Source of the DNA: Bacteroidota bacterium
GTDB taxonomy: Bacteria > Bacteroidota > Bacteroidia > JAKFFM01
Length of the DNA: 64,000 nt
Assembly: GCA_036675075.1 (NCBI GenBank)
Contig: JAKFFM010000038.1
Coordinates: 25,024 to 89,023, forward strand
Reading direction: 5' to 3'
Shown: one piece after another, positions 1 to 64,000 of the stretch
Layout: every line of letters starts with the position of its first letter
Position numbering within the stretch: position 1 is the first letter of the stretch
Made by a program: the position numbers and the translations under genes
Notes under the pieces: generated by a model
Seen by the model: only the letters and a program-made list of their open reading frames with translations
Told to the model about the DNA's origin: nothing
Database searches by the model: none

Positions 1-2
1 TA

Positions 3-1748
3 AAGATCCCTCGCTGGAATTTCGACAAGTTCAAAGGCGCTGATCGCCAGCTTGGACTTCAGATGAAATCCGTTGGAGAAGTGATGGCGATAGGCCGTAC
101 ATTTCAGGAGGCACTTCAAAAGGCTTGTCAGTCGTTGGAAATCAAGCGTAATGGTTTGGGAGCTGATGGAAAAGAATTGCGTGACCAGAATGAGATTTTA
201 AAGAGCCTGCAGTATCCTTCATGGAACAGGCTGTTTCATATTTATGATGCGTTCAAGCTTGGACTTGCATTCAAAACGATACAGAAGATCACAAGGATTG
301 ATTCATGGTTCCTTGCTCAGATCGAAGAGCTTGTTGTATTTGAAAAAGAGATTGAGAAATATTCGCTTGACACCCTGCCACGTGAGCTCCTTTATTCTGC
401 AAAACAGAAAGGGTATGCCGACAGACAGATCGCGCACCTATTAAAATGTCTTGAAAGTGAAGTCTTTTCAAAACGTCGGGACCTTGGTATCAATAGAGTT
501 TATAAAATGGTGGATACCTGTGCTGCTGAATTTGAAGCCAGGACACCATACTACTATTCAACATTTGAAGATGAGAATGAATCGGTTTCATCGGACAAGA
601 AGAAAGTGATCGTCCTTGGCTCTGGTCCTAACAGGATAGGTCAAGGTATTGAATTTGATTATTCCTGCGTTCATGGAATCCTTGCAGCAAAGGAATGCGG
701 TTATGAAACGATCATGATCAACTGTAATCCGGAAACTGTATCTACTGATTTCAGTACAGCTGACAAGCTTTATTTTGAACCAGTCTTCTGGGAACATATC
801 TATGATATCATTCTGCATGAAAAACCGGTTGGCGTGATCGTGCAGCTTGGTGGACAGACAGCGCTTAAGCTGGCAGAAAAGCTCGACCGTTATGGCATCA
901 GGATCTTTGGTACAACCTACCAGTCACTAGACCTTGCCGAAGACAGGGGGAGCTTTAGCACACTGCTTAAAGAAAACAACATTCCTTATCCGAAGTTTGG
1001 CGTGATCGAAGATGCTGAACAGGCTGTGGAGCTTTCACGTGAACTGGGCTTTCCGTTGCTTGTAAGACCATCGTATGTATTGGGAGGCCAGAGCATGAAG
1101 ATCGTAATCAATGAACAGGAGCTGGAGCAGCATGTAGTCAACCTGCTGAAAGACATTCCCGGAAATAAAGTGCTACTCGATCATTTCCTGGAGCGCGCCA
1201 TAGAAGCTGAAGCGGATGCGATATGTGATGGCAGGGATGTTTACATCATCGGGGTTATGGAGCATATTGAGCCTGCTGGTATTCACTCAGGAGATTCTTA
1301 TGCTGTGCTGCCACCGTTTGATCTGTCGGAAAACGTATTGAAGCAGATCGAAGATCATACGAAAACAATTGCGCTTGCTTTAGGTACAGTAGGATTGATC
1401 AATATTCAGTTTGCCGTGAAAGATGAAGTGGTGTATGTGATTGAAGCCAATCCACGGGCATCACGAACAGTTCCGTTCATCGCCAAGGCATACGATGAAC
1501 CTTATGTGAACTATGCGACCAAGCTGATGCTTGGTGAAAAGAAAGTATCAGACTTTACATTCAACCCGAGGAAGAAAGGGTATGCGATCAAGATCCCTGT
1601 ATTCTCTTTCGATAAATTCCCTGATGTGAATAAGGAGCTTGGCCCGGAAATGAAATCCACAGGTGAAGCGATCCAGTTCATTGATGACCTGACTGATGAA
1701 TATTTCCATACCATTTACTCAGAAAGGAACCTTTACCTGAGCCGTTAA
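3..1748 (+). CDS. carB: carbamoyl-phosphate synthase large subunit, C-terminal ~580 aa (N-terminus upstream of window)
   Basis: Frame is open from base 3 (KIPRWNFDKF..QMKSVGEVMAIGRTF). It covers the oligomerisation region and then the second ATP-grasp half (KKVIVLGSGPNRIGQGIEFDY, EANPRASRTVPF, GPEMKSTGEA). Stop is TAA at 1746-1748. Confidence 0.96.
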   Translation, partial: KIPRWNFDKFKGADRQLGLQMKSVGEVMAIGRTFQEALQKACQSLEIKRNGLGADGKELRDQNEILKSLQYPSWNRLFHIYDAFKLGLAFKTIQKITRIDSWFLAQIEELVVFEKEIEKYSLDTLPRELLYSAKQKGYADRQIAHLLKCLESEVFSKRRDLGINRVYKMVDTCAAEFEARTPYYYSTFEDENESVSSDKKKVIVLGSGPNRIGQGIEFDYSCVHGILAAKECGYETIMINCNPETVSTDFSTADKLYFEPVFWEHIYDIILHEKPVGVIVQLGGQTALKLAEKLDRYGIRIFGTTYQSLDLAEDRGSFSTLLKENNIPYPKFGVIEDAEQAVELSRELGFPLLVRPSYVLGGQSMKIVINEQELEQHVVNLLKDIPGNKVLLDHFLERAIEAEADAICDGRDVYIIGVMEHIEPAGIHSGDSYAVLPPFDLSENVLKQIEDHTKTIALALGTVGLINIQFAVKDEVVYVIEANPRASRTVPFIAKAYDEPYVNYATKLMLGEKKVSDFTFNPRKKGYAIKIPVFSFDKFPDVNKELGPEMKSTGEAIQFIDDLTDEYFHTIYSERNLYLSR

Positions 1749-1999
1749 TGAAGGATTTTATTTTAACGCTTGTCGTTGTCTTTATAATTTTCAGGATCCT
1801 GAGTAGTCTGAGAAATGAAAGAATTCGCAGGGAGATGAAGAGAAAGGAAGAAGAACAGTCAGGATCAGCAGGATTTGAAAAAGATGGAACCCGTGTTGAA
1901 TTCCTGAAAAAGAAACCTGAAGAAGGCGAGTTCACCGACTACGAAATCATTGATGACAAAGACAAAAGCAAAGAGGATAAGAATAAGCCGGATGAGTAA
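1748..1999 (+). CDS. small membrane protein, DUF4834-like
   Basis: ATG overlaps the carB stop (TAATG). Has one N-terminal TM helix (FILTLVVVFIIFRIL) and a charged tail with GEFTDYEII. The family assignment is from memory of DUF4834 proteins. Confidence 0.6.
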   Translation: MKDFILTLVVVFIIFRILSSLRNERIRREMKRKEEEQSGSAGFEKDGTRVEFLKKKPEEGEFTDYEIIDDKDKSKEDKNKPDE

Positions 2000-2006
2000 G
2001 CTCTTT

Positions 2007-2055
2007 CAACTTTAAACTTTAAACTTTCAACTTTGAACTTTCAACTTTAAACTTC
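2007..2055 (+). repeat. seven tandem heptads NAACTTT
   Basis: Read directly: CAACTTT AAACTTT AAACTTT CAACTTT GAACTTT CAACTTT AAACTTC. The array starts 8 nt after the DUF4834 stop and ends 14 nt before the yfhO-like ATG. Confidence 0.95.
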
Positions 2056-2069
2056 TTCTTGTCCCTTTT

Positions 2070-4502
2070 ATGAAAAAGTACCTTCCGCATTTTATCGCAG
2101 TAATCATTTTCGCAGCGATCACCATGATTTACTTTGCGCCTCTGTTTGAAGGGAAGCAGCTCAAGCAGAGCGACGTTCTTCACTACCAGGGAATGTCAAA
2201 AGAGATTCAGGATCATCGTAAGCAATATGGCGAAGAACCTCTATGGACGAATTCCATGTTCTCAGGTATGCCGGCTTATCAGATCTCGGTACTCTATCCG
2301 AATAATCTCATTGGACATTTGAACATGTTCTTCAAGAAGATACTGCCTCCGCCTTCAACGATCATTTTTATTTCGCTTATTGGGTTCTATTTTCTTTTGG
2401 TCTCGCTGCGTGTCAGTCCGGTATTGAGTATGGCAGGAGCAATTGCCTTTAGTCTCTCATCCTATTATCCTGTGCTGATTTCTGCCGGACACAATCCGAA
2501 AGGATATGCGATGGCCTATATGGCTCCTGTTGTTGCCGGAATTCTTCTTACTTACCGCGGGAAGCTACTGCTCGGTGCATCGATTACCGCGCTTGCACTG
2601 GCTCTTGAGATCGACAGCAATCACCTTCAGATCACATACTATCTTTTCCTTCTTGTAATTTTTATTGTGGCGGGTGAGTTCGTTCGTCTGTTTAGAGCAG
2701 GACAGCTGCCATATTTTGCGAAGGCAAGCGGACTGCTTGTGATTGCAGCGATTCTTGCGGTGCTTCCTAATCTTACAAACCTTGTTCTTACCAATGAGTA
2801 TGGAAAAGACTCCACTCGGGGAAGGTCTGATCTTACCATGGATGCCCAGAATAAAACATCAGGCCTTGATAAGGATTATGCGACGCAGTGGAGCTATGGC
2901 ATCGATGAAACGTGGACACTGCTCGTTCCGAATTTTAAAGGAGGAGCTTCAGGTCGTCTCGCAGAAAATGAAAATGCGCTGAAGGGTCTCGACAATCAAT
3001 ATGCCCAGTACATAGGTAACATGAATTCCTATTTTGGTGATCAGCCTTTTACATCAGGTCCTGTTTATGTTGGAGCGATCATCTGCTTTCTTTTTGTATT
3101 AGGAATGTTCATTGTCAAAGACAGTCTGAAATGGTGGCTTTTCGGAGCTACTGTCCTGTCTATCATGCTTGCATGGGGTAAGAATTTCATGCCGCTTACG
3201 GATCTGTTCATGGATCTTGTTCCGGGCTATAACAAGTTTCGGGCGGTGTCGATGACGCTGGTAATCGCACAGTTCACCATGCCGTTGCTTGCAATACTTA
3301 CAGTGAAGGAAATCGTTGAAGAGCCTGAGATCCTGAAAGTCAAAAGAAAGCAGCTTTACCTGTCACTTGGATTTACTGCCGGACTTTGTCTCCTGTTTGC
3401 TATCGCGCCAGATCCGTTCAATACCTTCTTTTCAGCAGGTGAGCAGGCTGATGTAAGCAAGCAGCTGGTTGATGCAGGGCTTCCTCAGAATGATGTACCT
3501 GTATTCCTTTCAGGCATCGAAGAAGCACGCAAGAATGTTTTCCAGGCTGATGCAAAGAGAAGCTTCTTCTTTATTCTACTTGCTTTCGCGATGATCTTTT
3601 TCTATAGCATTAAGCGATATAACAAGACGATCCTGTTCAGCGGACTGGCATTCCTTGTGCTGGTTGACCTCTGGGCCGTAGATAAGCGTTACCTGAATAG
3701 CCAGAACTATGAGCCAAAGAAAAAAGTTCAGGGTTATGAGCCTACAGAAGCTGATCTTCAGATCCTCCAGGATAAGGATCCAAGCTATCGTGTATTTAAC
3801 CTGACAACAAGCCCGTTCCAGGATGCCAGCACCTCATTCTTCCATAAATCAATTGGAGGATATCATGGTGCGAAGCTCAAGAGATACCAGGAGCTTATCG
3901 AATATCAGATCAGCAAAAACAACATGCAGGTGCTGAATATGCTGAACACCCGATACCTTATAACACCTGGGCCGGATCAGCGTCCTGTCGTTCAGCGAAA
4001 TCCTGATGCCTTAGGCAATGCATGGTTTGTAAAGGATCTCAGGTTTGTTGCGAATGCAGATTCCGAACTCACGGCATTATCGAAATTTGATGCGTCTGAA
4101 ACCGCTATAGTGGATAAGATCTGGCAGGATCAGTTACAAGGGTTCAAGCCGGTGTATGATTCAACTGCATCCATCAAACTTGATTCATATAAAGCAAACG
4201 AGCTTGTTTATACTTCGCAGTCATCAACAGACCAGGTCGCTGTGTTCTCCGAGATCTTCTTTGATAAAGGATGGCAGGCGTATGTTGATGGACAACCTGT
4301 TCCTCATTTCCGTGCAAATTTTGTACTGCGTGCCATGAAGGTTCCGGCAGGAAAACATAAAATAGAATTCAGGTTTGAACCGGCATTCTATGAGACAGGG
4401 CAGAGCATCGCACTGATCGCAAGCATCATCCTGATTGTTTCTGTGATCGCAGGTATTGTATGGGAATACAGGAAAAAGCCAGCTGAACGGGCAAATGGAT
4501 AA
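2070..4502 (+). CDS. YfhO-family polytopic membrane protein (putative glycosyl transfer or glycan assembly)
   Basis: 810 aa with many TM helices in the N-terminal half and a C-terminal TM anchor. The N-terminal motif LWTNSMFSGMPAYQIS is typical of Bacteroidota YfhO proteins. Confidence 0.8.
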   Translation: MKKYLPHFIAVIIFAAITMIYFAPLFEGKQLKQSDVLHYQGMSKEIQDHRKQYGEEPLWTNSMFSGMPAYQISVLYPNNLIGHLNMFFKKILPPPSTIIFISLIGFYFLLVSLRVSPVLSMAGAIAFSLSSYYPVLISAGHNPKGYAMAYMAPVVAGILLTYRGKLLLGASITALALALEIDSNHLQITYYLFLLVIFIVAGEFVRLFRAGQLPYFAKASGLLVIAAILAVLPNLTNLVLTNEYGKDSTRGRSDLTMDAQNKTSGLDKDYATQWSYGIDETWTLLVPNFKGGASGRLAENENALKGLDNQYAQYIGNMNSYFGDQPFTSGPVYVGAIICFLFVLGMFIVKDSLKWWLFGATVLSIMLAWGKNFMPLTDLFMDLVPGYNKFRAVSMTLVIAQFTMPLLAILTVKEIVEEPEILKVKRKQLYLSLGFTAGLCLLFAIAPDPFNTFFSAGEQADVSKQLVDAGLPQNDVPVFLSGIEEARKNVFQADAKRSFFFILLAFAMIFFYSIKRYNKTILFSGLAFLVLVDLWAVDKRYLNSQNYEPKKKVQGYEPTEADLQILQDKDPSYRVFNLTTSPFQDASTSFFHKSIGGYHGAKLKRYQELIEYQISKNNMQVLNMLNTRYLITPGPDQRPVVQRNPDALGNAWFVKDLRFVANADSELTALSKFDASETAIVDKIWQDQLQGFKPVYDSTASIKLDSYKANELVYTSQSSTDQVAVFSEIFFDKGWQAYVDGQPVPHFRANFVLRAMKVPAGKHKIEFRFEPAFYETGQSIALIASIILIVSVIAGIVWEYRKKPAERANG

Positions 4503-5799
4503 AGTCCTTATCGTCACCTACTATTGGCCTCCGTCAGGTGGTTCAGGTGTTCAAAGGTGGCTGTACTTTTCCAGGTATCTTCCTGAATATGGTATTCAAC
4601 CATATGTCATAACTGTCGATCCATCGAAAGCATCCTATAAATTCCTTGACCCTTCGCATGATGAAAAAGTGAAGGATATTCCGGTGTATAGAACAGATAC
4701 TCTCGAACCTCTCAAGCTTTATTCAAAGATGCTCAGTGGTGACAAAACATCCGGTATTCCTCAGGGATTTGCAGGAGAGGCAAGGCCAAGTCTGTTTCAG
4801 AAGATGAGCAGGTGGGTGAGGGGTAACTTCTTTATCCCTGATGCGCGGATTGGCTGGAACAAGTTCGCATTTCGCAAAGCTGAAGAGGTGATCAGGAAGG
4901 AAGGAATTTCATTGGTCATCACGACTGGTCCTCCTCATTCGACACATTTCATCGGGAAGAAATTAAAAGAAAAATGTGGAGTAAAATGGATCGCGGATTT
5001 CAGAGATCCATGGTCTGAAGTGTATTACAACAGGCTGCTTTACAGAACATCGCTTGCCAGATATATCGATCGAAGACTTGAAAAGAATGTGCTGAACAGC
5101 TGCGACATGGTGCTCACAATTGGTCCTTCGATGAGAGAGCTATTGGCAAAGAAGGTTGTTGAAAGCATCCCGGTTGAGTTTGTTTACAATGGATTCGACA
5201 GTGATCATTTTGAAAACCTGAAGGCTCAGCGTTCTGATAAGCTTGTGATGACACACATCGGAATACTTGGAGAAAGCCAGCCGATCAGTTCACTTCTGAT
5301 AGCCTTGAAAGATCTTCTCAGCGAAGACCAAAGGCTGCATGAACTGATCGTACTGAGGTTCATTGGTAAAGTTTCTGAAGTGATCATCGATGAGGTGAAG
5401 CAAATGCTGCCATCTGTAACTCTTGAGCTTGTTCCTTACATGCCGCATAAAGAGGCGATCCAGGAAATGCTGAATGCGAACCTGCTTTTAAACAGCCTCG
5501 CTGAAACAGGAAATGAAGAGTTGCTGATTTCAGGCAAACTGATGGAATATCTGGCTTCAGGGAATCCTATATTATGTCTCGGAAGTGAAACAGGTGATGC
5601 TGCAAAGCTGCTTTCGGGATTTCCTTATTGCAGTGTTTATTCAAGAAGAAATATTCAGGGAATACGAACTTTCTTATCAGAGATCATTGAATTATATAAA
5701 GTAAATAATCTGCCGGTTCGCCATTTTTCTGATGTTTCAGTTTATTCCAGAAAAAATTCCACAAGCCGCCTGGCAGAAGTGATCCGTCGCCTTGGTTAA
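4495..5799 (+). CDS. glycosyltransferase, GT-B fold (GT4-like)
   Basis: The first ATG (MDKVLIVTYYWPPSGGSGVQRW) overlaps the yfhO-like stop by 8 nt (ATGGATAA). The ORF-track start at 4456 is a TTG. The N-terminus is GT4-like and there is a C-terminal E..K..EY..SG.P motif region. Confidence 0.8.
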   Translation: MDKVLIVTYYWPPSGGSGVQRWLYFSRYLPEYGIQPYVITVDPSKASYKFLDPSHDEKVKDIPVYRTDTLEPLKLYSKMLSGDKTSGIPQGFAGEARPSLFQKMSRWVRGNFFIPDARIGWNKFAFRKAEEVIRKEGISLVITTGPPHSTHFIGKKLKEKCGVKWIADFRDPWSEVYYNRLLYRTSLARYIDRRLEKNVLNSCDMVLTIGPSMRELLAKKVVESIPVEFVYNGFDSDHFENLKAQRSDKLVMTHIGILGESQPISSLLIALKDLLSEDQRLHELIVLRFIGKVSEVIIDEVKQMLPSVTLELVPYMPHKEAIQEMLNANLLLNSLAETGNEELLISGKLMEYLASGNPILCLGSETGDAAKLLSGFPYCSVYSRRNIQGIRTFLSEIIELYKVNNLPVRHFSDVSVYSRKNSTSRLAEVIRRLG

Positions 5800-5876
5800 T
5801 TCTACAAGGCGAATATCCATGCATTTAATAATTCATTTTTTTACCTTTCAGAAATTAATCTGAACTGTAATTAATT

Positions 5877-6770
5877 ATGAAGAAACTCTACACATTATTA
5901 TTTATGGCGCTGGTATATAATTCACAAGCGCAGGTAACTATTCATCTTAGGCCAGATGCTGCAGCGGGTAAAGATGCTATGGTTTCAAGCTTGCAGCCTG
6001 CCATGAATTTTGGTAGCTCACTGGATTTTGCATCGCTTGCATGGACAAACTTCGGGGACCCGGTGAATTTCAGAACGTATTTTCAATTCGATCTTTCTGT
6101 GATCCCTGCTGGTGCGCAGATCCAGTCTGCAACTCTCCATCTTTACAATAACCCGAATTCAACCAGTAACAACGGTGAGCATTCCAACTTAAGCGGATCG
6201 AACGAGAGCGTTATCCAGCGTGTAACAGGCGCATGGGATGAAAGCACGATCACCTGGAATAACATGCCGGCCAGCACTTCCGTGAATGAACTTACCGTTC
6301 CTCAAAGCACCTCAACCAGCCAGGATTATATGTTGAATATGACCGCACTTGTGAACGATGTGATGGCAACAGGGAATACCAACCATGGCTTTGTATTGAA
6401 ATTGAAGAACGAGAATTATTACAGATGCCTGCTGTTTGGAACAAGTGATGATGCTGATTCACTGCTCAGGCCAAAACTTTCTGTAACATACAGTCCGTTG
6501 AGTGTTAATGATCATCTTTCTGTGAACCTGTCTGTCATTCCTAACAAGGCAGGAAATGAAATCTCTTTATTGTTCGATCCTGTAAAGGCAAACAATATGA
6601 GCATTGCGGTGAATGACCTTTCAGGTAAGCAGGTGATAGTGGAAGAAACGATCAGAATGGGTGGAGCGAACAGCTATTCTGTTACAATGCCGGAAAACCT
6701 GTCTTCAGGTATTTACATTGTTTCTCTTACCACTGATTCTGGACGTGTGATCAGAAAGTTTCTCTGGTAG
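5877..6770 (+). CDS. secreted DNRLRE-domain protein with T9SS type A C-terminal sorting domain
   Basis: Signal peptide (LLFMALVYNSQAQ), motifs FQFDLSVIPAGAQIQSATLHLY and WDESTITWNNMP, and a C-terminal SGIYIVSLTTDSGRVIRKFLW sorting tail. Confidence 0.75.
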   Translation: MKKLYTLLFMALVYNSQAQVTIHLRPDAAAGKDAMVSSLQPAMNFGSSLDFASLAWTNFGDPVNFRTYFQFDLSVIPAGAQIQSATLHLYNNPNSTSNNGEHSNLSGSNESVIQRVTGAWDESTITWNNMPASTSVNELTVPQSTSTSQDYMLNMTALVNDVMATGNTNHGFVLKLKNENYYRCLLFGTSDDADSLLRPKLSVTYSPLSVNDHLSVNLSVIPNKAGNEISLLFDPVKANNMSIAVNDLSGKQVIVEETIRMGGANSYSVTMPENLSSGIYIVSLTTDSGRVIRKFLW

Positions 6771-6775
6771 AAAGC

Positions 6776-7828
6776 TTACTTTTTTCTTCCTGAAAAAATA
6801 AGGAATGGTGAGAGATGAAGCGCGAGCATTCTGTTTCTCCTGATTGCAAAATTCAATGCTGGGGTGATCAGGTTGATGAGCCTGGATGCATATTGCTCAT
6901 TATACTGTCCGTATGAGATCGTGAAGCTGAAACCATATCGGTTGAAAAGCTCTTTGTAAACACTTGTTGGAAGCAGATTTTCAGAACGATTACCTGTCAT
7001 TGGATCACAGGTGTTTCGCCTGCTTGCAGGTACCGGGATCTTTCCTGAAACAGTGTACTGACTGGTGGCTTCAATGATGTCTTCTTCGTTAAATCCGCGA
7101 GTCTTGCCTGCCAGCATGTCGATCTCTTCATCTTTCAATTGCGCGAAGTTTTCACGGATGATCTTTCGTCGTACCTCAATAAATGGGATGCCTCTGTCGG
7201 TTTCCTTTTCCCATTTGCCTTTCAGGCCTTTTTCTTCTGCCTTCTTTTGAAGATGCTCTGTATATAAAACAGTAAGCGGGTTATGGCAGTTCGCAGTGGT
7301 GGAAAAAGCGATCGCTAATTTTTCCCTGGCTGGTATCGCGCACAACTCATTCATGAATTTATCTAGATCATAAATATGCTCGATGACATTCCTTGAAACA
7401 AGCAGGTCTGCTTTTAACGAATTACTTTCAAGACTATCCTTTAAAGACGTCATGTCACCTGAATGAAACTGTGTGATCCTGAGATTCAGAATTTTAGCGA
7501 GTGTTTTAGCATCCTTTGAAGCAGGCTCGAAAATATCAGAATAGATCACTTCTTTAAATCCGGCTTCAGCAGCAAGAAAACTGATGATCCCTATTCCTCC
7601 TCCATGATCAATGATTGAGACATCATGCAGATCTTTGCCTGTTTCTTTCAAACCTTCGGTTAGGAGGTGTATGATCGATTGCAGCGCATAATCAAGCTTT
7701 CTCAGGTAATCTTTATAATACCTTCGGGTATAATCAGAAACCGGCGCAGCATCAATGGCAAGTGCCTTTAATTTTGATGAAAGTTTTTTCGCAGCTTCTG
7801 AAAGCGCTGATTCAGCTGCAGTTTTCAT
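6776..7828 (-). CDS. class I SAM-dependent methyltransferase (last gene of sugar operon)
   Basis: Motif I IIDHGGGIGIISFLAAEAGF. The ATG lies 2 nt after the upstream SIS-gene stop. Confidence 0.75.
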   Translation of the reverse strand: MKTAAESALSEAAKKLSSKLKALAIDAAPVSDYTRRYYKDYLRKLDYALQSIIHLLTEGLKETGKDLHDVSIIDHGGGIGIISFLAAEAGFKEVIYSDIFEPASKDAKTLAKILNLRITQFHSGDMTSLKDSLESNSLKADLLVSRNVIEHIYDLDKFMNELCAIPAREKLAIAFSTTANCHNPLTVLYTEHLQKKAEEKGLKGKWEKETDRGIPFIEVRRKIIRENFAQLKDEEIDMLAGKTRGFNEEDIIEATSQYTVSGKIPVPASRRNTCDPMTGNRSENLLPTSVYKELFNRYGFSFTISYGQYNEQYASRLINLITPALNFAIRRNRMLALHLSPFLIFSGRKK

Positions 7829-7830
7829 GA

Positions 7831-8445
7831 TTACAGTGGGAGATTTTTATTGAAGACATCCTTCCTGTCAACGGTATATAACTTCGTGTCAAGGATCGCA
7901 TGAATGACCAGGTTGTGAAGGATCTCCACAAATCCGTATGAATGGGAAGCAACGAAAAAGTTGATCGCTCCCTTGTCCTTCAGAGCGTTCTGTTCACTGA
8001 AACCTGAGAATGTTATAACCTTGCAACCTTTTTTTATTCCAGCATCTGCTGCATTCAGGATATTTTTAGATGAGCCTGAACTGCTGATACACATCAGGAT
8101 GTCACCCTCTGATGTAAACATTTCCACAGGCTTCGAAAACACTTCTTCAAAGCTGTAATCATTTGCAACACAAGTCAGCAACGAGGAATCGTTGAATGCG
8201 GTAGAAGGAATTCCTCCGTTTTTCCAGAAATCAACGGCCATGTGTGAAGCGATCCCCGCACTGCCGCCATTTCCTATGATAAAGATCTTCTTCCCTTTTT
8301 TGCCGGCATCATCGATCATCAGTGCAGCATCAGAAATACCTTGTTGTATTTCGGCACTGCTCCCTTTCATGAAGCATGACATGGTGTTCAGTGCTTCTGA
8401 AAAGCGATTGAAATAGCTTGTTACAAAATCAGGAGATGATGTCAT
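7831..8445 (-). CDS. SIS-domain sugar-phosphate isomerase, GmhA-like (sedoheptulose-7-P isomerase-like)
   Basis: KIFIIGNGGSAGIASHMAVDF and ISSSGSSKNIL motifs, 204 aa. ATGA overlap with the upstream gene. Confidence 0.7.
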   Translation of the reverse strand: MTSSPDFVTSYFNRFSEALNTMSCFMKGSSAEIQQGISDAALMIDDAGKKGKKIFIIGNGGSAGIASHMAVDFWKNGGIPSTAFNDSSLLTCVANDYSFEEVFSKPVEMFTSEGDILMCISSSGSSKNILNAADAGIKKGCKVITFSGFSEQNALKDKGAINFFVASHSYGFVEILHNLVIHAILDTKLYTVDRKDVFNKNLPL

Positions 8446-9959
8446 TTTAAGAAATGATTTATAAATTTTAGAAGGTCTTTTTTATACACTGGGTGTTCAT
8501 TGCCTATGATCTCAACAGCGAGTGCTCCCACACAATTTCCAATGAATGGAATCATTTCCGGATCTGCCTTCGCACAGGATAGGAGAGACGTTACACTCAA
8601 AACTGCATCACCTGCACCGACTGAATCTTTCACTGCTCCTGCAAAAGCAGGTGTCCTGTAATAGTTGCCATCGACATAGTTCAGTGATCCCTGTTGTCCA
8701 AGCGTTACCTGTATGTTCTTGCAGTGAGCGATACCTGAAAGTCTTTCAATAAGATTTTCCAGTGGCCCGAACTTATTTCCAAATGGTAGCCTGATCTCAT
8801 TCTCATCAATTGAGATGTAGTCTGCTCTCGAATATTTCGTGATATAGTTGAACCCGTAATTGTTGCTGTTGGTCTGGGCATTCACACAAAGATAAACGCC
8901 ACAGTTTTCAAGGAACTCGATGATCCCTGGTGTGATCATGCCATGTCCGAAATCTGAAATGATGACAAGATCATATTCCTTGATCCTGGTCTTTAAAGAA
9001 TCAATGATCTCTTTTTCAAGGTCCTTGTCAATGTAGCTGTCGTTCATGAAGGTCACTTCAAACAGCTTGATGTTCAGGTATCGGTCCAGGTACCTTCTTT
9101 TGGTAGGTGTAGGACCATCGTGTCTTACAAAAAACTCACGGTGAATTCCAGGTGAGAGCTTGTCTTCTATGATCTGCTGATGTGAATCTTCTTTTCCAAG
9201 GCAGGTTACCAGGTCAACTTTGCCGGCATATTGTTCAAGATGGTTTGCTATTGCGAGCACACCACCGGCATAGGTTTCACCTTTAAGGTAAACACTTGAG
9301 ATGGTAGGACTTTTCGATGATTTGCCAAGTGGCTTGCAATAATGATATTCATCAACGATCGTATCCCCGATCACAAGCACTTTCAGGTTGTTTAAGTCAT
9401 TGATGCTTTCAATTACCTGCTCTGGTGTGAACCGTGATCTGAACTCGCGAAGGAAGTCCTTCACCCGCTCATCGTGTGGACTCAGATGCGCATTGATCAG
9501 TGATGATGATGAAAATGTAATTTCTTCTGTGAAATGAATTTCTCCACCTACAGATTTCAACGCTTCCTCTTCAAGCAGAATGTTCTTTGTAAGATCTTTT
9601 GACCTGTCTTTATAATCCTGGCCTTTCACATAAACATCCGGCTTCACAAGTTTGATGGTTTCTATGGCAGTATCCCAGTTGTTCAGTGCCACATAATCTA
9701 CAGCCTGCAAAGCAGATATGGACTCAGCTCTCAGGATCTCATTGAATACCGGTCTTCCCGGGCCTTTGTTGACGAACCTGTCAGGTGTCAGCGTGACAAC
9801 AAGAACATCCCCGAGGTTTTTCGCTGCTTCAAAATGCTTGATATGTCCAGGATGCATGAGGTCAAAGCACCCGTGACACTGCACGATCTTCTTCCCCTGC
9901 TTTTTCAGGTTAGTAGTTATTTCTGAAAGCTCCTCTAGACTTACGATCTTCCTGTTCAT
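8442..9959 (-). CDS. bifunctional cytidylyltransferase-like nucleotidyltransferase (N-terminal) and PfkB sugar kinase (C-terminal); domain-swapped HldE-like
   Basis: N-terminal motifs GCFDLMHPGHIKHF, KGPGRP and VYVKGQDY. C-terminal motifs VLVIGDTIVDEY and GAGDAVLS (PfkB signature). Confidence 0.8.
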   Translation of the reverse strand: MNRKIVSLEELSEITTNLKKQGKKIVQCHGCFDLMHPGHIKHFEAAKNLGDVLVVTLTPDRFVNKGPGRPVFNEILRAESISALQAVDYVALNNWDTAIETIKLVKPDVYVKGQDYKDRSKDLTKNILLEEEALKSVGGEIHFTEEITFSSSSLINAHLSPHDERVKDFLREFRSRFTPEQVIESINDLNNLKVLVIGDTIVDEYHYCKPLGKSSKSPTISSVYLKGETYAGGVLAIANHLEQYAGKVDLVTCLGKEDSHQQIIEDKLSPGIHREFFVRHDGPTPTKRRYLDRYLNIKLFEVTFMNDSYIDKDLEKEIIDSLKTRIKEYDLVIISDFGHGMITPGIIEFLENCGVYLCVNAQTNSNNYGFNYITKYSRADYISIDENEIRLPFGNKFGPLENLIERLSGIAHCKNIQVTLGQQGSLNYVDGNYYRTPAFAGAVKDSVGAGDAVLSVTSLLSCAKADPEMIPFIGNCVGALAVEIIGNEHPVYKKDLLKFINHFLK

Positions 9960-9961
9960 AA

Positions 9962-10948
9962 TTATGAAAGATATTTAAACCAGTCCTTTGTCGCTTCGGC
10001 AATGCTTGATGGTTCCCAGAGTGGTGCTTCTCTCCAGTAGTCAATATTGTCAAGCATGATCTTAACTCCTTCCTCAAAGCTTACTTTCGGTTTCCAGTTT
10101 AGTATCTGATTGATCTTCGTGGTATCTGCAAAGGTACAGTCAGGTTCGCCCGGACGTTTTGGAATATGCACTACCTCACCTCCAAGCAATGACACAAGCT
10201 TGTTTACGCTGTAAGTGTTGCCGCTTCCTACGTTCATGATCTCTCCTGAGCAATTTGAGTTTGCCGCAGCTGTTACACAGGCGTCAACGATATCAGTTAC
10301 AAAGGTGAAGTCCCGTGTCTGTTCTCCATCACCAACAACTGTATAAGGTTTGTTGTTGAGCTTTTGCGCAAGGAAAACACCAAACACGGCTCCATAAGTT
10401 CCTGAGGTACGTGCGCGTGGACCATATACATTGAAGAATCTTAGCGATGTGATATTCATCTTATAGATCTGCTCCCAGTACATCGCATACTTCTCACCAA
10501 GAAGCTTGGTCACGGCATATGGATACTGTGGTCTGATCTCCGCTGTTTCAGGTGTTGGATAATTATCCGGAATACCATAGCATGAAGATGAAGCGGCATA
10601 GATCACTCTTTTTACACCATTTGCCCTGCAGGCTTCCAGTACGGAGATCGTTCCGTTAACATTTGAATTATGATACTGCAGTGGCTTCTCAATTGAAGGC
10701 ACAATATCCGCTAAGGCAGCAAGGTGAAACACCCAGTCAACGTTTTCAAACACAGGCTTGATCTTTTCATTGTCTGAAATGTCAGCGTGCAGGAAGCTAA
10801 AGTTGGGATTGTTTTTATGATGCTCTATATTCCGCAATGAACCGCTTGACAGGTTGTCTATAGCGATCACCTTATGTCCGTCATTTAACAGGCGATCCAC
10901 AAGATGGCTTCCAATAAAGCCGCAGCCTCCGGTAACAATCGTTTTCAT
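9962..10948 (-). CDS. extended SDR NAD-dependent sugar-nucleotide epimerase/dehydratase (UXS/RmlB-like)
   Basis: MKTIVTGGCGFIGSHLVDRLL, IDNLSSG and YAVTKLLGE (YxxxK) motifs. Confidence 0.8.
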   Translation of the reverse strand: MKTIVTGGCGFIGSHLVDRLLNDGHKVIAIDNLSSGSLRNIEHHKNNPNFSFLHADISDNEKIKPVFENVDWVFHLAALADIVPSIEKPLQYHNSNVNGTISVLEACRANGVKRVIYAASSSCYGIPDNYPTPETAEIRPQYPYAVTKLLGEKYAMYWEQIYKMNITSLRFFNVYGPRARTSGTYGAVFGVFLAQKLNNKPYTVVGDGEQTRDFTFVTDIVDACVTAAANSNCSGEIMNVGSGNTYSVNKLVSLLGGEVVHIPKRPGEPDCTFADTTKINQILNWKPKVSFEEGVKIMLDNIDYWREAPLWEPSSIAEATKDWFKYLS

Positions 10949-11979
10949 TTTTTCTTTTTCTTAACAAGTTTCTTAAGTATGCCTCCTGAATAATAGTCGG
11001 CATCGTTGATCATTTCGTTGAGCCTTTGTTTCATGGTCACCTTGCGTGATTCGGTCACTGCAGGATCTGCTTTTCTATAGATCCGCGGAATGCCATGAAG
11101 GTCTTTGTTGTCAATGATATGCGGTGTGAATTCCGGTACAAATCCCAATGATCTTACATATTCATCTACATCGATCTTTCCTGCTGGCCGCCATGTTTGC
11201 GCATGATCACGGATATACAGCATCCCGCCAGGCTTGAGTGTTCTGTGAAATTCAGCCAGCATTCTCTTCTGAAGCTTGCTGTTAAGTTCAGGTAGCACCT
11301 GTACGCAGGATACCAGGTTGAAGTAATTATCCGGCAGAAGATCATACCGCCACGTCGGAAGATGCATGATCCCTTTTGAATGATCATCAATTTTAAAGCT
11401 TTGCGGATTGGAAATGTAATCTGTAAAAGGCCGCCCTAATGATGAATAATAGGTATGCTGAAGGCAATATGATTTGGGAACAGCATCCATGCCTACATAA
11501 AGGTTGCCTGCATCTTCTGACCAAAGATTTGCCTGTCTTCCAAAGCCTGCTCCAAAATCAAGCACGCGTTTAATGCGATACCTTTCAGGGACAGGATACA
11601 ACTGGGGAAGCAGAAAATCATGCGCGTTGTTGATCCCTATATTTTTCCTGTATGTTGCAAAGTCGAACGCAAGTCCCAGGTCTGTCAGTGCCTTCCGGTC
11701 TGTTTTTTCGCTTTGGTCGACCAATGGCTCTGTAAGCTTGCTGCCCAGATAATCCGGATAATCAGGCCTGAACCACTTGAACCATTCGATAAGCTCGCTG
11801 ATGTCTGAAAATGATGAAAAATCTTTAGGACCTTCTTCGTAAACAACAGCACTTTTTTTACGCTTCTCCTGGTACTGCCAGGTGATGAGCCATTTTTTCA
11901 GGTACTGCCGGTCTCCCTCCAGCGCACTGTAAAATTGCCCGGTAAGCACTTTGGGTGAAATTAGCTGCTTTGTACTCAC
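10945..11979 (-). CDS. class I SAM-dependent methyltransferase with ~130-aa N-terminal extension
   Basis: VLDFGAGFGRQANLW and LKPGGMLYIRD motifs. The only plausible start is a GTG overlapping the upstream stop (GTGA). Confidence 0.65.
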   Translation of the reverse strand: MSTKQLISPKVLTGQFYSALEGDRQYLKKWLITWQYQEKRKKSAVVYEEGPKDFSSFSDISELIEWFKWFRPDYPDYLGSKLTEPLVDQSEKTDRKALTDLGLAFDFATYRKNIGINNAHDFLLPQLYPVPERYRIKRVLDFGAGFGRQANLWSEDAGNLYVGMDAVPKSYCLQHTYYSSLGRPFTDYISNPQSFKIDDHSKGIMHLPTWRYDLLPDNYFNLVSCVQVLPELNSKLQKRMLAEFHRTLKPGGMLYIRDHAQTWRPAGKIDVDEYVRSLGFVPEFTPHIIDNKDLHGIPRIYRKADPAVTESRKVTMKQRLNEMINDADYYSGGILKKLVKKKKK

Positions 11980-13100
11980 GCCGTAACTTTAACGGGATCC
12001 TTTGTACTGCAGAATTCCCTGATGCATGATGCTACATAGTTTACCTGCTCGTCCGTTAATTCAGGATATACAGGAAGGCTCAGGATCGTTTCAGATTGCT
12101 TTTCAGTAACGGGAAAGTCTCCTTTTTTATAACCTAATCCTGATGCAGCTTCCTGGTAGTGGATTGGCAAGGGGTAATGGATCTTTGTATCGATCCCCTT
12201 CTCACCAAGATAATTTTTTAGTTCGTCACGATGACTGTATTGGATGATGTACGTATGATAAACAGATTTCATTCCATCCGCTTCGATCGGAAGGATCATG
12301 TCAAGTCCGTTTAATGCGTCGCTGTATTTTTTTGCAATCGCTCTTCTTCGTTCGTTCCACTGATCCAGCTTTTTTAGCTTCACATTCAGGATCGCTGCCT
12401 GCATCGTATCGAGCCTTGAATTGTAGCTCCAGAATGCGCATTCATCACGATTTTTCAATCCGTGATTTCGGGCAACAACAAGCTTTTTGTACAGAGCTTC
12501 ATCGTTGGTAGTGATCACGCCGCCATCGCCACAGGCACTCAGGTTCTTCAATGGATGAAGAGAGAATGATCCGGCAATTCCGAATGAACCAACGGGCTTT
12601 CCATGAAGACTGGCACCTACAGCCTGCGCAGCATCTTCAATGACAGGAATGTTGTGCCTGTTCGCGATTGCCATGATCTCTTCCATATCTGCAGGACGAC
12701 CGGTAAGATGAACAGCGATGATTGCCTTCGTTTTTTTCGTGATCGCTTTCTCAAGCCTGGCAGGATCAAGGTTGAAGTTGTCCCGGACATCTGCAAACAC
12801 AGGAGTTGCGCCGATCAGCGCTACAGAGGATGCAGAAGCAAGAAAAGAATTCGGAGCTGTGATCACTTCATCACCGGCACCAATACCCAGTGCACGCATG
12901 GTGAGGAAAAGAGAATCTGTTCCATTGGCAACACCAAGTGCATACGTTGTTCCGGCGATCTTTGCGAAAGATGCTTCGAATTTTGTCAGCTCATCGCCCA
13001 TGATGAATTGTCCGGAGTCGAGCAATGCACCAATGGAGTCAAGGATCTCTGACTTGATATCCTTATGCTGTAAGCCCAGGTTGATATACGGTACTTTCAT
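11976..13100 (-). CDS. DegT/DnrJ/EryC1/StrS-family PLP sugar aminotransferase
   Basis: 374 aa. Motifs GDEVITAPNSF and FSLHPLKNLSACGDGG (Lys region) are typical of the family. Confidence 0.88.
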   Translation of the reverse strand: MKVPYINLGLQHKDIKSEILDSIGALLDSGQFIMGDELTKFEASFAKIAGTTYALGVANGTDSLFLTMRALGIGAGDEVITAPNSFLASASSVALIGATPVFADVRDNFNLDPARLEKAITKKTKAIIAVHLTGRPADMEEIMAIANRHNIPVIEDAAQAVGASLHGKPVGSFGIAGSFSLHPLKNLSACGDGGVITTNDEALYKKLVVARNHGLKNRDECAFWSYNSRLDTMQAAILNVKLKKLDQWNERRRAIAKKYSDALNGLDMILPIEADGMKSVYHTYIIQYSHRDELKNYLGEKGIDTKIHYPLPIHYQEAASGLGYKKGDFPVTEKQSETILSLPVYPELTDEQVNYVASCIREFCSTKDPVKVTA

Positions 13101-14089
13101 TATTGCAGGTGAATTTTTTGCATCAGCTTAACATTGAAATATTTTTCGTTGTTAAGTGAATCCTTGATGAGACCTTTTTCAAATGCTGATTTCAGATCTG
13201 ACACAGCATCTTCAATTGTGTGTGCAGGTGCAAAGCCGAGCTCTTTTTTTATTTTTTCTGAAGAGATGTGGTAGGAACGAAGATCATTGGTAGGAGTGGT
13301 GATCACTTTCACCTGTTCTCCAACGATGTTCTTCACCATGCCCGCAATCTCATTGATGGTATGATTTTCATAACCTGCATTATATACTTTACCGGCAATC
13401 TGCTCCTTAGGAAGCGTAAGCAGGTAGCAGTATAGATCAGTCATGTCTTCGATATGAATGTTGGGACGCTTCTGAGTGCCACCAAATACAGTGATCTCAC
13501 CTTTGTTGATGGCTAGGTTGGTAAGGATGTTCACAGAAAGATCCAGGCGAAGACGTGGGCTATAGCCGCATACTGTCGCAGGACGTATCGTTAGAGTAGT
13601 GAAGTCATCTGACTGATAGTTAGAAAGGATCTCTTCACAGTCAGCTTTGAACTTAGAGTAGTCTGTAAGAGGTTCAAGTGTCATGTCTTCAGTGACATTG
13701 GGCTCTTCTTTTATGCCATACACGCTGGAGGAAGACGCGTAGATAAATCTTTTTACACCGGATTCTTTTGAAATTTTAACCAAAGGATCAAAAGCATCCA
13801 GGTTGATCGACTTTCCGAGGTTTGGATTCAGTTCAAAGCTAGGGTCATTTGAAATGCATGCAAGATGAATGACAGCATCCTGTCCGGGCAGGATCTTTCT
13901 AAGAAGTTCCTGATCACGGATATCACCTTTCACCTTGGTGAGGGAAGGATGATCAGGGAGAACATCCTCACCATAGATCATAAGATCAAGGACAGTAACC
14001 TTGTAACCTTTACTCAATAATTTTGGAGTTAATACAGCTCCAACATAACCTGCACCTCCGGTGACTAGAATGTTTTGCATTTGGGTCAT
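13100..14089 (-). CDS. NAD-dependent sugar epimerase/dehydratase (extended SDR)
   Basis: ILVTGGAGYVGAVLTPKLL and YSKFKADCE (YxxxK) motifs. Its stop overlaps the downstream ATG by 1 nt (TAATG). Confidence 0.8.
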   Translation of the reverse strand: MTQMQNILVTGGAGYVGAVLTPKLLSKGYKVTVLDLMIYGEDVLPDHPSLTKVKGDIRDQELLRKILPGQDAVIHLACISNDPSFELNPNLGKSINLDAFDPLVKISKESGVKRFIYASSSSVYGIKEEPNVTEDMTLEPLTDYSKFKADCEEILSNYQSDDFTTLTIRPATVCGYSPRLRLDLSVNILTNLAINKGEITVFGGTQKRPNIHIEDMTDLYCYLLTLPKEQIAGKVYNAGYENHTINEIAGMVKNIVGEQVKVITTPTNDLRSYHISSEKIKKELGFAPAHTIEDAVSDLKSAFEKGLIKDSLNNEKYFNVKLMQKIHLQ

Positions 14090-14721
14090 TTTTCTAATAT
14101 GGTTGCCGGTACACCAATATACCGGGTCTTTGATTTAAGGTTTCTTATTACAACAGTTCCTGCACCTGTTTCAACGTTATCCTCAATTGTAATGTCGGGG
14201 ATAACAACAGTTCCTGTACCCAGGAAGCAGTCCTGTCCGATTTTCACTCTTCCGGCAGTATGACAACCCGGACCAAGGTTGGCACCATCCTCAATATAAT
14301 TGTCGTGGTCAATCGTTGCACCGGTATGAATATTTACACAATCACCGATGACAGTACCTGTCACGACAATTACTCCCTGACAAAGCACAGTTCCGTCTCC
14401 GATTTTCACATCAGAGTCAAGATGAACAGTTGGGTGTATCGCAGAGATGAGCTTAAGTCCGCTGCTTTTAATTTTTTCAGCAAGCGCGCGTCTTCCGGCG
14501 TTATGACCTATCGCAGCAATGCCTGCTTCAAGATTATGTGTTATGATAAGGCCTGACAAGTCATCCATGGAACCAAGCACTGGAAGAGTCCTGATCAACT
14601 GACCTTTTTTTGAAAGATCATCATCAAGAAAACCAATGACTTCATGCCCGGCTGCCTGGAGAATTTCCAGTACCACTTTAGCATGACCATCAGCTCTGGC
14701 CCCGGCGATTATTGTTCTCAT
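14086..14721 (-). CDS. NeuD/PglD-family sugar N/O-acetyltransferase (left-handed beta-helix)
   Basis: N-terminal Rossmann-like IIAGARADGHAKVVLE..GFLDDD followed by hexapeptide repeats. It is the first gene of the operon. Confidence 0.8.
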   Translation of the reverse strand: MRTIIAGARADGHAKVVLEILQAAGHEVIGFLDDDLSKKGQLIRTLPVLGSMDDLSGLIITHNLEAGIAAIGHNAGRRALAEKIKSSGLKLISAIHPTVHLDSDVKIGDGTVLCQGVIVVTGTVIGDCVNIHTGATIDHDNYIEDGANLGPGCHTAGRVKIGQDCFLGTGTVVIPDITIEDNVETGAGTVVIRNLKSKTRYIGVPATILEK

Positions 14722-14733
14722 TTTTATGACTTA

Positions 14734-14741
14734 CGAAGATA
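14734..14741 (-). promoter_or_regulatory. possible -7 promoter box TATCTTCG for the sugar operon
   Basis: One mismatch to the Bacteroidota TAnnTTTG consensus, 13 nt upstream of the ATG at 14721. Confidence 0.3.
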
Positions 14742-14791
14742 AGAAAAATGGGTAGAAACACGTGGGAACAGCCCGTAGTTTCGATTCTTCT

Positions 14792-14799
14792 TACATTTG
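14792..14799 (+). promoter_or_regulatory. -7 promoter box TACATTTG
   Basis: Exact TAnnTTTG match. It contains the TTG that the ORF track used as a start codon (14797). Confidence 0.45.
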
Positions 14800-14808
14800 A
14801 TCAATTAT

Positions 14809-17800
14809 ATGGCAGATACAATGGTTAGGGGAAAAGCGTTTTTATACAGTTTCGCTTTGATTTTCTTTGCTCTGATCACAGCATCCCCAGCGCAGAACCA
14901 TGTACCGAATAACAGCTTTGAGCAGAAGTCGAGCTGTCCGACAACATACAACCAGGTTTCCCTCGCAATTGGCTGGAAACCATCGTTTCAGAATAATGTC
15001 ACTCCACATCATACTGAATACATGCATTCGTGCAACGGAGGTTCGTTCTCTGCACCTTCAAATGTGTGGGGTAACCAGGTTCCATCGACCGGACAGGCAT
15101 ACATGGGAATGGCGACCTTATCCAATGCAATTGCTACCGACTACAGGGAAAACATTTATATCCAGCTTTCAACCCCTCTGCAGGTTGGTGTATCCTATAG
15201 ATTAAGTTATAAAGCCAGTCTCGCGGACAATGTAACAACAGCCAGCAACAGGCTTGGAATGAAGCTGTCAACAACAGAAACCTTTCTGATTAATAACCAG
15301 GCACATATGTGGACATCCGCAGTCATTACAGATAAATCAGGTTGGGTTACTGTTTCAGATACAATTGTAGCAGACAGTGCATATAAATTCGTTGCATTAG
15401 GTAACTTCTTTACAGACTTAAATACGACTGTTCAGGTTGTATGCGGAGGTTGTTCGCTTCCTCATTGTTTGTATTACCTGGATGATATTGAAGTTGTTCC
15501 TCTTTGTGCCAATATCTCATCTTTTCTTGCTCCGCAATCCATCTGTGTCAACTCCCCGGTTTCTTTTCAAAACAGCTCCACAGGTTCTGCAATCTATTCC
15601 TGGAATTTTGGTGATGGAAACACCTCGGCTCTGGAAAACCCTTCACACATTTATAACACGCCTGGTACCTATACTGTTCAGCTGATTTCATCCGGCTCCT
15701 GTGGTTCTGATACTTCTACTTCCGAGATTACCATTACGCCTCCTCCTACAATTTCGCTCCTTGGAAACACGAACATCTGCCAGGGTTCTTCAACAGTCAT
15801 CACAGCATCAGGTGTTACGTCTTATACCTGGTTTCCGGTATCTTCCCTCAATACTTCCACTGGCAGCCAGGTTATTGCATCACCATCAGGCACTACAACA
15901 TACACTGTGTCTGGCACTTCTGGCTCATGCTCTTCATCAACGGAGATCGTCATCAATGTCGAACCAACTCCTGTTGTTAATGCCGGTCTGGATCAACCTG
16001 TATGTCCTGGTGCTTCTGTTTCATTATCTGGTTCAGGTGCTACGATGTATAACTGGAGCCCTTCAACAGGATTGTCGAATCCTTCTTCTGCAACAACAAA
16101 CGCATCGCCTGCAACAACAACAACCTATACGCTGACTGGCATTACAAACAATTGTTCAGGCACTGATGTTGTCGTAGTCGATGTTGTCAGCATAAATGTG
16201 ACAGCTGGTCCGGATCTTTTTTCCTGCTCTGGTGAAGGTGTGATGCTTGCTTCTTCAGGTGCGTCATCCTATCAATGGCAACCTGATCCTACATTGTCAT
16301 CACTCACTGTTTCCAATCCATACGCGAGTCCTGCTGTAACTTCAACGTACACAGTTACGGGCTCATTCAGCAACTGTACAATGTCGGATGTTATAGTGGT
16401 TGAAGTTGTTCCAAAACCTGTAGTAACTTCTTCAGGTGATCAGGTCATCTGTGAAGGATCTTCGGTTGTGATTTCCGCTTCAGGTGCTTCGACCTATTCC
16501 TGGTCACCTTCAACTGGATTATCTAACCCGAATGCTTCTTCTTTAACTGCATCTCCGGTTAATTCCATGACGTATACTGTTACCGGTACCGAGAATGGGT
16601 GCAATGATACGGCATTGGTTTTTGTCGATGTTATCGCTGTTCCACTTGTTACTGATAGTGATAAATCAATCTGTGAAGGCACTGGTGTTTTGATTTCAGC
16701 GAGTGGTGTTGACTCATATACCTGGTCGCCAGCTGCTACCTTGTCTGATCCTTCCATTGCAACTCCATTTGCATCACCTTCTGTCACTACAACCTATACA
16801 GTAACAGGTACTATTAATAATTGTGCACGGACGGAATCTGTCATCGTGAATGTGAATCTGACGCCGGTTGTTTCTGCAGGATCTGCTTCTGTTGTATGTG
16901 CTGGTGATTCTGTACAGCTGAATGCCTCGGGTGCTGATCAATATAGCTGGTCAGCAGCATCATCACTATCTGCATTGAACATATCTTCGCCTTTGGCTTC
17001 CCCTTCATCTTCATATACATTTACAGTCACCGGAACTACAAACGGATGCTCTGATACAGCCACAGTGTTTGTTTCTGTTGTACCAGGTGTTACCATAAGT
17101 TCAACTTCAGCCATGAGCTGTAATGCGGAGCCTGTGACATTACATGCATCAAACGCCATAACATACAGCTGGTCCCCATCAGTTACACTTTCATCTTCTA
17201 CAGGACAATCGGTTTTGGCATCGCCAACATCAACCACTACCTATACAGTTACAGGCACTTCGTCAAACGGGTGCACAGATACATCGCTTTCAGTTGCTGT
17301 GGTGAATCAGGTAACCGTGAGCTCTTCTGATCATAACATGTGCGATGGTGGTCGCATGCAACTAAGTGCATCCGGAGCAACCACCTATTCCTGGAGTCCG
17401 GCTCTTTCTCTTAGTTCAGCTTATGGAAGCAACGTGATCGCGTCACCCTCTGTAACCACTACATACACTATTAGCGGCGAAACAGCGGGTTGCAAGGCTG
17501 TCGGGTTTTCAACTGTTACCGTTCACCCATTGCCAGTTGCTGATTTTAGTTCTTCGGCTGCTGAAGGATGTCCAGTAACATGTGTCAGCTTCAGGGATCA
17601 ATCTTCGATAAGCAACGGATGGATCACAGGCTGGGAATGGAATCCAGGTAATAATGTTGTTTCAAATACATCAGAACCTGAGGTATGTTATTCTGAAGAA
17701 GGACAGTATGATGTTCGACTCATTGTCGTTTCTTCCTATGGTTGCAGTGATACGATTGTGAAGCAGGCATTCATTAAAATTCACCCAAGCCCGCATGCCA

Positions 17801-18315
17801 CTTTTACAACAGAATTATTTTCATATTCAATATTAAATCCTGTGGTATGCTTCAATAATTTGTCAACGGGCGCTCATGCATTCGAATGGGACTTTGATCT
17901 CACAGGTAATACAATCAGATCGCTTGAAAACAATCCATGCAGCAGGTATGCCGATACAGGAATTTTTTGTGTACAGTTAACTGCTTTTAATAATTATGAG
18001 TGCATCGATACAACCGTTCATTGTGTCAGGATCATTGAAGATCCGGTGATCTATTTTCCTAACTCATTTACTCCGAATGGCGATGAGGTCAATGATAAGT
18101 TCAAAGCTGTTGGTGAAGGTGTAAAGGAATTCCAGCTCTGGATCTTTGACAGATGGGGCGAGCTGATCTATTACTCTGAGGATGTCAACCAGGGATGGAA
18201 TGGCAAAAAAAACAACCAGGGGGGCAATGTGCCGCAGGATGTATATGTTTGGAAAGCCCGTTACATCACTGATCATAACAGGACGGCCAAAGGCACAGTT
18301 ACAGTGATCTACTGA
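14809..18315 (+). CDS. large cell-surface adhesin-like protein with PKD domains, eight Cys-containing tandem repeats and a T9SS type B (gliding-motility-associated) C-terminal domain
   Basis: The first ATG after the -7 box gives MADTMVRGKAFLYSFALIFFALITASPAQ as a signal peptide. PKD motif WNFGDGNTS. C-terminal FPNSFTPNGDEVNDKF..IFDRWGELIY..WNGK matches the TIGR04131-type domain. Confidence 0.85.
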   Translation: MADTMVRGKAFLYSFALIFFALITASPAQNHVPNNSFEQKSSCPTTYNQVSLAIGWKPSFQNNVTPHHTEYMHSCNGGSFSAPSNVWGNQVPSTGQAYMGMATLSNAIATDYRENIYIQLSTPLQVGVSYRLSYKASLADNVTTASNRLGMKLSTTETFLINNQAHMWTSAVITDKSGWVTVSDTIVADSAYKFVALGNFFTDLNTTVQVVCGGCSLPHCLYYLDDIEVVPLCANISSFLAPQSICVNSPVSFQNSSTGSAIYSWNFGDGNTSALENPSHIYNTPGTYTVQLISSGSCGSDTSTSEITITPPPTISLLGNTNICQGSSTVITASGVTSYTWFPVSSLNTSTGSQVIASPSGTTTYTVSGTSGSCSSSTEIVINVEPTPVVNAGLDQPVCPGASVSLSGSGATMYNWSPSTGLSNPSSATTNASPATTTTYTLTGITNNCSGTDVVVVDVVSINVTAGPDLFSCSGEGVMLASSGASSYQWQPDPTLSSLTVSNPYASPAVTSTYTVTGSFSNCTMSDVIVVEVVPKPVVTSSGDQVICEGSSVVISASGASTYSWSPSTGLSNPNASSLTASPVNSMTYTVTGTENGCNDTALVFVDVIAVPLVTDSDKSICEGTGVLISASGVDSYTWSPAATLSDPSIATPFASPSVTTTYTVTGTINNCARTESVIVNVNLTPVVSAGSASVVCAGDSVQLNASGADQYSWSAASSLSALNISSPLASPSSSYTFTVTGTTNGCSDTATVFVSVVPGVTISSTSAMSCNAEPVTLHASNAITYSWSPSVTLSSSTGQSVLASPTSTTTYTVTGTSSNGCTDTSLSVAVVNQVTVSSSDHNMCDGGRMQLSASGATTYSWSPALSLSSAYGSNVIASPSVTTTYTISGETAGCKAVGFSTVTVHPLPVADFSSSAAEGCPVTCVSFRDQSSISNGWITGWEWNPGNNVVSNTSEPEVCYSEEGQYDVRLIVVSSYGCSDTIVKQAFIKIHPSPHATFTTELFSYSILNPVVCFNNLSTGAHAFEWDFDLTGNTIRSLENNPCSRYADTGIFCVQLTAFNNYECIDTTVHCVRIIEDPVIYFPNSFTPNGDEVNDKFKAVGEGVKEFQLWIFDRWGELIYYSEDVNQGWNGKKNNQGGNVPQDVYVWKARYITDHNRTAKGTVTVIY
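15745..17535 (+). repeat. eight in-frame tandem ~74-aa repeats inside the adhesin gene
   Basis: Each unit has the pattern C.G..V.L.ASGA..Y.WSP...LS....ASP..TTTYTVTG....C. Boundaries were estimated from residue counts. Confidence 0.8.
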
Positions 18316-19532
18316 CCATTCTTGATCTCCCTGTAAAACTGGATCACTCGTGACGTATTCCGTTCAAGCGAAAGCTTTGTTCTTTCTCTGAAAAGCTCTT
18401 CTCTTATCGTTGAATAGTTTTTTGACTCAATGATCGTATGAATGGAGTCCAGGTCTTTTCTTGTGATGGAAATGCCTGCCTTGTATCTGTTAACTATCCA
18501 GCTCTGGTAAACGAGGTCACTGGAAACAATGATCGGTAAGCCTGCTTCTATGTAGTTAAACAGCTTGAGTGTGGTGGCGTATTTATATTTTTCCTGACGG
18601 TTCTGATTCGCATTGCTGAAGAATGGCAGCAGTCCGAAATGATACTGCTCAAGCTCTTTTGAAAGTTGTGACTGGCTTACGCTTTCATGCATGTGAAGAA
18701 AAGGAAGCTCTTTCATAAGCCGGTAGTATTCTTCATAATCGGCCTTTAAGGTTGAAGGGCTTGGATAGATATGAAGATGTATCTTCTGGCTGTTCAGCAA
18801 CCGGGCGAGCCACATCAGCTGAATTGCACCATATTGCTGAAGGTCACGGTGACTGCCTGCAATGTTACCTGCATAGACAAAATGATATTCACCGGTGTTC
18901 ATGATTTCAGGATACCTGAATTTGTCTTCTTCACAATAGAGTGGGAAGTAAAGTGTCGGAGGTTTGGCGCTTACACCAAGCTGCCTGTAGGCTTCATTCA
19001 CTTCAAGACTGTTCGCAAGAATTCCGTGGGTGTTCCTCAGTAAGCTCTCTTCATGTGGAAGTTCCTGGTAGAGCCAGCGTATTCCATGATCCTTTTCATA
19101 ATAGATGGTATAGATGTCCTGAACATCGAGGATCCATTCTGATCTGAATTCATTCCGGACACGATCAATGTAACGGCTTTTAGGAATGAAGCACTGATAC
19201 AAAAATGGAGCAGGGGAGGTCCTTATGATCCTTTTGAGGTGATTGACATTTCTGTATAATATCACCTTGTCCCATGTGTCGCCTGCGAACTTGGAAACAT
19301 AGCCATGCTTATGACAGATGAGGTATGTTCTGTATCCATGTTTTTTTAATTGCCTGGCAAGCCTTTCAACTCTTGGTGATAATGATTCACCAACAAAAAT
19401 GATCAGCATGGTGTCTTTCTCATCAGTTGGGCTGCTGACTGCAGTAAGCACTGAATCAAGCATGGAGGTTACGCTGGTGTACAAAAGTTTGTTAACCTTG
19501 TTTAGCAGTATCCTTAATTTGATGAGATTCAT
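18309..19532 (-). CDS. putative GT-B fold glycosyltransferase
   Basis: 407 aa. The C-terminal half (HFVYAGNIAG.., KLFNYIEAGLPIIVS) resembles the GT1/GT4 donor-binding domain. The call is weak. Confidence 0.5.
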   Translation of the reverse strand: MNLIKLRILLNKVNKLLYTSVTSMLDSVLTAVSSPTDEKDTMLIIFVGESLSPRVERLARQLKKHGYRTYLICHKHGYVSKFAGDTWDKVILYRNVNHLKRIIRTSPAPFLYQCFIPKSRYIDRVRNEFRSEWILDVQDIYTIYYEKDHGIRWLYQELPHEESLLRNTHGILANSLEVNEAYRQLGVSAKPPTLYFPLYCEEDKFRYPEIMNTGEYHFVYAGNIAGSHRDLQQYGAIQLMWLARLLNSQKIHLHIYPSPSTLKADYEEYYRLMKELPFLHMHESVSQSQLSKELEQYHFGLLPFFSNANQNRQEKYKYATTLKLFNYIEAGLPIIVSSDLVYQSWIVNRYKAGISITRKDLDSIHTIIESKNYSTIREELFRERTKLSLERNTSRVIQFYREIKNGQ

Positions 19533-19584
19533 AATTACCTTTGGGACTGCAAAATTAAGTATCGTGCGTTACTTGCGGTGATTT

Positions 19585-21087
19585 ATGGGCATAATTAAAA
19601 GCGATAGCATAAAGATCACCATTATATCATACCTCGGGGCCATACTCGGGTATGTCAATAAGATACTGCTTTTCCCACATTTCCTTACAACTGAACAGGT
19701 AGGCTTATCCAATATCCTGATCAGCATTGCCGCCATTTATGCCCAGTTTTCTGCATTGGGTACGATGAATATCACGCTGAAGTTTTTTCCATTCTATAAA
19801 GATCCTGAGAAGGGGCACAATGGATTTCTTTTTTGGACGGGTGCTCTGGTTTCTGCAGGATTTACTCTTCTTACCATTCTGTTTCTCATCTTCAAAGAGG
19901 AGATCATAAGTTACTACGGACAGAAATCACCCTTGCTCACCGAGTATTACCTATTCCTGATCCCACTCGGGCTTGCAACGCTTTATTATTCCCTGTTTGA
20001 TACCTACCTGAGATCGCTTTTCAAAACGGTGGTGCCTGCCTTCGTAAATGAGATCGCACTTCGCATCCTGGTTACTGTTTCGATCTCGCTTTATGCGTTC
20101 AAAGTCGTCAGCTTCGAAGAGTTTGTGGTTGTTTACATCCTGGCGAATGCCGCGCCTGCACTCATCCTCCTTGTTTACATCGCTTTCCTTAAGCAGCTTC
20201 ATGTAAAGCCGATGCTGACACGCACAAACAAAAGGCTGAACAGGATCATCATTAACTACGGGATCGTTTCATTCATCAGCAACATCAGTAATGTGCTGCT
20301 GGCTAATATTGATGCGTTGATGCTTGCGGGAATGGTGAACCTTCATTCTACAGGGATCTTCACCACAGTGGCGTTTATGTCAACGATCATGATGATCCCT
20401 TACCGCGCAATGCTGAAGGTGTCCGGGCCACTTGTTGCTGAATACTGGAAGAACCGGCACATGGATAAGATGCAGCAGGTTTACACGAAAGTGTCTCTCG
20501 TGAATGCCATTGTGGGGATGTTTATTTTCCTTGGGCTATGGGAGAACATGGACAACATTTTTTATTTCATGCCTGACGAATATGCATCTGGCAGGTATGT
20601 TTTCCTTTTCTTAAGCCTTGGCCGGCTGTTCGATATGGTCAGCGGATTGAATGGTGTGATCCTGGTTACATCGAAAAAGTTCAGGACCGATCTTGCGTTC
20701 ACGTTTATCCTTATCACGATCGCGGTGGCATCCAACTCAGCCCTCATACCAAAGTTCGATATGAATGGCGCCGCATTGGCAACACTGGTAACTCTAGTCA
20801 GTTATAATACCCTTCGTTTGATTTATGTGAATATGTCGTTCGGGTTGCAACCGTTCGACAGGAGAATTGCACTTGTTGTTTTGATGGGTCTGATCACAAC
20901 CGGGATTCTCTGGCTGGTTCCGGCGGTTGAAAATGTTTATGCGAACATACTCGTCAGGAGCACCCTCGTAACGTTGATCTTCCTTTTACCAGTTTATTTA
21001 ATGAACCTTTCACCTGAGCTGAACGCTTTGTTCAATAAGCAGATGAAAGGTTTTATAAATTATGTGACAGGGAAGCAGAAAGGTTAG
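19585..21087 (+). CDS. polysaccharide/oligosaccharide flippase (MOP superfamily, Wzx-like)
   Basis: 500 aa with roughly 12-14 TM helices, located in a glycan locus. Confidence 0.75.
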   Translation: MGIIKSDSIKITIISYLGAILGYVNKILLFPHFLTTEQVGLSNILISIAAIYAQFSALGTMNITLKFFPFYKDPEKGHNGFLFWTGALVSAGFTLLTILFLIFKEEIISYYGQKSPLLTEYYLFLIPLGLATLYYSLFDTYLRSLFKTVVPAFVNEIALRILVTVSISLYAFKVVSFEEFVVVYILANAAPALILLVYIAFLKQLHVKPMLTRTNKRLNRIIINYGIVSFISNISNVLLANIDALMLAGMVNLHSTGIFTTVAFMSTIMMIPYRAMLKVSGPLVAEYWKNRHMDKMQQVYTKVSLVNAIVGMFIFLGLWENMDNIFYFMPDEYASGRYVFLFLSLGRLFDMVSGLNGVILVTSKKFRTDLAFTFILITIAVASNSALIPKFDMNGAALATLVTLVSYNTLRLIYVNMSFGLQPFDRRIALVVLMGLITTGILWLVPAVENVYANILVRSTLVTLIFLLPVYLMNLSPELNALFNKQMKGFINYVTGKQKG

Positions 21088-23690
21088 TTCTTAACTACGA
21101 TCTTTTTTCTGCTGATGTTATTTTCAGAGCTTACTTTCAAAAAGTAAATGCCTGAAGCAAATGAAGAAACATCGATCATCTCTGTTCCTTTTTGTATAGA
21201 TGTGCGGAACACTACCTGGCCAGTTTCATTTACCAGCTCCAGCGTTCCTGAAGAAGGCAGATTCTCGATCGTCACCATTCCTGCTGCAGGGTTAGGATAA
21301 TACACAAGTGCATCCGCTTCATTGTTCTGGTCTTTTAACGAGGTGATGGTGTTCGTAAACAGATCCGATTCCCATAATCCGCGTCCATAAGTTCCGGCAC
21401 GCAGCTTACCACTCAGGTAGTTGATCTCAAGCTCATTTACAATGACATTTGGAAGCCCGTTATTGTAAGGGATCCATGAAGTCATCGTGTCGTTCCTGTA
21501 ATACACGCCAAGATCAGTTCCGACATAGATTCCTGTCATGCTGTTGTTCTCAACTTCAATGCAGTTGATCGGTGTGTTTGGCAATCCTGTTGCAGTGATG
21601 TTCACCCATGTGGCTCCTGCATTCGTTGTCATATAAACCTTCTGTGTGGCTGTATAGCCTGAAAGAGTAATGTACACCGTGTTTGCGTCAGATGGCTTAA
21701 CAGTAATGTAATTTGCAAGTGTGCCTGGAAGACCTGTGCTTATTGATGTCCAGTTAGTGCCGCCATCGGTTGACTTAAATGTAGAGCCTCCCGTTGATGC
21801 ATACACGTAATTGGAATTTGCTTTTGCAACAGCCAGCATCTTGTATAATGAACCATTTGAAAGGCCTGTTGTTACTGGAATCCAGCTGTCACCATTGTCG
21901 TATGATTTATAGATCTCATCAAGACCAAGGTACATGATGTCGTGATCATTTGGATCCATGACATACGGAGTCACCCACGCTCCATCATTAGCACCGGCCG
22001 GCATAACAGAATAAAACGTATTTCCGCCATCGATCGATTTTCTAATGTCTCCGTAATACAGCTCACCAAACATGACCTGATCGTTTGAATGATCAACCAG
22101 GCATTCCATTCCGTCACCACCGATCACGCGTTCCCATGAGCTGTTAAGTATCATGTTCGTTCCATTGTCCTGTGATCCGCCAAGTACACGGGCAGGATTG
22201 GTTACTGAACTTCCGATCTTGTAAAACTGCATGATCTGAAGGCCATTGCTTTTATCTGACCATGAAGTGCCTGTTGTTGTTGATTTGAACACACCTCCAT
22301 CCACACAAGCATACAAGGTGGTGCCGCTGTTTGGTGCAAACTTCAGCATGTGCGCATCTGCATGAACGTATGGTTTTCCATTGGCACCGTACCAATGTGC
22401 GCTAATTGACCATGTAGTTCCACCGTTTGTACTCTTCCAGAGATTAACTCCTCCGACGAAAAGCACATCGGCATTTGTTTCTGAAACTGCCAGGGCAAGG
22501 TCATACCATCCCTGTCCTCCATTATCACTTCCATTTGATGACCATCCAAGAAGGTTTGGGCTGTCGGATTGCATTGTCCATGTAGCAGCTCCATCGGAAC
22601 TTTTATAAAGGGAATGGAATTCATAATCTTCACCGTTTCCAGTTCCTGCAGGTTTTGAGATCAGAGCATACACAACATTCGTATCTGCCGGAGTTACCGC
22701 GATGGCTGTTCTTCCAACACCGCTTGTAGGGAATCCTGAATTTGACAATACCCAGCTTACTCCGTTATTGACTGATTTAAGCATGTTTGAACCTGAGATC
22801 GCATACATGATCGATGGATTTCCTGGCTTTATTTCGATGTCTTTTACATTGCCTGAGCGTCGAACGCTCCAGGTTGCACCGGCATCAGCTGACCTCCAGA
22901 TTCCATTGTTACATCCTGCGATCAGAACATTCGGGTTAACAGGATCTATCAGTAACCTGTAAATGTACCTGCTGTTTGTAACCTGGTAGGTCATTCCGGT
23001 TGTTGTCCATGACATTCCGCCGTCGGTTGATTTAAGTATACCAATGCTGTAGTTATCTCCACCATCACCGTCGCCGGTTGCGATGTACATGATCTGTGGA
23101 TTCTGAGGGTTGATGGCAATATCAGACACTCCAAGGTTGGGAAGCAGGTCTGTGTTCGATGTCCATGATGTTCCACCGTCTGTGCTCTTCCATAAGCCAC
23201 CTGCGGGAGAACCGACCCAGATGATGTTGCTGTTCGTTGGATGGAAAGCAATACAGTTTACTCTGCCTGCACCACCACCGCTGGAAGGTACGGTTGTCGG
23301 GCCCATGTGTGTCCAATTGGCCGTTGACTGGCTTCCTGCTACACGCTGGTTTTTTTGATTCATGTATTCATTGTAGGTGTGATCAGGAGCCGGGAATGTA
23401 CCATCAGGTAACACACGGGTTTCCCAGAAATATTCCCAGCGTTTGAATTGCTTGAATCCTTTGACCTTGTCTTCACCAAATTCTTCAATGGCATTTCCGG
23501 GTATGCCTCTTTTCGAAACTGCCTCAGCTTTTCTTCTTGCAGCTTCGTTTTTTAGTTCCTTTTCAGCAAACTGATGGAATTTCTGCCTGACGCTTTCGAG
23601 TGTTTCATTTCCCGAAGGGTCACGCCATTCCTGTGAAAAAGAGGATGTAACACCTGTAGTAAAAGCAAGTAGGAGTATAAGTTTTTTCAT
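21084..23690 (-). CDS. secreted BNR/Asp-box (sortilin-VPS10/GH74-like beta-propeller) protein with T9SS type A C-terminal domain
   Basis: Signal peptide. Many S.D.G.TW Asp-box repeats (STDGGTSW, STDGGMSW, SADAGATW, SSDGAATW, STNGGTTW, STDGGTNW). C-terminal SGIYFLKVSSENNISRKKIVVKN. Confidence 0.8.
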   Translation of the reverse strand: MKKLILLLAFTTGVTSSFSQEWRDPSGNETLESVRQKFHQFAEKELKNEAARRKAEAVSKRGIPGNAIEEFGEDKVKGFKQFKRWEYFWETRVLPDGTFPAPDHTYNEYMNQKNQRVAGSQSTANWTHMGPTTVPSSGGGAGRVNCIAFHPTNSNIIWVGSPAGGLWKSTDGGTSWTSNTDLLPNLGVSDIAINPQNPQIMYIATGDGDGGDNYSIGILKSTDGGMSWTTTGMTYQVTNSRYIYRLLIDPVNPNVLIAGCNNGIWRSADAGATWSVRRSGNVKDIEIKPGNPSIMYAISGSNMLKSVNNGVSWVLSNSGFPTSGVGRTAIAVTPADTNVVYALISKPAGTGNGEDYEFHSLYKSSDGAATWTMQSDSPNLLGWSSNGSDNGGQGWYDLALAVSETNADVLFVGGVNLWKSTNGGTTWSISAHWYGANGKPYVHADAHMLKFAPNSGTTLYACVDGGVFKSTTTGTSWSDKSNGLQIMQFYKIGSSVTNPARVLGGSQDNGTNMILNSSWERVIGGDGMECLVDHSNDQVMFGELYYGDIRKSIDGGNTFYSVMPAGANDGAWVTPYVMDPNDHDIMYLGLDEIYKSYDNGDSWIPVTTGLSNGSLYKMLAVAKANSNYVYASTGGSTFKSTDGGTNWTSISTGLPGTLANYITVKPSDANTVYITLSGYTATQKVYMTTNAGATWVNITATGLPNTPINCIEVENNSMTGIYVGTDLGVYYRNDTMTSWIPYNNGLPNVIVNELEINYLSGKLRAGTYGRGLWESDLFTNTITSLKDQNNEADALVYYPNPAAGMVTIENLPSSGTLELVNETGQVVFRTSIQKGTEMIDVSSFASGIYFLKVSSENNISRKKIVVKN

Positions 23691-23697
23691 TGTGCAG

Positions 23698-24180
23698 TTA
23701 AGGCATGTTTAAGCGGCTGAGAACTTCAAATTTCTCAACTGGAGTGTATCGTGTTTTGTTTCCGCATTTATATCCGATAAGAGCTTCTCCCTTATATTTC
23801 TGAGGAGCAGGCTCTGATCTTATAACTGTTGTATCATTAGGAGTAATAAAACGGCTCGCCTGTATATATATGGTGTCTCCTGCCGAAAATTTTTCCTGTG
23901 GATAGGCATTCAGGTCTTTTACAGCTTTAACTTCAAAGGACTGATCTCCAATCCAGAGCTTCCGTATCTTCAGTTTGTCGCTTGAAGTTGAAGCGACACA
24001 GGTGATCAGGTAATTCGTTCCATGTCCACCATTTTTTGTTCCTGCAACCCAGGACTGGCGGGTTGCCTTAACAACCTTAAAACAGGAAGTTTTTCTACAA
24101 AGTCTCTCAGAAGAACTAAAAGAGATTAAAAATGAGAGCAGAAGGAGTATGAATGACTGCAACGATCGCGTTTTTACCAA
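23698..24180 (-). CDS. hypothetical small secreted protein
   Basis: Only TTG starts are available (24180 or 24162). Has a signal-like SFILLLLSFLISFSSS. Overlaps the yqaA-like 3' end by 47-65 nt. Confidence 0.4.
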   Translation of the reverse strand: MVKTRSLQSFILLLLSFLISFSSSERLCRKTSCFKVVKATRQSWVAGTKNGGHGTNYLITCVASTSSDKLKIRKLWIGDQSFEVKAVKDLNAYPQEKFSAGDTIYIQASRFITPNDTTVIRSEPAPQKYKGEALIGYKCGNKTRYTPVEKFEVLSRLNMP

Positions 24181-24610
24181 ATATAGTTAATAGCCCCCAC
24201 ACAACATAACGCAAGCCTTTTCCTAATAACATGAAAAGCGCGACAGGAACGAAAGGCGATCTGAAAACCCCAAGTGCTATAGAAAAAACATCACCTACCA
24301 CCGGGATCCATGTAAAGAAGGCGAGAAAGCTTTTCCATTTATCCACAAGCTTCTTCTGTTTCAGAATGGTGTGCTCTTTTATCCGGAAATATTTGGACAG
24401 CCATTCCCATTTAAGTTTATAGCCAATGAGGTAGTTCGTCAGCCCTCCAAGCCAATTGCCGGCAGTGGCAAGGGAAAGGCAGGCTACGGGGTCATATCCA
24501 TTAATAAGTAGAACAGAGAGTACAGCTTCTGAACTGAAAGGCAGTACAGTCGCAGCAAGAAAACTTGAGAGAAATAATCCGGGATAACCAAGCCAGTGAA
24601 GGCTTTCCAT
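24116..24610 (-). CDS. YqaA/DedA-related membrane protein
   Basis: GYPGLFLSSFLAATVLPFSSEAVL N-terminus and four TM segments. Confidence 0.7.
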   Translation of the reverse strand: MESLHWLGYPGLFLSSFLAATVLPFSSEAVLSVLLINGYDPVACLSLATAGNWLGGLTNYLIGYKLKWEWLSKYFRIKEHTILKQKKLVDKWKSFLAFFTWIPVVGDVFSIALGVFRSPFVPVALFMLLGKGLRYVVWGLLTIFGKNAIVAVIHTPSALIFNLF

Positions 24611-25050
24611 TAAGCCTCCCTGATGATCCTGATCGTTTCTATATGGTCACCCATTCTGATTGAATCGAGGATGTCAAGACCTTCAAGCACTTTGCCAAAA
24701 CAGGTGTGTCGGCGGTCAAGGTGGGCTGTATGATTTCTTGAAAGGCAAATGAAGAACTGTGAACCACCTGTATCTTTTCCAGCATGAGCCATTGAAAGAA
24801 CACCTTTATCATGGAATTGCTTTTCCGCACTGGTTTCACATTTAATTGAATATCCAGGACCACCGGTGCCATCTCCTTTAGGACAACCTGCCTGAACAAC
24901 AAATCCAGGAATCACTCTATGAAAGTGCAGTCCGTCATAAAATCCTTTTTCAGCCAGTGTAACGAAATTCTTAAAAGTAACAGGAACCTCGTTTTCGTAT
25001 AATTCGGCAATCATTGTTCCTTTTTCAGTAGTAATCTCAGCTTTTGTCAT
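24610..25050 (-). CDS. cyclophilin-type peptidyl-prolyl cis-trans isomerase
   Basis: FHRVIPGFVVQAGCPKGDGTGGPGY and GSQFFI motifs. Confidence 0.92.
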   Translation of the reverse strand: MTKAEITTEKGTMIAELYENEVPVTFKNFVTLAEKGFYDGLHFHRVIPGFVVQAGCPKGDGTGGPGYSIKCETSAEKQFHDKGVLSMAHAGKDTGGSQFFICLSRNHTAHLDRRHTCFGKVLEGLDILDSIRMGDHIETIRIIREA

Positions 25051-25115
25051 GCGGTTTAAATTGTTCGTTTAACAGTTGTTAACAATAATATTTTGAAATT
25101 CTGCAAACCAGATCC

Positions 25116-26072
25116 GTGGAAATAAAATTTTATTTCTTTATTTTCGCAAAAATAGAAAAGAATTCTGCTTTGTTGAAAATCGCACTCAATTTACTCCTTA
25201 TCTGTGTTTTTACACTCTCGCTCAGCGCGAAAGGGGTTTATACGGGTGCTTCAAAGTCTGGTACCACCAATAACAGCGACACTGTAAGGTATCATGTCAA
25301 CAATGAAGAGATCACTGAAGAAGACGAGTACGATACTGACATGGACGAGATCAGTGTCAGCTACCTGCCACCTGCTTACTCTTTGTATTCTGTCTGGGAT
25401 ACCTTTAATATCAATCCGTATAAATTCAATCTCACTGATACATTAACGCTTTCTTTGGGCGATCAGTATGATTGTTCTTATGTTCCTCCCATCAAAGGGC
25501 TGGTCACTTCTCCTTATGGACCAAGACGCCGGAATTTCCATTGCGGTATTGACCTGGACCTTGAAACCGGAGATACTGTTGTAAGTGCATTTGATGGAAC
25601 TGTACGTGTAGCCCGTGTCAGCAATGGTTACGGAAATGTTGTTGTTGTCAGACACAATAACGGCCTTGAAACGCTCTACGGTCACTTATCTGAAATTAAA
25701 GTGCAGGTAGGTCAGCATGTTTCCGGTGGAACAGTATTAGGTCTCGGAGGAAATACCGGACGTTCTACAGGCAGTCACCTTCATTTCGAAGTACGATTCA
25801 GAGGAAAGCCAATTAATCCGGAATCCCTGATATCTTTTAAATCGTACCAGCTGCTTCACGAACAGCTTACCATTAGCCCGGATCTTTTTAAACAGCTTAC
25901 AGCATATAAAACGGCTCCTAAGAAAAGCGGAAAGTATTATGTGATTCGTAAAGGCGATACATTGTCTAAGATCGCCAGAAAAAAAGGCACCACAGTTAAA
26001 AAGCTGTGCAAGCTGAATGGGCTCAGACCAACATCTGTTCTTGCTGTTGGAAAACGCATCAGGACCATTTAA
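25116..26072 (+). CDS. M23-family peptidoglycan metalloendopeptidase with C-terminal LysM domain
   Basis: HCGIDLDLETGDTV and GNTGRSTGSHLHFEV motifs, plus LysM YYVIRKGDTLSKIARKKGTTVKKLCKLNGL. The start is uncertain: GTG at 25116, while TTG at 25170/25173 would give a cleaner signal peptide. Confidence 0.85.
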   Translation: MEIKFYFFIFAKIEKNSALLKIALNLLLICVFTLSLSAKGVYTGASKSGTTNNSDTVRYHVNNEEITEEDEYDTDMDEISVSYLPPAYSLYSVWDTFNINPYKFNLTDTLTLSLGDQYDCSYVPPIKGLVTSPYGPRRRNFHCGIDLDLETGDTVVSAFDGTVRVARVSNGYGNVVVVRHNNGLETLYGHLSEIKVQVGQHVSGGTVLGLGGNTGRSTGSHLHFEVRFRGKPINPESLISFKSYQLLHEQLTISPDLFKQLTAYKTAPKKSGKYYVIRKGDTLSKIARKKGTTVKKLCKLNGLRPTSVLAVGKRIRTI

Positions 26073-26166
26073 GAATATTAATTCTTAATTCACCGCATTT
26101 CTTCTTTCTTTATCTTCATTGAGAATTCGTTTGATAAGATGAAAGATTTAGACTGAAATTCATTCT

Positions 26167-26574
26167 GTGCAAGAAGTAAAGATCCTTCGTGAGATAACTA
26201 TTCCTTCCGCATTGATCCAGCAACGGGACGATGACATCATACGTTTTGAAATTCATGAAGAAAAGGTCATCAGTGTTCAGGATATAAAAGATATGACTGA
26301 GATTGTAGGCATATGGGGACAGGGAAAGAAATTTTATAACCTGATTGTTATGCCCGATATGGAGAATATTCCTTTTGATGTCAGACAATACACTGCCGGT
26401 GAAGAACGATCAAGGTTTTCTCTGGCTGATGCCTTTGTTATTCCGAGCATCGCCATGCAGGTGATTGGAAACTTTTACCTGAGGTTTCACAAGCCTTTTC
26501 TGCCTACGAAGCTATTTAGCAGTGAAAGAACGGCAATTGAATGGCTTGATCTTCAGAAAAAGCTGAACGCTTAA
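26167..26574 (+). CDS. hypothetical protein, SpoIIAA/STAS-like
   Basis: GTG start, 135 aa. Resembles the Bacteroidota STAS/SEC14-like family (ends ..ERTAIEWLDLQ). Weak call. Confidence 0.4.
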   Translation: MQEVKILREITIPSALIQQRDDDIIRFEIHEEKVISVQDIKDMTEIVGIWGQGKKFYNLIVMPDMENIPFDVRQYTAGEERSRFSLADAFVIPSIAMQVIGNFYLRFHKPFLPTKLFSSERTAIEWLDLQKKLNA

Positions 26575-27647
26575 AAAAGATCGAGCTGTCCGTCTTCTGA
26601 AGGAACTCTGAACAATGAGTAATCATATTCTGTGAACGAACGGCCGGAAAGATGTTTTCTGACGCTTTGATGGAACATCTGCTTCACCATGAATGCAATG
26701 TTTCCTTCTCCTTTCATGCGTGTTCCAAACCTGCTGTCATTCAAAGTGCCTCCATGCACTTCCATGATCTGGTTCAGGATCTTGTCTGCTTTATCTGGCA
26801 TTGCTTTTTTGATCCAGTCAGTGAAGATCTCTCCGATGGCACCGTTCAATCTTACCATCGTATAGCCGGCACCTACAGCTCCTGCATCAGCTGCTGTTTT
26901 TATGAGGGACGGAATTTCCATGCTGTTCAGTCCCGGGATGATAGGGGCTGTCATGATCCCTGCAGGAATACCATTCTTGCTAAGCTCCTCTATCACTCTG
27001 AATCGTTGTTTCGCAGTGGCTGTGCGTGGCTCAAGAAGTAGTCTGAGGCTTTCATCGAGGCTAGTAATAGAAACCATAACATGCACAAGATTCATTGAAG
27101 CAAGCTCTTTCAGTATTTCAAGATCCCTTAGGATGAGCGCATTTTTTGTGATGATGCCAACAGGATTCCTGAACTTCAGTAATACCTCAAGCATCTTTTT
27201 AGTCAGCTGATATTTTCTTTCCAGCGGCTGGTAGCAATCGGTGTTTCCGGAAAGCGAAATGACTGCAGGTTTCCACGTTCTCTTTCGCAGAACTTTTTCA
27301 AGAAGCTGCGGAGAGTCAGGCTTTACAATGATCTTGCTTTCGAAATCTAATCCGGCGCTGTAACCCCAGTATTGATGAGAGTTTCGGGCATAGCAGTAAA
27401 TGCAGCCGTGTTCACAACCCTGGTAAGGATTCACAGAATACATCATTCCAACATCCGGACTATCGACCTTATTTACAATGTTGGAAGGGTACTCATAAAA
27501 GACCTTCGTTTTGGTGCTTGCTATCAGAGGTTCATCGAGCACTTCAGGGTACTCGGTGACATACTCTGCTTTCCTGAACCTGTTGAACGTGTTAATCTGT
27601 GCACCTCTACCCTGGATAAAATCGTCAGGTTTTTCGTCGTCACGCAT
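26571..27647 (-). CDS. radical SAM protein, PA0069 family
   Basis: N-terminal GRGAQINTFNRF and the CEHGCIYCYARN CxxxCxxC cluster. Confidence 0.85.
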   Translation of the reverse strand: MRDDEKPDDFIQGRGAQINTFNRFRKAEYVTEYPEVLDEPLIASTKTKVFYEYPSNIVNKVDSPDVGMMYSVNPYQGCEHGCIYCYARNSHQYWGYSAGLDFESKIIVKPDSPQLLEKVLRKRTWKPAVISLSGNTDCYQPLERKYQLTKKMLEVLLKFRNPVGIITKNALILRDLEILKELASMNLVHVMVSITSLDESLRLLLEPRTATAKQRFRVIEELSKNGIPAGIMTAPIIPGLNSMEIPSLIKTAADAGAVGAGYTMVRLNGAIGEIFTDWIKKAMPDKADKILNQIMEVHGGTLNDSRFGTRMKGEGNIAFMVKQMFHQSVRKHLSGRSFTEYDYSLFRVPSEDGQLDLF

Positions 27648-27711
27648 TTCTTTAAGATACTTAACTGACGCGGATTTCCAAAGGTCATCCTGTTTTTATT
27701 TCATCCCTTTT

Positions 27712-30700
27712 TCAGAAGAAGAATCCACTGGAAACAGTTACGAAACGGCCTTCTTCAGAGAACCCTACTGATCCTGAAAGAATAAACAGGTTGTAGAAAT
27801 TCACCCAGGCACCCGGACCATATCCTGTATGCCACTTGCTGGATACTTCATAATCTTTCCATACACGGGCATTGTCAACGAATCCAAGCAAGCCCCACTT
27901 TCCGGTGACTACATAGTTCCTGAATTCAAACAGCCTGAACCTCAGATCAACATTCTGGTATGTCATGGACTGTCCGGCGAACCGGTTCCATCTGTAGCCT
28001 CTCAGGTTTGTTGTACCTCCTACAAAATTCGATTCATAGAACGGATGCTCTCCAAAATTGATCCCTCCACCAAGGCGGAATGCCATCGTCAATGGGAATG
28101 TACCTCCACGCGGTGTCAGATAGAAACTTACATCACCGGAAATTGGGCTGTAAACATCATCTGATCTGTCCACAATATTGAGTGCCGATTTCACACTGAC
28201 CTTAACGCCTCTTGTAGGATCAGAATCGCTGTCAAGTACATTCAGTACACCGTCTAAACGTAGCCCATAAATATTCTGAGGGCCGAGGATGGTGGAAGTG
28301 AATTTCTCTGGTCCGTCCACCACAACGTTTGTTTCTCTTGAAAGAATTGTTCTCTGGTACTGAGGTCCTACAGAAATTCTTGTATGTGTGGATGTTTTCT
28401 TAGCCATCCCTATATAAGCATATTGCTGTCCTATCTTCAGTCTGTAATTGTCAATGCCAAGGCTTTTATCCCATTTGGTTTCATTTCCGATCCCGAAATA
28501 ATTAATCTCATTGTTGGGACCGCTTTGCCTTAGATAGATCTGAAGGTCGTAGTTCTTTGCAAGGAAAGAATGGAAATAACCTTTGTAGCTATAGATCCTT
28601 GAATTGGTATTTGTTGCATAATGGAAGTTGAGGTGATGTTCTGAGTTCGCAGGAGGCTTTCCAAAGTTGTATCTCTTCATTAAGATCCCTGCTCCTGTAT
28701 AAAAACCATAATCATTATTGTACTCTGCAAACAAGCGTGGCCTTAACGCACTTCTCTTGAACACCAGTTCTTTATAACTGTCGTACTCAGTTACATTCTT
28801 GTTTGTCGAAAGTCTTGCTCTTACATTTCCTGAAATGACATTTTCTTCGCCTCTGTAGTCAAGGATCTTGGTTGACTTTCGAATTCCTTTCATGTCTGTA
28901 CTGTCAATGTATGTGTCTTTACCTTTTCCACCAATGATCTTCATAACTGGGCCTTTTTGAGCTGGTCCTGTCATTTCGAACACATCATCACCATCTAAGC
29001 CATAGAGTATGACTTTCTTTGTTTCGATTGTTTTAAACACACGGCGATAGACTTCCCTGTCATAAACGCCTTTGGTGCTGTCGTTCTCTCCGAAGATGGT
29101 CACTTCGGTTTCATGGTCATTCTTTCTGTTGACAACAAATTTTTCATTTTTGTTGGAGCCGATAACCTCTACCATTCTTGAAAGGATCCTGTAGTAATCG
29201 AGGGCGGCCTGGTCAAGCTGTTCGCGTCGCATCTTTAGTTTTTCGGTGATCTCTTTTCCTGATAAAGCATAGATCTCAGGAGGAAATTTTTTGATCGCAT
29301 TTTCAATGACCGAATCTGTAAGCTGCTTTTTCAATGTGTCCGCAATCGCAAGCCATTCCTCAAGTGTAGGCTCAGTGATCAGTGTTTTATCAAGGAGGCT
29401 TGCACTTTTGTTCAGTCCTTTCATGTTCTTCAGCTCTCCTGTGAAGTGATTGAAGTTTCTTACAGCAAATGTTCTGAAGAAGTATGGAATGATTCCGTCA
29501 AACTTAACGAACACCTGGTCACGGTCGCGCGGTACTGCTTTATACACCGTGTTTCCATTGTCTTTGAATTCTCCCCATCTCCAGTTGTCATCATGACGAT
29601 CCCAGTCACCAATAAACATATCGAACAGGCGGGCTTTCAGGAAGAACTTCTGATCAATGGTGTTATGATTGTCCTTCATCAGGTTCTTGTACATTGTTTT
29701 AACGCTCACAATGTTCTTGCTGTATCCAAAGCTTTTAAGCTTGCTGAGATCATCATCGGCCCGCTCTTCAAGGATTGCCAGCTTACCACCAACATCATCG
29801 ATGTATTGTCCTAAGTCAGGAGTGTGCGGTACATAGAAAAGTTCAGGGTTGGCATGAAATACACCTACTGCATCAGCCATTGGAGGAATAACAAGCGCTC
29901 CATAAGGATGTGCCGATGACATCTGATCCTGTAAAATATCGCTTGCGAATGTTCGTCTTAACCCGATAGGTATCAGTGATGACGGATCTTTGGAAACTGT
30001 ACGTAAAGTATATTCAATGCTGTCTTTTGAAACAAGTCTGATGGATACCGTTTGTCTGCCGCCTCCTTTGGCAGTAGGAGTGAGCCCACCTTTCTCGCAC
30101 TTCAGATCAAGTAAATGGGTTTTTACAGGAGTTCTCCATTCCTCACGGTAATGTTCTCCAAAGAAGAACTTCTTGATTGGCCCGGCCTTATATTCCTTGC
30201 TTGCTGCGAATGTGATCGTACTGTCGGAGCAATCAAAATCTTTTGGAAGGTTCGTGGTTTCCTGTGACAAGGCATAAAGTGGAGTTCTGAATACGAGCTC
30301 ACCGGTTGTTCCATCTTCTACAGGCTCCCAGAATTCGATCCATGCTTCGCCATTTTCATAATAGTTTACTCGTGCAAATCCGGTATGATCATGCACAAAA
30401 CCTGCGCCCAGTCCTTTCACCGCATACTTGTCTTTGCAGCCTGATCCGCTGACAACATGATGCACGCCATCAACATTTCTGTATTGAATGTTATGCTCGT
30501 GGCCTGCAGCAAAAACAAGATTTTTCTGGTTTTCCATAACAGAAACCATAGCATCTTTCAGCTGCTGATAGGCAGGATGTGAAAGATCTTCCCTTGAAAC
30601 ACCATACTTTCTCATTAAAGGATAGATCGATCCTATCACAGGCAACGGGATATATAAATTCGGACGCACAAGTGTCAGCGGAAAGAAATAATCTTTGATG

Positions 30701-31560
30701 CTGTAATGTCCTCCATGGTTGCCATTCGTGAAAAGCGGGTGATGCTGAACGATCACGATGTTCTTGTTCTTGTTTCGCTTGATCATATCCGCTAACTGTA
30801 CGGTAAAGTCAAAGCGATCGTTGATGTTACATCCATTCTCATTGCCTATAGGCTTTTCATCTTCGTGAGGATAAAGCCACCATTCCGAATCAACAAAGAT
30901 CATTGTAAGATCACTTGTGATGTGTCTCTCCACAGGTCCCGGACATCCATTGCTTGGCAGGAAGGAGTTGTAATTCTTTAAGGATTCTTCAATGTATTTC
31001 TCCTGCCTGTTGACAGCATCGAGTCCGCCCTTCTTTGATTCATTCCAATCGTGATTACCAGGAACGAAGAATACATTGCCTTTATACTGTCTTACGACAT
31101 CAAGCTGCTGGTCAATAATGAGCTCTTTGTCTTTTCTGTCAGGCGCATCTTCTGGTGGCAACCCCCGGTAATAGATGTTGTCTCCAAGGAACACCACGGA
31201 ATTATTATTCAGTACACTGTGACAGGTGTAGGAAGTGTCGTAACAGATCTGCTGCGTTGTAGAGTCAATCCGGCTGTTTGACAGTACAGTATCCACCCTG
31301 GTGTAAATCATGTTGCGAAGAAGATGGAGTGTAGGATTCAGTCTCCTCCCTTTCTTTTCGCCTGCATCACCTATCAGGTAAACAGAATACTTTAATTGAG
31401 AAGTATCCGGAGGAGTCTGTGACTTCCAGTCTTTATAAGCATTGTCGTAATATGGTTTGACAGTACCGCACGACACAAACGCCATGACAGTAACTGCGAT
31501 CGACAGACTAAAAAGTATAGTCGAAGCCGACGATCGTTGCTGGGTTTTTCTTGCCTTCAT
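27712..31560 (-). CDS. outer-membrane lipoprotein fusion: calcineurin-like metallophosphoesterase (N-terminal) and Omp85/BamA-type beta-barrel (C-terminal)
   Basis: Lipobox AFVSCG. Phosphoesterase motifs IGDAGE, FLGDNIY, GNHDW, VQHHPL and AGHEHN. The C-terminal ~330 aa is beta-barrel-like and ends in an aromatic tail (SSGFFF). Confidence 0.75.
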   Translation of the reverse strand: MKARKTQQRSSASTILFSLSIAVTVMAFVSCGTVKPYYDNAYKDWKSQTPPDTSQLKYSVYLIGDAGEKKGRRLNPTLHLLRNMIYTRVDTVLSNSRIDSTTQQICYDTSYTCHSVLNNNSVVFLGDNIYYRGLPPEDAPDRKDKELIIDQQLDVVRQYKGNVFFVPGNHDWNESKKGGLDAVNRQEKYIEESLKNYNSFLPSNGCPGPVERHITSDLTMIFVDSEWWLYPHEDEKPIGNENGCNINDRFDFTVQLADMIKRNKNKNIVIVQHHPLFTNGNHGGHYSIKDYFFPLTLVRPNLYIPLPVIGSIYPLMRKYGVSREDLSHPAYQQLKDAMVSVMENQKNLVFAAGHEHNIQYRNVDGVHHVVSGSGCKDKYAVKGLGAGFVHDHTGFARVNYYENGEAWIEFWEPVEDGTTGELVFRTPLYALSQETTNLPKDFDCSDSTITFAASKEYKAGPIKKFFFGEHYREEWRTPVKTHLLDLKCEKGGLTPTAKGGGRQTVSIRLVSKDSIEYTLRTVSKDPSSLIPIGLRRTFASDILQDQMSSAHPYGALVIPPMADAVGVFHANPELFYVPHTPDLGQYIDDVGGKLAILEERADDDLSKLKSFGYSKNIVSVKTMYKNLMKDNHNTIDQKFFLKARLFDMFIGDWDRHDDNWRWGEFKDNGNTVYKAVPRDRDQVFVKFDGIIPYFFRTFAVRNFNHFTGELKNMKGLNKSASLLDKTLITEPTLEEWLAIADTLKKQLTDSVIENAIKKFPPEIYALSGKEITEKLKMRREQLDQAALDYYRILSRMVEVIGSNKNEKFVVNRKNDHETEVTIFGENDSTKGVYDREVYRRVFKTIETKKVILYGLDGDDVFEMTGPAQKGPVMKIIGGKGKDTYIDSTDMKGIRKSTKILDYRGEENVISGNVRARLSTNKNVTEYDSYKELVFKRSALRPRLFAEYNNDYGFYTGAGILMKRYNFGKPPANSEHHLNFHYATNTNSRIYSYKGYFHSFLAKNYDLQIYLRQSGPNNEINYFGIGNETKWDKSLGIDNYRLKIGQQYAYIGMAKKTSTHTRISVGPQYQRTILSRETNVVVDGPEKFTSTILGPQNIYGLRLDGVLNVLDSDSDPTRGVKVSVKSALNIVDRSDDVYSPISGDVSFYLTPRGGTFPLTMAFRLGGGINFGEHPFYESNFVGGTTNLRGYRWNRFAGQSMTYQNVDLRFRLFEFRNYVVTGKWGLLGFVDNARVWKDYEVSSKWHTGYGPGAWVNFYNLFILSGSVGFSEEGRFVTVSSGFFF

Positions 31561-32383
31561 TTGAAATATAAAGCTTTGCCTCTGGGGTGAATGTTATTCC
31601 TTCTGGTTGCTGAAAAAGATCTTTATGCAGTGTGACCATGTTCAGCACTTTGCCATTCATGTCGCTTACAAGCAGCAAGCCTGATCGCGAAGAGATCACG
31701 TAGAGCTCCTGGGTTTTTGGATGGATCGCGATTCCTGATGGCGAAAGAAGCTGATCCATTTTATCTTCATTCTTCAATGCCGTAATGGATTTTGGAAGCT
31801 CTCCTGAATGATCTGAAATAAACTTGTTGATATCATCCTTCGAGAAGGTGATCACAGGTTCTGGCAGTAAGGCTTCACTTTTCAGATCAAATGCATAAAT
31901 GAACTTCTCCGAGCCTTTCCCTTTTTTTGCTCCTCCGCTTTTGCAGGCGATAAGTAGCCGGTTATTCATCTTGTCATAACAGAGCCCTTCTGTATCAACA
32001 TTCGCTGCCAGTCCGGTGTTGAATTCTTTGCGATTGCCTTCTTCACCCTTCATATCAACCTGGAAAATGTTTCCATCGCTTTTCAGGACATACACGAAAT
32101 CTCCGGCGACAACAAGGTCTTCATAGTCGCCTTTAGAGCCGAACCTGTATGTGTTTGTGATCTGCTTCTTGTTGAGATCATAAAAAAAGATCACGGCATC
32201 TTCATCCATCACACAGGAGATCAGGTTGTCTTTTACATAAGAAATACCTGACACTTCAAGAAGCTCCGGTGGAAGATCTGTAATCTCTGAAGGCTTTGAA
32301 AAATCATACTTGTCATGGATGGTAATGTCACTGCAGCACAGCAGGGCAAACAGTGGGATCAGTAATATCATATAATGTTTCAT
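31508..32383 (-). CDS. SdiA-regulated/YjiK-like beta-propeller protein
   Basis: Signal peptide. Motifs LEVSGISY, DTEGLCYD, PSGIAIHP and QPEGITFTPEAKLYISNEG. The 3' end overlaps the next gene's start by 53 nt. Confidence 0.6.
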   Translation of the reverse strand: MKHYMILLIPLFALLCCSDITIHDKYDFSKPSEITDLPPELLEVSGISYVKDNLISCVMDEDAVIFFYDLNKKQITNTYRFGSKGDYEDLVVAGDFVYVLKSDGNIFQVDMKGEEGNRKEFNTGLAANVDTEGLCYDKMNNRLLIACKSGGAKKGKGSEKFIYAFDLKSEALLPEPVITFSKDDINKFISDHSGELPKSITALKNEDKMDQLLSPSGIAIHPKTQELYVISSRSGLLLVSDMNGKVLNMVTLHKDLFQQPEGITFTPEAKLYISNEGKKNPATIVGFDYTF

Positions 32384-32452
32384 ATACGGAATGGCATTAA
32401 TTCAAGAAGCAGACCAAATATTTACGGGCATGTAAATTGTGCTGCCCCGGAT

Positions 32453-33640
32453 ATGAGTGTATATAAGGAGATCAGGAAAGAGGCTTACACCTATGTGCTT
32501 GATTTATTTACAAAAGACGTTCAGCCCGGACTTCTTTATCACAGCTTTAGTCATACGGAAGACACTGTAAAAGAGTGTAAGAAGATCCTTGAATCTGAGC
32601 CTGGAGTTGATGTGGATCATGACCTGATACTCATCGCCGCATTGTTCCATGATACGGGATACCTGGAAAAGTACGAAGGTCATGAGGATGCATCCTGTCA
32701 GATTGCGGAAAAATTCCTGCACGAAAAAGGAATGAGTGAGGAAAATATTGCAATAGTCAGAGACCTGATCGTGTCCACCAGATCAGGAGCTGTTCCATGC
32801 AACAAGGCTCAACAGGTGCTTCACGATGCTGATTATGCTAACATCACACGAAAAGATTTTTTTGAAAAGGGGAATCTGTTAAGAAGAGAGTGGGAGCTTA
32901 AGCTTAACAGGACATACACAGATCTTGAATGGGAAAGGCTGCAGCTTGAATTCCTTGAGACTCATCGCTTTTATACTGTCTTTGGCCAGAAGAAGCTTGA
33001 GCCTGGAAAAGCTTCAAACATCATCCGGGTCAAGGAGATGATGTCTAAGATTGAAAGCAAAGAAGAACGAAAACATGCATCTAAACGTCCGTCCAGGGGC
33101 ATTGAAACAATGTACCGGTCTATCTACAGAAATCATATCGGACTAAGCGCCATCGCAGATAGAAAAGCGAACATGATGATCTCGATCAACACGATCATCA
33201 TTTCTGTTATCATGTCTTTCATTGGTTCCGGATACACCTTTGCGCGTGCGAGGTACATGGAAGATATGAGGTTCACTGTGCCGCTCATTCTGTTATTATT
33301 GACATCTCTTGTTTCTGTCATCTTCGCCATCCTCAGTGCCCGTCCTAACCTCAGGGAAAAAAAGGATGATTCAAAAGAAAGTGTCCTGTTCTTCGGAACC
33401 TTCTCTAAAATGGAAGTGGAACATTTCATACATGGAATGAATGAGTTGATGTCTGTACCAGGAAATCTTTACGAAAGCATGACCGTGGATATCTATAACC
33501 TTGGTGCTGTTCTTCAAAGAAAATATGGGTTGCTGAGGATCAGCTATGGTACGTTTTTAATCGGGCTCGTAGTGACAGTGGTTTGTTTTCTGATCATACT
33601 GGGAGTCTCTTCATATAGTACCACAGCTCCGGCTGTCTGA
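32453..33640 (+). CDS. HD-domain phosphohydrolase fused to a C-terminal PycTM/DUF5706-like transmembrane domain
   Basis: HD motifs HSFSHTEDT, AALFHDTGY and HDADY. C-terminal RGIETMYRSIYRNHIGLSAIADRKANMMISINTIIISVIMSF plus two further TM helices. The ATG at 32453 is preferred because the 32375 start would overlap the divergent gene's start codon. Confidence 0.7.
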   Translation: MSVYKEIRKEAYTYVLDLFTKDVQPGLLYHSFSHTEDTVKECKKILESEPGVDVDHDLILIAALFHDTGYLEKYEGHEDASCQIAEKFLHEKGMSEENIAIVRDLIVSTRSGAVPCNKAQQVLHDADYANITRKDFFEKGNLLRREWELKLNRTYTDLEWERLQLEFLETHRFYTVFGQKKLEPGKASNIIRVKEMMSKIESKEERKHASKRPSRGIETMYRSIYRNHIGLSAIADRKANMMISINTIIISVIMSFIGSGYTFARARYMEDMRFTVPLILLLLTSLVSVIFAILSARPNLREKKDDSKESVLFFGTFSKMEVEHFIHGMNELMSVPGNLYESMTVDIYNLGAVLQRKYGLLRISYGTFLIGLVVTVVCFLIILGVSSYSTTAPAV

Positions 33641-34225
33641 ACTTTTAACAGGTACGTACCTGTAGGGAATCATCCCAATGTGCTCATAATAATCGCGGCC
33701 TTTGATCATCTGGTTTCCAAAGAAACTTGTGGTGATCTCTTTTTCTGAATACTGTGAAAGAAAGTTTTCAGAGCAAAGGATGTATTCATCTTCCTTCACC
33801 GAGTTCTTGAGAAGCTTATGCGCTTTGATCACATCTTCACCGATCAGCTTCGTTCTAGTATCAATCTTTTCAGGAAAGGTTAAACCTGAATGCAGAATTA
33901 CTTTTAAGCCGAGCTTGTTTCCTTTAAGGTATCGTGATGATTCTTCAGGAAATTCTTTTTCTATCTGATCAAGTGCATCACGAAAGCTTTTGAAGAACTG
34001 CATGCATTGATCGTAGATCTTGCTGAGTTCAGGAAAAGGTTCGAAGGCATAGAACAATACGGCGTCTCCTTCAACTTCTCCGATATGATACCTGCTTTGG
34101 TTACTATGGATGATGGCCTTAAGCACTGATGGAACCACTTTTCCGCTGAATGCGATATCCGTGTCACTGATAAACCTTGTGAATCCGGTTAGATCAGGGA
34201 TGCACAGCATTGAATTGGCAATCAT
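33611..34225 (-). CDS. minimal class III nucleotidyl-cyclase-like protein (DUF2652-like)
   Basis: Starts MIANSMLCIPDLTGFTRF (compare cyclase F.DI.GFT). Also EGDAVLFYAF (compare GDA..a.F), LKVILHSG (compare R.GIHtG) and LIGEDVIKAHKL (compare G..VN.AaRL). The longer ORF-track version (to 34459) adds a Pro/Arg-rich extension that runs antisense into the Nudix gene. Confidence 0.65.
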   Translation of the reverse strand: MIANSMLCIPDLTGFTRFISDTDIAFSGKVVPSVLKAIIHSNQSRYHIGEVEGDAVLFYAFEPFPELSKIYDQCMQFFKSFRDALDQIEKEFPEESSRYLKGNKLGLKVILHSGLTFPEKIDTRTKLIGEDVIKAHKLLKNSVKEDEYILCSENFLSQYSEKEITTSFFGNQMIKGRDYYEHIGMIPYRYVPVKSSDSRSCGTI

Positions 34226-34295
34226 ATCTGTAATGTAAATACGTAGTGATGCTTGCAATCTCCTTGCCTTAATTTTCATAGATTTAAAGCTGCAG

Positions 34296-34736
34296 ATGAA
34301 CCTTGTGCGATTTAACATACGTGCGTATGGATTGTATCTTAAAGATGATGCGGTCCTTGTGACAGATGAATTCCGGATGGGCATGCGTATGACCAAGTTC
34401 CCCGGTGGTGGCCTTGAGTTTGGTGAAGGCCTTGCCGATTGCGTCATTCGTGAATGCATGGAAGAGTTTGGACAGTCATTCAGAATACTCTCTCATTTTT
34501 ATACAACGGATTTCTTTCAGGCCAGCGCGTTTGACAACTCCCAGCTGATCAGTGTGTATTACCTTGTTCAGCCAGAGAATGAGCTATTGTGCAAACTCAC
34601 CACCAAGCCATTTCAATTCGATGTTGAATCTGAAGGTGCTCAATGCTTCCGGTTTATCTCTTTAGATGAGCTTGATGAAGAGCATCTGACATTTCCTGTT
34701 GACAAGCATGTCGTACGCTTACTGAAAAAATTATGA
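34296..34736 (+). CDS. Nudix hydrolase
   Basis: Complete Nudix box GGGLEFGEGLADCVIRECMEEFG. Confidence 0.88.
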   Translation: MNLVRFNIRAYGLYLKDDAVLVTDEFRMGMRMTKFPGGGLEFGEGLADCVIRECMEEFGQSFRILSHFYTTDFFQASAFDNSQLISVYYLVQPENELLCKLTTKPFQFDVESEGAQCFRFISLDELDEEHLTFPVDKHVVRLLKKL

Positions 34737-35395
34737 AGTACAGATTACTCCTTGGAATACTATTTTTATTTGTCACCGCATGTGCTCCATCCAGGCTTGT
34801 AACGCCACTCAAAAAAGACGAGCTAGCGTTAGGCGCAGGCTTTGGTGGTCCGCTGATAAAGCTCGGTAATGCAGTGATCCCAATTCCTTACGCGACGATC
34901 CAGGGCGGTTATGGTGTTACATCTGACATTACAGTCACCGGTGGTGCACACCTGACTGCTGCAGCTTTTGGTGTCGCGATGTTTGAAACGGGCGCATTGT
35001 TTAATGTCTGGAATAAGGATTCTTTAAAGCAGGGTATCACGGCTCATGTGAACCTCAATACGGCTTTCGGTCATCAGGCATTCAGGATCTGGCCGCAGAC
35101 TGATCTTAACTACTATTACAGGCTTAATAAAAAATCAGCATTGTACAGTGGAGTCTCCGCATGGTATGAGCTGAATGGAAACACTCTCCATGGTGAACCT
35201 CAGTCAACATTTATTATTCCTTCATGGCAGGCTGGGTACACTTACTCACCTTCATCCTGGACCTGGCAGCTTGAAGCAAAAGTGATCGCGCCACATGAAG
35301 ACAACAGGTATGTTGTAGCTGATTACATTTCACCATTAGGATCAAAGGGAGCTTTCGGCGTTTATGTAACAGTATCAAAACGATTCGGAAAATGA
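34733..35395 (+). CDS. hypothetical lipoprotein, beta-rich (possible small outer-membrane barrel)
   Basis: Lipobox LFVTAC and alternating hydrophobic beta-strand pattern. ATGA overlaps on both sides. Confidence 0.55.
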   Translation: MKYRLLLGILFLFVTACAPSRLVTPLKKDELALGAGFGGPLIKLGNAVIPIPYATIQGGYGVTSDITVTGGAHLTAAAFGVAMFETGALFNVWNKDSLKQGITAHVNLNTAFGHQAFRIWPQTDLNYYYRLNKKSALYSGVSAWYELNGNTLHGEPQSTFIIPSWQAGYTYSPSSWTWQLEAKVIAPHEDNRYVVADYISPLGSKGAFGVYVTVSKRFGK

Positions 35396-36279
35396 AAAGG
35401 ATGACAATGATTTTCCTGGCCTGTCTGCTTGCAGGATGTGCGAAGCTCGACAGCAACATGTTTAACAACGACAATTCGATCAATGAATACCTGTATGATG
35501 ACTATACAGGTGAGAACGATTTTATTCTGGATGAAACATATCACATTGATGATTCACTCATCCATGAATTTACACTCAGCTCTAAAACTCCTTCTGAAAG
35601 GGAGCCTGTAACGATCTATGCGACTTATGTGGGTGACCTTTCAACCATTGACCAGGACACGGTGATCCTGTATTGTCATGGAAATAAGTGGCACATGGAT
35701 TTTTATTGGCAACGTACGAAGCTCCTCGCGAATGTTGGAGGGAGAAGCAGGTTTGGTGTGCTTACCTTTGATTACCGTGGTTATGGAAGATCTGAAGGTG
35801 TGCCGACTGAAGATGGTATGTATGCTGATGCACGTGCAGCGCTGGACTGGTTGAGAGGTAAAGGTGTAGAGAGCAGGAAGCTGATCATGTATGGGTTCAG
35901 CCTGGGCTCAGCTCCGGCAGTTCAGCTTACTGCGCATCCGGGTTTACTTCGTCCTTCCAGGCTTATTCTTGAAGCTCCGTTCGCATCTACAAAAGAGATG
36001 GTGAGAGATGCATCTCTGCTGAATATGCCGGCATCTTTCTTCACGACCGTTGAAGTGGACAATGCCGGAAAGATTAAGAATGTAAAGTGTCCATTCCTTT
36101 GGATACATGGTGTTGAAGATGATTTCCTGTCAATTAAAACACATGGTGAAGTGGTATTCAGGAATTATCGTGGAACAGGAAAGGCTGTCAGGGTAGTAGG
36201 AGCGAATCATGGATCAATTCAGACAACGATGGGATTTGATGCCTACCGGAATGTTCTGCTTGATTTCATTATGCGATAA
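35392..36279 (+). CDS. alpha/beta-hydrolase lipoprotein (serine hydrolase)
   Basis: Lipobox LLAGCA, nucleophile elbow GFSLGS, and HG..D and H residues near the C-terminus. Confidence 0.75.
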   Translation: MKRMTMIFLACLLAGCAKLDSNMFNNDNSINEYLYDDYTGENDFILDETYHIDDSLIHEFTLSSKTPSEREPVTIYATYVGDLSTIDQDTVILYCHGNKWHMDFYWQRTKLLANVGGRSRFGVLTFDYRGYGRSEGVPTEDGMYADARAALDWLRGKGVESRKLIMYGFSLGSAPAVQLTAHPGLLRPSRLILEAPFASTKEMVRDASLLNMPASFFTTVEVDNAGKIKNVKCPFLWIHGVEDDFLSIKTHGEVVFRNYRGTGKAVRVVGANHGSIQTTMGFDAYRNVLLDFIMR

Positions 36280-36288
36280 ACTGGAATG

Positions 36289-36855
36289 CTACGCAAGTCT
36301 TTTCATGACGAATGAATCGATCTTCGAGCATAATTCCGTTGGATGCACGGTTCTCCATTTCACATCATTCAGCCTTCCATTCATGAGGATGTAGTTGTCA
36401 ATGTTGCTGCGTTCAAATTCTTTCAGGACATGCTCCCTGAAGTTGAGGAACGCGATCCAGCCATCTTCCACTTCTTCGAACCATTCTTCGTAATAACAAT
36501 CGTCGGAATAATGGAAATTGAGCACATTTTCACCGATCAGTAAAAACTTTGTAATTCCCTGTTCCATCATGGGGTCAACAATATCCCGCTTGAGAAACAT
36601 GATGTCGTTGTTCAGACAGTCATTCCATTCTCCGAAAAGCTCAATCACAGCATATCCTGATTCATAATCTGCAAAGAGGACTTTGATGAACAGGGTAGGA
36701 GATCCGATATCATCCCACTGTGGATGAATCAGGAAATTATAGATCTGGTTGGTGTATTCGAATTCGCTGTACTCACGGTTGTAAAAAGGAGAATTCTGAT
36801 CTTCAGATGCGATATATAAATGGCGCCAGTTGTAGTAAGGTTCGATGTCCTGCAT
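36289..36855 (-). CDS. hypothetical cytoplasmic protein
   Basis: Clean 188-aa ORF with an ATG start and no recognisable motif. Confidence 0.5.
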   Translation of the reverse strand: MQDIEPYYNWRHLYIASEDQNSPFYNREYSEFEYTNQIYNFLIHPQWDDIGSPTLFIKVLFADYESGYAVIELFGEWNDCLNNDIMFLKRDIVDPMMEQGITKFLLIGENVLNFHYSDDCYYEEWFEEVEDGWIAFLNFREHVLKEFERSNIDNYILMNGRLNDVKWRTVHPTELCSKIDSFVMKRLA

Positions 36856-36873
36856 GACAAAAAAGGATTAGCT

Positions 36874-37695
36874 TTAAAACTGTTCCTGACCTCCTTTTAT
36901 TGCATCAACTGCCTTCCTCACGCTTCCATACTTTTCAAGCAGCACACGCGCCTGGTCAAAGGAAATTTTAAGCTCGTCCATCACCATTTTTATGCCACGG
37001 TCTATGAGCTTGTTGTTGGAAAGCTGCATGTCAACCATCCTGTTTCCTTTCACTTTTCCAAGGCGTATCATCAGGGTTGTGCTGATCATGTTAAGTACAA
37101 GCTTTTGCGCAGTGCCTGATTTCATGCGGGTGCTTCCGGTTACAAACTCAGGTCCTACAATCACTTCAATGGGGAACTGACTTACCTGTGCTAACGGGCT
37201 GGCCGGATTGCATGTGATGCAGCCTGTCAGCAAACCATGTTTTCTCGCTGATTCGATCGCTCCGATGACATAAGGTGTTGTGCCTGACGCAGCGATCCCG
37301 ATAATGAAATCATTCTCATTCACATGGAATGCCTGAAGGTCTTTCCAACCCTGTTCAGGGTCATCTTCGGCGAATTCCACCGCTTTACGTATGGCTGTAT
37401 CTCCACCCGCAATGATCCCGTTAACAAGTCCATGTGGAACACCATAAGTGGGTGGACATTCTGAAGCGTCAACAATACCAAGGCGTCCGCTGGTTCCTGC
37501 ACCCATATAGAACAGTCTGCCTCCCTTCAACATATTCTGCAGGGCAGCATCCACGAGCTTTTCGATGGAAGTCAGTGCTTTTTCAACAGCGAGTGGAACA
37601 GTCTTGTCTTCAGCATTGATCCCTTTCAGGATATCACCTGTACTGAGTGTCTCAAGTGCATGGTGCGTTGATTCTTCTTCTGTTACCCGCTTCAT
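36874..37695 (-). CDS. murQ: N-acetylmuramic acid 6-phosphate etherase
   Basis: SIS domain with GAGTSGRLGIVDASECPPTYG and GSTRMKSGTAQK motifs. Confidence 0.9.
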   Translation of the reverse strand: MKRVTEEESTHHALETLSTGDILKGINAEDKTVPLAVEKALTSIEKLVDAALQNMLKGGRLFYMGAGTSGRLGIVDASECPPTYGVPHGLVNGIIAGGDTAIRKAVEFAEDDPEQGWKDLQAFHVNENDFIIGIAASGTTPYVIGAIESARKHGLLTGCITCNPASPLAQVSQFPIEVIVGPEFVTGSTRMKSGTAQKLVLNMISTTLMIRLGKVKGNRMVDMQLSNNKLIDRGIKMVMDELKISFDQARVLLEKYGSVRKAVDAIKGGQEQF

Positions 37696-37699
37696 CCGG

Positions 37700-40126
37700 T
37701 TAGTAGATCGAAGGGTACTTCGAAGGATTTACTTCATTCATCATCGCGTAAACCGCTTCAAAAATATCTTCGGTACTTGGCTTTGAAAAGTAATCTCCAT
37801 CTGATCCGTATGCTGGCCTGTGTGGCTTTGCTGAAAGTGTTTTAGGGTCAGAATCAAGGTATTTGTAAGCTGCCTGCTCTTCGATCACTTTCTGCATCAT
37901 ATACGCTGAGGCACCACCTGGTACATCTTCATCGATGAATATGACACGGTTTGTTTTCCTGACCGATTCAACGATCAGGTGGTTGATATCAAATGGAAGT
38001 AATGTCTGCACATCGATCACTTCTGCGGAAATATCAACCTGAGCAAGCTGTTTTGCGGCTTCCTGCACGAGCCTTAACGTTGATCCGTAGGATACGATCG
38101 TAATGTCATTACCTTCTTCAAGCACTTCCGGAATACCCAGCGGTGTCTTCCACTGACCAAAATTATCTGGCTTCAGTTCCTTTAATCTGTAGCCATTTAA
38201 AGGTTCTATCACCAATGCGGGTTCATCTGCTTCAAGGAGCAGGTTGTAAAATCCTGCAGCCTGTGTCATGTTGCGGGGAACACACACATGGATACCTCTC
38301 ACGGAATTAATGATCATGCCCATTGGAGAGCCTGAATGCCATACACCTTCAAGCCTGTGGCCGCGTGTACGGATGATCACAGGTGCTTTCTGTCTGCCTT
38401 TGGTTCTGTACTGAACTGTCGCAAGGTCATCGCTCATGATCTGCAAAGCATATAGAAGGTAGTCGAGGTACTGGATCTCGGCGATTGGACGAAGACCACG
38501 TAATGCAAGACCAATGGCTTGTCCCATGATGGTTGCTTCGCGAATTCCTGTATCGAACACACGGTGTTCACCAAATTTCTTTTGAAGTCCTTCAAGTCCC
38601 TGGTTCACGCCTCCGATCTTTCCGGAGTCTTCACCGAAGATCATCGTATTCGGATAATTTGTAAGGATCGCATCGAAGTTGTCACGCAGGAGCTCACGTC
38701 CATCGATCTTGTCGTGGGTCGTGTATTCAACAGGTTTTGGTGCTATCCTCAATGCTGAGCGGTCTGACTCACTCATGAGGTGTGAGCTGTACCTGTCATG
38801 GTTGGCTGCATTCGCTTCCTGAAGCCATGTAAGGAGCTTGTGCTTTGCCGGAGATGTTTCACCACGTGTGTATCGTAACGAGCGTCTCACGGCTGATATT
38901 ATGTCCTTGCGGATTGGTTCAATGGAGCTTGTTAGTTCATTTCTAACTGCCTGTATGAATGTGCTGTTGGAGCTCGACGCGATAAGACCATCGAGCAGGA
39001 CAGTGATCTCTTTCAGCTCGTCTTTGATCGGTGAAGTGTAATCGCTCCATGCAGCATTCTTGGCATTTCGCACGGCTTTCTTTGCTTCTTCATCGATTGC
39101 AGTAAGATCATTTTCGTTCGCGATCGCGGATTCAATGATCCATTCTTTCATCTTTCTGATGCAGTCAAATTCGGTTTCCCAATCAAGCCGCTCTTTTGTC
39201 TTGTAACGTTCATGGGATCCTGAAGTGGAATGCCCCTGTGGCTGTGTCAGTTCAGTAACATGTACAAGCACAGGGATGTGCTTTTCACGGCAGAGCTTTT
39301 CAGCTTTTTCATAAGCTTCGCACAAAGCAGGATAATCCCAGCCTTTTACATTGATGATCTCATAACCATTTCCTTTTTCATTACGCTGAAATCCTTTCAG
39401 GACTTCTGAAATGTTCTCCTTTGTGGTCTGGTATTTCTTTGGTACTGAAATTCCATAACCATCATCCCATACAGAAACCAGCATAGGAACCTGCAGTACG
39501 CCTGCAGCATTGATCGTTTCCCAGAACAGTCCTTCTGATGTACTTGCATCACCGATCGTTCCGAATGCAACTTCATTTCCATGGTCAGAGAATTTCAGGA
39601 ATTCCCCTTTGTGCAGGTCTGGATTCTTCCTGTAGAAATAGGATGCAAATGCAAGGCCCAGCAGGCGGGGCATCTGGCTTGCCGTAGGTGAAATATCCGA
39701 TGATGAGTTTTTCTGCTTTGTAAGGTCTTTCCATGAACCATCATCGTTCAGGAATGGCGTGGCAAAGTGTCCACCCATCTGTCGGCCGGCAGACATAGGC
39801 TCTGCTTCAATATCAGTGTGCGCATAAAGTCCGGCGAACCATTGTTGAAGCGTAAGGTTTCCTGTGGCAAACATAAACGTCTGGTCACGGTAATATCCTG
39901 ACCTGAAATCCCCGTTCCTGAAGAATTTGGCCATGGCTATCTGGGCGACTTCCTTTCCGTCTCCAAAGATTCCGAATTTTGCTTTCCCGGTAAGAACTTC
40001 TTTCCTCCCAAGCAAACTGGCTTCCCGGCTTTCAATTGCCAGCCTGTAGTCAACCAGCACGGCTTTTTTAAACTCCTCAAATCCTAGTTCAGTTCCTGCT
40101 GGAATAGTTTGCGATGTTTTCGACAT
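37700..40126 (-). CDS. 2-oxoacid dehydrogenase E1 component, fused alpha/beta subunits
   Basis: 808 aa. The N-terminal half is a TPP-binding alpha-like part and the C-terminal half is a transketolase-like beta part (FDTGIREATIMGQAIGLA). Confidence 0.85.
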   Translation of the reverse strand: MSKTSQTIPAGTELGFEEFKKAVLVDYRLAIESREASLLGRKEVLTGKAKFGIFGDGKEVAQIAMAKFFRNGDFRSGYYRDQTFMFATGNLTLQQWFAGLYAHTDIEAEPMSAGRQMGGHFATPFLNDDGSWKDLTKQKNSSSDISPTASQMPRLLGLAFASYFYRKNPDLHKGEFLKFSDHGNEVAFGTIGDASTSEGLFWETINAAGVLQVPMLVSVWDDGYGISVPKKYQTTKENISEVLKGFQRNEKGNGYEIINVKGWDYPALCEAYEKAEKLCREKHIPVLVHVTELTQPQGHSTSGSHERYKTKERLDWETEFDCIRKMKEWIIESAIANENDLTAIDEEAKKAVRNAKNAAWSDYTSPIKDELKEITVLLDGLIASSSNSTFIQAVRNELTSSIEPIRKDIISAVRRSLRYTRGETSPAKHKLLTWLQEANAANHDRYSSHLMSESDRSALRIAPKPVEYTTHDKIDGRELLRDNFDAILTNYPNTMIFGEDSGKIGGVNQGLEGLQKKFGEHRVFDTGIREATIMGQAIGLALRGLRPIAEIQYLDYLLYALQIMSDDLATVQYRTKGRQKAPVIIRTRGHRLEGVWHSGSPMGMIINSVRGIHVCVPRNMTQAAGFYNLLLEADEPALVIEPLNGYRLKELKPDNFGQWKTPLGIPEVLEEGNDITIVSYGSTLRLVQEAAKQLAQVDISAEVIDVQTLLPFDINHLIVESVRKTNRVIFIDEDVPGGASAYMMQKVIEEQAAYKYLDSDPKTLSAKPHRPAYGSDGDYFSKPSTEDIFEAVYAMMNEVNPSKYPSIY

Positions 40127-40159
40127 ATATGTTGGGGATTGTAATAAATGCTGTATTTA

Positions 40160-40167
40160 CAAAGATA
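40160..40167 (-). promoter_or_regulatory. -7 promoter box TATCTTTG for the E1 gene
   Basis: Exact TAnnTTTG on the minus strand, 34 nt upstream of the ATG at 40126. Confidence 0.45.
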
Positions 40168-40233
40168 AAAAAATTGTTCAGAGAATAATCGCCCACAGCA
40201 CGCATCAGGCACGGTTTTTTAATGTTTTCCGTC

Positions 40234-40239
40234 GGAGGA
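40234..40239 (+). promoter_or_regulatory. Shine-Dalgarno-like GGAGGA
   Basis: Lies 7 nt upstream of the response-regulator ATG at 40247. Confidence 0.4.
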
Positions 40240-40246
40240 ATTTGAG

Positions 40247-40633
40247 ATGAAGCTACCTGGACATTTTTCGATCTTTCTTGTAGAGGACAATGAGTTTTAT
40301 GCGCTGCTTCTTGACCAGGGGATACGCACACAGATGAACTGCAGGATCACACCTTTTAAAAGTGGCGAGGAATGCCTTAAGAATTTGTACGTCGATCCTG
40401 ATATGGTCATTCTTGATTTTGGACTCACCGGAATGAACGGTCTGGAAACATTAAAGGAGCTGAAAAAAATAAAACCGGAACTACCTGTAGTGATAGTTTC
40501 CGGTCAGGAGGATATTGGTGTAGTAACTGAGCTGATCAAAGCAGGAGCTTACAGGTATATCCGGAAGAACCAGGATACATCAGAAAGACTTCTTGAAGCT
40601 ATTGAAGAGCTGCAGGAGATGCTGGAAGGTTAA
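40247..40633 (+). CDS. stand-alone CheY-like response regulator receiver
   Basis: FLVEDNE, MVILDFGLTGMNG, VVIVSGQ and AGAYRYIRK motifs. There is no output domain. Confidence 0.85.
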   Translation: MKLPGHFSIFLVEDNEFYALLLDQGIRTQMNCRITPFKSGEECLKNLYVDPDMVILDFGLTGMNGLETLKELKKIKPELPVVIVSGQEDIGVVTELIKAGAYRYIRKNQDTSERLLEAIEELQEMLEG

Positions 40634-42369
40634 TATTTCCCTCCAGCATTCTCATTATTTTCTTTTCCAGGCTCATCCGTTTCAACAGTTACTGAATGCT
40701 CTTTTCCATTGATCTCAATGTTCACTTCATGCCTGTGATCCGCAGAATTGAAATGTTTAGCCTTTATCGATTCTTTGTTATTTAGTTCCAACCCTGTACA
40801 ATCCACACAATCCAGGCCTCGCTCTGTCATGATCCATGTTCTTCCTACCATGTCCATGTCATAAACATTATGAATGTTATCGATATCATAGATCAGGCTT
40901 TTCATGTTTCTGTTCAGATATATTTTTTTATCCTTTGGAACATATACTGTGATCTTTACCTTCTGTGCCCGCCATTGGCTGTTTTCCTTTAGCTCATAGT
41001 AGTTGCTGAAGTCAATGACTGAATCATTCTGTGTGAAGCTGTAAGAAAGCTCAGTTGCAAAGTTCATGGCTTCTTTTTTATTCTCGCCTCGTGCAGATTT
41101 CCTGATCTCCAGGGAGAAGCTGTCTGTAAGACTTGGTTCAATGTTCAGTTCCGCAAGTCCGTATTCTGTATCTCCGTCTTTCAACCTGAAGAATGACCAT
41201 GGCTCAGACCTGTGTTCAGTATCAAAACTCCATTTCTGGGGACCGCTCACATTCAGATAAAGTGTTTCTCCTGTAGGTTGCTTTATGTCCACAACCTGTG
41301 ATGAAATACCTTTCTCCTTGAAGCTCGTAGCGACGTTCGTAAGCAGGTAAAACCCGAGAATGACTCCTGTTATCCACAACCCCAGAGCCGTATAATTCAG
41401 GGCAGGGATGTTCCTTCTAACACCTGCAAGTCTGCTGATGGCTTTATAAAGGATCATGATCAGCGGGATGCATACGAAAAGAAACAGGGCAAGAAGGGCA
41501 AGCCTTACATTCGTCATGTCTCCAAAGATGGAAAACAGGATCTGCTGTAAGCCGTAGGATGCTTCGATATTTCCAGTCTTGATGTGCACAGCGTTGGCAG
41601 ATCCGAAGATTGCGGCAAGCACGGCGATCAGAATCGCGAGAGATACGATGATGAGGATCAGGTAGATGAACTTGCCAACCAGTGTGAAGATGCTCTTCAG
41701 TACTGTTTTGATGAAGTTGCCAAGATCCTGAAGCATCCTTGTTCCCCGACCATCATTATTCAGGTCAGAAACTTTTTTTTTAATACCGCCCAGCTCCTCA
41801 CGGATGCTTTTCTCAATGTTGTTGATGTTGACCTTTTCTCCTCGCATTTCCAGCTTGTCAGCAGTGGTTCTGGCTTCCGGCAGGATGATCCAGAACAGAA
41901 TGTAAATAAGGAAGAATGTTCCGAAAGATCCGATGGCAAGCACCGCCCAGATGATCCTTAGCCACATTGGATCCATGTCGAAGTATGCGGAGATCCCTGA
42001 ACATACACCACCCAGGATCTTTTCATCAGGATCACGGAAAACGCGTCTTCTCTTGTTCCTGGGAGCAGACATGGAAGGTAGCTCGTAGGCAGACTGTTCC
42101 GCACCTTCTTCAGCGAAATCTTCTGGTTTGCCCATGATGGTAATAACCTGGTCAACATCTGCCATCAGGATAACCTGCTTGGCAACCGTGACTTTTTCTT
42201 TCAGCAGTTCTGCGATACGGGCTTCAATATCAGCCATGATCTCATCACGACCTTCGCTAACGGCAAAATAGCTTCGTATCGTAGAGAGGTACCTGTTCAG
42301 CTTTTCGTAAGCATCTTCTTCAACATGAAAGATGATGCCGCTGATGTTTATCGTTAATGTCCTGTTCAT
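40630..42369 (-). CDS. PspC-domain membrane protein (envelope stress-type)
   Basis: PspC motif RVFRDPDEKILGGVCSGISAYFDMDPMWLRIIWAVLAI, several TM helices, and a long C-terminal extracytoplasmic region. Confidence 0.85.
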   Translation of the reverse strand: MNRTLTINISGIIFHVEEDAYEKLNRYLSTIRSYFAVSEGRDEIMADIEARIAELLKEKVTVAKQVILMADVDQVITIMGKPEDFAEEGAEQSAYELPSMSAPRNKRRRVFRDPDEKILGGVCSGISAYFDMDPMWLRIIWAVLAIGSFGTFFLIYILFWIILPEARTTADKLEMRGEKVNINNIEKSIREELGGIKKKVSDLNNDGRGTRMLQDLGNFIKTVLKSIFTLVGKFIYLILIIVSLAILIAVLAAIFGSANAVHIKTGNIEASYGLQQILFSIFGDMTNVRLALLALFLFVCIPLIMILYKAISRLAGVRRNIPALNYTALGLWITGVILGFYLLTNVATSFKEKGISSQVVDIKQPTGETLYLNVSGPQKWSFDTEHRSEPWSFFRLKDGDTEYGLAELNIEPSLTDSFSLEIRKSARGENKKEAMNFATELSYSFTQNDSVIDFSNYYELKENSQWRAQKVKITVYVPKDKKIYLNRNMKSLIYDIDNIHNVYDMDMVGRTWIMTERGLDCVDCTGLELNNKESIKAKHFNSADHRHEVNIEINGKEHSVTVETDEPGKENNENAGGKY

Positions 42370-42395
42370 TTCTTAGACTTTTTAAATCTCTTTTT

Positions 42396-42737
42396 TTACT
42401 GATTAGAAGGATTGTGTTTTGTTGTTTTTTCCACGGCATCAACAAGTTCCTGCCAGGTCGTTTCGAGCTCGGCAAGGAATTTTTCTCCCAGTTCGGTTAG
42501 ACGGTAGTACTTGCGAGGTGGGCCGGATGTAGACTCTTCCCAGCGATAGGTAAGCAGGCCCATGTTCTTAAGTCTTGTAAGAAGAGGATATAAAGTACCC
42601 TCCACCACGACAAGCTTAGCTGCCTTGAGCCGCTCAATGATCTCTGTGGGATAAGCATCACCGGCTGAAAGGATTGAGAGGATGCAGAATTCCAGCACCC
42701 CTTTCCTCATTTGTGCCTTTGTGTTTTCTATGTTCAT
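42396..42737 (-). CDS. PadR-family transcriptional regulator
   Basis: Winged-helix motifs GVLEFCILSILSAGDAYPTEII and EGTLYPLLTRLKNMGLL. Confidence 0.9.
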   Translation of the reverse strand: MNIENTKAQMRKGVLEFCILSILSAGDAYPTEIIERLKAAKLVVVEGTLYPLLTRLKNMGLLTYRWEESTSGPPRKYYRLTELGEKFLAELETTWQELVDAVEKTTKHNPSNQ

Positions 42738-42754
42738 TTCCCTTGTTGTTTAAA

Positions 42755-42789
42755 ACTACAATGCAAAGATATATCCTTTGGATTGTACT
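42755..42789. promoter_or_regulatory. imperfect palindrome, candidate PadR operator
   Basis: ACTACAATGCAAAG-N7-CTTTGGATTGTACT. The arms are complementary at 12 of 14 positions and the palindrome overlaps the -7 box. Confidence 0.45.
42764..42771 (-). promoter_or_regulatory. -7 promoter box TATCTTTG for the padR-pspC operon
   Basis: Exact TAnnTTTG on the minus strand, 26 nt upstream of the ATG at 42737. Confidence 0.45.
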
Positions 42790-42875
42790 ATGCAATACAA
42801 AGTAGTGTTTAAAAAGATAAGCGGTTGTTTTACAGATGGATAAAATTTTCGATAATTGAATGGGACACTAATTGT

Positions 42876-42883
42876 TACTTTTG
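42876..42883 (+). promoter_or_regulatory. -7 promoter box TACTTTTG for terC
   Basis: Exact TAnnTTTG, 8 nt before the ATG at 42892. A TTG at 42856-42858 lies 17 nt upstream (possible -33 element). Confidence 0.45.
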
Positions 42884-42891
42884 TCGCCGAT

Positions 42892-43650
42892 ATGGATTTG
42901 AGCTCGAATTTTCAGGAATTATTCTCTGTTGCATCCTTGATCAGCTTGCTTACGCTGTCTGTTCTTGAGATCGTATTAGGTATCGATAACATCATTTTTA
43001 TCTCCATCGTAGCAGGTAAGCTGCCTAAACAGGATCAGCCGAAAGCAAGGGCAATTGGTCTGATGCTCGCGCTGATCATGCGTGTTGCCCTGCTTTTCAG
43101 TATCTCCTGGATCGTGAGTATGAAGGAACCATTGTTCACGATCAATGATTTTGATGTTTCCGGCAGAGACCTGATCCTTTTTGCAGGTGGTGTCTTCCTT
43201 TTATATAAGACAACCATGGAGATCCACAGCAAGATTGAAGGCCATGAGGAAAGTGAATTCTCTGTAAAGAAAGCCACGATGAATTCGGTGATCTTTCAGA
43301 TCGTACTGATCGATATCGTATTCAGCTTCGACTCAATTCTTACTGCTGTTGGACTCGTTTCAAACGTCCTTATTATGGTCCTTGCAGTTGTCATTGCAAT
43401 GGTGATCATGATCGTATTCTCTGGTAAGGTGAGTGACTTTATCAACCGGAATCCAACCATTAAGATGCTTGCTCTTGCATTCCTTCTGATGATCGGTATG
43501 ATCCTCGTGCTGGATGCATTCCATCAGCATGTGGATAAGAAGTTCATCTATGTTTCCATGGCATTCTCACTGCTTGTTGAATCACTCAACATCAGAATGA
43601 GAAAGAAGGAAAGCATCAGGAAATCAAAGGAAGATACTCCTCAGGAATAA
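42892..43650 (+). CDS. TerC-family integral membrane protein
   Basis: LEIVLGIDNIIFISI and IVLIDIVFSFDSILTAVG motifs. The first ATG was chosen because the ORF-track TTG at 42856 lies upstream of the -7 box. Confidence 0.85.
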   Translation: MDLSSNFQELFSVASLISLLTLSVLEIVLGIDNIIFISIVAGKLPKQDQPKARAIGLMLALIMRVALLFSISWIVSMKEPLFTINDFDVSGRDLILFAGGVFLLYKTTMEIHSKIEGHEESEFSVKKATMNSVIFQIVLIDIVFSFDSILTAVGLVSNVLIMVLAVVIAMVIMIVFSGKVSDFINRNPTIKMLALAFLLMIGMILVLDAFHQHVDKKFIYVSMAFSLLVESLNIRMRKKESIRKSKEDTPQE

Positions 43651-43819
43651 CTGTTATCTCCTTTATTCTAAGGGTTTCATCATTCGAACCTTCTCGTGGC
43701 TGTCACTTTTATTGTGCCCGTATCAACAGAACTATTTAGTCTGTTTATCTGATTCAGCAAGTGTTATCAATGTGAAATGACGACAGCTTCATGTTCTTAC
43801 TATCACTGGTATGAAGAGC

Positions 43820-44422
43820 TTATTTCCCTTTTCTTACAGGTAGAATGGAATTGAAGATGCTGAACCGTGATGGTGATTGCTTATACGATACAGCGGAAGC
43901 GCTTTTCACATCTTCAACAGAAAAGAATGCGCCTGCGTTATGCTCACGGATAAGTGCAGCTACTTTAGGAACTTCTTTCCGCTTGACAATTGTAAAGATC
44001 ATCTTGATCGGTCCTCTGGCTCCCTGCCCGTCAAAAATTGTATATCCCAGATGCGAGTCTGTCAACGCATGTGTCAGTGCCTCATATTCCTGATTGGTAA
44101 TGATTCTTACGACCTGCAGGCCCAGCGCAAGCTTTTCTTCAATCAATAAGCCCAGGTAGCTTCCTGTCGCGTAGCCTCCCGCCCAGGCCAGGTAGCACAT
44201 CACATTGGTGAGGTTACTCATGATCTGGCTGATTGCGACAAGCCAGATCAGCACTTCGAAAAATCCAATGAAGGGTACGATCTGTCTTTTACCTTTCGAT
44301 GCGAGCACACCTCTTAAGGTTCCAAGACTTACATCACAAAGTCGTGCAAAAAAGATCAGTAATGGAAAGATTACCCAGTTATAGATCTCGCTGTTCTGGT
44401 CCATTAAACCTCCCGTTTCCAT
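43820..44422 (-). CDS. DUF2179/UPF0316-family membrane protein
   Basis: FFARLCDVSLGTLRGVLASKGKR motif plus a C-terminal DUF2179-like soluble domain. The ATG at 44422 lies 1 nt after the ubiA-like stop, and the ORF-track start at 44443 is a TTG. Confidence 0.7.
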   Translation of the reverse strand: METGGLMDQNSEIYNWVIFPLLIFFARLCDVSLGTLRGVLASKGKRQIVPFIGFFEVLIWLVAISQIMSNLTNVMCYLAWAGGYATGSYLGLLIEEKLALGLQVVRIITNQEYEALTHALTDSHLGYTIFDGQGARGPIKMIFTIVKRKEVPKVAALIREHNAGAFFSVEDVKSASAVSYKQSPSRFSIFNSILPVRKGK

Positions 44423-44423
44423 A

Positions 44424-45287
44424 TTAACCCAGGTAAAGATCAAGAATTACAAATACTGAAAAGCATACACTGGCAATTCCATTTGTTGTCATGAATGCCA
44501 GATTGACCTTGCTCAGATCATCAGGTTTAACAAGACGATGCTGATATACAAGCATGCCGGTGAAGATCAGCGCTCCTGAATAATACATCCATGAAAAGCT
44601 GCCTGCATAACCTGCGATAAAAATTGCCAAAGCTGAGATCATATGCAGAACAGTCGAAAACTGCAGTGCCTGTGTTCTCCCCATTGCTGAAGGGATTGAC
44701 ATCAGATTCTGTGACCTGTCGAATTCATCATCCTGCAGGGCATATATGATATCGAAGCCTGAAACCCATGTGATCACTGCAATGGAAAACAGGAGAGGTA
44801 TGATCGAAAAGGTAGCGGTGACAGCAAGATATGCTCCGATCGGTGCCAGTGATAGCCCAAGTCCCAGAACAAGATGACAAAGCCAGGTGAATCGTTTTGT
44901 ATAGCTGTAGAAAAGAATCACAAACAATGCAATGAAGCTCAGGTAAAAGCACAGCGGATTAATGAACCATGTTGTCGCAACAAACAGTATGGAATTCATG
45001 ATCACGAAAAACAATGCGTTGTTTGCGGAAATCACACCTGCAGGGATCTCCCGCATTGTGGTTCGGGGATTTTTGGAGTCAATGTCTCGATCAAGATACC
45101 TATTAAATGCCATGGCTGCTGATCTTGCAAATACCATACATAACAGCACTTTTACAAAAAGCATGAACGGATCTGCCACAGGCTGATGATGTATTCCCAG
45201 AAAAAAACCGATCAGTGCAAAAGGCAATGCAAAGATGGTGTGACTGAATTTTATCAAACTCAGGTAAGAAGCTAGCCCCGTTTTCAT
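44424..45287 (-). CDS. UbiA-family aromatic polyprenyltransferase (4-hydroxybenzoate or menaquinone-type)
   Basis: ARSAAMAFNRYLDRDIDSKNPRT and YALQDDEFD Asp-rich motifs. Start chosen at MKTGLASYLSLIKFSHT. Confidence 0.8.
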   Translation of the reverse strand: MKTGLASYLSLIKFSHTIFALPFALIGFFLGIHHQPVADPFMLFVKVLLCMVFARSAAMAFNRYLDRDIDSKNPRTTMREIPAGVISANNALFFVIMNSILFVATTWFINPLCFYLSFIALFVILFYSYTKRFTWLCHLVLGLGLSLAPIGAYLAVTATFSIIPLLFSIAVITWVSGFDIIYALQDDEFDRSQNLMSIPSAMGRTQALQFSTVLHMISALAIFIAGYAGSFSWMYYSGALIFTGMLVYQHRLVKPDDLSKVNLAFMTTNGIASVCFSVFVILDLYLG

Positions 45288-45428
45288 CGATGCAAAATTA
45301 CCATTTCGCCCGCAAGTCATCATTAAAATTGCCGGAATTGTAAACACTCTTGAATGATGCACCACTCCTGTGTAAAAAGTACGATCCATTCATGCATTAA
45401 ATATTCTGATCAATTTAAAATCATCTGC

Positions 45429-45436
45429 GATCTTTG
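45429..45436 (+). promoter_or_regulatory. -7-like box GATCTTTG
   Basis: One mismatch to TAnnTTTG, 4 nt before the ATG at 45441. Confidence 0.35.
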
Positions 45437-45440
45437 CAGC

Positions 45441-46271
45441 ATGTCAGAAAAGATCTCCAGTCTTCAGAATGCGAAGGTCAAGAATGTAGTCAGGCTCCAG
45501 GAAAAGTCACAGGAGCGCAGGCTGCAGAAAAAGTTTGTTGTTGAAGGTGTGAACGAGATCCGTCATGTCCTTCAATCATCGTTGACTATTGATTCGGTGT
45601 TTATATGCCCGGAGATCAACAGCCAGTTTGCACAATCTGAATTCAATGAAGCCACTCTCCTGGAAGTAACGCCGGAAGTGTTCAGCAAAATGGCTTACAG
45701 GGAGGACAGTGGGGGTGTGTTGCTTGTTGTTGATATGCCTGATGATAAGCTTGATAGCCTGAAGCTATCTTACTGTCCGCTCGTCGTGGTTCTGGAGGCT
45801 GTTGAAAAACCAGGAAACCTTGGAGCCATATTGAGAACCGCGGATGCTGCCGGTGTAGATGCCGTGCTCATCTGTGATCCACGCACCGATAAATGGAACC
45901 CGAATGTCATTCGTTCGAGCATCGGATGTGTGTTCACTGTTCCTGTTATTACATGTACGAATGATGAGGCACTCGACTTTCTCAAAAAGAACGAAATCGC
46001 AGTTTATGCTGCTGCTCTTCCGGGAAGCCATCGTCACGACCACTCCGAGTTTGTTTCTCCTTCAGCGATTATCCTGGGAACTGAAGCTGACGGATTATCT
46101 GAGTTCTGGATCGATCATGCAGATCGCGTTATCAGGATCCCGATGCTTGGAAAGGCGGATTCACTCAATGTGTCAACAAGTTGCGCGATCATCGTTTTTG
46201 AAGCAATGCGACAAAGAGGCTTCAATGTTTTTGAATCAAAGGAAAAATTTGACGCGTTCCATCTAAAATAG
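45441..46271 (+). CDS. TrmH/SpoU-family RNA 2'-O-methyltransferase
   Basis: LEAVEKPGNLGAILRTADAAGVDAV and SLNVSTSCAIIVFE motifs. Start chosen at the ATG giving MSEKISSLQNAKV. Confidence 0.85.
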   Translation: MSEKISSLQNAKVKNVVRLQEKSQERRLQKKFVVEGVNEIRHVLQSSLTIDSVFICPEINSQFAQSEFNEATLLEVTPEVFSKMAYREDSGGVLLVVDMPDDKLDSLKLSYCPLVVVLEAVEKPGNLGAILRTADAAGVDAVLICDPRTDKWNPNVIRSSIGCVFTVPVITCTNDEALDFLKKNEIAVYAAALPGSHRHDHSEFVSPSAIILGTEADGLSEFWIDHADRVIRIPMLGKADSLNVSTSCAIIVFEAMRQRGFNVFESKEKFDAFHLK

Positions 46272-46315
46272 CTTGAAACTTGAGAACCATCCCTCCGGGG
46301 AAGGGCTAATTTTAC

Positions 46316-46323
46316 GATATTTG
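46316..46323 (+). promoter_or_regulatory. -7-like box GATATTTG upstream of ettA
   Basis: One mismatch to TAnnTTTG. It would give an ~80-nt leader. Confidence 0.3.
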
Positions 46324-46408
46324 CAGCGTCATAAATTCCAAGGCAGAATACAGTTCAGAGACTATTCATCCGGAGAATGGATGACCAAACTTTAATTTTT
46401 TAACGATT

Positions 46409-48088
46409 ATGTCAGAAGGACGCCAGATTATATTTTCAATGGTGAATGTTTCCAAAACATTCCCGCCCAGCAAACAGGTTCTGAAGGATATCTACCTGTC
46501 ATTCTATTACGGTGCGAAGATCGGTATCATTGGTCTCAACGGATCCGGTAAATCAACGCTGTTAAAGATCATTGCAGGGGTTGAAAAGAACTACCAGGGT
46601 GAAGTTCATTTTTCACCAGGATATAAAGTAGGATACCTTGAACAGGAGCCTGACCTGGATGAAACTAAAACAGTGAAGGAGGTTGTTCAGGAAGGTGCGC
46701 AGGAAGTTGTGAATATTCTTAAAGAATATGAAGAAGTAAACAACAGGTTTTCTGAGCCAATGTCGGATGATGAGATGAACAAACTCATTGAAAAGCAAGC
46801 CAGACTGAGTGAGCTGATCGAACAGCATGATGCCTGGAACCTTGATAACAAGCTTGAGGTCGCAATGGATGCGCTTCGTACTCCTGATGGTGATGCACTG
46901 ATCAAGAATCTTTCCGGAGGTGAAAGACGACGTGTCGCATTATGCCGGTTACTGCTTCAGCAACCTGAGATCCTTCTCCTTGATGAACCTACCAACCACC
47001 TTGATGCGGAATCAGTGGATTGGCTCGAACAGCATTTACAAAACTATCCGGGCACTGTTATCGCAATCACGCACGACAGGTACTTCCTTGATAATGTTGC
47101 GGGATGGATCCTCGAACTTGATCGTGGTGAAGGCATTCCTTGGAAAGGAAACTATTCTTCGTGGCTTGATCAGAAAGCAAAACGACTGGCTCAGGAAGAA
47201 AAGACAGAAAGCAAGCGCAGAAAGACTCTCGAACGTGAACTTGACTGGGTGCGCCAGGGAGCTAAAGGAAGACAGGCGAAGTCCAAGGCTCGTCTACAGG
47301 CATACGACAAGCTGTTAAATGAAGATACCAAGACCAAGGAAGAAAAACTGGAGCTCTTCATCCCGAATGGCCCTCGTTTAGGTAATGAAGTGATTGAAGC
47401 GATCGATGTTTCAAAAGCCTATGGTGACAGACTGCTCTATGAACATTTGAATTTCAGGTTACCGCCTGCAGGTATTGTTGGTGTGATTGGTCCGAACGGA
47501 GCTGGAAAGACCACTTTGTTCCGTATGATCATGGGTCAGGAGCTTCCTACATCCGGTGAATTCAAGATAGGACCAACAGTCAAAGTTGGATATGTTGACC
47601 AGGCACATACGGATATTGATCCTAACAAAACGGTATGGGAGATCATTACCGGTGGAAATGAAGTGATTGATGTTGGTGGAAGATCATTGAACTCACGTGC
47701 ATATGTTTCACGTTTTAATTTCAATGGTGCAGACCAGGGAAAAAAAGCTGGGGTGTTATCAGGTGGTGAACGAAACAGGCTGCACCTTGCATTGACATTA
47801 AGAAGCGAAGCGAACGTGCTGTTGCTCGATGAGCCAACAAACGATATCGATGTGAATACACTACGTGCCCTGGAAGAAGCTCTTGAGAACTTCGCAGGGT
47901 GTGCTGTGGTGATCTCCCACGACAGGTGGTTCCTTGACAGAATCTGTACACACATTCTTGCATTTGAAGGAAATTCCCAGGTGTATTTCTTTGAAGGTGG
48001 TTACACCGAATATGAAGAGAATAAAAAGAAAAGACTGGGAGATAAAGCTCCTGAGAGAATCAGGTATAAGAAGCTGGTTACGACGTGA
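46409..48088 (+). CDS. ettA: energy-dependent translational throttle protein EttA (ABC-F ATPase)
   Basis: Two ABC cassettes (GLNGSGKST, LSGGERRRVAL, GPNGAGKTT, LSGGERNRL), 559 aa, with a typical EttA N-terminus. Confidence 0.93.
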   Translation: MSEGRQIIFSMVNVSKTFPPSKQVLKDIYLSFYYGAKIGIIGLNGSGKSTLLKIIAGVEKNYQGEVHFSPGYKVGYLEQEPDLDETKTVKEVVQEGAQEVVNILKEYEEVNNRFSEPMSDDEMNKLIEKQARLSELIEQHDAWNLDNKLEVAMDALRTPDGDALIKNLSGGERRRVALCRLLLQQPEILLLDEPTNHLDAESVDWLEQHLQNYPGTVIAITHDRYFLDNVAGWILELDRGEGIPWKGNYSSWLDQKAKRLAQEEKTESKRRKTLERELDWVRQGAKGRQAKSKARLQAYDKLLNEDTKTKEEKLELFIPNGPRLGNEVIEAIDVSKAYGDRLLYEHLNFRLPPAGIVGVIGPNGAGKTTLFRMIMGQELPTSGEFKIGPTVKVGYVDQAHTDIDPNKTVWEIITGGNEVIDVGGRSLNSRAYVSRFNFNGADQGKKAGVLSGGERNRLHLALTLRSEANVLLLDEPTNDIDVNTLRALEEALENFAGCAVVISHDRWFLDRICTHILAFEGNSQVYFFEGGYTEYEENKKKRLGDKAPERIRYKKLVTT

Positions 48089-48092
48089 GAAT

Positions 48093-48124
48093 GAAGTTTA
48101 ATGTTTAAAGTTCAAAGTTTAAAG
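48093..48124 (+). repeat. AAGTTTA-type heptad element, inverted copy of 2024-2055
   Basis: GAAGTTTAATGTTTAAAGTTCAAAGTTTAAAG. By hand alignment its reverse complement matches 2024-2055 at 29 of 32 positions. Confidence 0.9.
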
Positions 48125-48157
48125 GAGGCTCTGGTAATACCGGGGCCTCTTTGTTTT
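48124..48157 (+). terminator. rho-independent terminator-like hairpin after ettA
   Basis: GGAGGCTCTG / CGGGGCCTCT form a ~10-bp stem (with G-U pairs) and a 7-nt loop, followed by TTGTTTT. Confidence 0.55.
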
Positions 48158-48207
48158 GGAGGTATGGAGCAAAAGAAATGTCATTACTAAACGAAATCCT
48201 TTAGTAG

Positions 48208-48215
48208 TATCTTTG
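48208..48215 (+). promoter_or_regulatory. -7 promoter box TATCTTTG for hisS
   Basis: Exact TAnnTTTG, 6 nt before the ATG at 48222. Confidence 0.45.
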
Positions 48216-48221
48216 CGGCCT

Positions 48222-49586
48222 ATGGCAGTTCAGAAACCTTCCATCCCAAAAGGAACCAGGGATTTCTCTCCTTCAGAAATGGTGAGAAGAGAATATATTT
48301 TCAGCAACATTCGTGATGTATTCAGGCTGTTCGGATTTCAGCCGCTCGAAACTCCTTCCATGGAGAACCTTACGACGCTTACTGGCAAGTATGGTGATGA
48401 AGGAGATCAGCTGATCTTTAAGATCCTGAATTCTGGAAACTACCTCGATGGTGTTGATCAGTCGTTAATGAGTGATGCAAAAAAGCTTGCTCCGAAGATT
48501 GCTGAGAAAGCACTGCGATACGATCTGACGGTACCATTTGCCCGGTATGTTGTCATGAATCAGCATGCGATCACATTCCCATTCAAGCGTTACCAGATTC
48601 AGCCTGTGTGGCGTGCTGACCGTCCGCAAAAGGGCCGTTATCGAGAATTCTATCAGTGTGATGCGGATATTATCGGTAGTACATCGCTCCTGAACGAGGT
48701 GGAACTTGTTCAGATATTTGATGAAGTGTTCACAAGACTGAACCTGCCTGCTGTCATTAAGATCAACAACCGGAAGATACTTGCTGCAATCGCTGAGGTG
48801 ATCGGAATGAAAGATAATTTCATCGCATTCACTGTAGCCATTGACAAGCTCGATAAAATCGGTACTGACGGTGTTATAAAAGAGCTTGCTGAAAAAGGAT
48901 TCAGTGAAGACTCGTTGAGTAACGTGAGACCATTGCTTTCATTTAACGGTACTACCGATGAAAAACTTGATCTCATCTCCCGACTGATCGGATCAAATGT
49001 AACAGGTGCGAAAGGCCTTGAAGAGCTGAGGTTCATTTTTGACAGAAGTAAAAAGCAGAAGAAGTGCAGGCTCGAGCTTGACATCACCCTTGCGAGGGGA
49101 CTGAACTATTATACAGGAACGATCTTCGAAGTAAAGGCAGATGCAGGGACACTGACAAGCAGTATCTGCGGAGGTGGCAGGTATGATGATCTGACTGGAA
49201 TCTTTGGCTTGCCGAATATTTCAGGTGTGGGAATTTCATTTGGGGCTGACAGGATTTATGATGTGCTCCAGGAGTTGGATTTATTTCCAGCTGAGATCTC
49301 ATCTTCAACGAGGATACTTTTTGTGAACTTCGGTGAAGCTGAACAGGAGCATTGCTTTAATCTTGTATCACTGCTTCGTGAAAATGGAATCCCTTCAGAA
49401 TTGTTCCCAGATGCTGGTGCAAAAATGAAAAAGCAGATGTCTTATGCTGACGCGAAAAAGATTCCATTTGTCGCGCTGATAGGTTCTGATGAGATGGAAA
49501 AAAATCTCATCACGTTGAAAAATATGTCTTCGGGTGAACAGCAGAGTATTACTTATGAAGGGCTGTTAACCTTACTAAATAAATAA
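48222..49586 (+). CDS. hisS: histidine--tRNA ligase
   Basis: [38 protein letters not shown] and GGGRYD motifs. The ORF-track TTG at 48156 lies upstream of the -7 box. Confidence 0.93.
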
Positions 49587-49589
49587 TTC

Positions 49590-51077
49590 ATGAAGGTCCA
49601 TTATATATCTGACGAGAGACTTGGTCTTTCTACCTTAAAAACGATCCTGGAAGAAAAAATCCGGATCGGCTTATCTGACACTGCGAAGCGAGTGATCACT
49701 GATTGCCGTGATTACCTTGACAAAAAGATGAGCAGCCAGAAAGAACCGATCTATGGAATCAACACGGGCTTTGGTTCTTTGTACAACAAAAGCATCTCTG
49801 CGGATGACCTCGAACAGCTGCAGAAAAATCTTGTGATGTCACATGCATGCGGTACAGGAGAAGAAGTTCCTTCAGAGGTCGTAAGGCTGATGCTGATCCT
49901 CAAGGTGCAATCACTCGCATATGGAAAAAGTGCTGTGCAGCTTGCCACGGTGGAAAGACTGGTCGATTTCTATAACCATGATGTGTTGCCTGTTGTTTAT
50001 CAGCAGGGCTCTCTTGGTGCTTCAGGTGACCTTGCGCCACTTGCACACCTGAGTCTTCCGTTGCTTGGATTAGGAGATGTTTATTACAAAGGAAAAAAGC
50101 ACAAGGCTGAAGAGGTGAATAAGGAGCTGGGATGGAAGGCTCTCAGCTTAAAATCAAAGGAAGGGCTTGCATTGCTAAACGGCACCCAGTTTATGTCTGC
50201 ATATGGATGCTGGTGTCTGATGAAAGCGAACCAGATGCTGTCACTTTCAGATCTGATCGCTGCGGTATCTCTTGAAGCTTTCGACGGAAGAATCGAACCA
50301 TTTTACGAAAGCCTTCACAAGATCAGGCCGCATGCCGGACAGCTGACCGTTGCAGAGAATTTTCGTGGATTGCTTAAAGGAAGTCAGATCATTGCACAGC
50401 ATAAGCAGCATGTTCAGGATCCTTATTCTTTCCGTTGTATTCCACAGGTTCATGGAGCCTCACGTGATGCAGCAGGATATGTAGCGAATGTTTTTGAAAC
50501 AGAGATCAATTCGGTTACTGATAATCCAACTGTTTTTCCTGATGAAGACATGATCGTTTCAGGAGGAAATTTTCATGGACAACCATTGGCCATTGCCCTT
50601 GACATGCTTTGCATTGCGCTATCAGAGATCGGTAACATTTCTGAACGACGCACTTACCAGCTGATCTCCGGCACACGCGGATTGCCACCATTCCTAGTAA
50701 AGAATGCAGGATTGAATTCCGGCTTTATGATCCCTCAATATACAGCCGCTTCAATTGTAAGCCAGAACAAGCAATTGTGCACTCCGTCATCCGCTGATTC
50801 AATCGTATCATCCAATGGACAGGAAGATCACGTAAGCATGGGAGCTAACGCAGCAACAAAAGCGTTCAGAGTCGTATGCAACCTCGAACGTATTCTTGCC
50901 ATTGAGTTATTCAATGCCTCCCAGGCACTGGAGTTCAGAAGGCCTTTACGATCATCGGATGTTATTGAGAAGCTTATAGATGAATATCGAAAGATTGTAC
51001 CATTCATCACAGAGGATAAGATCATGCATGATGAGATGATGAAGAGTGAAGAGTTCATCCGATCGTACCCAATCTGA
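49590..51077 (+). CDS. hutH: histidine ammonia-lyase (MIO-dependent)
   Basis: GINTGFG, LVMSHACGTG (Ser-His selectivity pair) and the MIO-forming GASGDLAPLAHL motif. Confidence 0.88.
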   Translation: MKVHYISDERLGLSTLKTILEEKIRIGLSDTAKRVITDCRDYLDKKMSSQKEPIYGINTGFGSLYNKSISADDLEQLQKNLVMSHACGTGEEVPSEVVRLMLILKVQSLAYGKSAVQLATVERLVDFYNHDVLPVVYQQGSLGASGDLAPLAHLSLPLLGLGDVYYKGKKHKAEEVNKELGWKALSLKSKEGLALLNGTQFMSAYGCWCLMKANQMLSLSDLIAAVSLEAFDGRIEPFYESLHKIRPHAGQLTVAENFRGLLKGSQIIAQHKQHVQDPYSFRCIPQVHGASRDAAGYVANVFETEINSVTDNPTVFPDEDMIVSGGNFHGQPLAIALDMLCIALSEIGNISERRTYQLISGTRGLPPFLVKNAGLNSGFMIPQYTAASIVSQNKQLCTPSSADSIVSSNGQEDHVSMGANAATKAFRVVCNLERILAIELFNASQALEFRRPLRSSDVIEKLIDEYRKIVPFITEDKIMHDEMMKSEEFIRSYPI

Positions 51078-51078
51078 A

Positions 51079-51321
51079 ATGGAAGCTTCTCCGATCCCTG
51101 ATCATGAGATCCTTGTTAAGATCGTTCAAACCCGAATGCCTTTTGGAAAGTACGAAGGCACGCTGCTTTGTGATCTGCCAGTGTCCTACCTGGAGTGGTT
51201 TCTTAGGAAGGGAGGATTTCCTGAAGGGAAGCTCGGTATGATGCTCTCTACGGTTTATGAACTGAAGCTGAACGGTCTTAGCGATATCCTTGCTGAACTG
51301 AAGAAAAGGTTTGGTAAATGA
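51079..51321 (+). CDS. DUF3820-family small protein
   Basis: MPFGKYEGTLLCDLPVSYLEWF motif. The ATG lies 1 nt after the hutH stop. Confidence 0.65.
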   Translation: MEASPIPDHEILVKIVQTRMPFGKYEGTLLCDLPVSYLEWFLRKGGFPEGKLGMMLSTVYELKLNGLSDILAELKKRFGK

Positions 51322-51339
51322 TCTTCAGAGCTTAAATGA

Positions 51340-52005
51340 TCATCTGCCCATAAAAGAGTACTGGATCAGGTTTGCTCCCATCCGTAACGCTTTGATCCTT
51401 GTTTCCTGTGAATCCTTGTGAACATCAAAGTCTTCCCATCCATCACCCAGGTCACATTCAAAACTGTAAAAGCAAACAAGGCGTCCCTGGTAGATCAGTC
51501 CGAATCCTTGTGGAGCCTTTCCTTCATGTTCATGAACTTTCGGAAGCCCTTTTGGAAAATCAAACTTCTGATGATAGATGGGATGATCGAACGGAAGCTC
51601 AACCAACTCTAGTTCTGGGAAAATCTTCTTTAGCTGTGGACGGATAAACTTATCCATTCCATAATTGTCATCGATGTGCAGAAATCCGCCAGCCAGCATG
51701 TAGTTCCGAAGATTCTCTGCTTCCTGCTGGGAAAAAACAACATTGCCATGTCCTGTCATATGGATGAAAGGATAGTTGAAGATCTCTGTGCTGCCTGCTT
51801 CCACAATAGCCTGTTCCTGGTTAATGGAAGTCTTCAGCTGCTCATTGCAGAAACGGATCAGGTTAGGAAGAGATGTTTCGAGGTTGGAGTACCAGTCTCC
51901 ACCGCCTCCATATTTTAATAAGCCGATCTGGTATGACTGTGCATGAGAGAATGCAAAAGATCCGGTCATCAGCAGGAGCATTATAAACCGGATCTTATTC
52001 TTCAT
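51340..52005 (-). CDS. DUF4159-domain protein
   Basis: Signal peptide and the LLKYGGGGDWYSNLETSLPNLIRF motif. Confidence 0.7.
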   Translation of the reverse strand: MKNKIRFIMLLLMTGSFAFSHAQSYQIGLLKYGGGGDWYSNLETSLPNLIRFCNEQLKTSINQEQAIVEAGSTEIFNYPFIHMTGHGNVVFSQQEAENLRNYMLAGGFLHIDDNYGMDKFIRPQLKKIFPELELVELPFDHPIYHQKFDFPKGLPKVHEHEGKAPQGFGLIYQGRLVCFYSFECDLGDGWEDFDVHKDSQETRIKALRMGANLIQYSFMGR

Positions 52006-52076
52006 CGTTGTATTCTTATAAGCTTATTGACTATTTGATGCAACAAGCATGCATTGATTTTAACTATGGTATGATT

Positions 52077-52784
52077 TTATTGGAGGTTATGGTAAACCGC
52101 CTGAACATCATCGTCTTCTTCGATCTTTTCAACAAGCTTGAGAACTTCTTCTTCCTGTTCAGGAGTGATCTCTGCAAGTGATGTAGGGAATCGCTGGAGT
52201 TCAGAACTCTTAACCTGGATGTTTCTGTCTTCTAGCGCCTTCTGCATAGTTCCGAAATCCTGGAAAGCTGTGATGATCGTGAAACCATCTTCTTCCCTGA
52301 TCAGCTCTTCAAGTCCGTGATCAATAAGTTCAAGCTCGAGCTCATCCGGATCAGCGCTTCCTGTTTCAAGTTTGAAAACACCTTTACGTACAAACATAAA
52401 GTCAAGTGAACCTGTCTTACCTAACGTACCTCCATTTCTGGTGAAGTACATACGAACATTCGCCACTGTGCGTGTAGAATTGTCTGTTGCGCATTCAACG
52501 AGGATTGGTACGCCATATGGACCATATCCTTCATATACGATCTCTTCGAAATCTTTTTCTTCTTTGGATGATGCGCGTTTGATGGCGTTCTCGATCCGGT
52601 CCTTTGGCATGTTTACACCTTTCGCATTCTGGATCACCACCCTGAGTCTTGCATTCAGTGTAGGATCAGGTCCACCGGCTTTAACTGCCATTACGATGTC
52701 TTTTCCAATTCGCGTGAACGCTTTTGCCATTGCGTCCCAGCGTTTCATCTTTCTTACTTTTCGGAACTCAAACGCTCTTCCCAT
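52077..52784 (-). CDS. YebC/PmpR-family DNA-binding transcriptional regulator
   Basis: RWDAMAKAFTRIGKDIVMAVKAGGPDP and NMPKDRIENAIKRA motifs. Confidence 0.92.
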   Translation of the reverse strand: MGRAFEFRKVRKMKRWDAMAKAFTRIGKDIVMAVKAGGPDPTLNARLRVVIQNAKGVNMPKDRIENAIKRASSKEEKDFEEIVYEGYGPYGVPILVECATDNSTRTVANVRMYFTRNGGTLGKTGSLDFMFVRKGVFKLETGSADPDELELELIDHGLEELIREEDGFTIITAFQDFGTMQKALEDRNIQVKSSELQRFPTSLAEITPEQEEEVLKLVEKIEEDDDVQAVYHNLQ

Positions 52785-52810
52785 AGTTGATTTTAATTGA
52801 GGATGTAAAT

Positions 52811-53524
52811 TTAATCTTTCCCTGCTACTTCATTGATAAAGTGTATTGCCTGAACAGCGGCAAGTCCTGCAGTTTCTGTTCGTAGTCTTGTACTTCCAAG
52901 TGAGATGGGGGTAAAGCCACTACCAAGAGCATCTTTTACTTCATCCATCGAGAAATCACCTTCAGGACCGATCAGGACAAGAACATTTTTCTTCTGAAGC
53001 GTTACCTGTGTTATAGGATTCTTTTGTTCATTGTAGCAATGTGCGATGAGCTTGATGTCTTCATCGGCATCTGCAACTACCTGCTTAAAGCTTCTCGTTT
53101 CGTTTAATTGAGGAAGATGAAACTGATTTGATTGCTTCATGGCAGCAACCAGGATCTTCACAAGTCGTTCGGGTTTGATGATAGTACGCTCACTGTGTTT
53201 ACAGATCATCGGTGAGATCTCATCTATTCCAAACTCTGTCGCTTTCTCGAGAAACCATTCTAGTCTGTCGGTATTCTTGGTTGGTGCAATGGCGACATGG
53301 ATCCAATAATTTCTTTGGGGGAAGCTTTTCACTGACCTGATCTCAGCATGCAGCTCTCTTGCATCAGGCAGGATCACGATGGCTTCAAACAAGTTGCCTT
53401 TTCCGTCAGTGAGGTGGATCGCATCACCTTGTCGTAATCGAAGCACCTTAATGGCATGACGCGATTCATCCTGGTCAAGGGTGATCGTATTTCCTTCTAT
53501 ATGATGTGCAATGAAAAGTTCCAT
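52811..53524 (-). CDS. rsmE: 16S rRNA (uracil1498-N3)-methyltransferase
   Basis: ESRHAIKVLRLRQGD, LIGPEGDFS and RLRTETAG motifs. Confidence 0.88.
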   Translation of the reverse strand: MELFIAHHIEGNTITLDQDESRHAIKVLRLRQGDAIHLTDGKGNLFEAIVILPDARELHAEIRSVKSFPQRNYWIHVAIAPTKNTDRLEWFLEKATEFGIDEISPMICKHSERTIIKPERLVKILVAAMKQSNQFHLPQLNETRSFKQVVADADEDIKLIAHCYNEQKNPITQVTLQKKNVLVLIGPEGDFSMDEVKDALGSGFTPISLGSTRLRTETAGLAAVQAIHFINEVAGKD

Positions 53525-53538
53525 AAGTATCCTTAAAT

Positions 53539-53566
53539 AAAAAAACCTCCATCAGGAGGTTTTTTT
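53539..53566 (-). terminator. bidirectional rho-independent terminator after pckA
   Basis: AAAAAAACCTCC-ATCA-GGAGGTTTTTTT. Confidence 0.6.
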
Positions 53567-53582
53567 AAAAGGTTAAATTTTG

Positions 53583-55196
53583 TCAGGCATTCTCAGTGAT
53601 CTGAGGAGCAGCGGCCAGGATCTCCTGACTTGCATCGCTTGCATACTGGCCAAAGTTTTTCACGAAAGCTGCAGCAAGGTTGTTTGCCTTTGTATCGTAA
53701 CCGTCTTTGTCAGACCAAGTGTTTCTTGGATTCAGGATCTCAGAAGGCACGTTCGGACAAGAAGTCGGGAAGTGTAATCCAAAGATTGGTAATGTGTCAT
53801 ATTCTACATTGTCAAGCTCACCGTTCAGTGCAGCAGTGATCAAAGCTCTTGTGTAGGAAAGCTTGATACGGCTTCCGACGCCATAAGGACCGCCAGACCA
53901 TCCGGTGTTGATCAGCCATACATTGACATTGCTTTCTTTGAGTTTCTTTCCAAGAAGCTCAGCATACTTTGTTGGATGCAATGGAAGGAATGCTTTACCA
54001 AAGCAGGCAGAGAATGTAAGTTGTGGTTCAGTTACACCAACCTCGGTACCTGCAACTTTTGCTGTGTAGCCGGAGATGAAGTGATACATCGCCTGGCCTG
54101 TAGTAAGCTTTGAAATAGGAGGAAGCACACCAAACGCATCAGCTGTCAAAAAGAAAATGTTCTTCGGTACAGAAGCGATGGATGGCTCTACTGAATTGTC
54201 AATATAATGAATAGGGTATGCAACCCTTGTATTCTCAGTTTTTGTGATGTTTGAATAATCCACGGTGCATGTTCCTTCGTGGCACTCAATGTTTTCCAGA
54301 AGAGAACCAAAGCGGATCGCGCTGAAGATCTGTGGTTCTTTTTCTGCGGTAAGGTCAACACATTTCGCATAGCAACCACCTTCGAAGTTGAACACAGAAG
54401 TATCGCTCCATCCATGCTCATCATCACCGATCAGCTTTCTGTTAGGATCAGCTGAAAGGGTTGTCTTTCCGGTACCTGAAAGACCGAAGAACACTGCAGT
54501 GTCGCCATTCTTGCCAATGTTCGCTGAACAATGCATAGAAAGAACGCCACGCTCATGAGGGAGTACATAATTCAAAACAGCGAATATGCCTTTCTTGATC
54601 TCTCCAGTATAGCCTGTTCCGCCGATCAGGATCATTTTTTTTGTGAAGTTGATGATCGCGAAATTATGCTGGCGTGTTCCGTCGATTTCAGGATTCGAAC
54701 GGAATCCAGGTGCATTGATGATCGTCCATTCCGGCGTGAAATAGTGTAGCTCATCAATAGTTGGGCGAAGGAAAAGGTTGTTTGCAAAAAGGTTTGACCA
54801 TGGGTATTCTGTAACTACCCGGATATTTAATCTGTGTGCAGGATCTGCGCATGCATAGCTGTCTCTGATATAAACGTCCTTACCTGACAGGTAAGCGGTC
54901 ATGCGGTTATAAAGAGGTTCGAATTTTTCACTGTCAAAACGATTGTTAACATCGCCCCACCAAACGGAATCCTTCGTCTTTTCATCAAAAACAACAAACT
55001 TGTCTTTTGGTGATCTACCCGTGAATTCGCCAGTATCAACAGCCAGTGCGCCAGTATCTGTCAGAAATCCTTCCCCTCGGATGATTGTTGCTTCAACCAG
55101 TTCAGACGGAGTCAGATTCCAATATGCAGTTTCTACATTCTCCAGACCCATTGACGCCAACGAAGCATCTTTGGCTTTAATTCCGAATTCGTTCAT
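53583..55196 (-). CDS. pckA: phosphoenolpyruvate carboxykinase (ATP)
   Basis: GLSGTGKTTLS, IGDDEHGW and GGCYAK motifs, 537 aa. Confidence 0.94.
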   Translation of the reverse strand: MNEFGIKAKDASLASMGLENVETAYWNLTPSELVEATIIRGEGFLTDTGALAVDTGEFTGRSPKDKFVVFDEKTKDSVWWGDVNNRFDSEKFEPLYNRMTAYLSGKDVYIRDSYACADPAHRLNIRVVTEYPWSNLFANNLFLRPTIDELHYFTPEWTIINAPGFRSNPEIDGTRQHNFAIINFTKKMILIGGTGYTGEIKKGIFAVLNYVLPHERGVLSMHCSANIGKNGDTAVFFGLSGTGKTTLSADPNRKLIGDDEHGWSDTSVFNFEGGCYAKCVDLTAEKEPQIFSAIRFGSLLENIECHEGTCTVDYSNITKTENTRVAYPIHYIDNSVEPSIASVPKNIFFLTADAFGVLPPISKLTTGQAMYHFISGYTAKVAGTEVGVTEPQLTFSACFGKAFLPLHPTKYAELLGKKLKESNVNVWLINTGWSGGPYGVGSRIKLSYTRALITAALNGELDNVEYDTLPIFGLHFPTSCPNVPSEILNPRNTWSDKDGYDTKANNLAAAFVKNFGQYASDASQEILAAAPQITENA

Positions 55197-55228
55197 TACG
55201 TTAATATTTTGGTTATGAAAAGAAAGGT

Positions 55229-55236
55229 CAAATTTA
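55229..55236 (-). promoter_or_regulatory. -7 promoter box TAAATTTG for pckA
   Basis: Exact TAnnTTTG on the minus strand, 33 nt upstream of the ATG at 55196. Confidence 0.45.
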
Positions 55237-55272
55237 CCAAAAAATTCTGGAAACAGGCTTTTCTTTCAGCCA

Positions 55273-55779
55273 CTAATTCCTGCAGGGTGCATTCTCATTG
55301 ACATGCACAAGTTTTGAGCTGGCAAGGACCTCACGCGCTTTTTTAACAAAATCAGCCTGTTGCTGAGGTGTTAATTCCGCAAGCCGGAAGCAATAATCGA
55401 TCTCTCCCTCGCGACCCCATCGTTTTGATTGTGCTGTCACTTTTGGTGTGTATTCTGCGATAAACTTATCGAACTTTTCACGGGCAGCCTGGTCAGTGCC
55501 GGTACCAATGGAATAGAATGATACAGAAAGCCTGAAATTCGCAGGATCCTGGGCTTGCTGCTGCTGTTGCTGCTGGGTGGTTTCCACCTGTTGCGTTGTG
55601 TTTTGAGGATTGGTTACTGTTTCCTGAGCTGACTGATTCTGGTTCCCTGAAGGGCCGGTCTGCTGCGTGCTCTGGTCTGTCCAGCCTGCAGGTGAACTTT
55701 TTGTCTGGCTTTTGTTATCATTACACTGCTGTGTAGCGCTGATGATTACAAGAAAGATCGAAGATAGGATGAGTTTCAT
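55273..55779 (-). CDS. hypothetical secreted protein with Gln/Thr-rich linker
   Basis: Signal peptide, a TTQQVETTQQQQQQQAQ low-complexity tract, and a ~85-aa C-terminal globular part. Confidence 0.55.
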   Translation of the reverse strand: MKLILSSIFLVIISATQQCNDNKSQTKSSPAGWTDQSTQQTGPSGNQNQSAQETVTNPQNTTQQVETTQQQQQQQAQDPANFRLSVSFYSIGTGTDQAAREKFDKFIAEYTPKVTAQSKRWGREGEIDYCFRLAELTPQQQADFVKKAREVLASSKLVHVNENAPCRN

Positions 55780-55790
55780 AAGGTTGTGAT

Positions 55791-57299
55791 TTAGACTTCA
55801 GTTAATTGAAGGGAATATAGCGTTGAATACTTCTTGCGGGCATAATCCATAAAGTACCTGAAATTCAGCTTTTCTCCTGTGATCTTTTCGCAAAGCTCCG
55901 TTGCACTGTAAAACCTGCCATGCTGATGAACCTTTTCACGAAGCCACAATAACAGCTGGGATGTGTCACCCTCAGCAATCTGCGCTCCGAGTCCAGGTAT
56001 TTCCTTTTCTGCAGCTGCGAAGAATTGTGCAGCATAGAAGCTTCCCAGTGAATACGTAGGAAAGTAACCGAAGCTTCCATGTGACCAGTGAATATCCTGT
56101 AGTACTCCAAGATCATCAGAAGGTACATCAACACCGAGGTATTCCTTGTATTTACTGTTCCATGCAGCAGGAAGGTCTTTTACTTCCAGACTTCCTTCGA
56201 TGAGTGCCTTCTCAATTTCAAATCGTACGAGAATATGGAAATGATAAGTAAGTTCATCGGCGGCCGTTCTGATCAGTGATGGCTTCACGATGTTCATCGC
56301 TTTATAGAATTCTTCAGGTGTTCGCTGACCAAGGTTTTCGGGGAATAACTGCTGTAGCTTTTTAAAATGATGTTTCCAGTAGTTAAGACTTCTTCCAACG
56401 TTATTCTCCCAGAGCCTGGATTGACTTTCATGAATGCCGAGGGAAATAGCTTCTCCACAGGGTAGTCCATATTCTGAAGATGGAAGCCCCTGTTCATATA
56501 ACGCATGTCCTCCTTCGTGAATGCAGCTCCAGATCATTTCATTCAGATCCTTCTCATTTATTCTTGTAGTAACTCTTACATCCTCTGAACTGAAATGTAT
56601 AGTAAAGGGATGTGTGGAGATATCCTGGCGGCCTGCGTCAAAGTCATATCCCATGCTCTTCAATAGATCCATACCGAAGTCCCATTGCCTGTCTTTAGGA
56701 TATGAGAGGTACATGAACTGATCTTCATTCTGCTTCGCTTTTGAGATCTCGCGGACAAATCCTACAAGGTTTTTTCGAACATCTTCAAACAGGATGTCAA
56801 GCTCTCTCGTTGTGCATCCGGGTTCATACTGATCAAGCAGGGCATCATAAGGATGGTCTTTATATCCTAGCAGAGACGCTTCTTTTCTTTTCAGCTCAAC
56901 CAGCTTCTCAAGCTTAGGCTGAAAAATCGAAAAGTCGGATTCCTTCTTTGCCTTCTGCCATGCCTGAAATGCTTCAGAAACTGTCTTTGAAAGAAGCTCT
57001 ACGAATTCACGTGTGTACTTTTTTCTGTCGTTGAAATCTTTAAGTGATTGTCTGACGTTTTTCTGTTCTTTCTCTGTAAGCGTTGCATCTGAAGAAAGAA
57101 CTTTAAGCAAAGCTCCGAGTTCTTCGGATGTGGACATGTCGTGAGAGATGCCTGCAAGTGTTGAAAGCTGTTGTGCCCGGAAATCAGCTCCTTTCGGTGG
57201 CATATAAGTTTCCTGATCCCAGCTTAGTACAGCAGATGAAAAATTTACATCAGCGATCCTTCCTGAAAATTCTTTATACTTCTCGTAGTTTGCGTTCAT
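55791..57299 (-). CDS. M32-family carboxypeptidase (Taq-type)
   Basis: HEGGHALYEQG zinc motif plus IHESQSRLWEN, 502 aa. Confidence 0.9.
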   Translation of the reverse strand: MNANYEKYKEFSGRIADVNFSSAVLSWDQETYMPPKGADFRAQQLSTLAGISHDMSTSEELGALLKVLSSDATLTEKEQKNVRQSLKDFNDRKKYTREFVELLSKTVSEAFQAWQKAKKESDFSIFQPKLEKLVELKRKEASLLGYKDHPYDALLDQYEPGCTTRELDILFEDVRKNLVGFVREISKAKQNEDQFMYLSYPKDRQWDFGMDLLKSMGYDFDAGRQDISTHPFTIHFSSEDVRVTTRINEKDLNEMIWSCIHEGGHALYEQGLPSSEYGLPCGEAISLGIHESQSRLWENNVGRSLNYWKHHFKKLQQLFPENLGQRTPEEFYKAMNIVKPSLIRTAADELTYHFHILVRFEIEKALIEGSLEVKDLPAAWNSKYKEYLGVDVPSDDLGVLQDIHWSHGSFGYFPTYSLGSFYAAQFFAAAEKEIPGLGAQIAEGDTSQLLLWLREKVHQHGRFYSATELCEKITGEKLNFRYFMDYARKKYSTLYSLQLTEV

Positions 57300-57300
57300 A

Positions 57301-57705
57301 TCATAGTTTTTTCAAGGCGGCGATGATCAGCATGATCCATCCGGATATCATCAATAAACCGCCGATTGGAGTAACAGGGCCAAGGAACCTAAGATTGCTA
57401 AGCCCAGTAATGCCTTTTGTGGCAAGAAAGAAAATGGAAAATGAAAAGAGAATGGTACCTGCGATCATCAGGTTTCCCGCATAGTTCAGTTGTGATGAAA
57501 TGATCCTTTCCGAAATGATCGCAAGAAGGATCAGTGCCAGACCATGATACATCTGGTATTTGACACCGGTTTCGAAACTCTGAAGGTTTTCTGGTGTGAT
57601 CAGTCCTTCAGAAACTTTACTTTTTAGCCAATGTGCACCAAGTGCGCCAAGAACCACTGACAACAGGCAGAACGCTGCACCTATTGATAGAAATAGCTTG
57701 TTCAC
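57301..57705 (-). CDS. DUF423-domain membrane protein
   Basis: GTG start, LGALGAHWLK motif and four TM helices. Confidence 0.75.
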   Translation of the reverse strand: MNKLFLSIGAAFCLLSVVLGALGAHWLKSKVSEGLITPENLQSFETGVKYQMYHGLALILLAIISERIISSQLNYAGNLMIAGTILFSFSIFFLATKGITGLSNLRFLGPVTPIGGLLMISGWIMLIIAALKKL

Positions 57706-57707
57706 GA

Positions 57708-58643
57708 TTAACGGGTTCCTATGGATCTGTTCAGTTCATCGATGCTTGATTCAAACTCGAAAGCATCGTTGACCTTGTAATAGTTTCCAATGTCATACGT
57801 TTTGCGGTATGCGAACTTTGCAAAGTCAAGCCTGGTTGTTTCATATGTGAACAGCATCATGATCTCTTTTACCTGGCTAGAAAGCAGGCAATTCGCTCCG
57901 CAAACCTGTTTGGCAACCTGAAGCTTTGAGTCTTCAAACGTTTTTGAAGAGATGGAGTTTTTCACACCTTCAAATTCCACAGGATTGATAGGTACAGGAC
58001 ATCCGATTGGTCCGTTGTATCCTGGAAGATAAGATGGCGGAGGCACAGGCGCTGGTGCCGGGCTTGTCTGTGTATGATGTGATGTGGTTGTAGTTTCAGA
58101 ATAAGTAGTTGTCGTTGTTCCCTGCATCATGGTATTGTCTGTTACAGACATATTGATCCCGACACCACCTACGTTCATGCCTACAGAAACATTTCCTGCA
58201 GGAGCTACACCTGATGTTGTTGTCGTAGTAGTGGTTGTCACTGATGTCACAGGCGGCGGAGTCGTAGTATAGGTGACCACTGACTGCTGCGGAGCTGGAA
58301 CAGGAGGAGCATCAGCAATTGGAGCCTGGCTCAGCAGTCGTAATACATATACACCTTTATTGTTTTTCTTGATGTTCAATACGAATTCAGTTCCCGGCTC
58401 AAGAAAAACATTCTTATCAAGATCAGGTATGGTCTTGTCATCGAAGATAACCTTAAGCTTATAGCTTGGCTGGTTTAAGTCTGTTACTTTGACGTTGGTC
58501 TCAGACTTAGAATTTTGTCTGATGCCATTTAACACAACAAAGAAACGTTCACCCTGTTCAGAAAAAAGAACAAGATTTGAATTTTGAGCAATGCTTGCGA
58601 ATGAAGCAAAAACGAAAAAGAGAAGGAGTACACTTGATCTCAT
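57708..58643 (-). CDS. DUF4476-domain secreted protein with Thr/Pro-rich linker
   Basis: Signal peptide, a TTTTTTTS/PAPAPVPPP linker, and a C-terminal FEDSKLQVAKQV..LDFAKFAYRKTYDIGNYYKV motif. Confidence 0.65.
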   Translation of the reverse strand: MRSSVLLLFFVFASFASIAQNSNLVLFSEQGERFFVVLNGIRQNSKSETNVKVTDLNQPSYKLKVIFDDKTIPDLDKNVFLEPGTEFVLNIKKNNKGVYVLRLLSQAPIADAPPVPAPQQSVVTYTTTPPPVTSVTTTTTTTTSGVAPAGNVSVGMNVGGVGINMSVTDNTMMQGTTTTTYSETTTTSHHTQTSPAPAPVPPPSYLPGYNGPIGCPVPINPVEFEGVKNSISSKTFEDSKLQVAKQVCGANCLLSSQVKEIMMLFTYETTRLDFAKFAYRKTYDIGNYYKVNDAFEFESSIDELNRSIGTR

Positions 58644-58744
58644 AAAGCTTGTTTTTTTGGAATGTGGCGCGATTTACAATTTATATGCCAACATAATTCT
58701 ATCAAATTTAATCATATGTTTTAGAGTAAATTCGCACAACGTTT

Positions 58745-60076
58745 ATGGATATGAAAAAAATATTTGTGATAGGTGCAGGGAGATCAGCTTCCTCATTGAT
58801 AAAATACCTTCTTGATCATGCTGAATCGAATGACTGGACGGTAACGATAGGTGATCTTTCAAAAGAACAGATTGAAGAAAAGACCGGGAAGCATCCGCGA
58901 TCTAAAGCCGTTGTTTTTAATATTCATGATGAGGGTGAAAGAGCAACGAATATCAGTGAAGCGGATCTTGTCATCTCGATGCTTCCTGCTTCCATGCACA
59001 TTGAGGTGGCGAAGGATTGTTTAAAATTTGGTAAACATCTTTTTACAGCATCTTATGTGTCTCCTGAAATGAGGGCGCTGGATGAAGAAGTGAAGAAAAA
59101 GGGTTTGTTGTTTCTTAACGAGATCGGCTTAGATCCCGGAATCGATCATATGTCAGCAATGAAGATCATTCATGAACTAAAGGAAAGGGAAATTACTCCT
59201 TCGGCTTTTTATTCATGGTGCGGAGGACTCATTGCGCCGGAATCAAATGACAATCCATGGGGGTACAAGTTCACATGGAATCCCAGGAATGTTGTACTCG
59301 CAGGACAAGGCACGGCGCGTTACATTGAGAATGGAATTTACAAATACATTCCTTACAACAGGATCTTTACAGAGATCAGGCGGGTAGAAGTGGAAGGCCA
59401 TGGAGTATTCGAAGGATATGCAAACAGAGACTCCTTGTCATATCGACCGCTCTATGGGCTTGATACGATCAGGACGATGCTGAGAGGTACACTTAGAAAT
59501 CCGGTGTATTGTGAAGCGTGGGATGCATTGATCGAGGTTGGACTAACGGATGATTCATTCGTGATCGAAGATGCCGATAAGATGACGTATGCTGACCTGT
59601 TGAATTCATTTCTTCCTGGCAAAGGATCTGACTTGAAAGCACGGTTAACAGATCTTCTTGACATCGATCTCAGTTCTCCTGTGATCCCATTGCTTGAGTG
59701 GATCGGAATATTCTCAGAGAAGCCGGTTACATTGAAGAGCGGAACTCCTGCGCAGCTTCTGCAGGCATTGCTGGAAGAAAAGTGGGCACTGAAGCCGGGC
59801 GACAAGGACATGATCGTGATGCAGCATCACTTCGTATATAAAAAAGATAATGTCGAGAAGAATCTGTATTCTTCGCTTGTGGTGAAAGGTGATGACATGG
59901 TATATACAGCTATGGCCAAAACCGTCGGTCTTCCTTTAGCAATCGCAGCACGCCTCATGATGCAGGGAAAGTTGAATGTATCAGGTGTTGTTATTCCGGT
60001 TGTTAAAGAAATTTATGAGCCTGTTCTCGCTGAGCTTGCTTCGAATGGAATAACGTTCACAGATAAAGAAATCTAA
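58745..60076 (+). CDS. saccharopine dehydrogenase family protein (LYS9-like)
   Basis: KIFVIGAGRSASSLIKYLL Rossmann motif and GLDPGIDHM. The start is either 58745 or 58751. Confidence 0.85.
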   Translation: MDMKKIFVIGAGRSASSLIKYLLDHAESNDWTVTIGDLSKEQIEEKTGKHPRSKAVVFNIHDEGERATNISEADLVISMLPASMHIEVAKDCLKFGKHLFTASYVSPEMRALDEEVKKKGLLFLNEIGLDPGIDHMSAMKIIHELKEREITPSAFYSWCGGLIAPESNDNPWGYKFTWNPRNVVLAGQGTARYIENGIYKYIPYNRIFTEIRRVEVEGHGVFEGYANRDSLSYRPLYGLDTIRTMLRGTLRNPVYCEAWDALIEVGLTDDSFVIEDADKMTYADLLNSFLPGKGSDLKARLTDLLDIDLSSPVIPLLEWIGIFSEKPVTLKSGTPAQLLQALLEEKWALKPGDKDMIVMQHHFVYKKDNVEKNLYSSLVVKGDDMVYTAMAKTVGLPLAIAARLMMQGKLNVSGVVIPVVKEIYEPVLAELASNGITFTDKEI

Positions 60077-60789
60077 AAAGCGAGGTAGTAATCTTTGGTA
60101 AGCGCTTTATATTCTTCAGAATAATCATGGCGCTTATCTTTTTCTATTACGATGCTGTTCTCTGAAAACGATCTGGGCTTGAACTCAAATTGCATGAGCC
60201 AGCGTTTTTCTGTTTTCTTGTCTTCAGTGGTTCTTATCCTTGTAAGCTTTGAAAGATAGAACCCTTTAGTTTCAGCAAGATCACGAAACTTTTCTCCTTC
60301 TTTCACGGGCAGGATGACACAGAATTTTCCATTGTCAGCCAGAAGCTTCTTTACAGCGGATACCATATCAGAGAATGGCAAAAGATCAGCATGTCGTGCA
60401 GTCGTTCGTTCAATATCAGATGCCTTTGAACTATCAACAAAATAGGGAGGATTGCTCACGATCAGGTCATACTTGATCCTTGGTATGCTGACGAACTCCT
60501 GTAAAGAGGTATGATGGATGTTAATGCGGTCAGACCATTTGCTTTGCGTTGCATTTTCAATGGCCTGGATATAGGCATTGCGGTCTATTTCAATGGCGTC
60601 AATATAAGCGTCGGATTTCTGCGCCAGCATTAATGCTATGACACCCGTTCCCGTTCCGATATCAAGGATGGATCTGACATCATTGCAAGTTGTCCATGCA
60701 CCAAGAAGAACTGCATCAGTGCCGACCTTCATAGCGCATTTGTCCTGCTTTATGGTAAAATGCTTGAACTCGAATACATCAGCTGGCAT
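60073..60789 (-). CDS. tRNA1(Val) (adenine37-N6)-methyltransferase (YfiC/TrmN6-like)
   Basis: FKHFTIKQDKCAMKVGTDAVLLGAW, DIGTGTGVIALMLAQ and SNPPYF motifs. Confidence 0.85.
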   Translation of the reverse strand: MPADVFEFKHFTIKQDKCAMKVGTDAVLLGAWTTCNDVRSILDIGTGTGVIALMLAQKSDAYIDAIEIDRNAYIQAIENATQSKWSDRINIHHTSLQEFVSIPRIKYDLIVSNPPYFVDSSKASDIERTTARHADLLPFSDMVSAVKKLLADNGKFCVILPVKEGEKFRDLAETKGFYLSKLTRIRTTEDKKTEKRWLMQFEFKPRSFSENSIVIEKDKRHDYSEEYKALTKDYYLAF

Positions 60790-60822
60790 AAAGTGGTACT
60801 GGTCCAGACTAAGGTATGAAAA

Positions 60823-61374
60823 TTAGGCATATGGATCTTCTTCCTCGCTGGAGCCCAGGTAAATATCAATGAGACCTTCCGGGAGGTTCATTTCAATCCT
60901 TTTGTTTTCACGGTCGATCTTGCTGATAAACTCATCCACAACAGGGATCATGATCTCCGTCTTTTCTTTCATCACCTGGAAAATGGCCTGCTTGGCCCGA
61001 TCATAAATGCCTATCACGGTTCCGATGCTTCCTTTTTCGCTGTCAATAACCTCGAAGCCGATGACTTCATGGAAATAAAATTTCTTTCCGGAAAGCTTTG
61101 GTAAAAACGTTAACGGTACATACACTTCTTTGCCGATAAGCTGTTCTGCCATACCAGCGTCAACGTCTTCAGCGAGTATGACTAAAGTTGAAGGAAGCTG
61201 AACTCTTACCGCTTTCACAAAAAATGGAGTCAGGGTACCATGAAGGTCCACCATGAATGACTCCAGCTTTTTATAACGGTCTGCAGAATCAGTGTCTGCC
61301 TGAATCACCAGGCGGCTATCTGTTCCGCTGGTTTTGGAGATGTATCCTAAGGTGTAATAGTCGTTGAGGTCCAT
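60823..61374 (-). CDS. rimM: ribosome maturation factor RimM
   Basis: Position downstream of rpsP, plus RimM N-terminal and PRC-barrel-like sequence (GFEVIDSEKGSIGTV). Confidence 0.85.
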   Translation of the reverse strand: MDLNDYYTLGYISKTSGTDSRLVIQADTDSADRYKKLESFMVDLHGTLTPFFVKAVRVQLPSTLVILAEDVDAGMAEQLIGKEVYVPLTFLPKLSGKKFYFHEVIGFEVIDSEKGSIGTVIGIYDRAKQAIFQVMKEKTEIMIPVVDEFISKIDRENKRIEMNLPEGLIDIYLGSSEEEDPYA

Positions 61375-61431
61375 GTAAAAAAAAAGCAGCTGGTTTTAGC
61401 CAACTGCTTTAAAGGTATAAAAAGGTTGTAC

Positions 61432-61953
61432 TTATGCTTCTGATTCTGTTCCTGGAGTTTCTTCTGCAGGAGCAGCAGTTTCTTCAGCTGCAGGAGCAGA
61501 TTGCTTTTCAGCGATCTTCTTCGCTCTTGCATCACGAACTTCTGATTCAGCAGCAAGTCTCTTTTTGCGGTCTTCGCTGGCAGCACTAGAAAGAGAGGTG
61601 ATCTTCTTCGCGATCTTGCCTTCTTTTTCCTGAAGCCATTTTTCAAATTTTGCATCCGCCATATCCTGTGTAAGTGCACCTTTTCTAACACCTATTGCAA
61701 GGTGATTCTTGAAAAGTACTCCTTTGTAAGAAAGGATTGCACGGCATGTTTCTGTTGGCTGAGCACCATTCTGTAACCAGGTTAGCGCTTTGTCAACATC
61801 CATGTCAATTGTTGCAGGATTTGTAGTTGGGTTGTACGTGCCTATCTTCTCAATAAATTTTCCGTCACGTGGTGCACGACCATCCGCAATTACAATGTGG
61901 AAGAAAGCTTTTCCCTTCTTACCATGTCTTTGTAATCTAATTTTCGCAGGCAT
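61432..61953 (-). CDS. rpsP: 30S ribosomal protein S16 with ~90-aa Lys/Ala/Glu-rich C-terminal extension
   Basis: MPAKIRLQRHGKKGKAFFHIVIADGRAPRDGKFIEKIGTYNP. Confidence 0.93.
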   Translation of the reverse strand: MPAKIRLQRHGKKGKAFFHIVIADGRAPRDGKFIEKIGTYNPTTNPATIDMDVDKALTWLQNGAQPTETCRAILSYKGVLFKNHLAIGVRKGALTQDMADAKFEKWLQEKEGKIAKKITSLSSAASEDRKKRLAAESEVRDARAKKIAEKQSAPAAEETAAPAEETPGTESEA

Positions 61954-62028
61954 TATAAATAAAAATTAAAGTAATATCTTCAGGTATTCTGGAGCAACCT
62001 AAAACAGCTCCCCGATTTTTTGGGAACG

Positions 62029-62036
62029 CAAATATC
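62029..62036 (-). promoter_or_regulatory. -7-like box GATATTTG for rpsP
   Basis: One mismatch to TAnnTTTG on the minus strand. It implies a ~70-nt leader containing the GGAGC/GCTCC hairpin at 61991-62011. Confidence 0.3.
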
Positions 62037-62049
62037 TGAAAATTATTCG

Positions 62050-62082
62050 TTATGAACAAAATCATCTGATCCGTGTTCATAA
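62050..62082. repeat. perfect 9-bp inverted repeat TTATGAACA-N15-TGTTCATAA
   Basis: Read directly in the rpsP/dnaE divergent intergenic region. Confidence 0.9.
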
Positions 62083-62160
62083 AAAACGCTGTTTCTGAGA
62101 TCTTATTTGAGTAAATTTACGATTCAGCGAAAAAGCTGAAAAGCCTTAAAATTTCAGGGA

Positions 62161-64000
62161 ATGCCAGAGTTTTCACACCTGCATGTTCATACGCAGTACA
62201 GTCTTCTTGATGGGGCTGCGCCAATTAAATCCTTACTGAAAAAAGCGGCTGCCGATAATATGAAGGCAGTTGCCATGACCGATCATGGAAACCTCTTTGG
62301 TGCTTTCAAGTTTGTTCATGAAACAGCAGAGATCAACAAGGAAAAAGGCTTAAACATTAAGCCAATTGTAGGTTGTGAGTTTTACCTGGTGGCTGACAGG
62401 CATCAGAAGTCATTCTCAAAAGAAAATAAGGATCAGCGCTTTCACCAGCTTTTCCTGGCAAAAGACCAGGAGGGCTATCAGAATCTTTCAAAGCTTTGCT
62501 CGCTTGGCTTTGTTGAAGGGATGTACAGCAAATGGCCCAGGATCGACAAAGAACTTGTCCTGAAATACCATAAGGGCCTCATTGCAACGAGCTGCTGTAT
62601 CGGTGCGTCGGTTCCTCAGGCAATCCTGTTCAAGGGTGAAGAGGAAGCTGAAAAGGAATTTCAATGGTGGCTGGATGTTTTTGGTGATGATTACTACATC
62701 GAGATCCAGCGTCACGGCCTTGATGATATTGATGGTACGGGCATGAGCCAGGAGGATGTGAACCAGGTCTTGCTGAGATGGTCGAAGAAGTACAATGTAA
62801 AAACCATTGCTACAAACGACTCGCATTATGTCAATGAGGAGGATTTTACGGCACACGACATTCTTTTGTGCATCAATACAGGTGACCTGAAGTCAACTCC
62901 GATCGGTAATGGAAAAGGATACAGATTCGGCTTTCCGAATAACCAGTTCTATTTCAAGACCCAGGCTGAAATGAACCAGCTGTTTGCAGATGTTCCTGAA
63001 GCCATCGACAATACTAACCATATTGTTGACAAGATCACCGCTCCGAAGCTGAAAAGCCAGATCCTGCTTCCGAATTTCCAGCTGCCTCCTGAATTCAAGT
63101 CGCAGGATGATTACCTGGAATTCCTTGCGTTTGAAGGTGCGAAAAGACGTTACAAGATCCTTACACCAGAGATAGAAGACAGGATCCGCTTTGAATTGAA
63201 GGTGATCAGGGACATGGGATTCCCGGGATACTTCCTGATCGTTCAGGATTTCATCGCGGAAGGCCGTAAGCTTGGTGTCTGGGTTGGCCCTGGCAGGGGA
63301 TCGGCTGCCGGTTCAGTAGTTGCGTTCTGTATAGGGATCACCAATATCGATCCGATCAAATATAACCTGCTCTTTGAGCGATTCCTGAATCCTGAGCGTG
63401 TGTCAATGCCCGATATTGATATTGACTTTGATGATGAAGGCCGGGGAAAGGTGATCAATTATGTGATCGACAAATACGGGAAGAACCAGGTTGCACAGAT
63501 CATCACGTATGGTACAATGGCCGCAAAGATGGCTATCCGTGATGTATCCAGGGTGCTTGATCTCCCATTGCCCGAAGCGGACAGGCTTGCGAAGCTGGTG
63601 CCTGATATCTCATTATATAAACTGTTTAATGAAGACCTGAACAAACTTGCTGAAAAGGTAAACAGTGAAGGGATTGAACGGATCAATGAACTGAGAAAGA
63701 TTGCCCAGGGAGATGATCTGCAGGCGGAAACGTTAAGGCAGGCTGCAAGACTTGAAGGATCTGTCCGGAATACCGGTATCCATGCGGCAGGTGTGATCAT
63801 CGCGCCAAAGGACCTGATGGAATGTATTCCGGTGTGTACTGCGAAGGATGCTGACCTGTGGGTGACGCAGTTCGATGGAAAGCATATCGAAGATGCAGGT
63901 ATGCTGAAGATGGACTTTCTTGGTCTCAAGAACCTCACCATCATCCGCGATGCTCTTGGAATGATCAAAGAGAACAAAGGGATCGAAATTGATATTGATG
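62161..64000 (+). CDS. dnaE: DNA polymerase III alpha subunit, N-terminal ~613 aa (continues past window end)
   Basis: Translated by hand. It starts MPEFSHLHVHTQYSLLDGAAPIKSL (PHP domain) and contains GPGRGSAAGSVVAFCIGITNIDP and ERVSMPDIDIDFDDEGR. The frame stays open to base 64000, which is why the gene is absent from the ORF track. Confidence 0.95.
   Translation, partial: MPEFSHLHVHTQYSLLDGAAPIKSLLKKAAADNMKAVAMTDHGNLFGAFKFVHETAEINKEKGLNIKPIVGCEFYLVADRHQKSFSKENKDQRFHQLFLAKDQEGYQNLSKLCSLGFVEGMYSKWPRIDKELVLKYHKGLIATSCCIGASVPQAILFKGEEEAEKEFQWWLDVFGDDYYIEIQRHGLDDIDGTGMSQEDVNQVLLRWSKKYNVKTIATNDSHYVNEEDFTAHDILLCINTGDLKSTPIGNGKGYRFGFPNNQFYFKTQAEMNQLFADVPEAIDNTNHIVDKITAPKLKSQILLPNFQLPPEFKSQDDYLEFLAFEGAKRRYKILTPEIEDRIRFELKVIRDMGFPGYFLIVQDFIAEGRKLGVWVGPGRGSAAGSVVAFCIGITNIDPIKYNLLFERFLNPERVSMPDIDIDFDDEGRGKVINYVIDKYGKNQVAQIITYGTMAAKMAIRDVSRVLDLPLPEADRLAKLVPDISLYKLFNEDLNKLAEKVNSEGIERINELRKIAQGDDLQAETLRQAARLEGSVRNTGIHAAGVIIAPKDLMECIPVCTAKDADLWVTQFDGKHIEDAGMLKMDFLGLKNLTIIRDALGMIKENKGIEIDID

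What the first reader, a model, noticed from the sequence alone, without database searches (positions are those of the whole stretch)
32453..34736. Candidate cyclic-nucleotide module: DUF2652-like minimal cyclase, HD-PycTM membrane protein and Nudix hydrolase
The 204-aa minus-strand ORF carries the hallmark class III cyclase-fold motifs. These are a metal Asp in PDLTGFT, a second Asp in EGDAVLF, and HSG and GEDV..A..L elements. It has no sensor domain. It converges on a protein that joins a complete HD phosphohydrolase domain to a C-terminal 3-TM domain. As far as I recall, that domain (RGIETMYRS..ADRKANMMISIN..) corresponds to Pfam PycTM/DUF5706, the membrane effector domain of Pycsar antiphage systems. 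A canonical Nudix hydrolase is transcribed divergently 70 bp from the cyclase-like gene. In Pycsar, a cyclase makes cCMP or cUMP that activates a TM or TIR effector. HD domains, as in the membrane-bound PgpH, and Nudix enzymes degrade signalling nucleotides. This trio could therefore be a non-canonical signalling or defence unit with a synthase, a membrane effector or phosphodiesterase, and a hydrolase. Two caveats apply. The genes are convergent or divergent rather than operonic, and I believe HD-DUF5706 proteins are widespread as solitary genes.
Basis: partly seen in the sequence, partly recalled or inferred. Interest (0 to 1): 0.72.

Follow-up and report, generated by a model that had tools for sequence, protein, structure and literature searches.

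The report
Conserved Bacteroidota cyclase / HD-membrane protein module
A small cyclase-like enzyme and a membrane protein that looks like an antiphage "Pycsar effector" belong to a four-gene cluster kept together across the phylum Bacteroidota, so this is more likely a housekeeping signalling unit at the cell envelope than a phage-defence system, and the neighbouring Nudix gene is not part of it.

Summary
The window encodes an HD+PycTM (3-TM) protein at 32453..33640 (+), a DUF2652 protein at 33611..34225 (-) and a Nudix hydrolase at 34296..34736 (+). All three pass Pfam thresholds. DUF2652 models confidently as a class III nucleotide-cyclase fold with both metal-binding Asp residues invariant. 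The usual catalytic Asn is replaced by Ile.

- The cyclase/HD-PycTM pairing is real. It is adjacent in 58 of 80 HD-PycTM loci from several Bacteroidota orders. Most pairs are convergent with overlapping 3' ends; a few are co-directional.
- In six loci from at least four lineages a canonical membrane-anchored class III cyclase sits with cluster genes where DUF2652 usually does.
- Nudix is not conserved with the pair (0 of 160 loci).
- Two partners were missed: an SdiA-regulated-like beta-propeller lipoprotein and a 1282-aa metallophosphoesterase-Omp85 outer-membrane protein. One MAG has all four genes as a tight operon.
- Conserved gene order, slow evolution, uniform architecture (1677 representative clusters) and housekeeping flanks argue against a Pycsar-type defence island.

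Best reading: a housekeeping, envelope-linked nucleotide second-messenger module whose receptor/hydrolase shares ancestry with PycTM effectors. No biochemistry has been done.

The parts
33611..34225 (-). DUF2652 protein (204 aa; gene callers use the start at 34210, giving 199 aa). Soluble, sensor-less, class III nucleotide-cyclase-fold enzyme.
   Evidence: Pfam DUF2652 E 4e-28. AF2 pLDDT 90.9. Top Foldseek PDB hits are CyaC, Cya2 and sGC, E down to 5.6e-8. D6, D49, K103, H107, G124, K135 and N136 are invariant in 117 sequences; the position equivalent to the class III Asn is Ile.
32453..33640 (+). HD-PycTM protein (395 aa): cytosolic HD phosphohydrolase domain fused to a C-terminal 3-TM module of the PycTM (pJV1-SpdB3) family.
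   Evidence: Pfam PycTM 5e-27 and HD 1.2e-5. PADLOC PycTM and 2TM effector models hit. Family alignment A2 has 56% mean column identity. AF2 pLDDT 83.6.
32546..32833 (+). HD domain core (aa 32-127), inside a conserved helical N-terminal domain of about 200 aa.
   Evidence: H30, H66-D67, H124-D125-x-D127 are invariant in 31 homologues. Nearest structures are 2pq7, 2pjq, YpgQ 5dqw and YedJ 3gw7; cNMP PDE2A/5A match only weakly.
33119..33601 (+). PycTM-like module (aa 223-383): amphipathic pre-TM helix, TM1, TM2, a conserved cytosolic helical insert of about 60 aa, and TM3.
   Evidence: PADLOC PycTM PDLC02364 E 3.5e-18 over aa 223-383. Invariant motifs: RGxET..R..H..IAD.KA, S.LFFG.F and Y..M..D.Y.LG.VL..KY.
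33611..33640 (.). 30-nt tail-to-tail overlap of the two convergent coding sequences.
   Evidence: Read directly from the sequence. 51 of 66 unique convergent pairs in other genomes overlap, median about 18.5 nt. Both encoded tails are low-confidence and variable.
31508..32383 (-). SdiA-regulated/YjiK-like beta-propeller lipoprotein (291 aa). It is divergent from HD-PycTM across 69 nt and overlaps the start of the next gene by 53 nt.
   Evidence: Pfam SdiA-regulated E 5e-12. Present beside HD-PycTM in 55/80 loci. Lies inside the four-gene operon in L241.
27712..31560 (-). 1282-aa outer-membrane protein: lipoprotein signal, calcineurin-like metallophosphoesterase, uncharacterised conserved middle domain, Omp85 beta-barrel.
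   Evidence: Pfam Metallophos 6e-7 and Omp85 1.8e-8. Adjacent to HD-PycTM in 72/80 loci. The form found next to HD-PycTM in Fulvivirga lacks only the Metallophos part.
34296..34736 (+). Nudix hydrolase (146 aa). Examined neighbour, NOT part of the conserved module. First gene of a separate Nudix-lipoprotein-alpha/beta-hydrolase operon.
   Evidence: Pfam NUDIX 1.5e-10. Absent from all 160 comparison loci and present only in close relatives L001 and L166-168.

Best explanation
The DUF2652 gene and the HD-PycTM gene are two parts of an old four-gene module with conserved gene order across Bacteroidota and relatives. The four parts are: (1) a class III cyclase-fold enzyme, either DUF2652 or, in some lineages, a canonical membrane-anchored adenylate/guanylate cyclase; (2) an inner-membrane HD-3TM protein; (3) a beta-propeller lipoprotein; and (4) a metallophosphoesterase-Omp85 outer-membrane protein.

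Proposed mechanism:
- The cytosolic cyclase-fold enzyme makes a nucleotide signal from an NTP. This is most likely a 3',5'-cNMP. Bacteroidetes DUF2652 proteins were previously predicted to be guanylate-cyclase-like.
- The HD-3TM protein is the dedicated membrane receptor and/or terminator of that signal. Its PycTM-type 3-TM module is homologous to the cNMP-activated pore-forming effectors of Pycsar and Pucsar. It would sense the nucleotide and change membrane or channel state.
- The fused, catalytically intact HD domain would hydrolyse the signal, or a related phosphoester.
- The output is coupled to the envelope proteins encoded alongside.

The module is housekeeping or physiological, not an abortive-infection defence system. 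Nudix is unrelated.

Shown here: the folds, motif conservation, family membership of the domains, and the gene linkage in several independent arrangements. Inferred only: the product of the enzyme, ligand sensing by the 3-TM module, the HD substrate, and the link to envelope function.
For: Fold and motifs:
- The DUF2652 AF2 model has pLDDT 90.9. Its best PDB matches are all class III cyclases: CyaC 1wc4 at E 5.6e-8, Cya2 2w01, sGC, and PycC 7r65 at rank 45.
- hhalign against the catalytic domains of canonical cyclases found in the same cluster gives E 2e-4 and a register that matches the motifs.
- Both metal-binding Asp residues, plus K103, H107 and G124, are invariant in 117 sequences.
- A 2016 analysis reached the same fold assignment. 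It predicted a guanylate-cyclase-like pocket and noted an HD neighbour in Hymenobacter (PMC4886424).

Receptor:
- The PycTM hit is far above the Pfam threshold, and PADLOC PycTM/2TM models also hit.
- PycTM/PucTM are cNMP-dependent membrane effectors that form hexameric channels (preprint 10.64898/2026.08.12.744502; PMC11224242).
- The HD ligands are invariant.

Linkage:
- 58/80 HD-PycTM loci from Sphingobacteriales, Cytophagales, Chitinophagales and Flavobacteriales have DUF2652 adjacent. 53 of them have the window's exact four-gene arrangement.
- L151 and L152 are co-directional: DUF2652 > HD-PycTM > Omp85.
- Canonical class III cyclases sit with cluster genes in Fulvitalea (co-directional with HD-PycTM), Persicobacter (convergent), the Flavobacteriales MAG L241 (tight operon cyclase > lipoprotein > Metallophos-Omp85 > HD-PycTM), Ignavibacteriales L186 (about 2 kb from HD-PycTM) and two Bacteroidales MAGs (next to the lipoprotein/Omp85 genes; no HD-PycTM on those short contigs).

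Housekeeping character:
- Flanks are housekeeping genes with no mobile or defence genes.
- 1677 representative clusters share a uniform HD+3TM architecture of about 400 aa.
- Mean column identity across orders is 56%.
Against: - There is no biochemical evidence for any step.
- The genes are convergent in the window, so they are not co-transcribed.
- The position of the class III transition-state Asn is Ile in 113/117 DUF2652 proteins, and the Arg position is K or R. The enzyme may therefore be a poor cyclase or catalyse something else.
- 13 HD-PycTM loci of the 80 (Fulvivirga, several Cyclobacteriaceae and Roseivirgaceae) have the Omp85 partner but no cyclase within 8 kb. 24/80 DUF2652 loci have no partner within 6 kb. 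The coupling is therefore not obligatory in cis.
- The HD domain resembles YpgQ/YedJ-type hydrolases more than known cNMP phosphodiesterases.
- The overlapping 3' ends could themselves slow separation of the pair.
- The locus sets are the 80 best hits per scan and are phylogenetically non-independent.
- No fusion protein joins the partners among the top 150 representatives.
Confidence: 0.5

Rival explanations
1. The four-gene module is real, but it is not a cyclic-nucleotide signalling system. DUF2652 would be a diverged palm-domain protein with another activity (a different nucleotidyl transfer) or a regulatory pseudo-enzyme. The HD-3TM protein would then work with the metallophosphoesterase-Omp85 protein and the beta-propeller lipoprotein in envelope phosphoester metabolism, such as lipid, polyphosphate or nucleotide turnover or export.
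For: - HD-PycTM is linked more tightly to the Omp85 protein (72/80 loci) than to any cyclase (58/80). 13 loci of the 80 have HD > Omp85 as an apparent two-gene operon with no cyclase within 8 kb.
- The class III catalytic Asn is missing.
- The HD fold is closest to the nucleotide pyrophosphohydrolase YpgQ and to uncharacterised hydrolases.
- Three of the four proteins are predicted phosphoesterases or phosphoesterase-like.
Against: - DUF2652 is replaced in the same cluster by bona fide PF00211 cyclases that keep the Asn and Arg. This suggests cyclase chemistry is what the module needs.
- Both metal-binding Asp residues and the phosphate-binding Lys are invariant. That is hard to explain for a pseudo-enzyme.
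- The 3-TM module belongs to a family whose characterised members respond to cNMPs.
Confidence: 0.25
2. One reading: a non-canonical Pycsar-like antiphage unit. A minimal cyclase makes a cNMP on infection, which activates the PycTM membrane effector to kill or arrest the cell, with HD and/or Nudix as signal degraders.
For: - The PycTM domain is a true family member and also matches CBASS 2TM effector models.
- NCBI names these proteins 'Pycsar system effector family protein'.
- The partner has a cyclase fold.
- A cGMP-based Pucsar branch with TM effectors exists.
Against: - The cyclase gives no PADLOC hit of any kind, and PycC is only a distant structural match.
- The cluster is conserved in gene order across at least four orders at 40-48% identity and has housekeeping flanks. 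Defence systems are typically patchy and sit in variable islands.
- The sequences are highly conserved with uniform architecture. Immune cyclases and their effectors evolve fast.
- The constant partners are envelope proteins.
- Nudix is not conserved with the pair.
Confidence: 0.1
3. The genes are neighbours only through inherited gene order. An ancestral Bacteroidota arrangement would be preserved by chance and by the overlapping 3' ends, with no functional relationship.
For: - Most adjacent cases share one arrangement that could be inherited vertically (53/80).
- 51/66 convergent pairs overlap, which makes separation costly.
- In Flavobacteriaceae the cluster is loosened or broken.
Against: - At least five different arrangements keep a cyclase next to HD-PycTM or its partners. 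Two of them are co-directional operons.
- Non-orthologous canonical cyclases occupy the same position.
- Genes upstream of DUF2652 vary between genera while the four-gene block persists.
Confidence: 0.1

Closest known systems
Pycsar (PycC cyclase + PycTM effector) and its cGMP branch Pucsar (PucC + PucTM)
   Same: A class III-fold nucleotide cyclase is encoded next to a protein carrying the PycTM / pJV1-SpdB3 3-TM module (Pfam PF18967, PADLOC PycTM). The signal-then-membrane-effector logic could apply here.
   Different: The cyclase is DUF2652, not of the PycC/PucC clade. The effector carries an N-terminal HD hydrolase domain. In the window the genes are convergent with overlapping ends. The pair is conserved in gene order, slowly evolving, and embedded in a four-gene envelope cluster among housekeeping genes. 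No antiphage phenotype is known.
DUF2652 family as analysed by Ramakrishnan et al. 2016 (PMC4886424)
   Same: The same family and the same conclusion: class III cyclase-like fold, conserved metal-binding Asp residues, and a Glu-Lys/Arg pair read as guanylate-cyclase-like in Bacteroidetes. One HD-domain neighbour was already listed (Hymenobacter HSW_3800/HSW_3799).
   Different: That study predates Pycsar. It did not recognise the PycTM module, the phylum-wide conservation, the 3' overlap, the Omp85/lipoprotein partners, or the substitution by canonical cyclases.
Membrane-anchored HD phosphodiesterases of second messengers, e.g. PgpH (7TMR-HD, c-di-AMP) and HD-GYP proteins (from my own knowledge)
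   Same: An HD domain is fused to a multi-pass membrane module, and a role in degrading a signalling nucleotide is plausible.
   Different: The membrane module here is C-terminal, has 3 TM helices and is of the PycTM family. There is no GYP motif. The HD fold is closest to YpgQ/YedJ/2pq7. The substrate is unknown.
CBASS type I systems with 2TM effectors
   Same: PADLOC CBASS '2TM effector' models match the same 160-aa module.
   Different: There is no CD-NTase nearby. The partner enzyme is a mononucleotide-cyclase fold.

Membership tests
Pycsar antiphage system | Effector protein carrying a PycTM (or CNBD-TIR) domain | tested here: met
   Pfam PF18967 at 94.8 bits against a cut-off of 27.2. 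PADLOC PycTM models at E 3.5e-18 to 3e-14.
Pycsar antiphage system | Adjacent, co-transcribed cyclase of the PycC (Pycsar/Pucsar) clade | tested here: not met
   The DUF2652 protein has no PADLOC hit at E <= 0.01 and no PF00211 hit. BcPycC 7r65 is only Foldseek rank 45 with TMq 0.49. The genes are convergent.
Pycsar antiphage system | Sporadic distribution, variable defence-island context and fast evolution | tested here: not met
   The same four-gene block occurs in 53/80 loci across orders. Flanks are housekeeping genes. Mean column identity is 56%. 1677 representative clusters share a uniform architecture.
Pycsar antiphage system | cCMP/cUMP (or cGMP) synthesis on infection, and phage resistance | not testable with these tools
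   Requires enzymology and phage challenge.
Class III nucleotidyl cyclase (catalytic domain) | [quoted passage not shown] | tested here: met
   AF2 pLDDT 90.9 with secondary-structure order E-H-H-E-E-H-E. Every listed Foldseek PDB hit (top 50) is a class III cyclase, 113 hits in all have E <= 1e-3, and TM is 0.58-0.65.
Class III nucleotidyl cyclase (catalytic domain) | Two metal-binding Asp residues (end of beta1; beta2-beta3 hairpin) | tested here: met
   D6 in 116/116 and D49 in 117/117 sequences. Consistent with PMC4886424.
Class III nucleotidyl cyclase (catalytic domain) | Transition-state Asn and Arg in the G..VN.A.R helix | tested here: not met
   hhalign register: the Asn position is Ile128 (113/117) and the Arg position is K or R132. 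An invariant K135-N136 follows, but its role is unknown.
Class III nucleotidyl cyclase (catalytic domain) | Head-to-tail dimer forming the active site; cyclase activity | not tested
Activity needs experiment.
HD-domain metal-dependent phosphohydrolase | H...HD...D metal-ligand motif intact | tested here: met
   H30, H66-D67, D125 and D127 are invariant in 31 homologues. They align to the motif of 2pq7. The HD fold is confirmed.
Cyclic-nucleotide phosphodiesterase (HD-type) | Specific similarity to characterised cNMP or cyclic-dinucleotide PDEs | tested here: inconclusive
   Only sub-threshold matches to PDE5/PDE10 (E 0.06-0.3) and to PDE2A/5A by fold (E 0.07-0.2). The best matches are uncharacterised HD hydrolases and YpgQ.
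Nudix hydrolase as a member of the module | Conserved co-location with the cyclase/HD-PycTM pair | tested here: not met
   Nudix domain confirmed. The gene is absent from 80 DUF2652 loci and 80 HD-PycTM loci.

The most novel reading that the evidence does not exclude
Bacteroidota (and Ignavibacteriota) would carry a housekeeping trans-envelope signalling device. A cytosolic cyclase-fold enzyme makes a cNMP that gates a PycTM-type oligomeric inner-membrane channel carrying its own HD 'off-switch'. That channel would control or supply an outer-membrane metallophosphoesterase-Omp85 machine and its lipoprotein. This would be the physiological relative from which Pycsar, Pucsar and CBASS TM effectors were recruited. 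It would also give DUF2652 its first function.
Probability: 0.2. Interest if true: 0.85.

Novelty: new variant of a known kind. Interest (0 to 1): 0.62.

Why it matters
- Thousands of Bacteroidota proteins are currently labelled 'Pycsar system effector family protein'. If they are in fact part of a conserved housekeeping cluster, that label misleads defence-system surveys.
- The cluster offers a physiological counterpart, and possibly the evolutionary source, of the PycTM/2TM effectors whose ligand sensing and gating remain structurally unresolved.
- It gives DUF2652, a ten-year-old 'predicted cyclase', a specific and testable partner. It also ties cyclic-nucleotide signalling, barely studied in Bacteroidota, to the cell envelope.
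- The four-gene operon in L241 and the interchangeability of DUF2652 with canonical cyclases make the hypothesis directly testable in tractable species such as Pedobacter and Flavobacterium relatives.

Tried and rejected
- **Apparent fusion protein.** P0050 (140 aa, DUF2652 + PycTM) looked like a Rosetta-stone fusion. It sits on a 619-nt contig at 1.5x coverage. I rejected it as a probable assembly chimera.
- **PDB sequence searches for DUF2652.** Single-sequence and profile searches found no cyclase. Only structure comparison and hhalign reach them.
- **PDB sequence search for HD-PycTM.** The single sequence found nothing useful. The profile gave only weak HD hits. The 3-TM part has no PDB fold match; the PucTM structure in the preprint was evidently not in the library.
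- **First genome scan with the single DUF2652 protein** found nothing. An alignment was needed.
- **jackhmmer with the Fulvitalea cyclase** against all ORFs of the 160 loci found no canonical cyclase in the 'cyclase-less' HD-PycTM loci.
- **Rfam over the whole window** gave no riboswitch or other RNA. The sigma-70 promoter/terminator scan was at background level.
- **Profile search of 1.84 billion representatives for fusions** showed only the uniform HD+3TM architecture in the top 150.
- **Middle domain of the Omp85 protein.** Pfam at E <= 10 and PDB searches with sequence and profile found nothing.
- **Literature searches** for DUF5706, for Omp85 with metallophosphoesterase, for YjiK, and for cGMP in Bacteroidota gave nothing relevant.
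Full report
**1. What is in the window**

ORF listing and sequence reading show five relevant genes:
- a 395-aa gene at 32453..33640 (+);
- a convergent 204-aa gene at 33611..34225 (-), which public gene calls start five codons later, giving 199 aa;
- a 146-aa gene at 34296..34736 (+);
- on the other side, a 291-aa lipoprotein gene at 31508..32383 (-);
- a 1282-aa gene at 27712..31560 (-).

The two convergent genes overlap by 30 nt at their 3' ends.

Pfam gives PycTM (E 5e-27) plus HD (E 1.2e-5) for the first gene, DUF2652 (E 4e-28) for the second, NUDIX (E 1.5e-10) for the third and SdiA-regulated (E 5e-12) for the lipoprotein. The 1282-aa protein has Metallophos and Omp85 domains.

PADLOC PycTM models and CBASS 2TM effector models cover aa 223-383 of the HD protein. 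The DUF2652 protein hits no defence model.

**2. The cyclase-like protein**

An AF2 model built on 31 homologues is confident (pLDDT 90.9, pTM 0.88). Every listed Foldseek match in the PDB (the top 50) is a class III nucleotide cyclase, and 113 matches in all have E <= 1e-3:
- CyaC 1wc4, E 5.6e-8;
- guanylyl cyclase Cya2 2w01;
- soluble and receptor guanylate cyclases;
- the Pycsar uridylate cyclase 7r65, only at rank 45.

Sequence and profile searches of the PDB do not reach cyclases. A profile-profile comparison with the catalytic domains of canonical cyclases found in the same cluster (section 4) gives E 2e-4. It aligns KVILHSG with the class III [KR]xG[IL]HxG strand, and IGEDVIKAHKLLKN with the G..VN.A.R helix.

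In 117 unique DUF2652 sequences both metal-binding Asp residues, K103, H107, G124, K135 and N136 are invariant. The position of the class III transition-state Asn is Ile in 113 of 117, and the Arg position is Lys or Arg.

A 2016 paper had already assigned DUF2652 to the class III fold. It predicted a guanylate-cyclase-like pocket for the Bacteroidetes members and listed one HD-domain neighbour in Hymenobacter (PMC4886424). The fold claim is therefore confirmed but not new. The missing Asn is a genuine caveat about the chemistry.

**3. The HD-PycTM protein**

This is a large and very uniform family.
- A word-indexed search found 2109 clusters at 90% identity.
- A full profile search of 1.84 billion representatives found 1677 clusters at E <= 1e-30. 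The top 150 are all HD+3TM proteins of about 385-430 aa.
- NCBI names them 'Pycsar system effector family protein'.

Across orders the alignment has 56% mean column identity. The HD ligands are invariant (H30, H66-D67, H124-D125-x-D127). So are motifs in the pre-TM helix and in the cytosolic insert between TM2 and TM3.

In the AF2 model (pLDDT 83.6) the HD domain is closest to uncharacterised HD hydrolases (2pq7, 2pjq), to the nucleotide pyrophosphohydrolase YpgQ and to YedJ. It resembles eukaryotic cNMP phosphodiesterases only weakly. The membrane part has no PDB match.

A 2026 preprint identifies PycTM as the pJV1-SpdB3 3-TM family. It shows that a cGMP-producing 'Pucsar' branch uses such effectors and that PucTM forms a hexameric channel.

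**4. Are the genes linked?**

I fetched 80 DUF2652-centred loci and 80 HD-PycTM-centred loci from GTDB species representatives. I annotated them with HMMs, tblastn and phmmer.

Around HD-PycTM:
- 58/80 loci have DUF2652 immediately adjacent.
- 53/80 have exactly the window's order: Omp85MP <, lipoprotein <, HD-PycTM >, DUF2652 <. These come from Sphingobacteriales, Cytophagales (Nafulsella, Cesiribacter, Imperialibacter, Roseivirgaceae), Chitinophagales (Flavihumibacter) and Flavobacteriales MAGs, at only 38-48% protein identity to the window.
- 72/80 have the Omp85 protein adjacent.

Genes upstream of DUF2652 differ between genera while the block persists.

Of 66 unique convergent pairs, 51 overlap at their 3' ends.

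Other arrangements also occur:
- Fulvivirga sp. M361 and a Bacteroidota MAG have co-directional DUF2652 > HD-PycTM > Omp85MP.
- 13 loci of the 80 (Fulvivirga, several Cyclobacteriaceae and Roseivirgaceae) have HD-PycTM followed by a shorter Omp85 protein that lacks only the Metallophos domain. The gap is 15 nt in L103, the one locus read in detail. No cyclase lies within 8 kb.

The most telling result came from a tblastn search of plasmids and chromids and a follow-up scan.
- In Fulvitalea axinellae the DUF2652 slot is occupied by a membrane-anchored canonical adenylate/guanylate cyclase (PF00211), co-directional with HD-PycTM and next to the lipoprotein and Omp85MP.
- In Persicobacter a homologue of that cyclase converges on HD-PycTM.
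- Among 80 relatives of that cyclase, four more sit in or near the cluster.
- One of these, the uncultured Flavobacteriales MAG L241, has a tight operon: cyclase (5977-7044) > lipoprotein (7037-7831) > Metallophos-Omp85 (7828-11514) > HD-PycTM (11549-12799). The domains were confirmed by Pfam.
- An Ignavibacteriales locus (cyclase about 2 kb from HD-PycTM) and two Bacteroidales MAGs (cyclase next to the lipoprotein/Omp85 genes; no HD-PycTM on those short contigs) are the others.

Two cyclase families of the same fold but different sequence families occupy the same cluster in different orientations. This is hard to explain without a functional requirement for a cyclase-type enzyme.

**5. What is not linked**

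The Nudix gene is absent from all 160 comparison loci. It accompanies the pair only in very close relatives: L001 (78-79% identity for the pair) and the contigs carrying the window's own HD-PycTM sequence. In the window it overlaps the next gene by 4 nt and so heads a different operon.

In Flavobacteriaceae the cluster is loosened.
- DUF2652 often sits beside the Omp85 protein, a divergent SdiA-like lipoprotein and a DUF2254 membrane protein, amid stress genes.
- HD-PycTM lies a few kb away or out of range.
- 24/80 DUF2652 loci have no partner within 6 kb.

**6. Defence or housekeeping?**

The window comes from an uncultured Bacteroidota bacterium. The best matches of its E1 dehydrogenase are Flavobacteriales MAGs at 68-70%, and a T9SS cargo gene lies nearby.

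Flanking genes are housekeeping: MurQ-like SIS protein, 2-oxoacid dehydrogenase E1, radical SAM, M23-LysM peptidase, PspC, UbiA, SpoU and ABC-F. No mobile or defence genes were seen.

Four things are the opposite of what characterises Pycsar and Pucsar, whose cyclases evolve faster than their physiological outgroups:
- conserved gene order across orders;
- uniform architecture;
- slow divergence;
- constant envelope partners.

I therefore regard the defence reading as unlikely (about 0.1).

**7. Most likely mechanism**

Best-supported reading (confidence about 0.5): a housekeeping four-component module.
- The cyclase-fold enzyme makes a nucleotide signal, probably a cNMP.
- The HD-3TM protein is its inner-membrane receptor and/or hydrolase.
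- The output is tied to the beta-propeller lipoprotein and the metallophosphoesterase-Omp85 outer-membrane protein.

Shown here: folds, motifs, family membership and gene linkage. Inferred: the product, sensing by the 3-TM module (by homology with PycTM/PucTM), the HD substrate and the envelope output.

The main rival (about 0.25) keeps the module but denies cNMP signalling. It rests on the missing Asn, the YpgQ-like HD fold and the cyclase-less HD > Omp85 operons. Pure inherited gene order (about 0.1) is disfavoured by the multiple arrangements and by the substitution with canonical cyclases.

**8. Novelty**

Already known:
- the cyclase fold of DUF2652;
- the PycTM identity of the C-terminal module, which is implicit in database names.

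I found no description of:
- the phylum-wide four-gene cluster;
- the interchangeability of DUF2652 with canonical cyclases;
- the characteristic 3' overlap;
- the implication that these 'Pycsar effector family' proteins are physiological relatives of defence effectors rather than defence proteins.

I class it as a new variant of a known kind and give it moderately high interest.

**Limits**
- Each locus set is the 80 best hits of a pattern-seeded scan and is phylogenetically non-independent.
- No genome-wide co-occurrence test was possible.
- No multimer or ligand modelling was possible.
- There is no experimental evidence for any step.

Noticed in passing
window 27712..31560 (-), aa ~445-1000 of the 1282-aa protein: The region between the Metallophos domain and the Omp85 barrel is a conserved domain of about 550 aa with no Pfam or PDB sequence match. 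It has near-invariant motifs: GGLxPxxxGGGxQTxSLRL, RLFDxLIGDWDRHxDQWRWA and PIPRDRDQxF. To my eye the DWDRH..Q / DRD pair recalls a kinase-like catalytic loop. That is from memory only and untested.
   Followed up: partly
window 33611..33640; L002-L161: The convergent DUF2652 and HD-PycTM coding sequences overlap at their 3' ends in 51 of 66 unique pairs (typically 17-26 nt; 30 nt here). The transcripts must therefore be antisense to each other at their ends. Both encoded tails are variable and low-confidence.
   Followed up: partly
L021, L022, L029, L032, L035, L048 and others (Flavobacteriaceae loci): In 18 of 80 DUF2652 loci a DUF2254 membrane protein (Pfam E 4e-82) lies nearby, usually immediately upstream of DUF2652 and co-directional with it. 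The region also holds Dps, hemerythrin, MscS, DUF2383 and YtxH-like stress genes. DUF2254 may be an alternative membrane partner.
   Followed up: partly
L100, L103, L106, L124, L129, L140 and others: A shorter (~887 aa) Omp85 protein lacking the Metallophos domain follows HD-PycTM (15-nt gap in L103). No cyclase lies within 8 kb. This looks like a reduced two-gene version of the module.
   Followed up: partly
L162 (ENA contig NODE_240733, 619 nt, coverage 1.5): A 140-aa predicted protein joins the C-terminal half of DUF2652 to the C-terminal end of PycTM on one strand. It is most likely an assembly chimera of the two convergent genes, not a natural fusion.
   Followed up: yes
window 34296..36279 (+): Nudix, a 220-aa lipoprotein with no family hit, and an alpha/beta hydrolase (Hydrolase_4) overlap by 4 nt each, forming an apparent operon. 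The closest relative, L001, keeps only the Nudix gene.
   Followed up: partly
window 36289..36855 (-): A 188-aa acidic protein with no Pfam or NCBIfam hit is 89% identical in L001. That is more conserved than its neighbours, which are 70-79% identical.
   Followed up: no
P0051, P0052: These distant DUF2652 homologues (~300 aa, 26-27% identity) carry an N-terminal hydrophobic segment, so membrane-anchored DUF2652 proteins may exist in other lineages.
   Followed up: no
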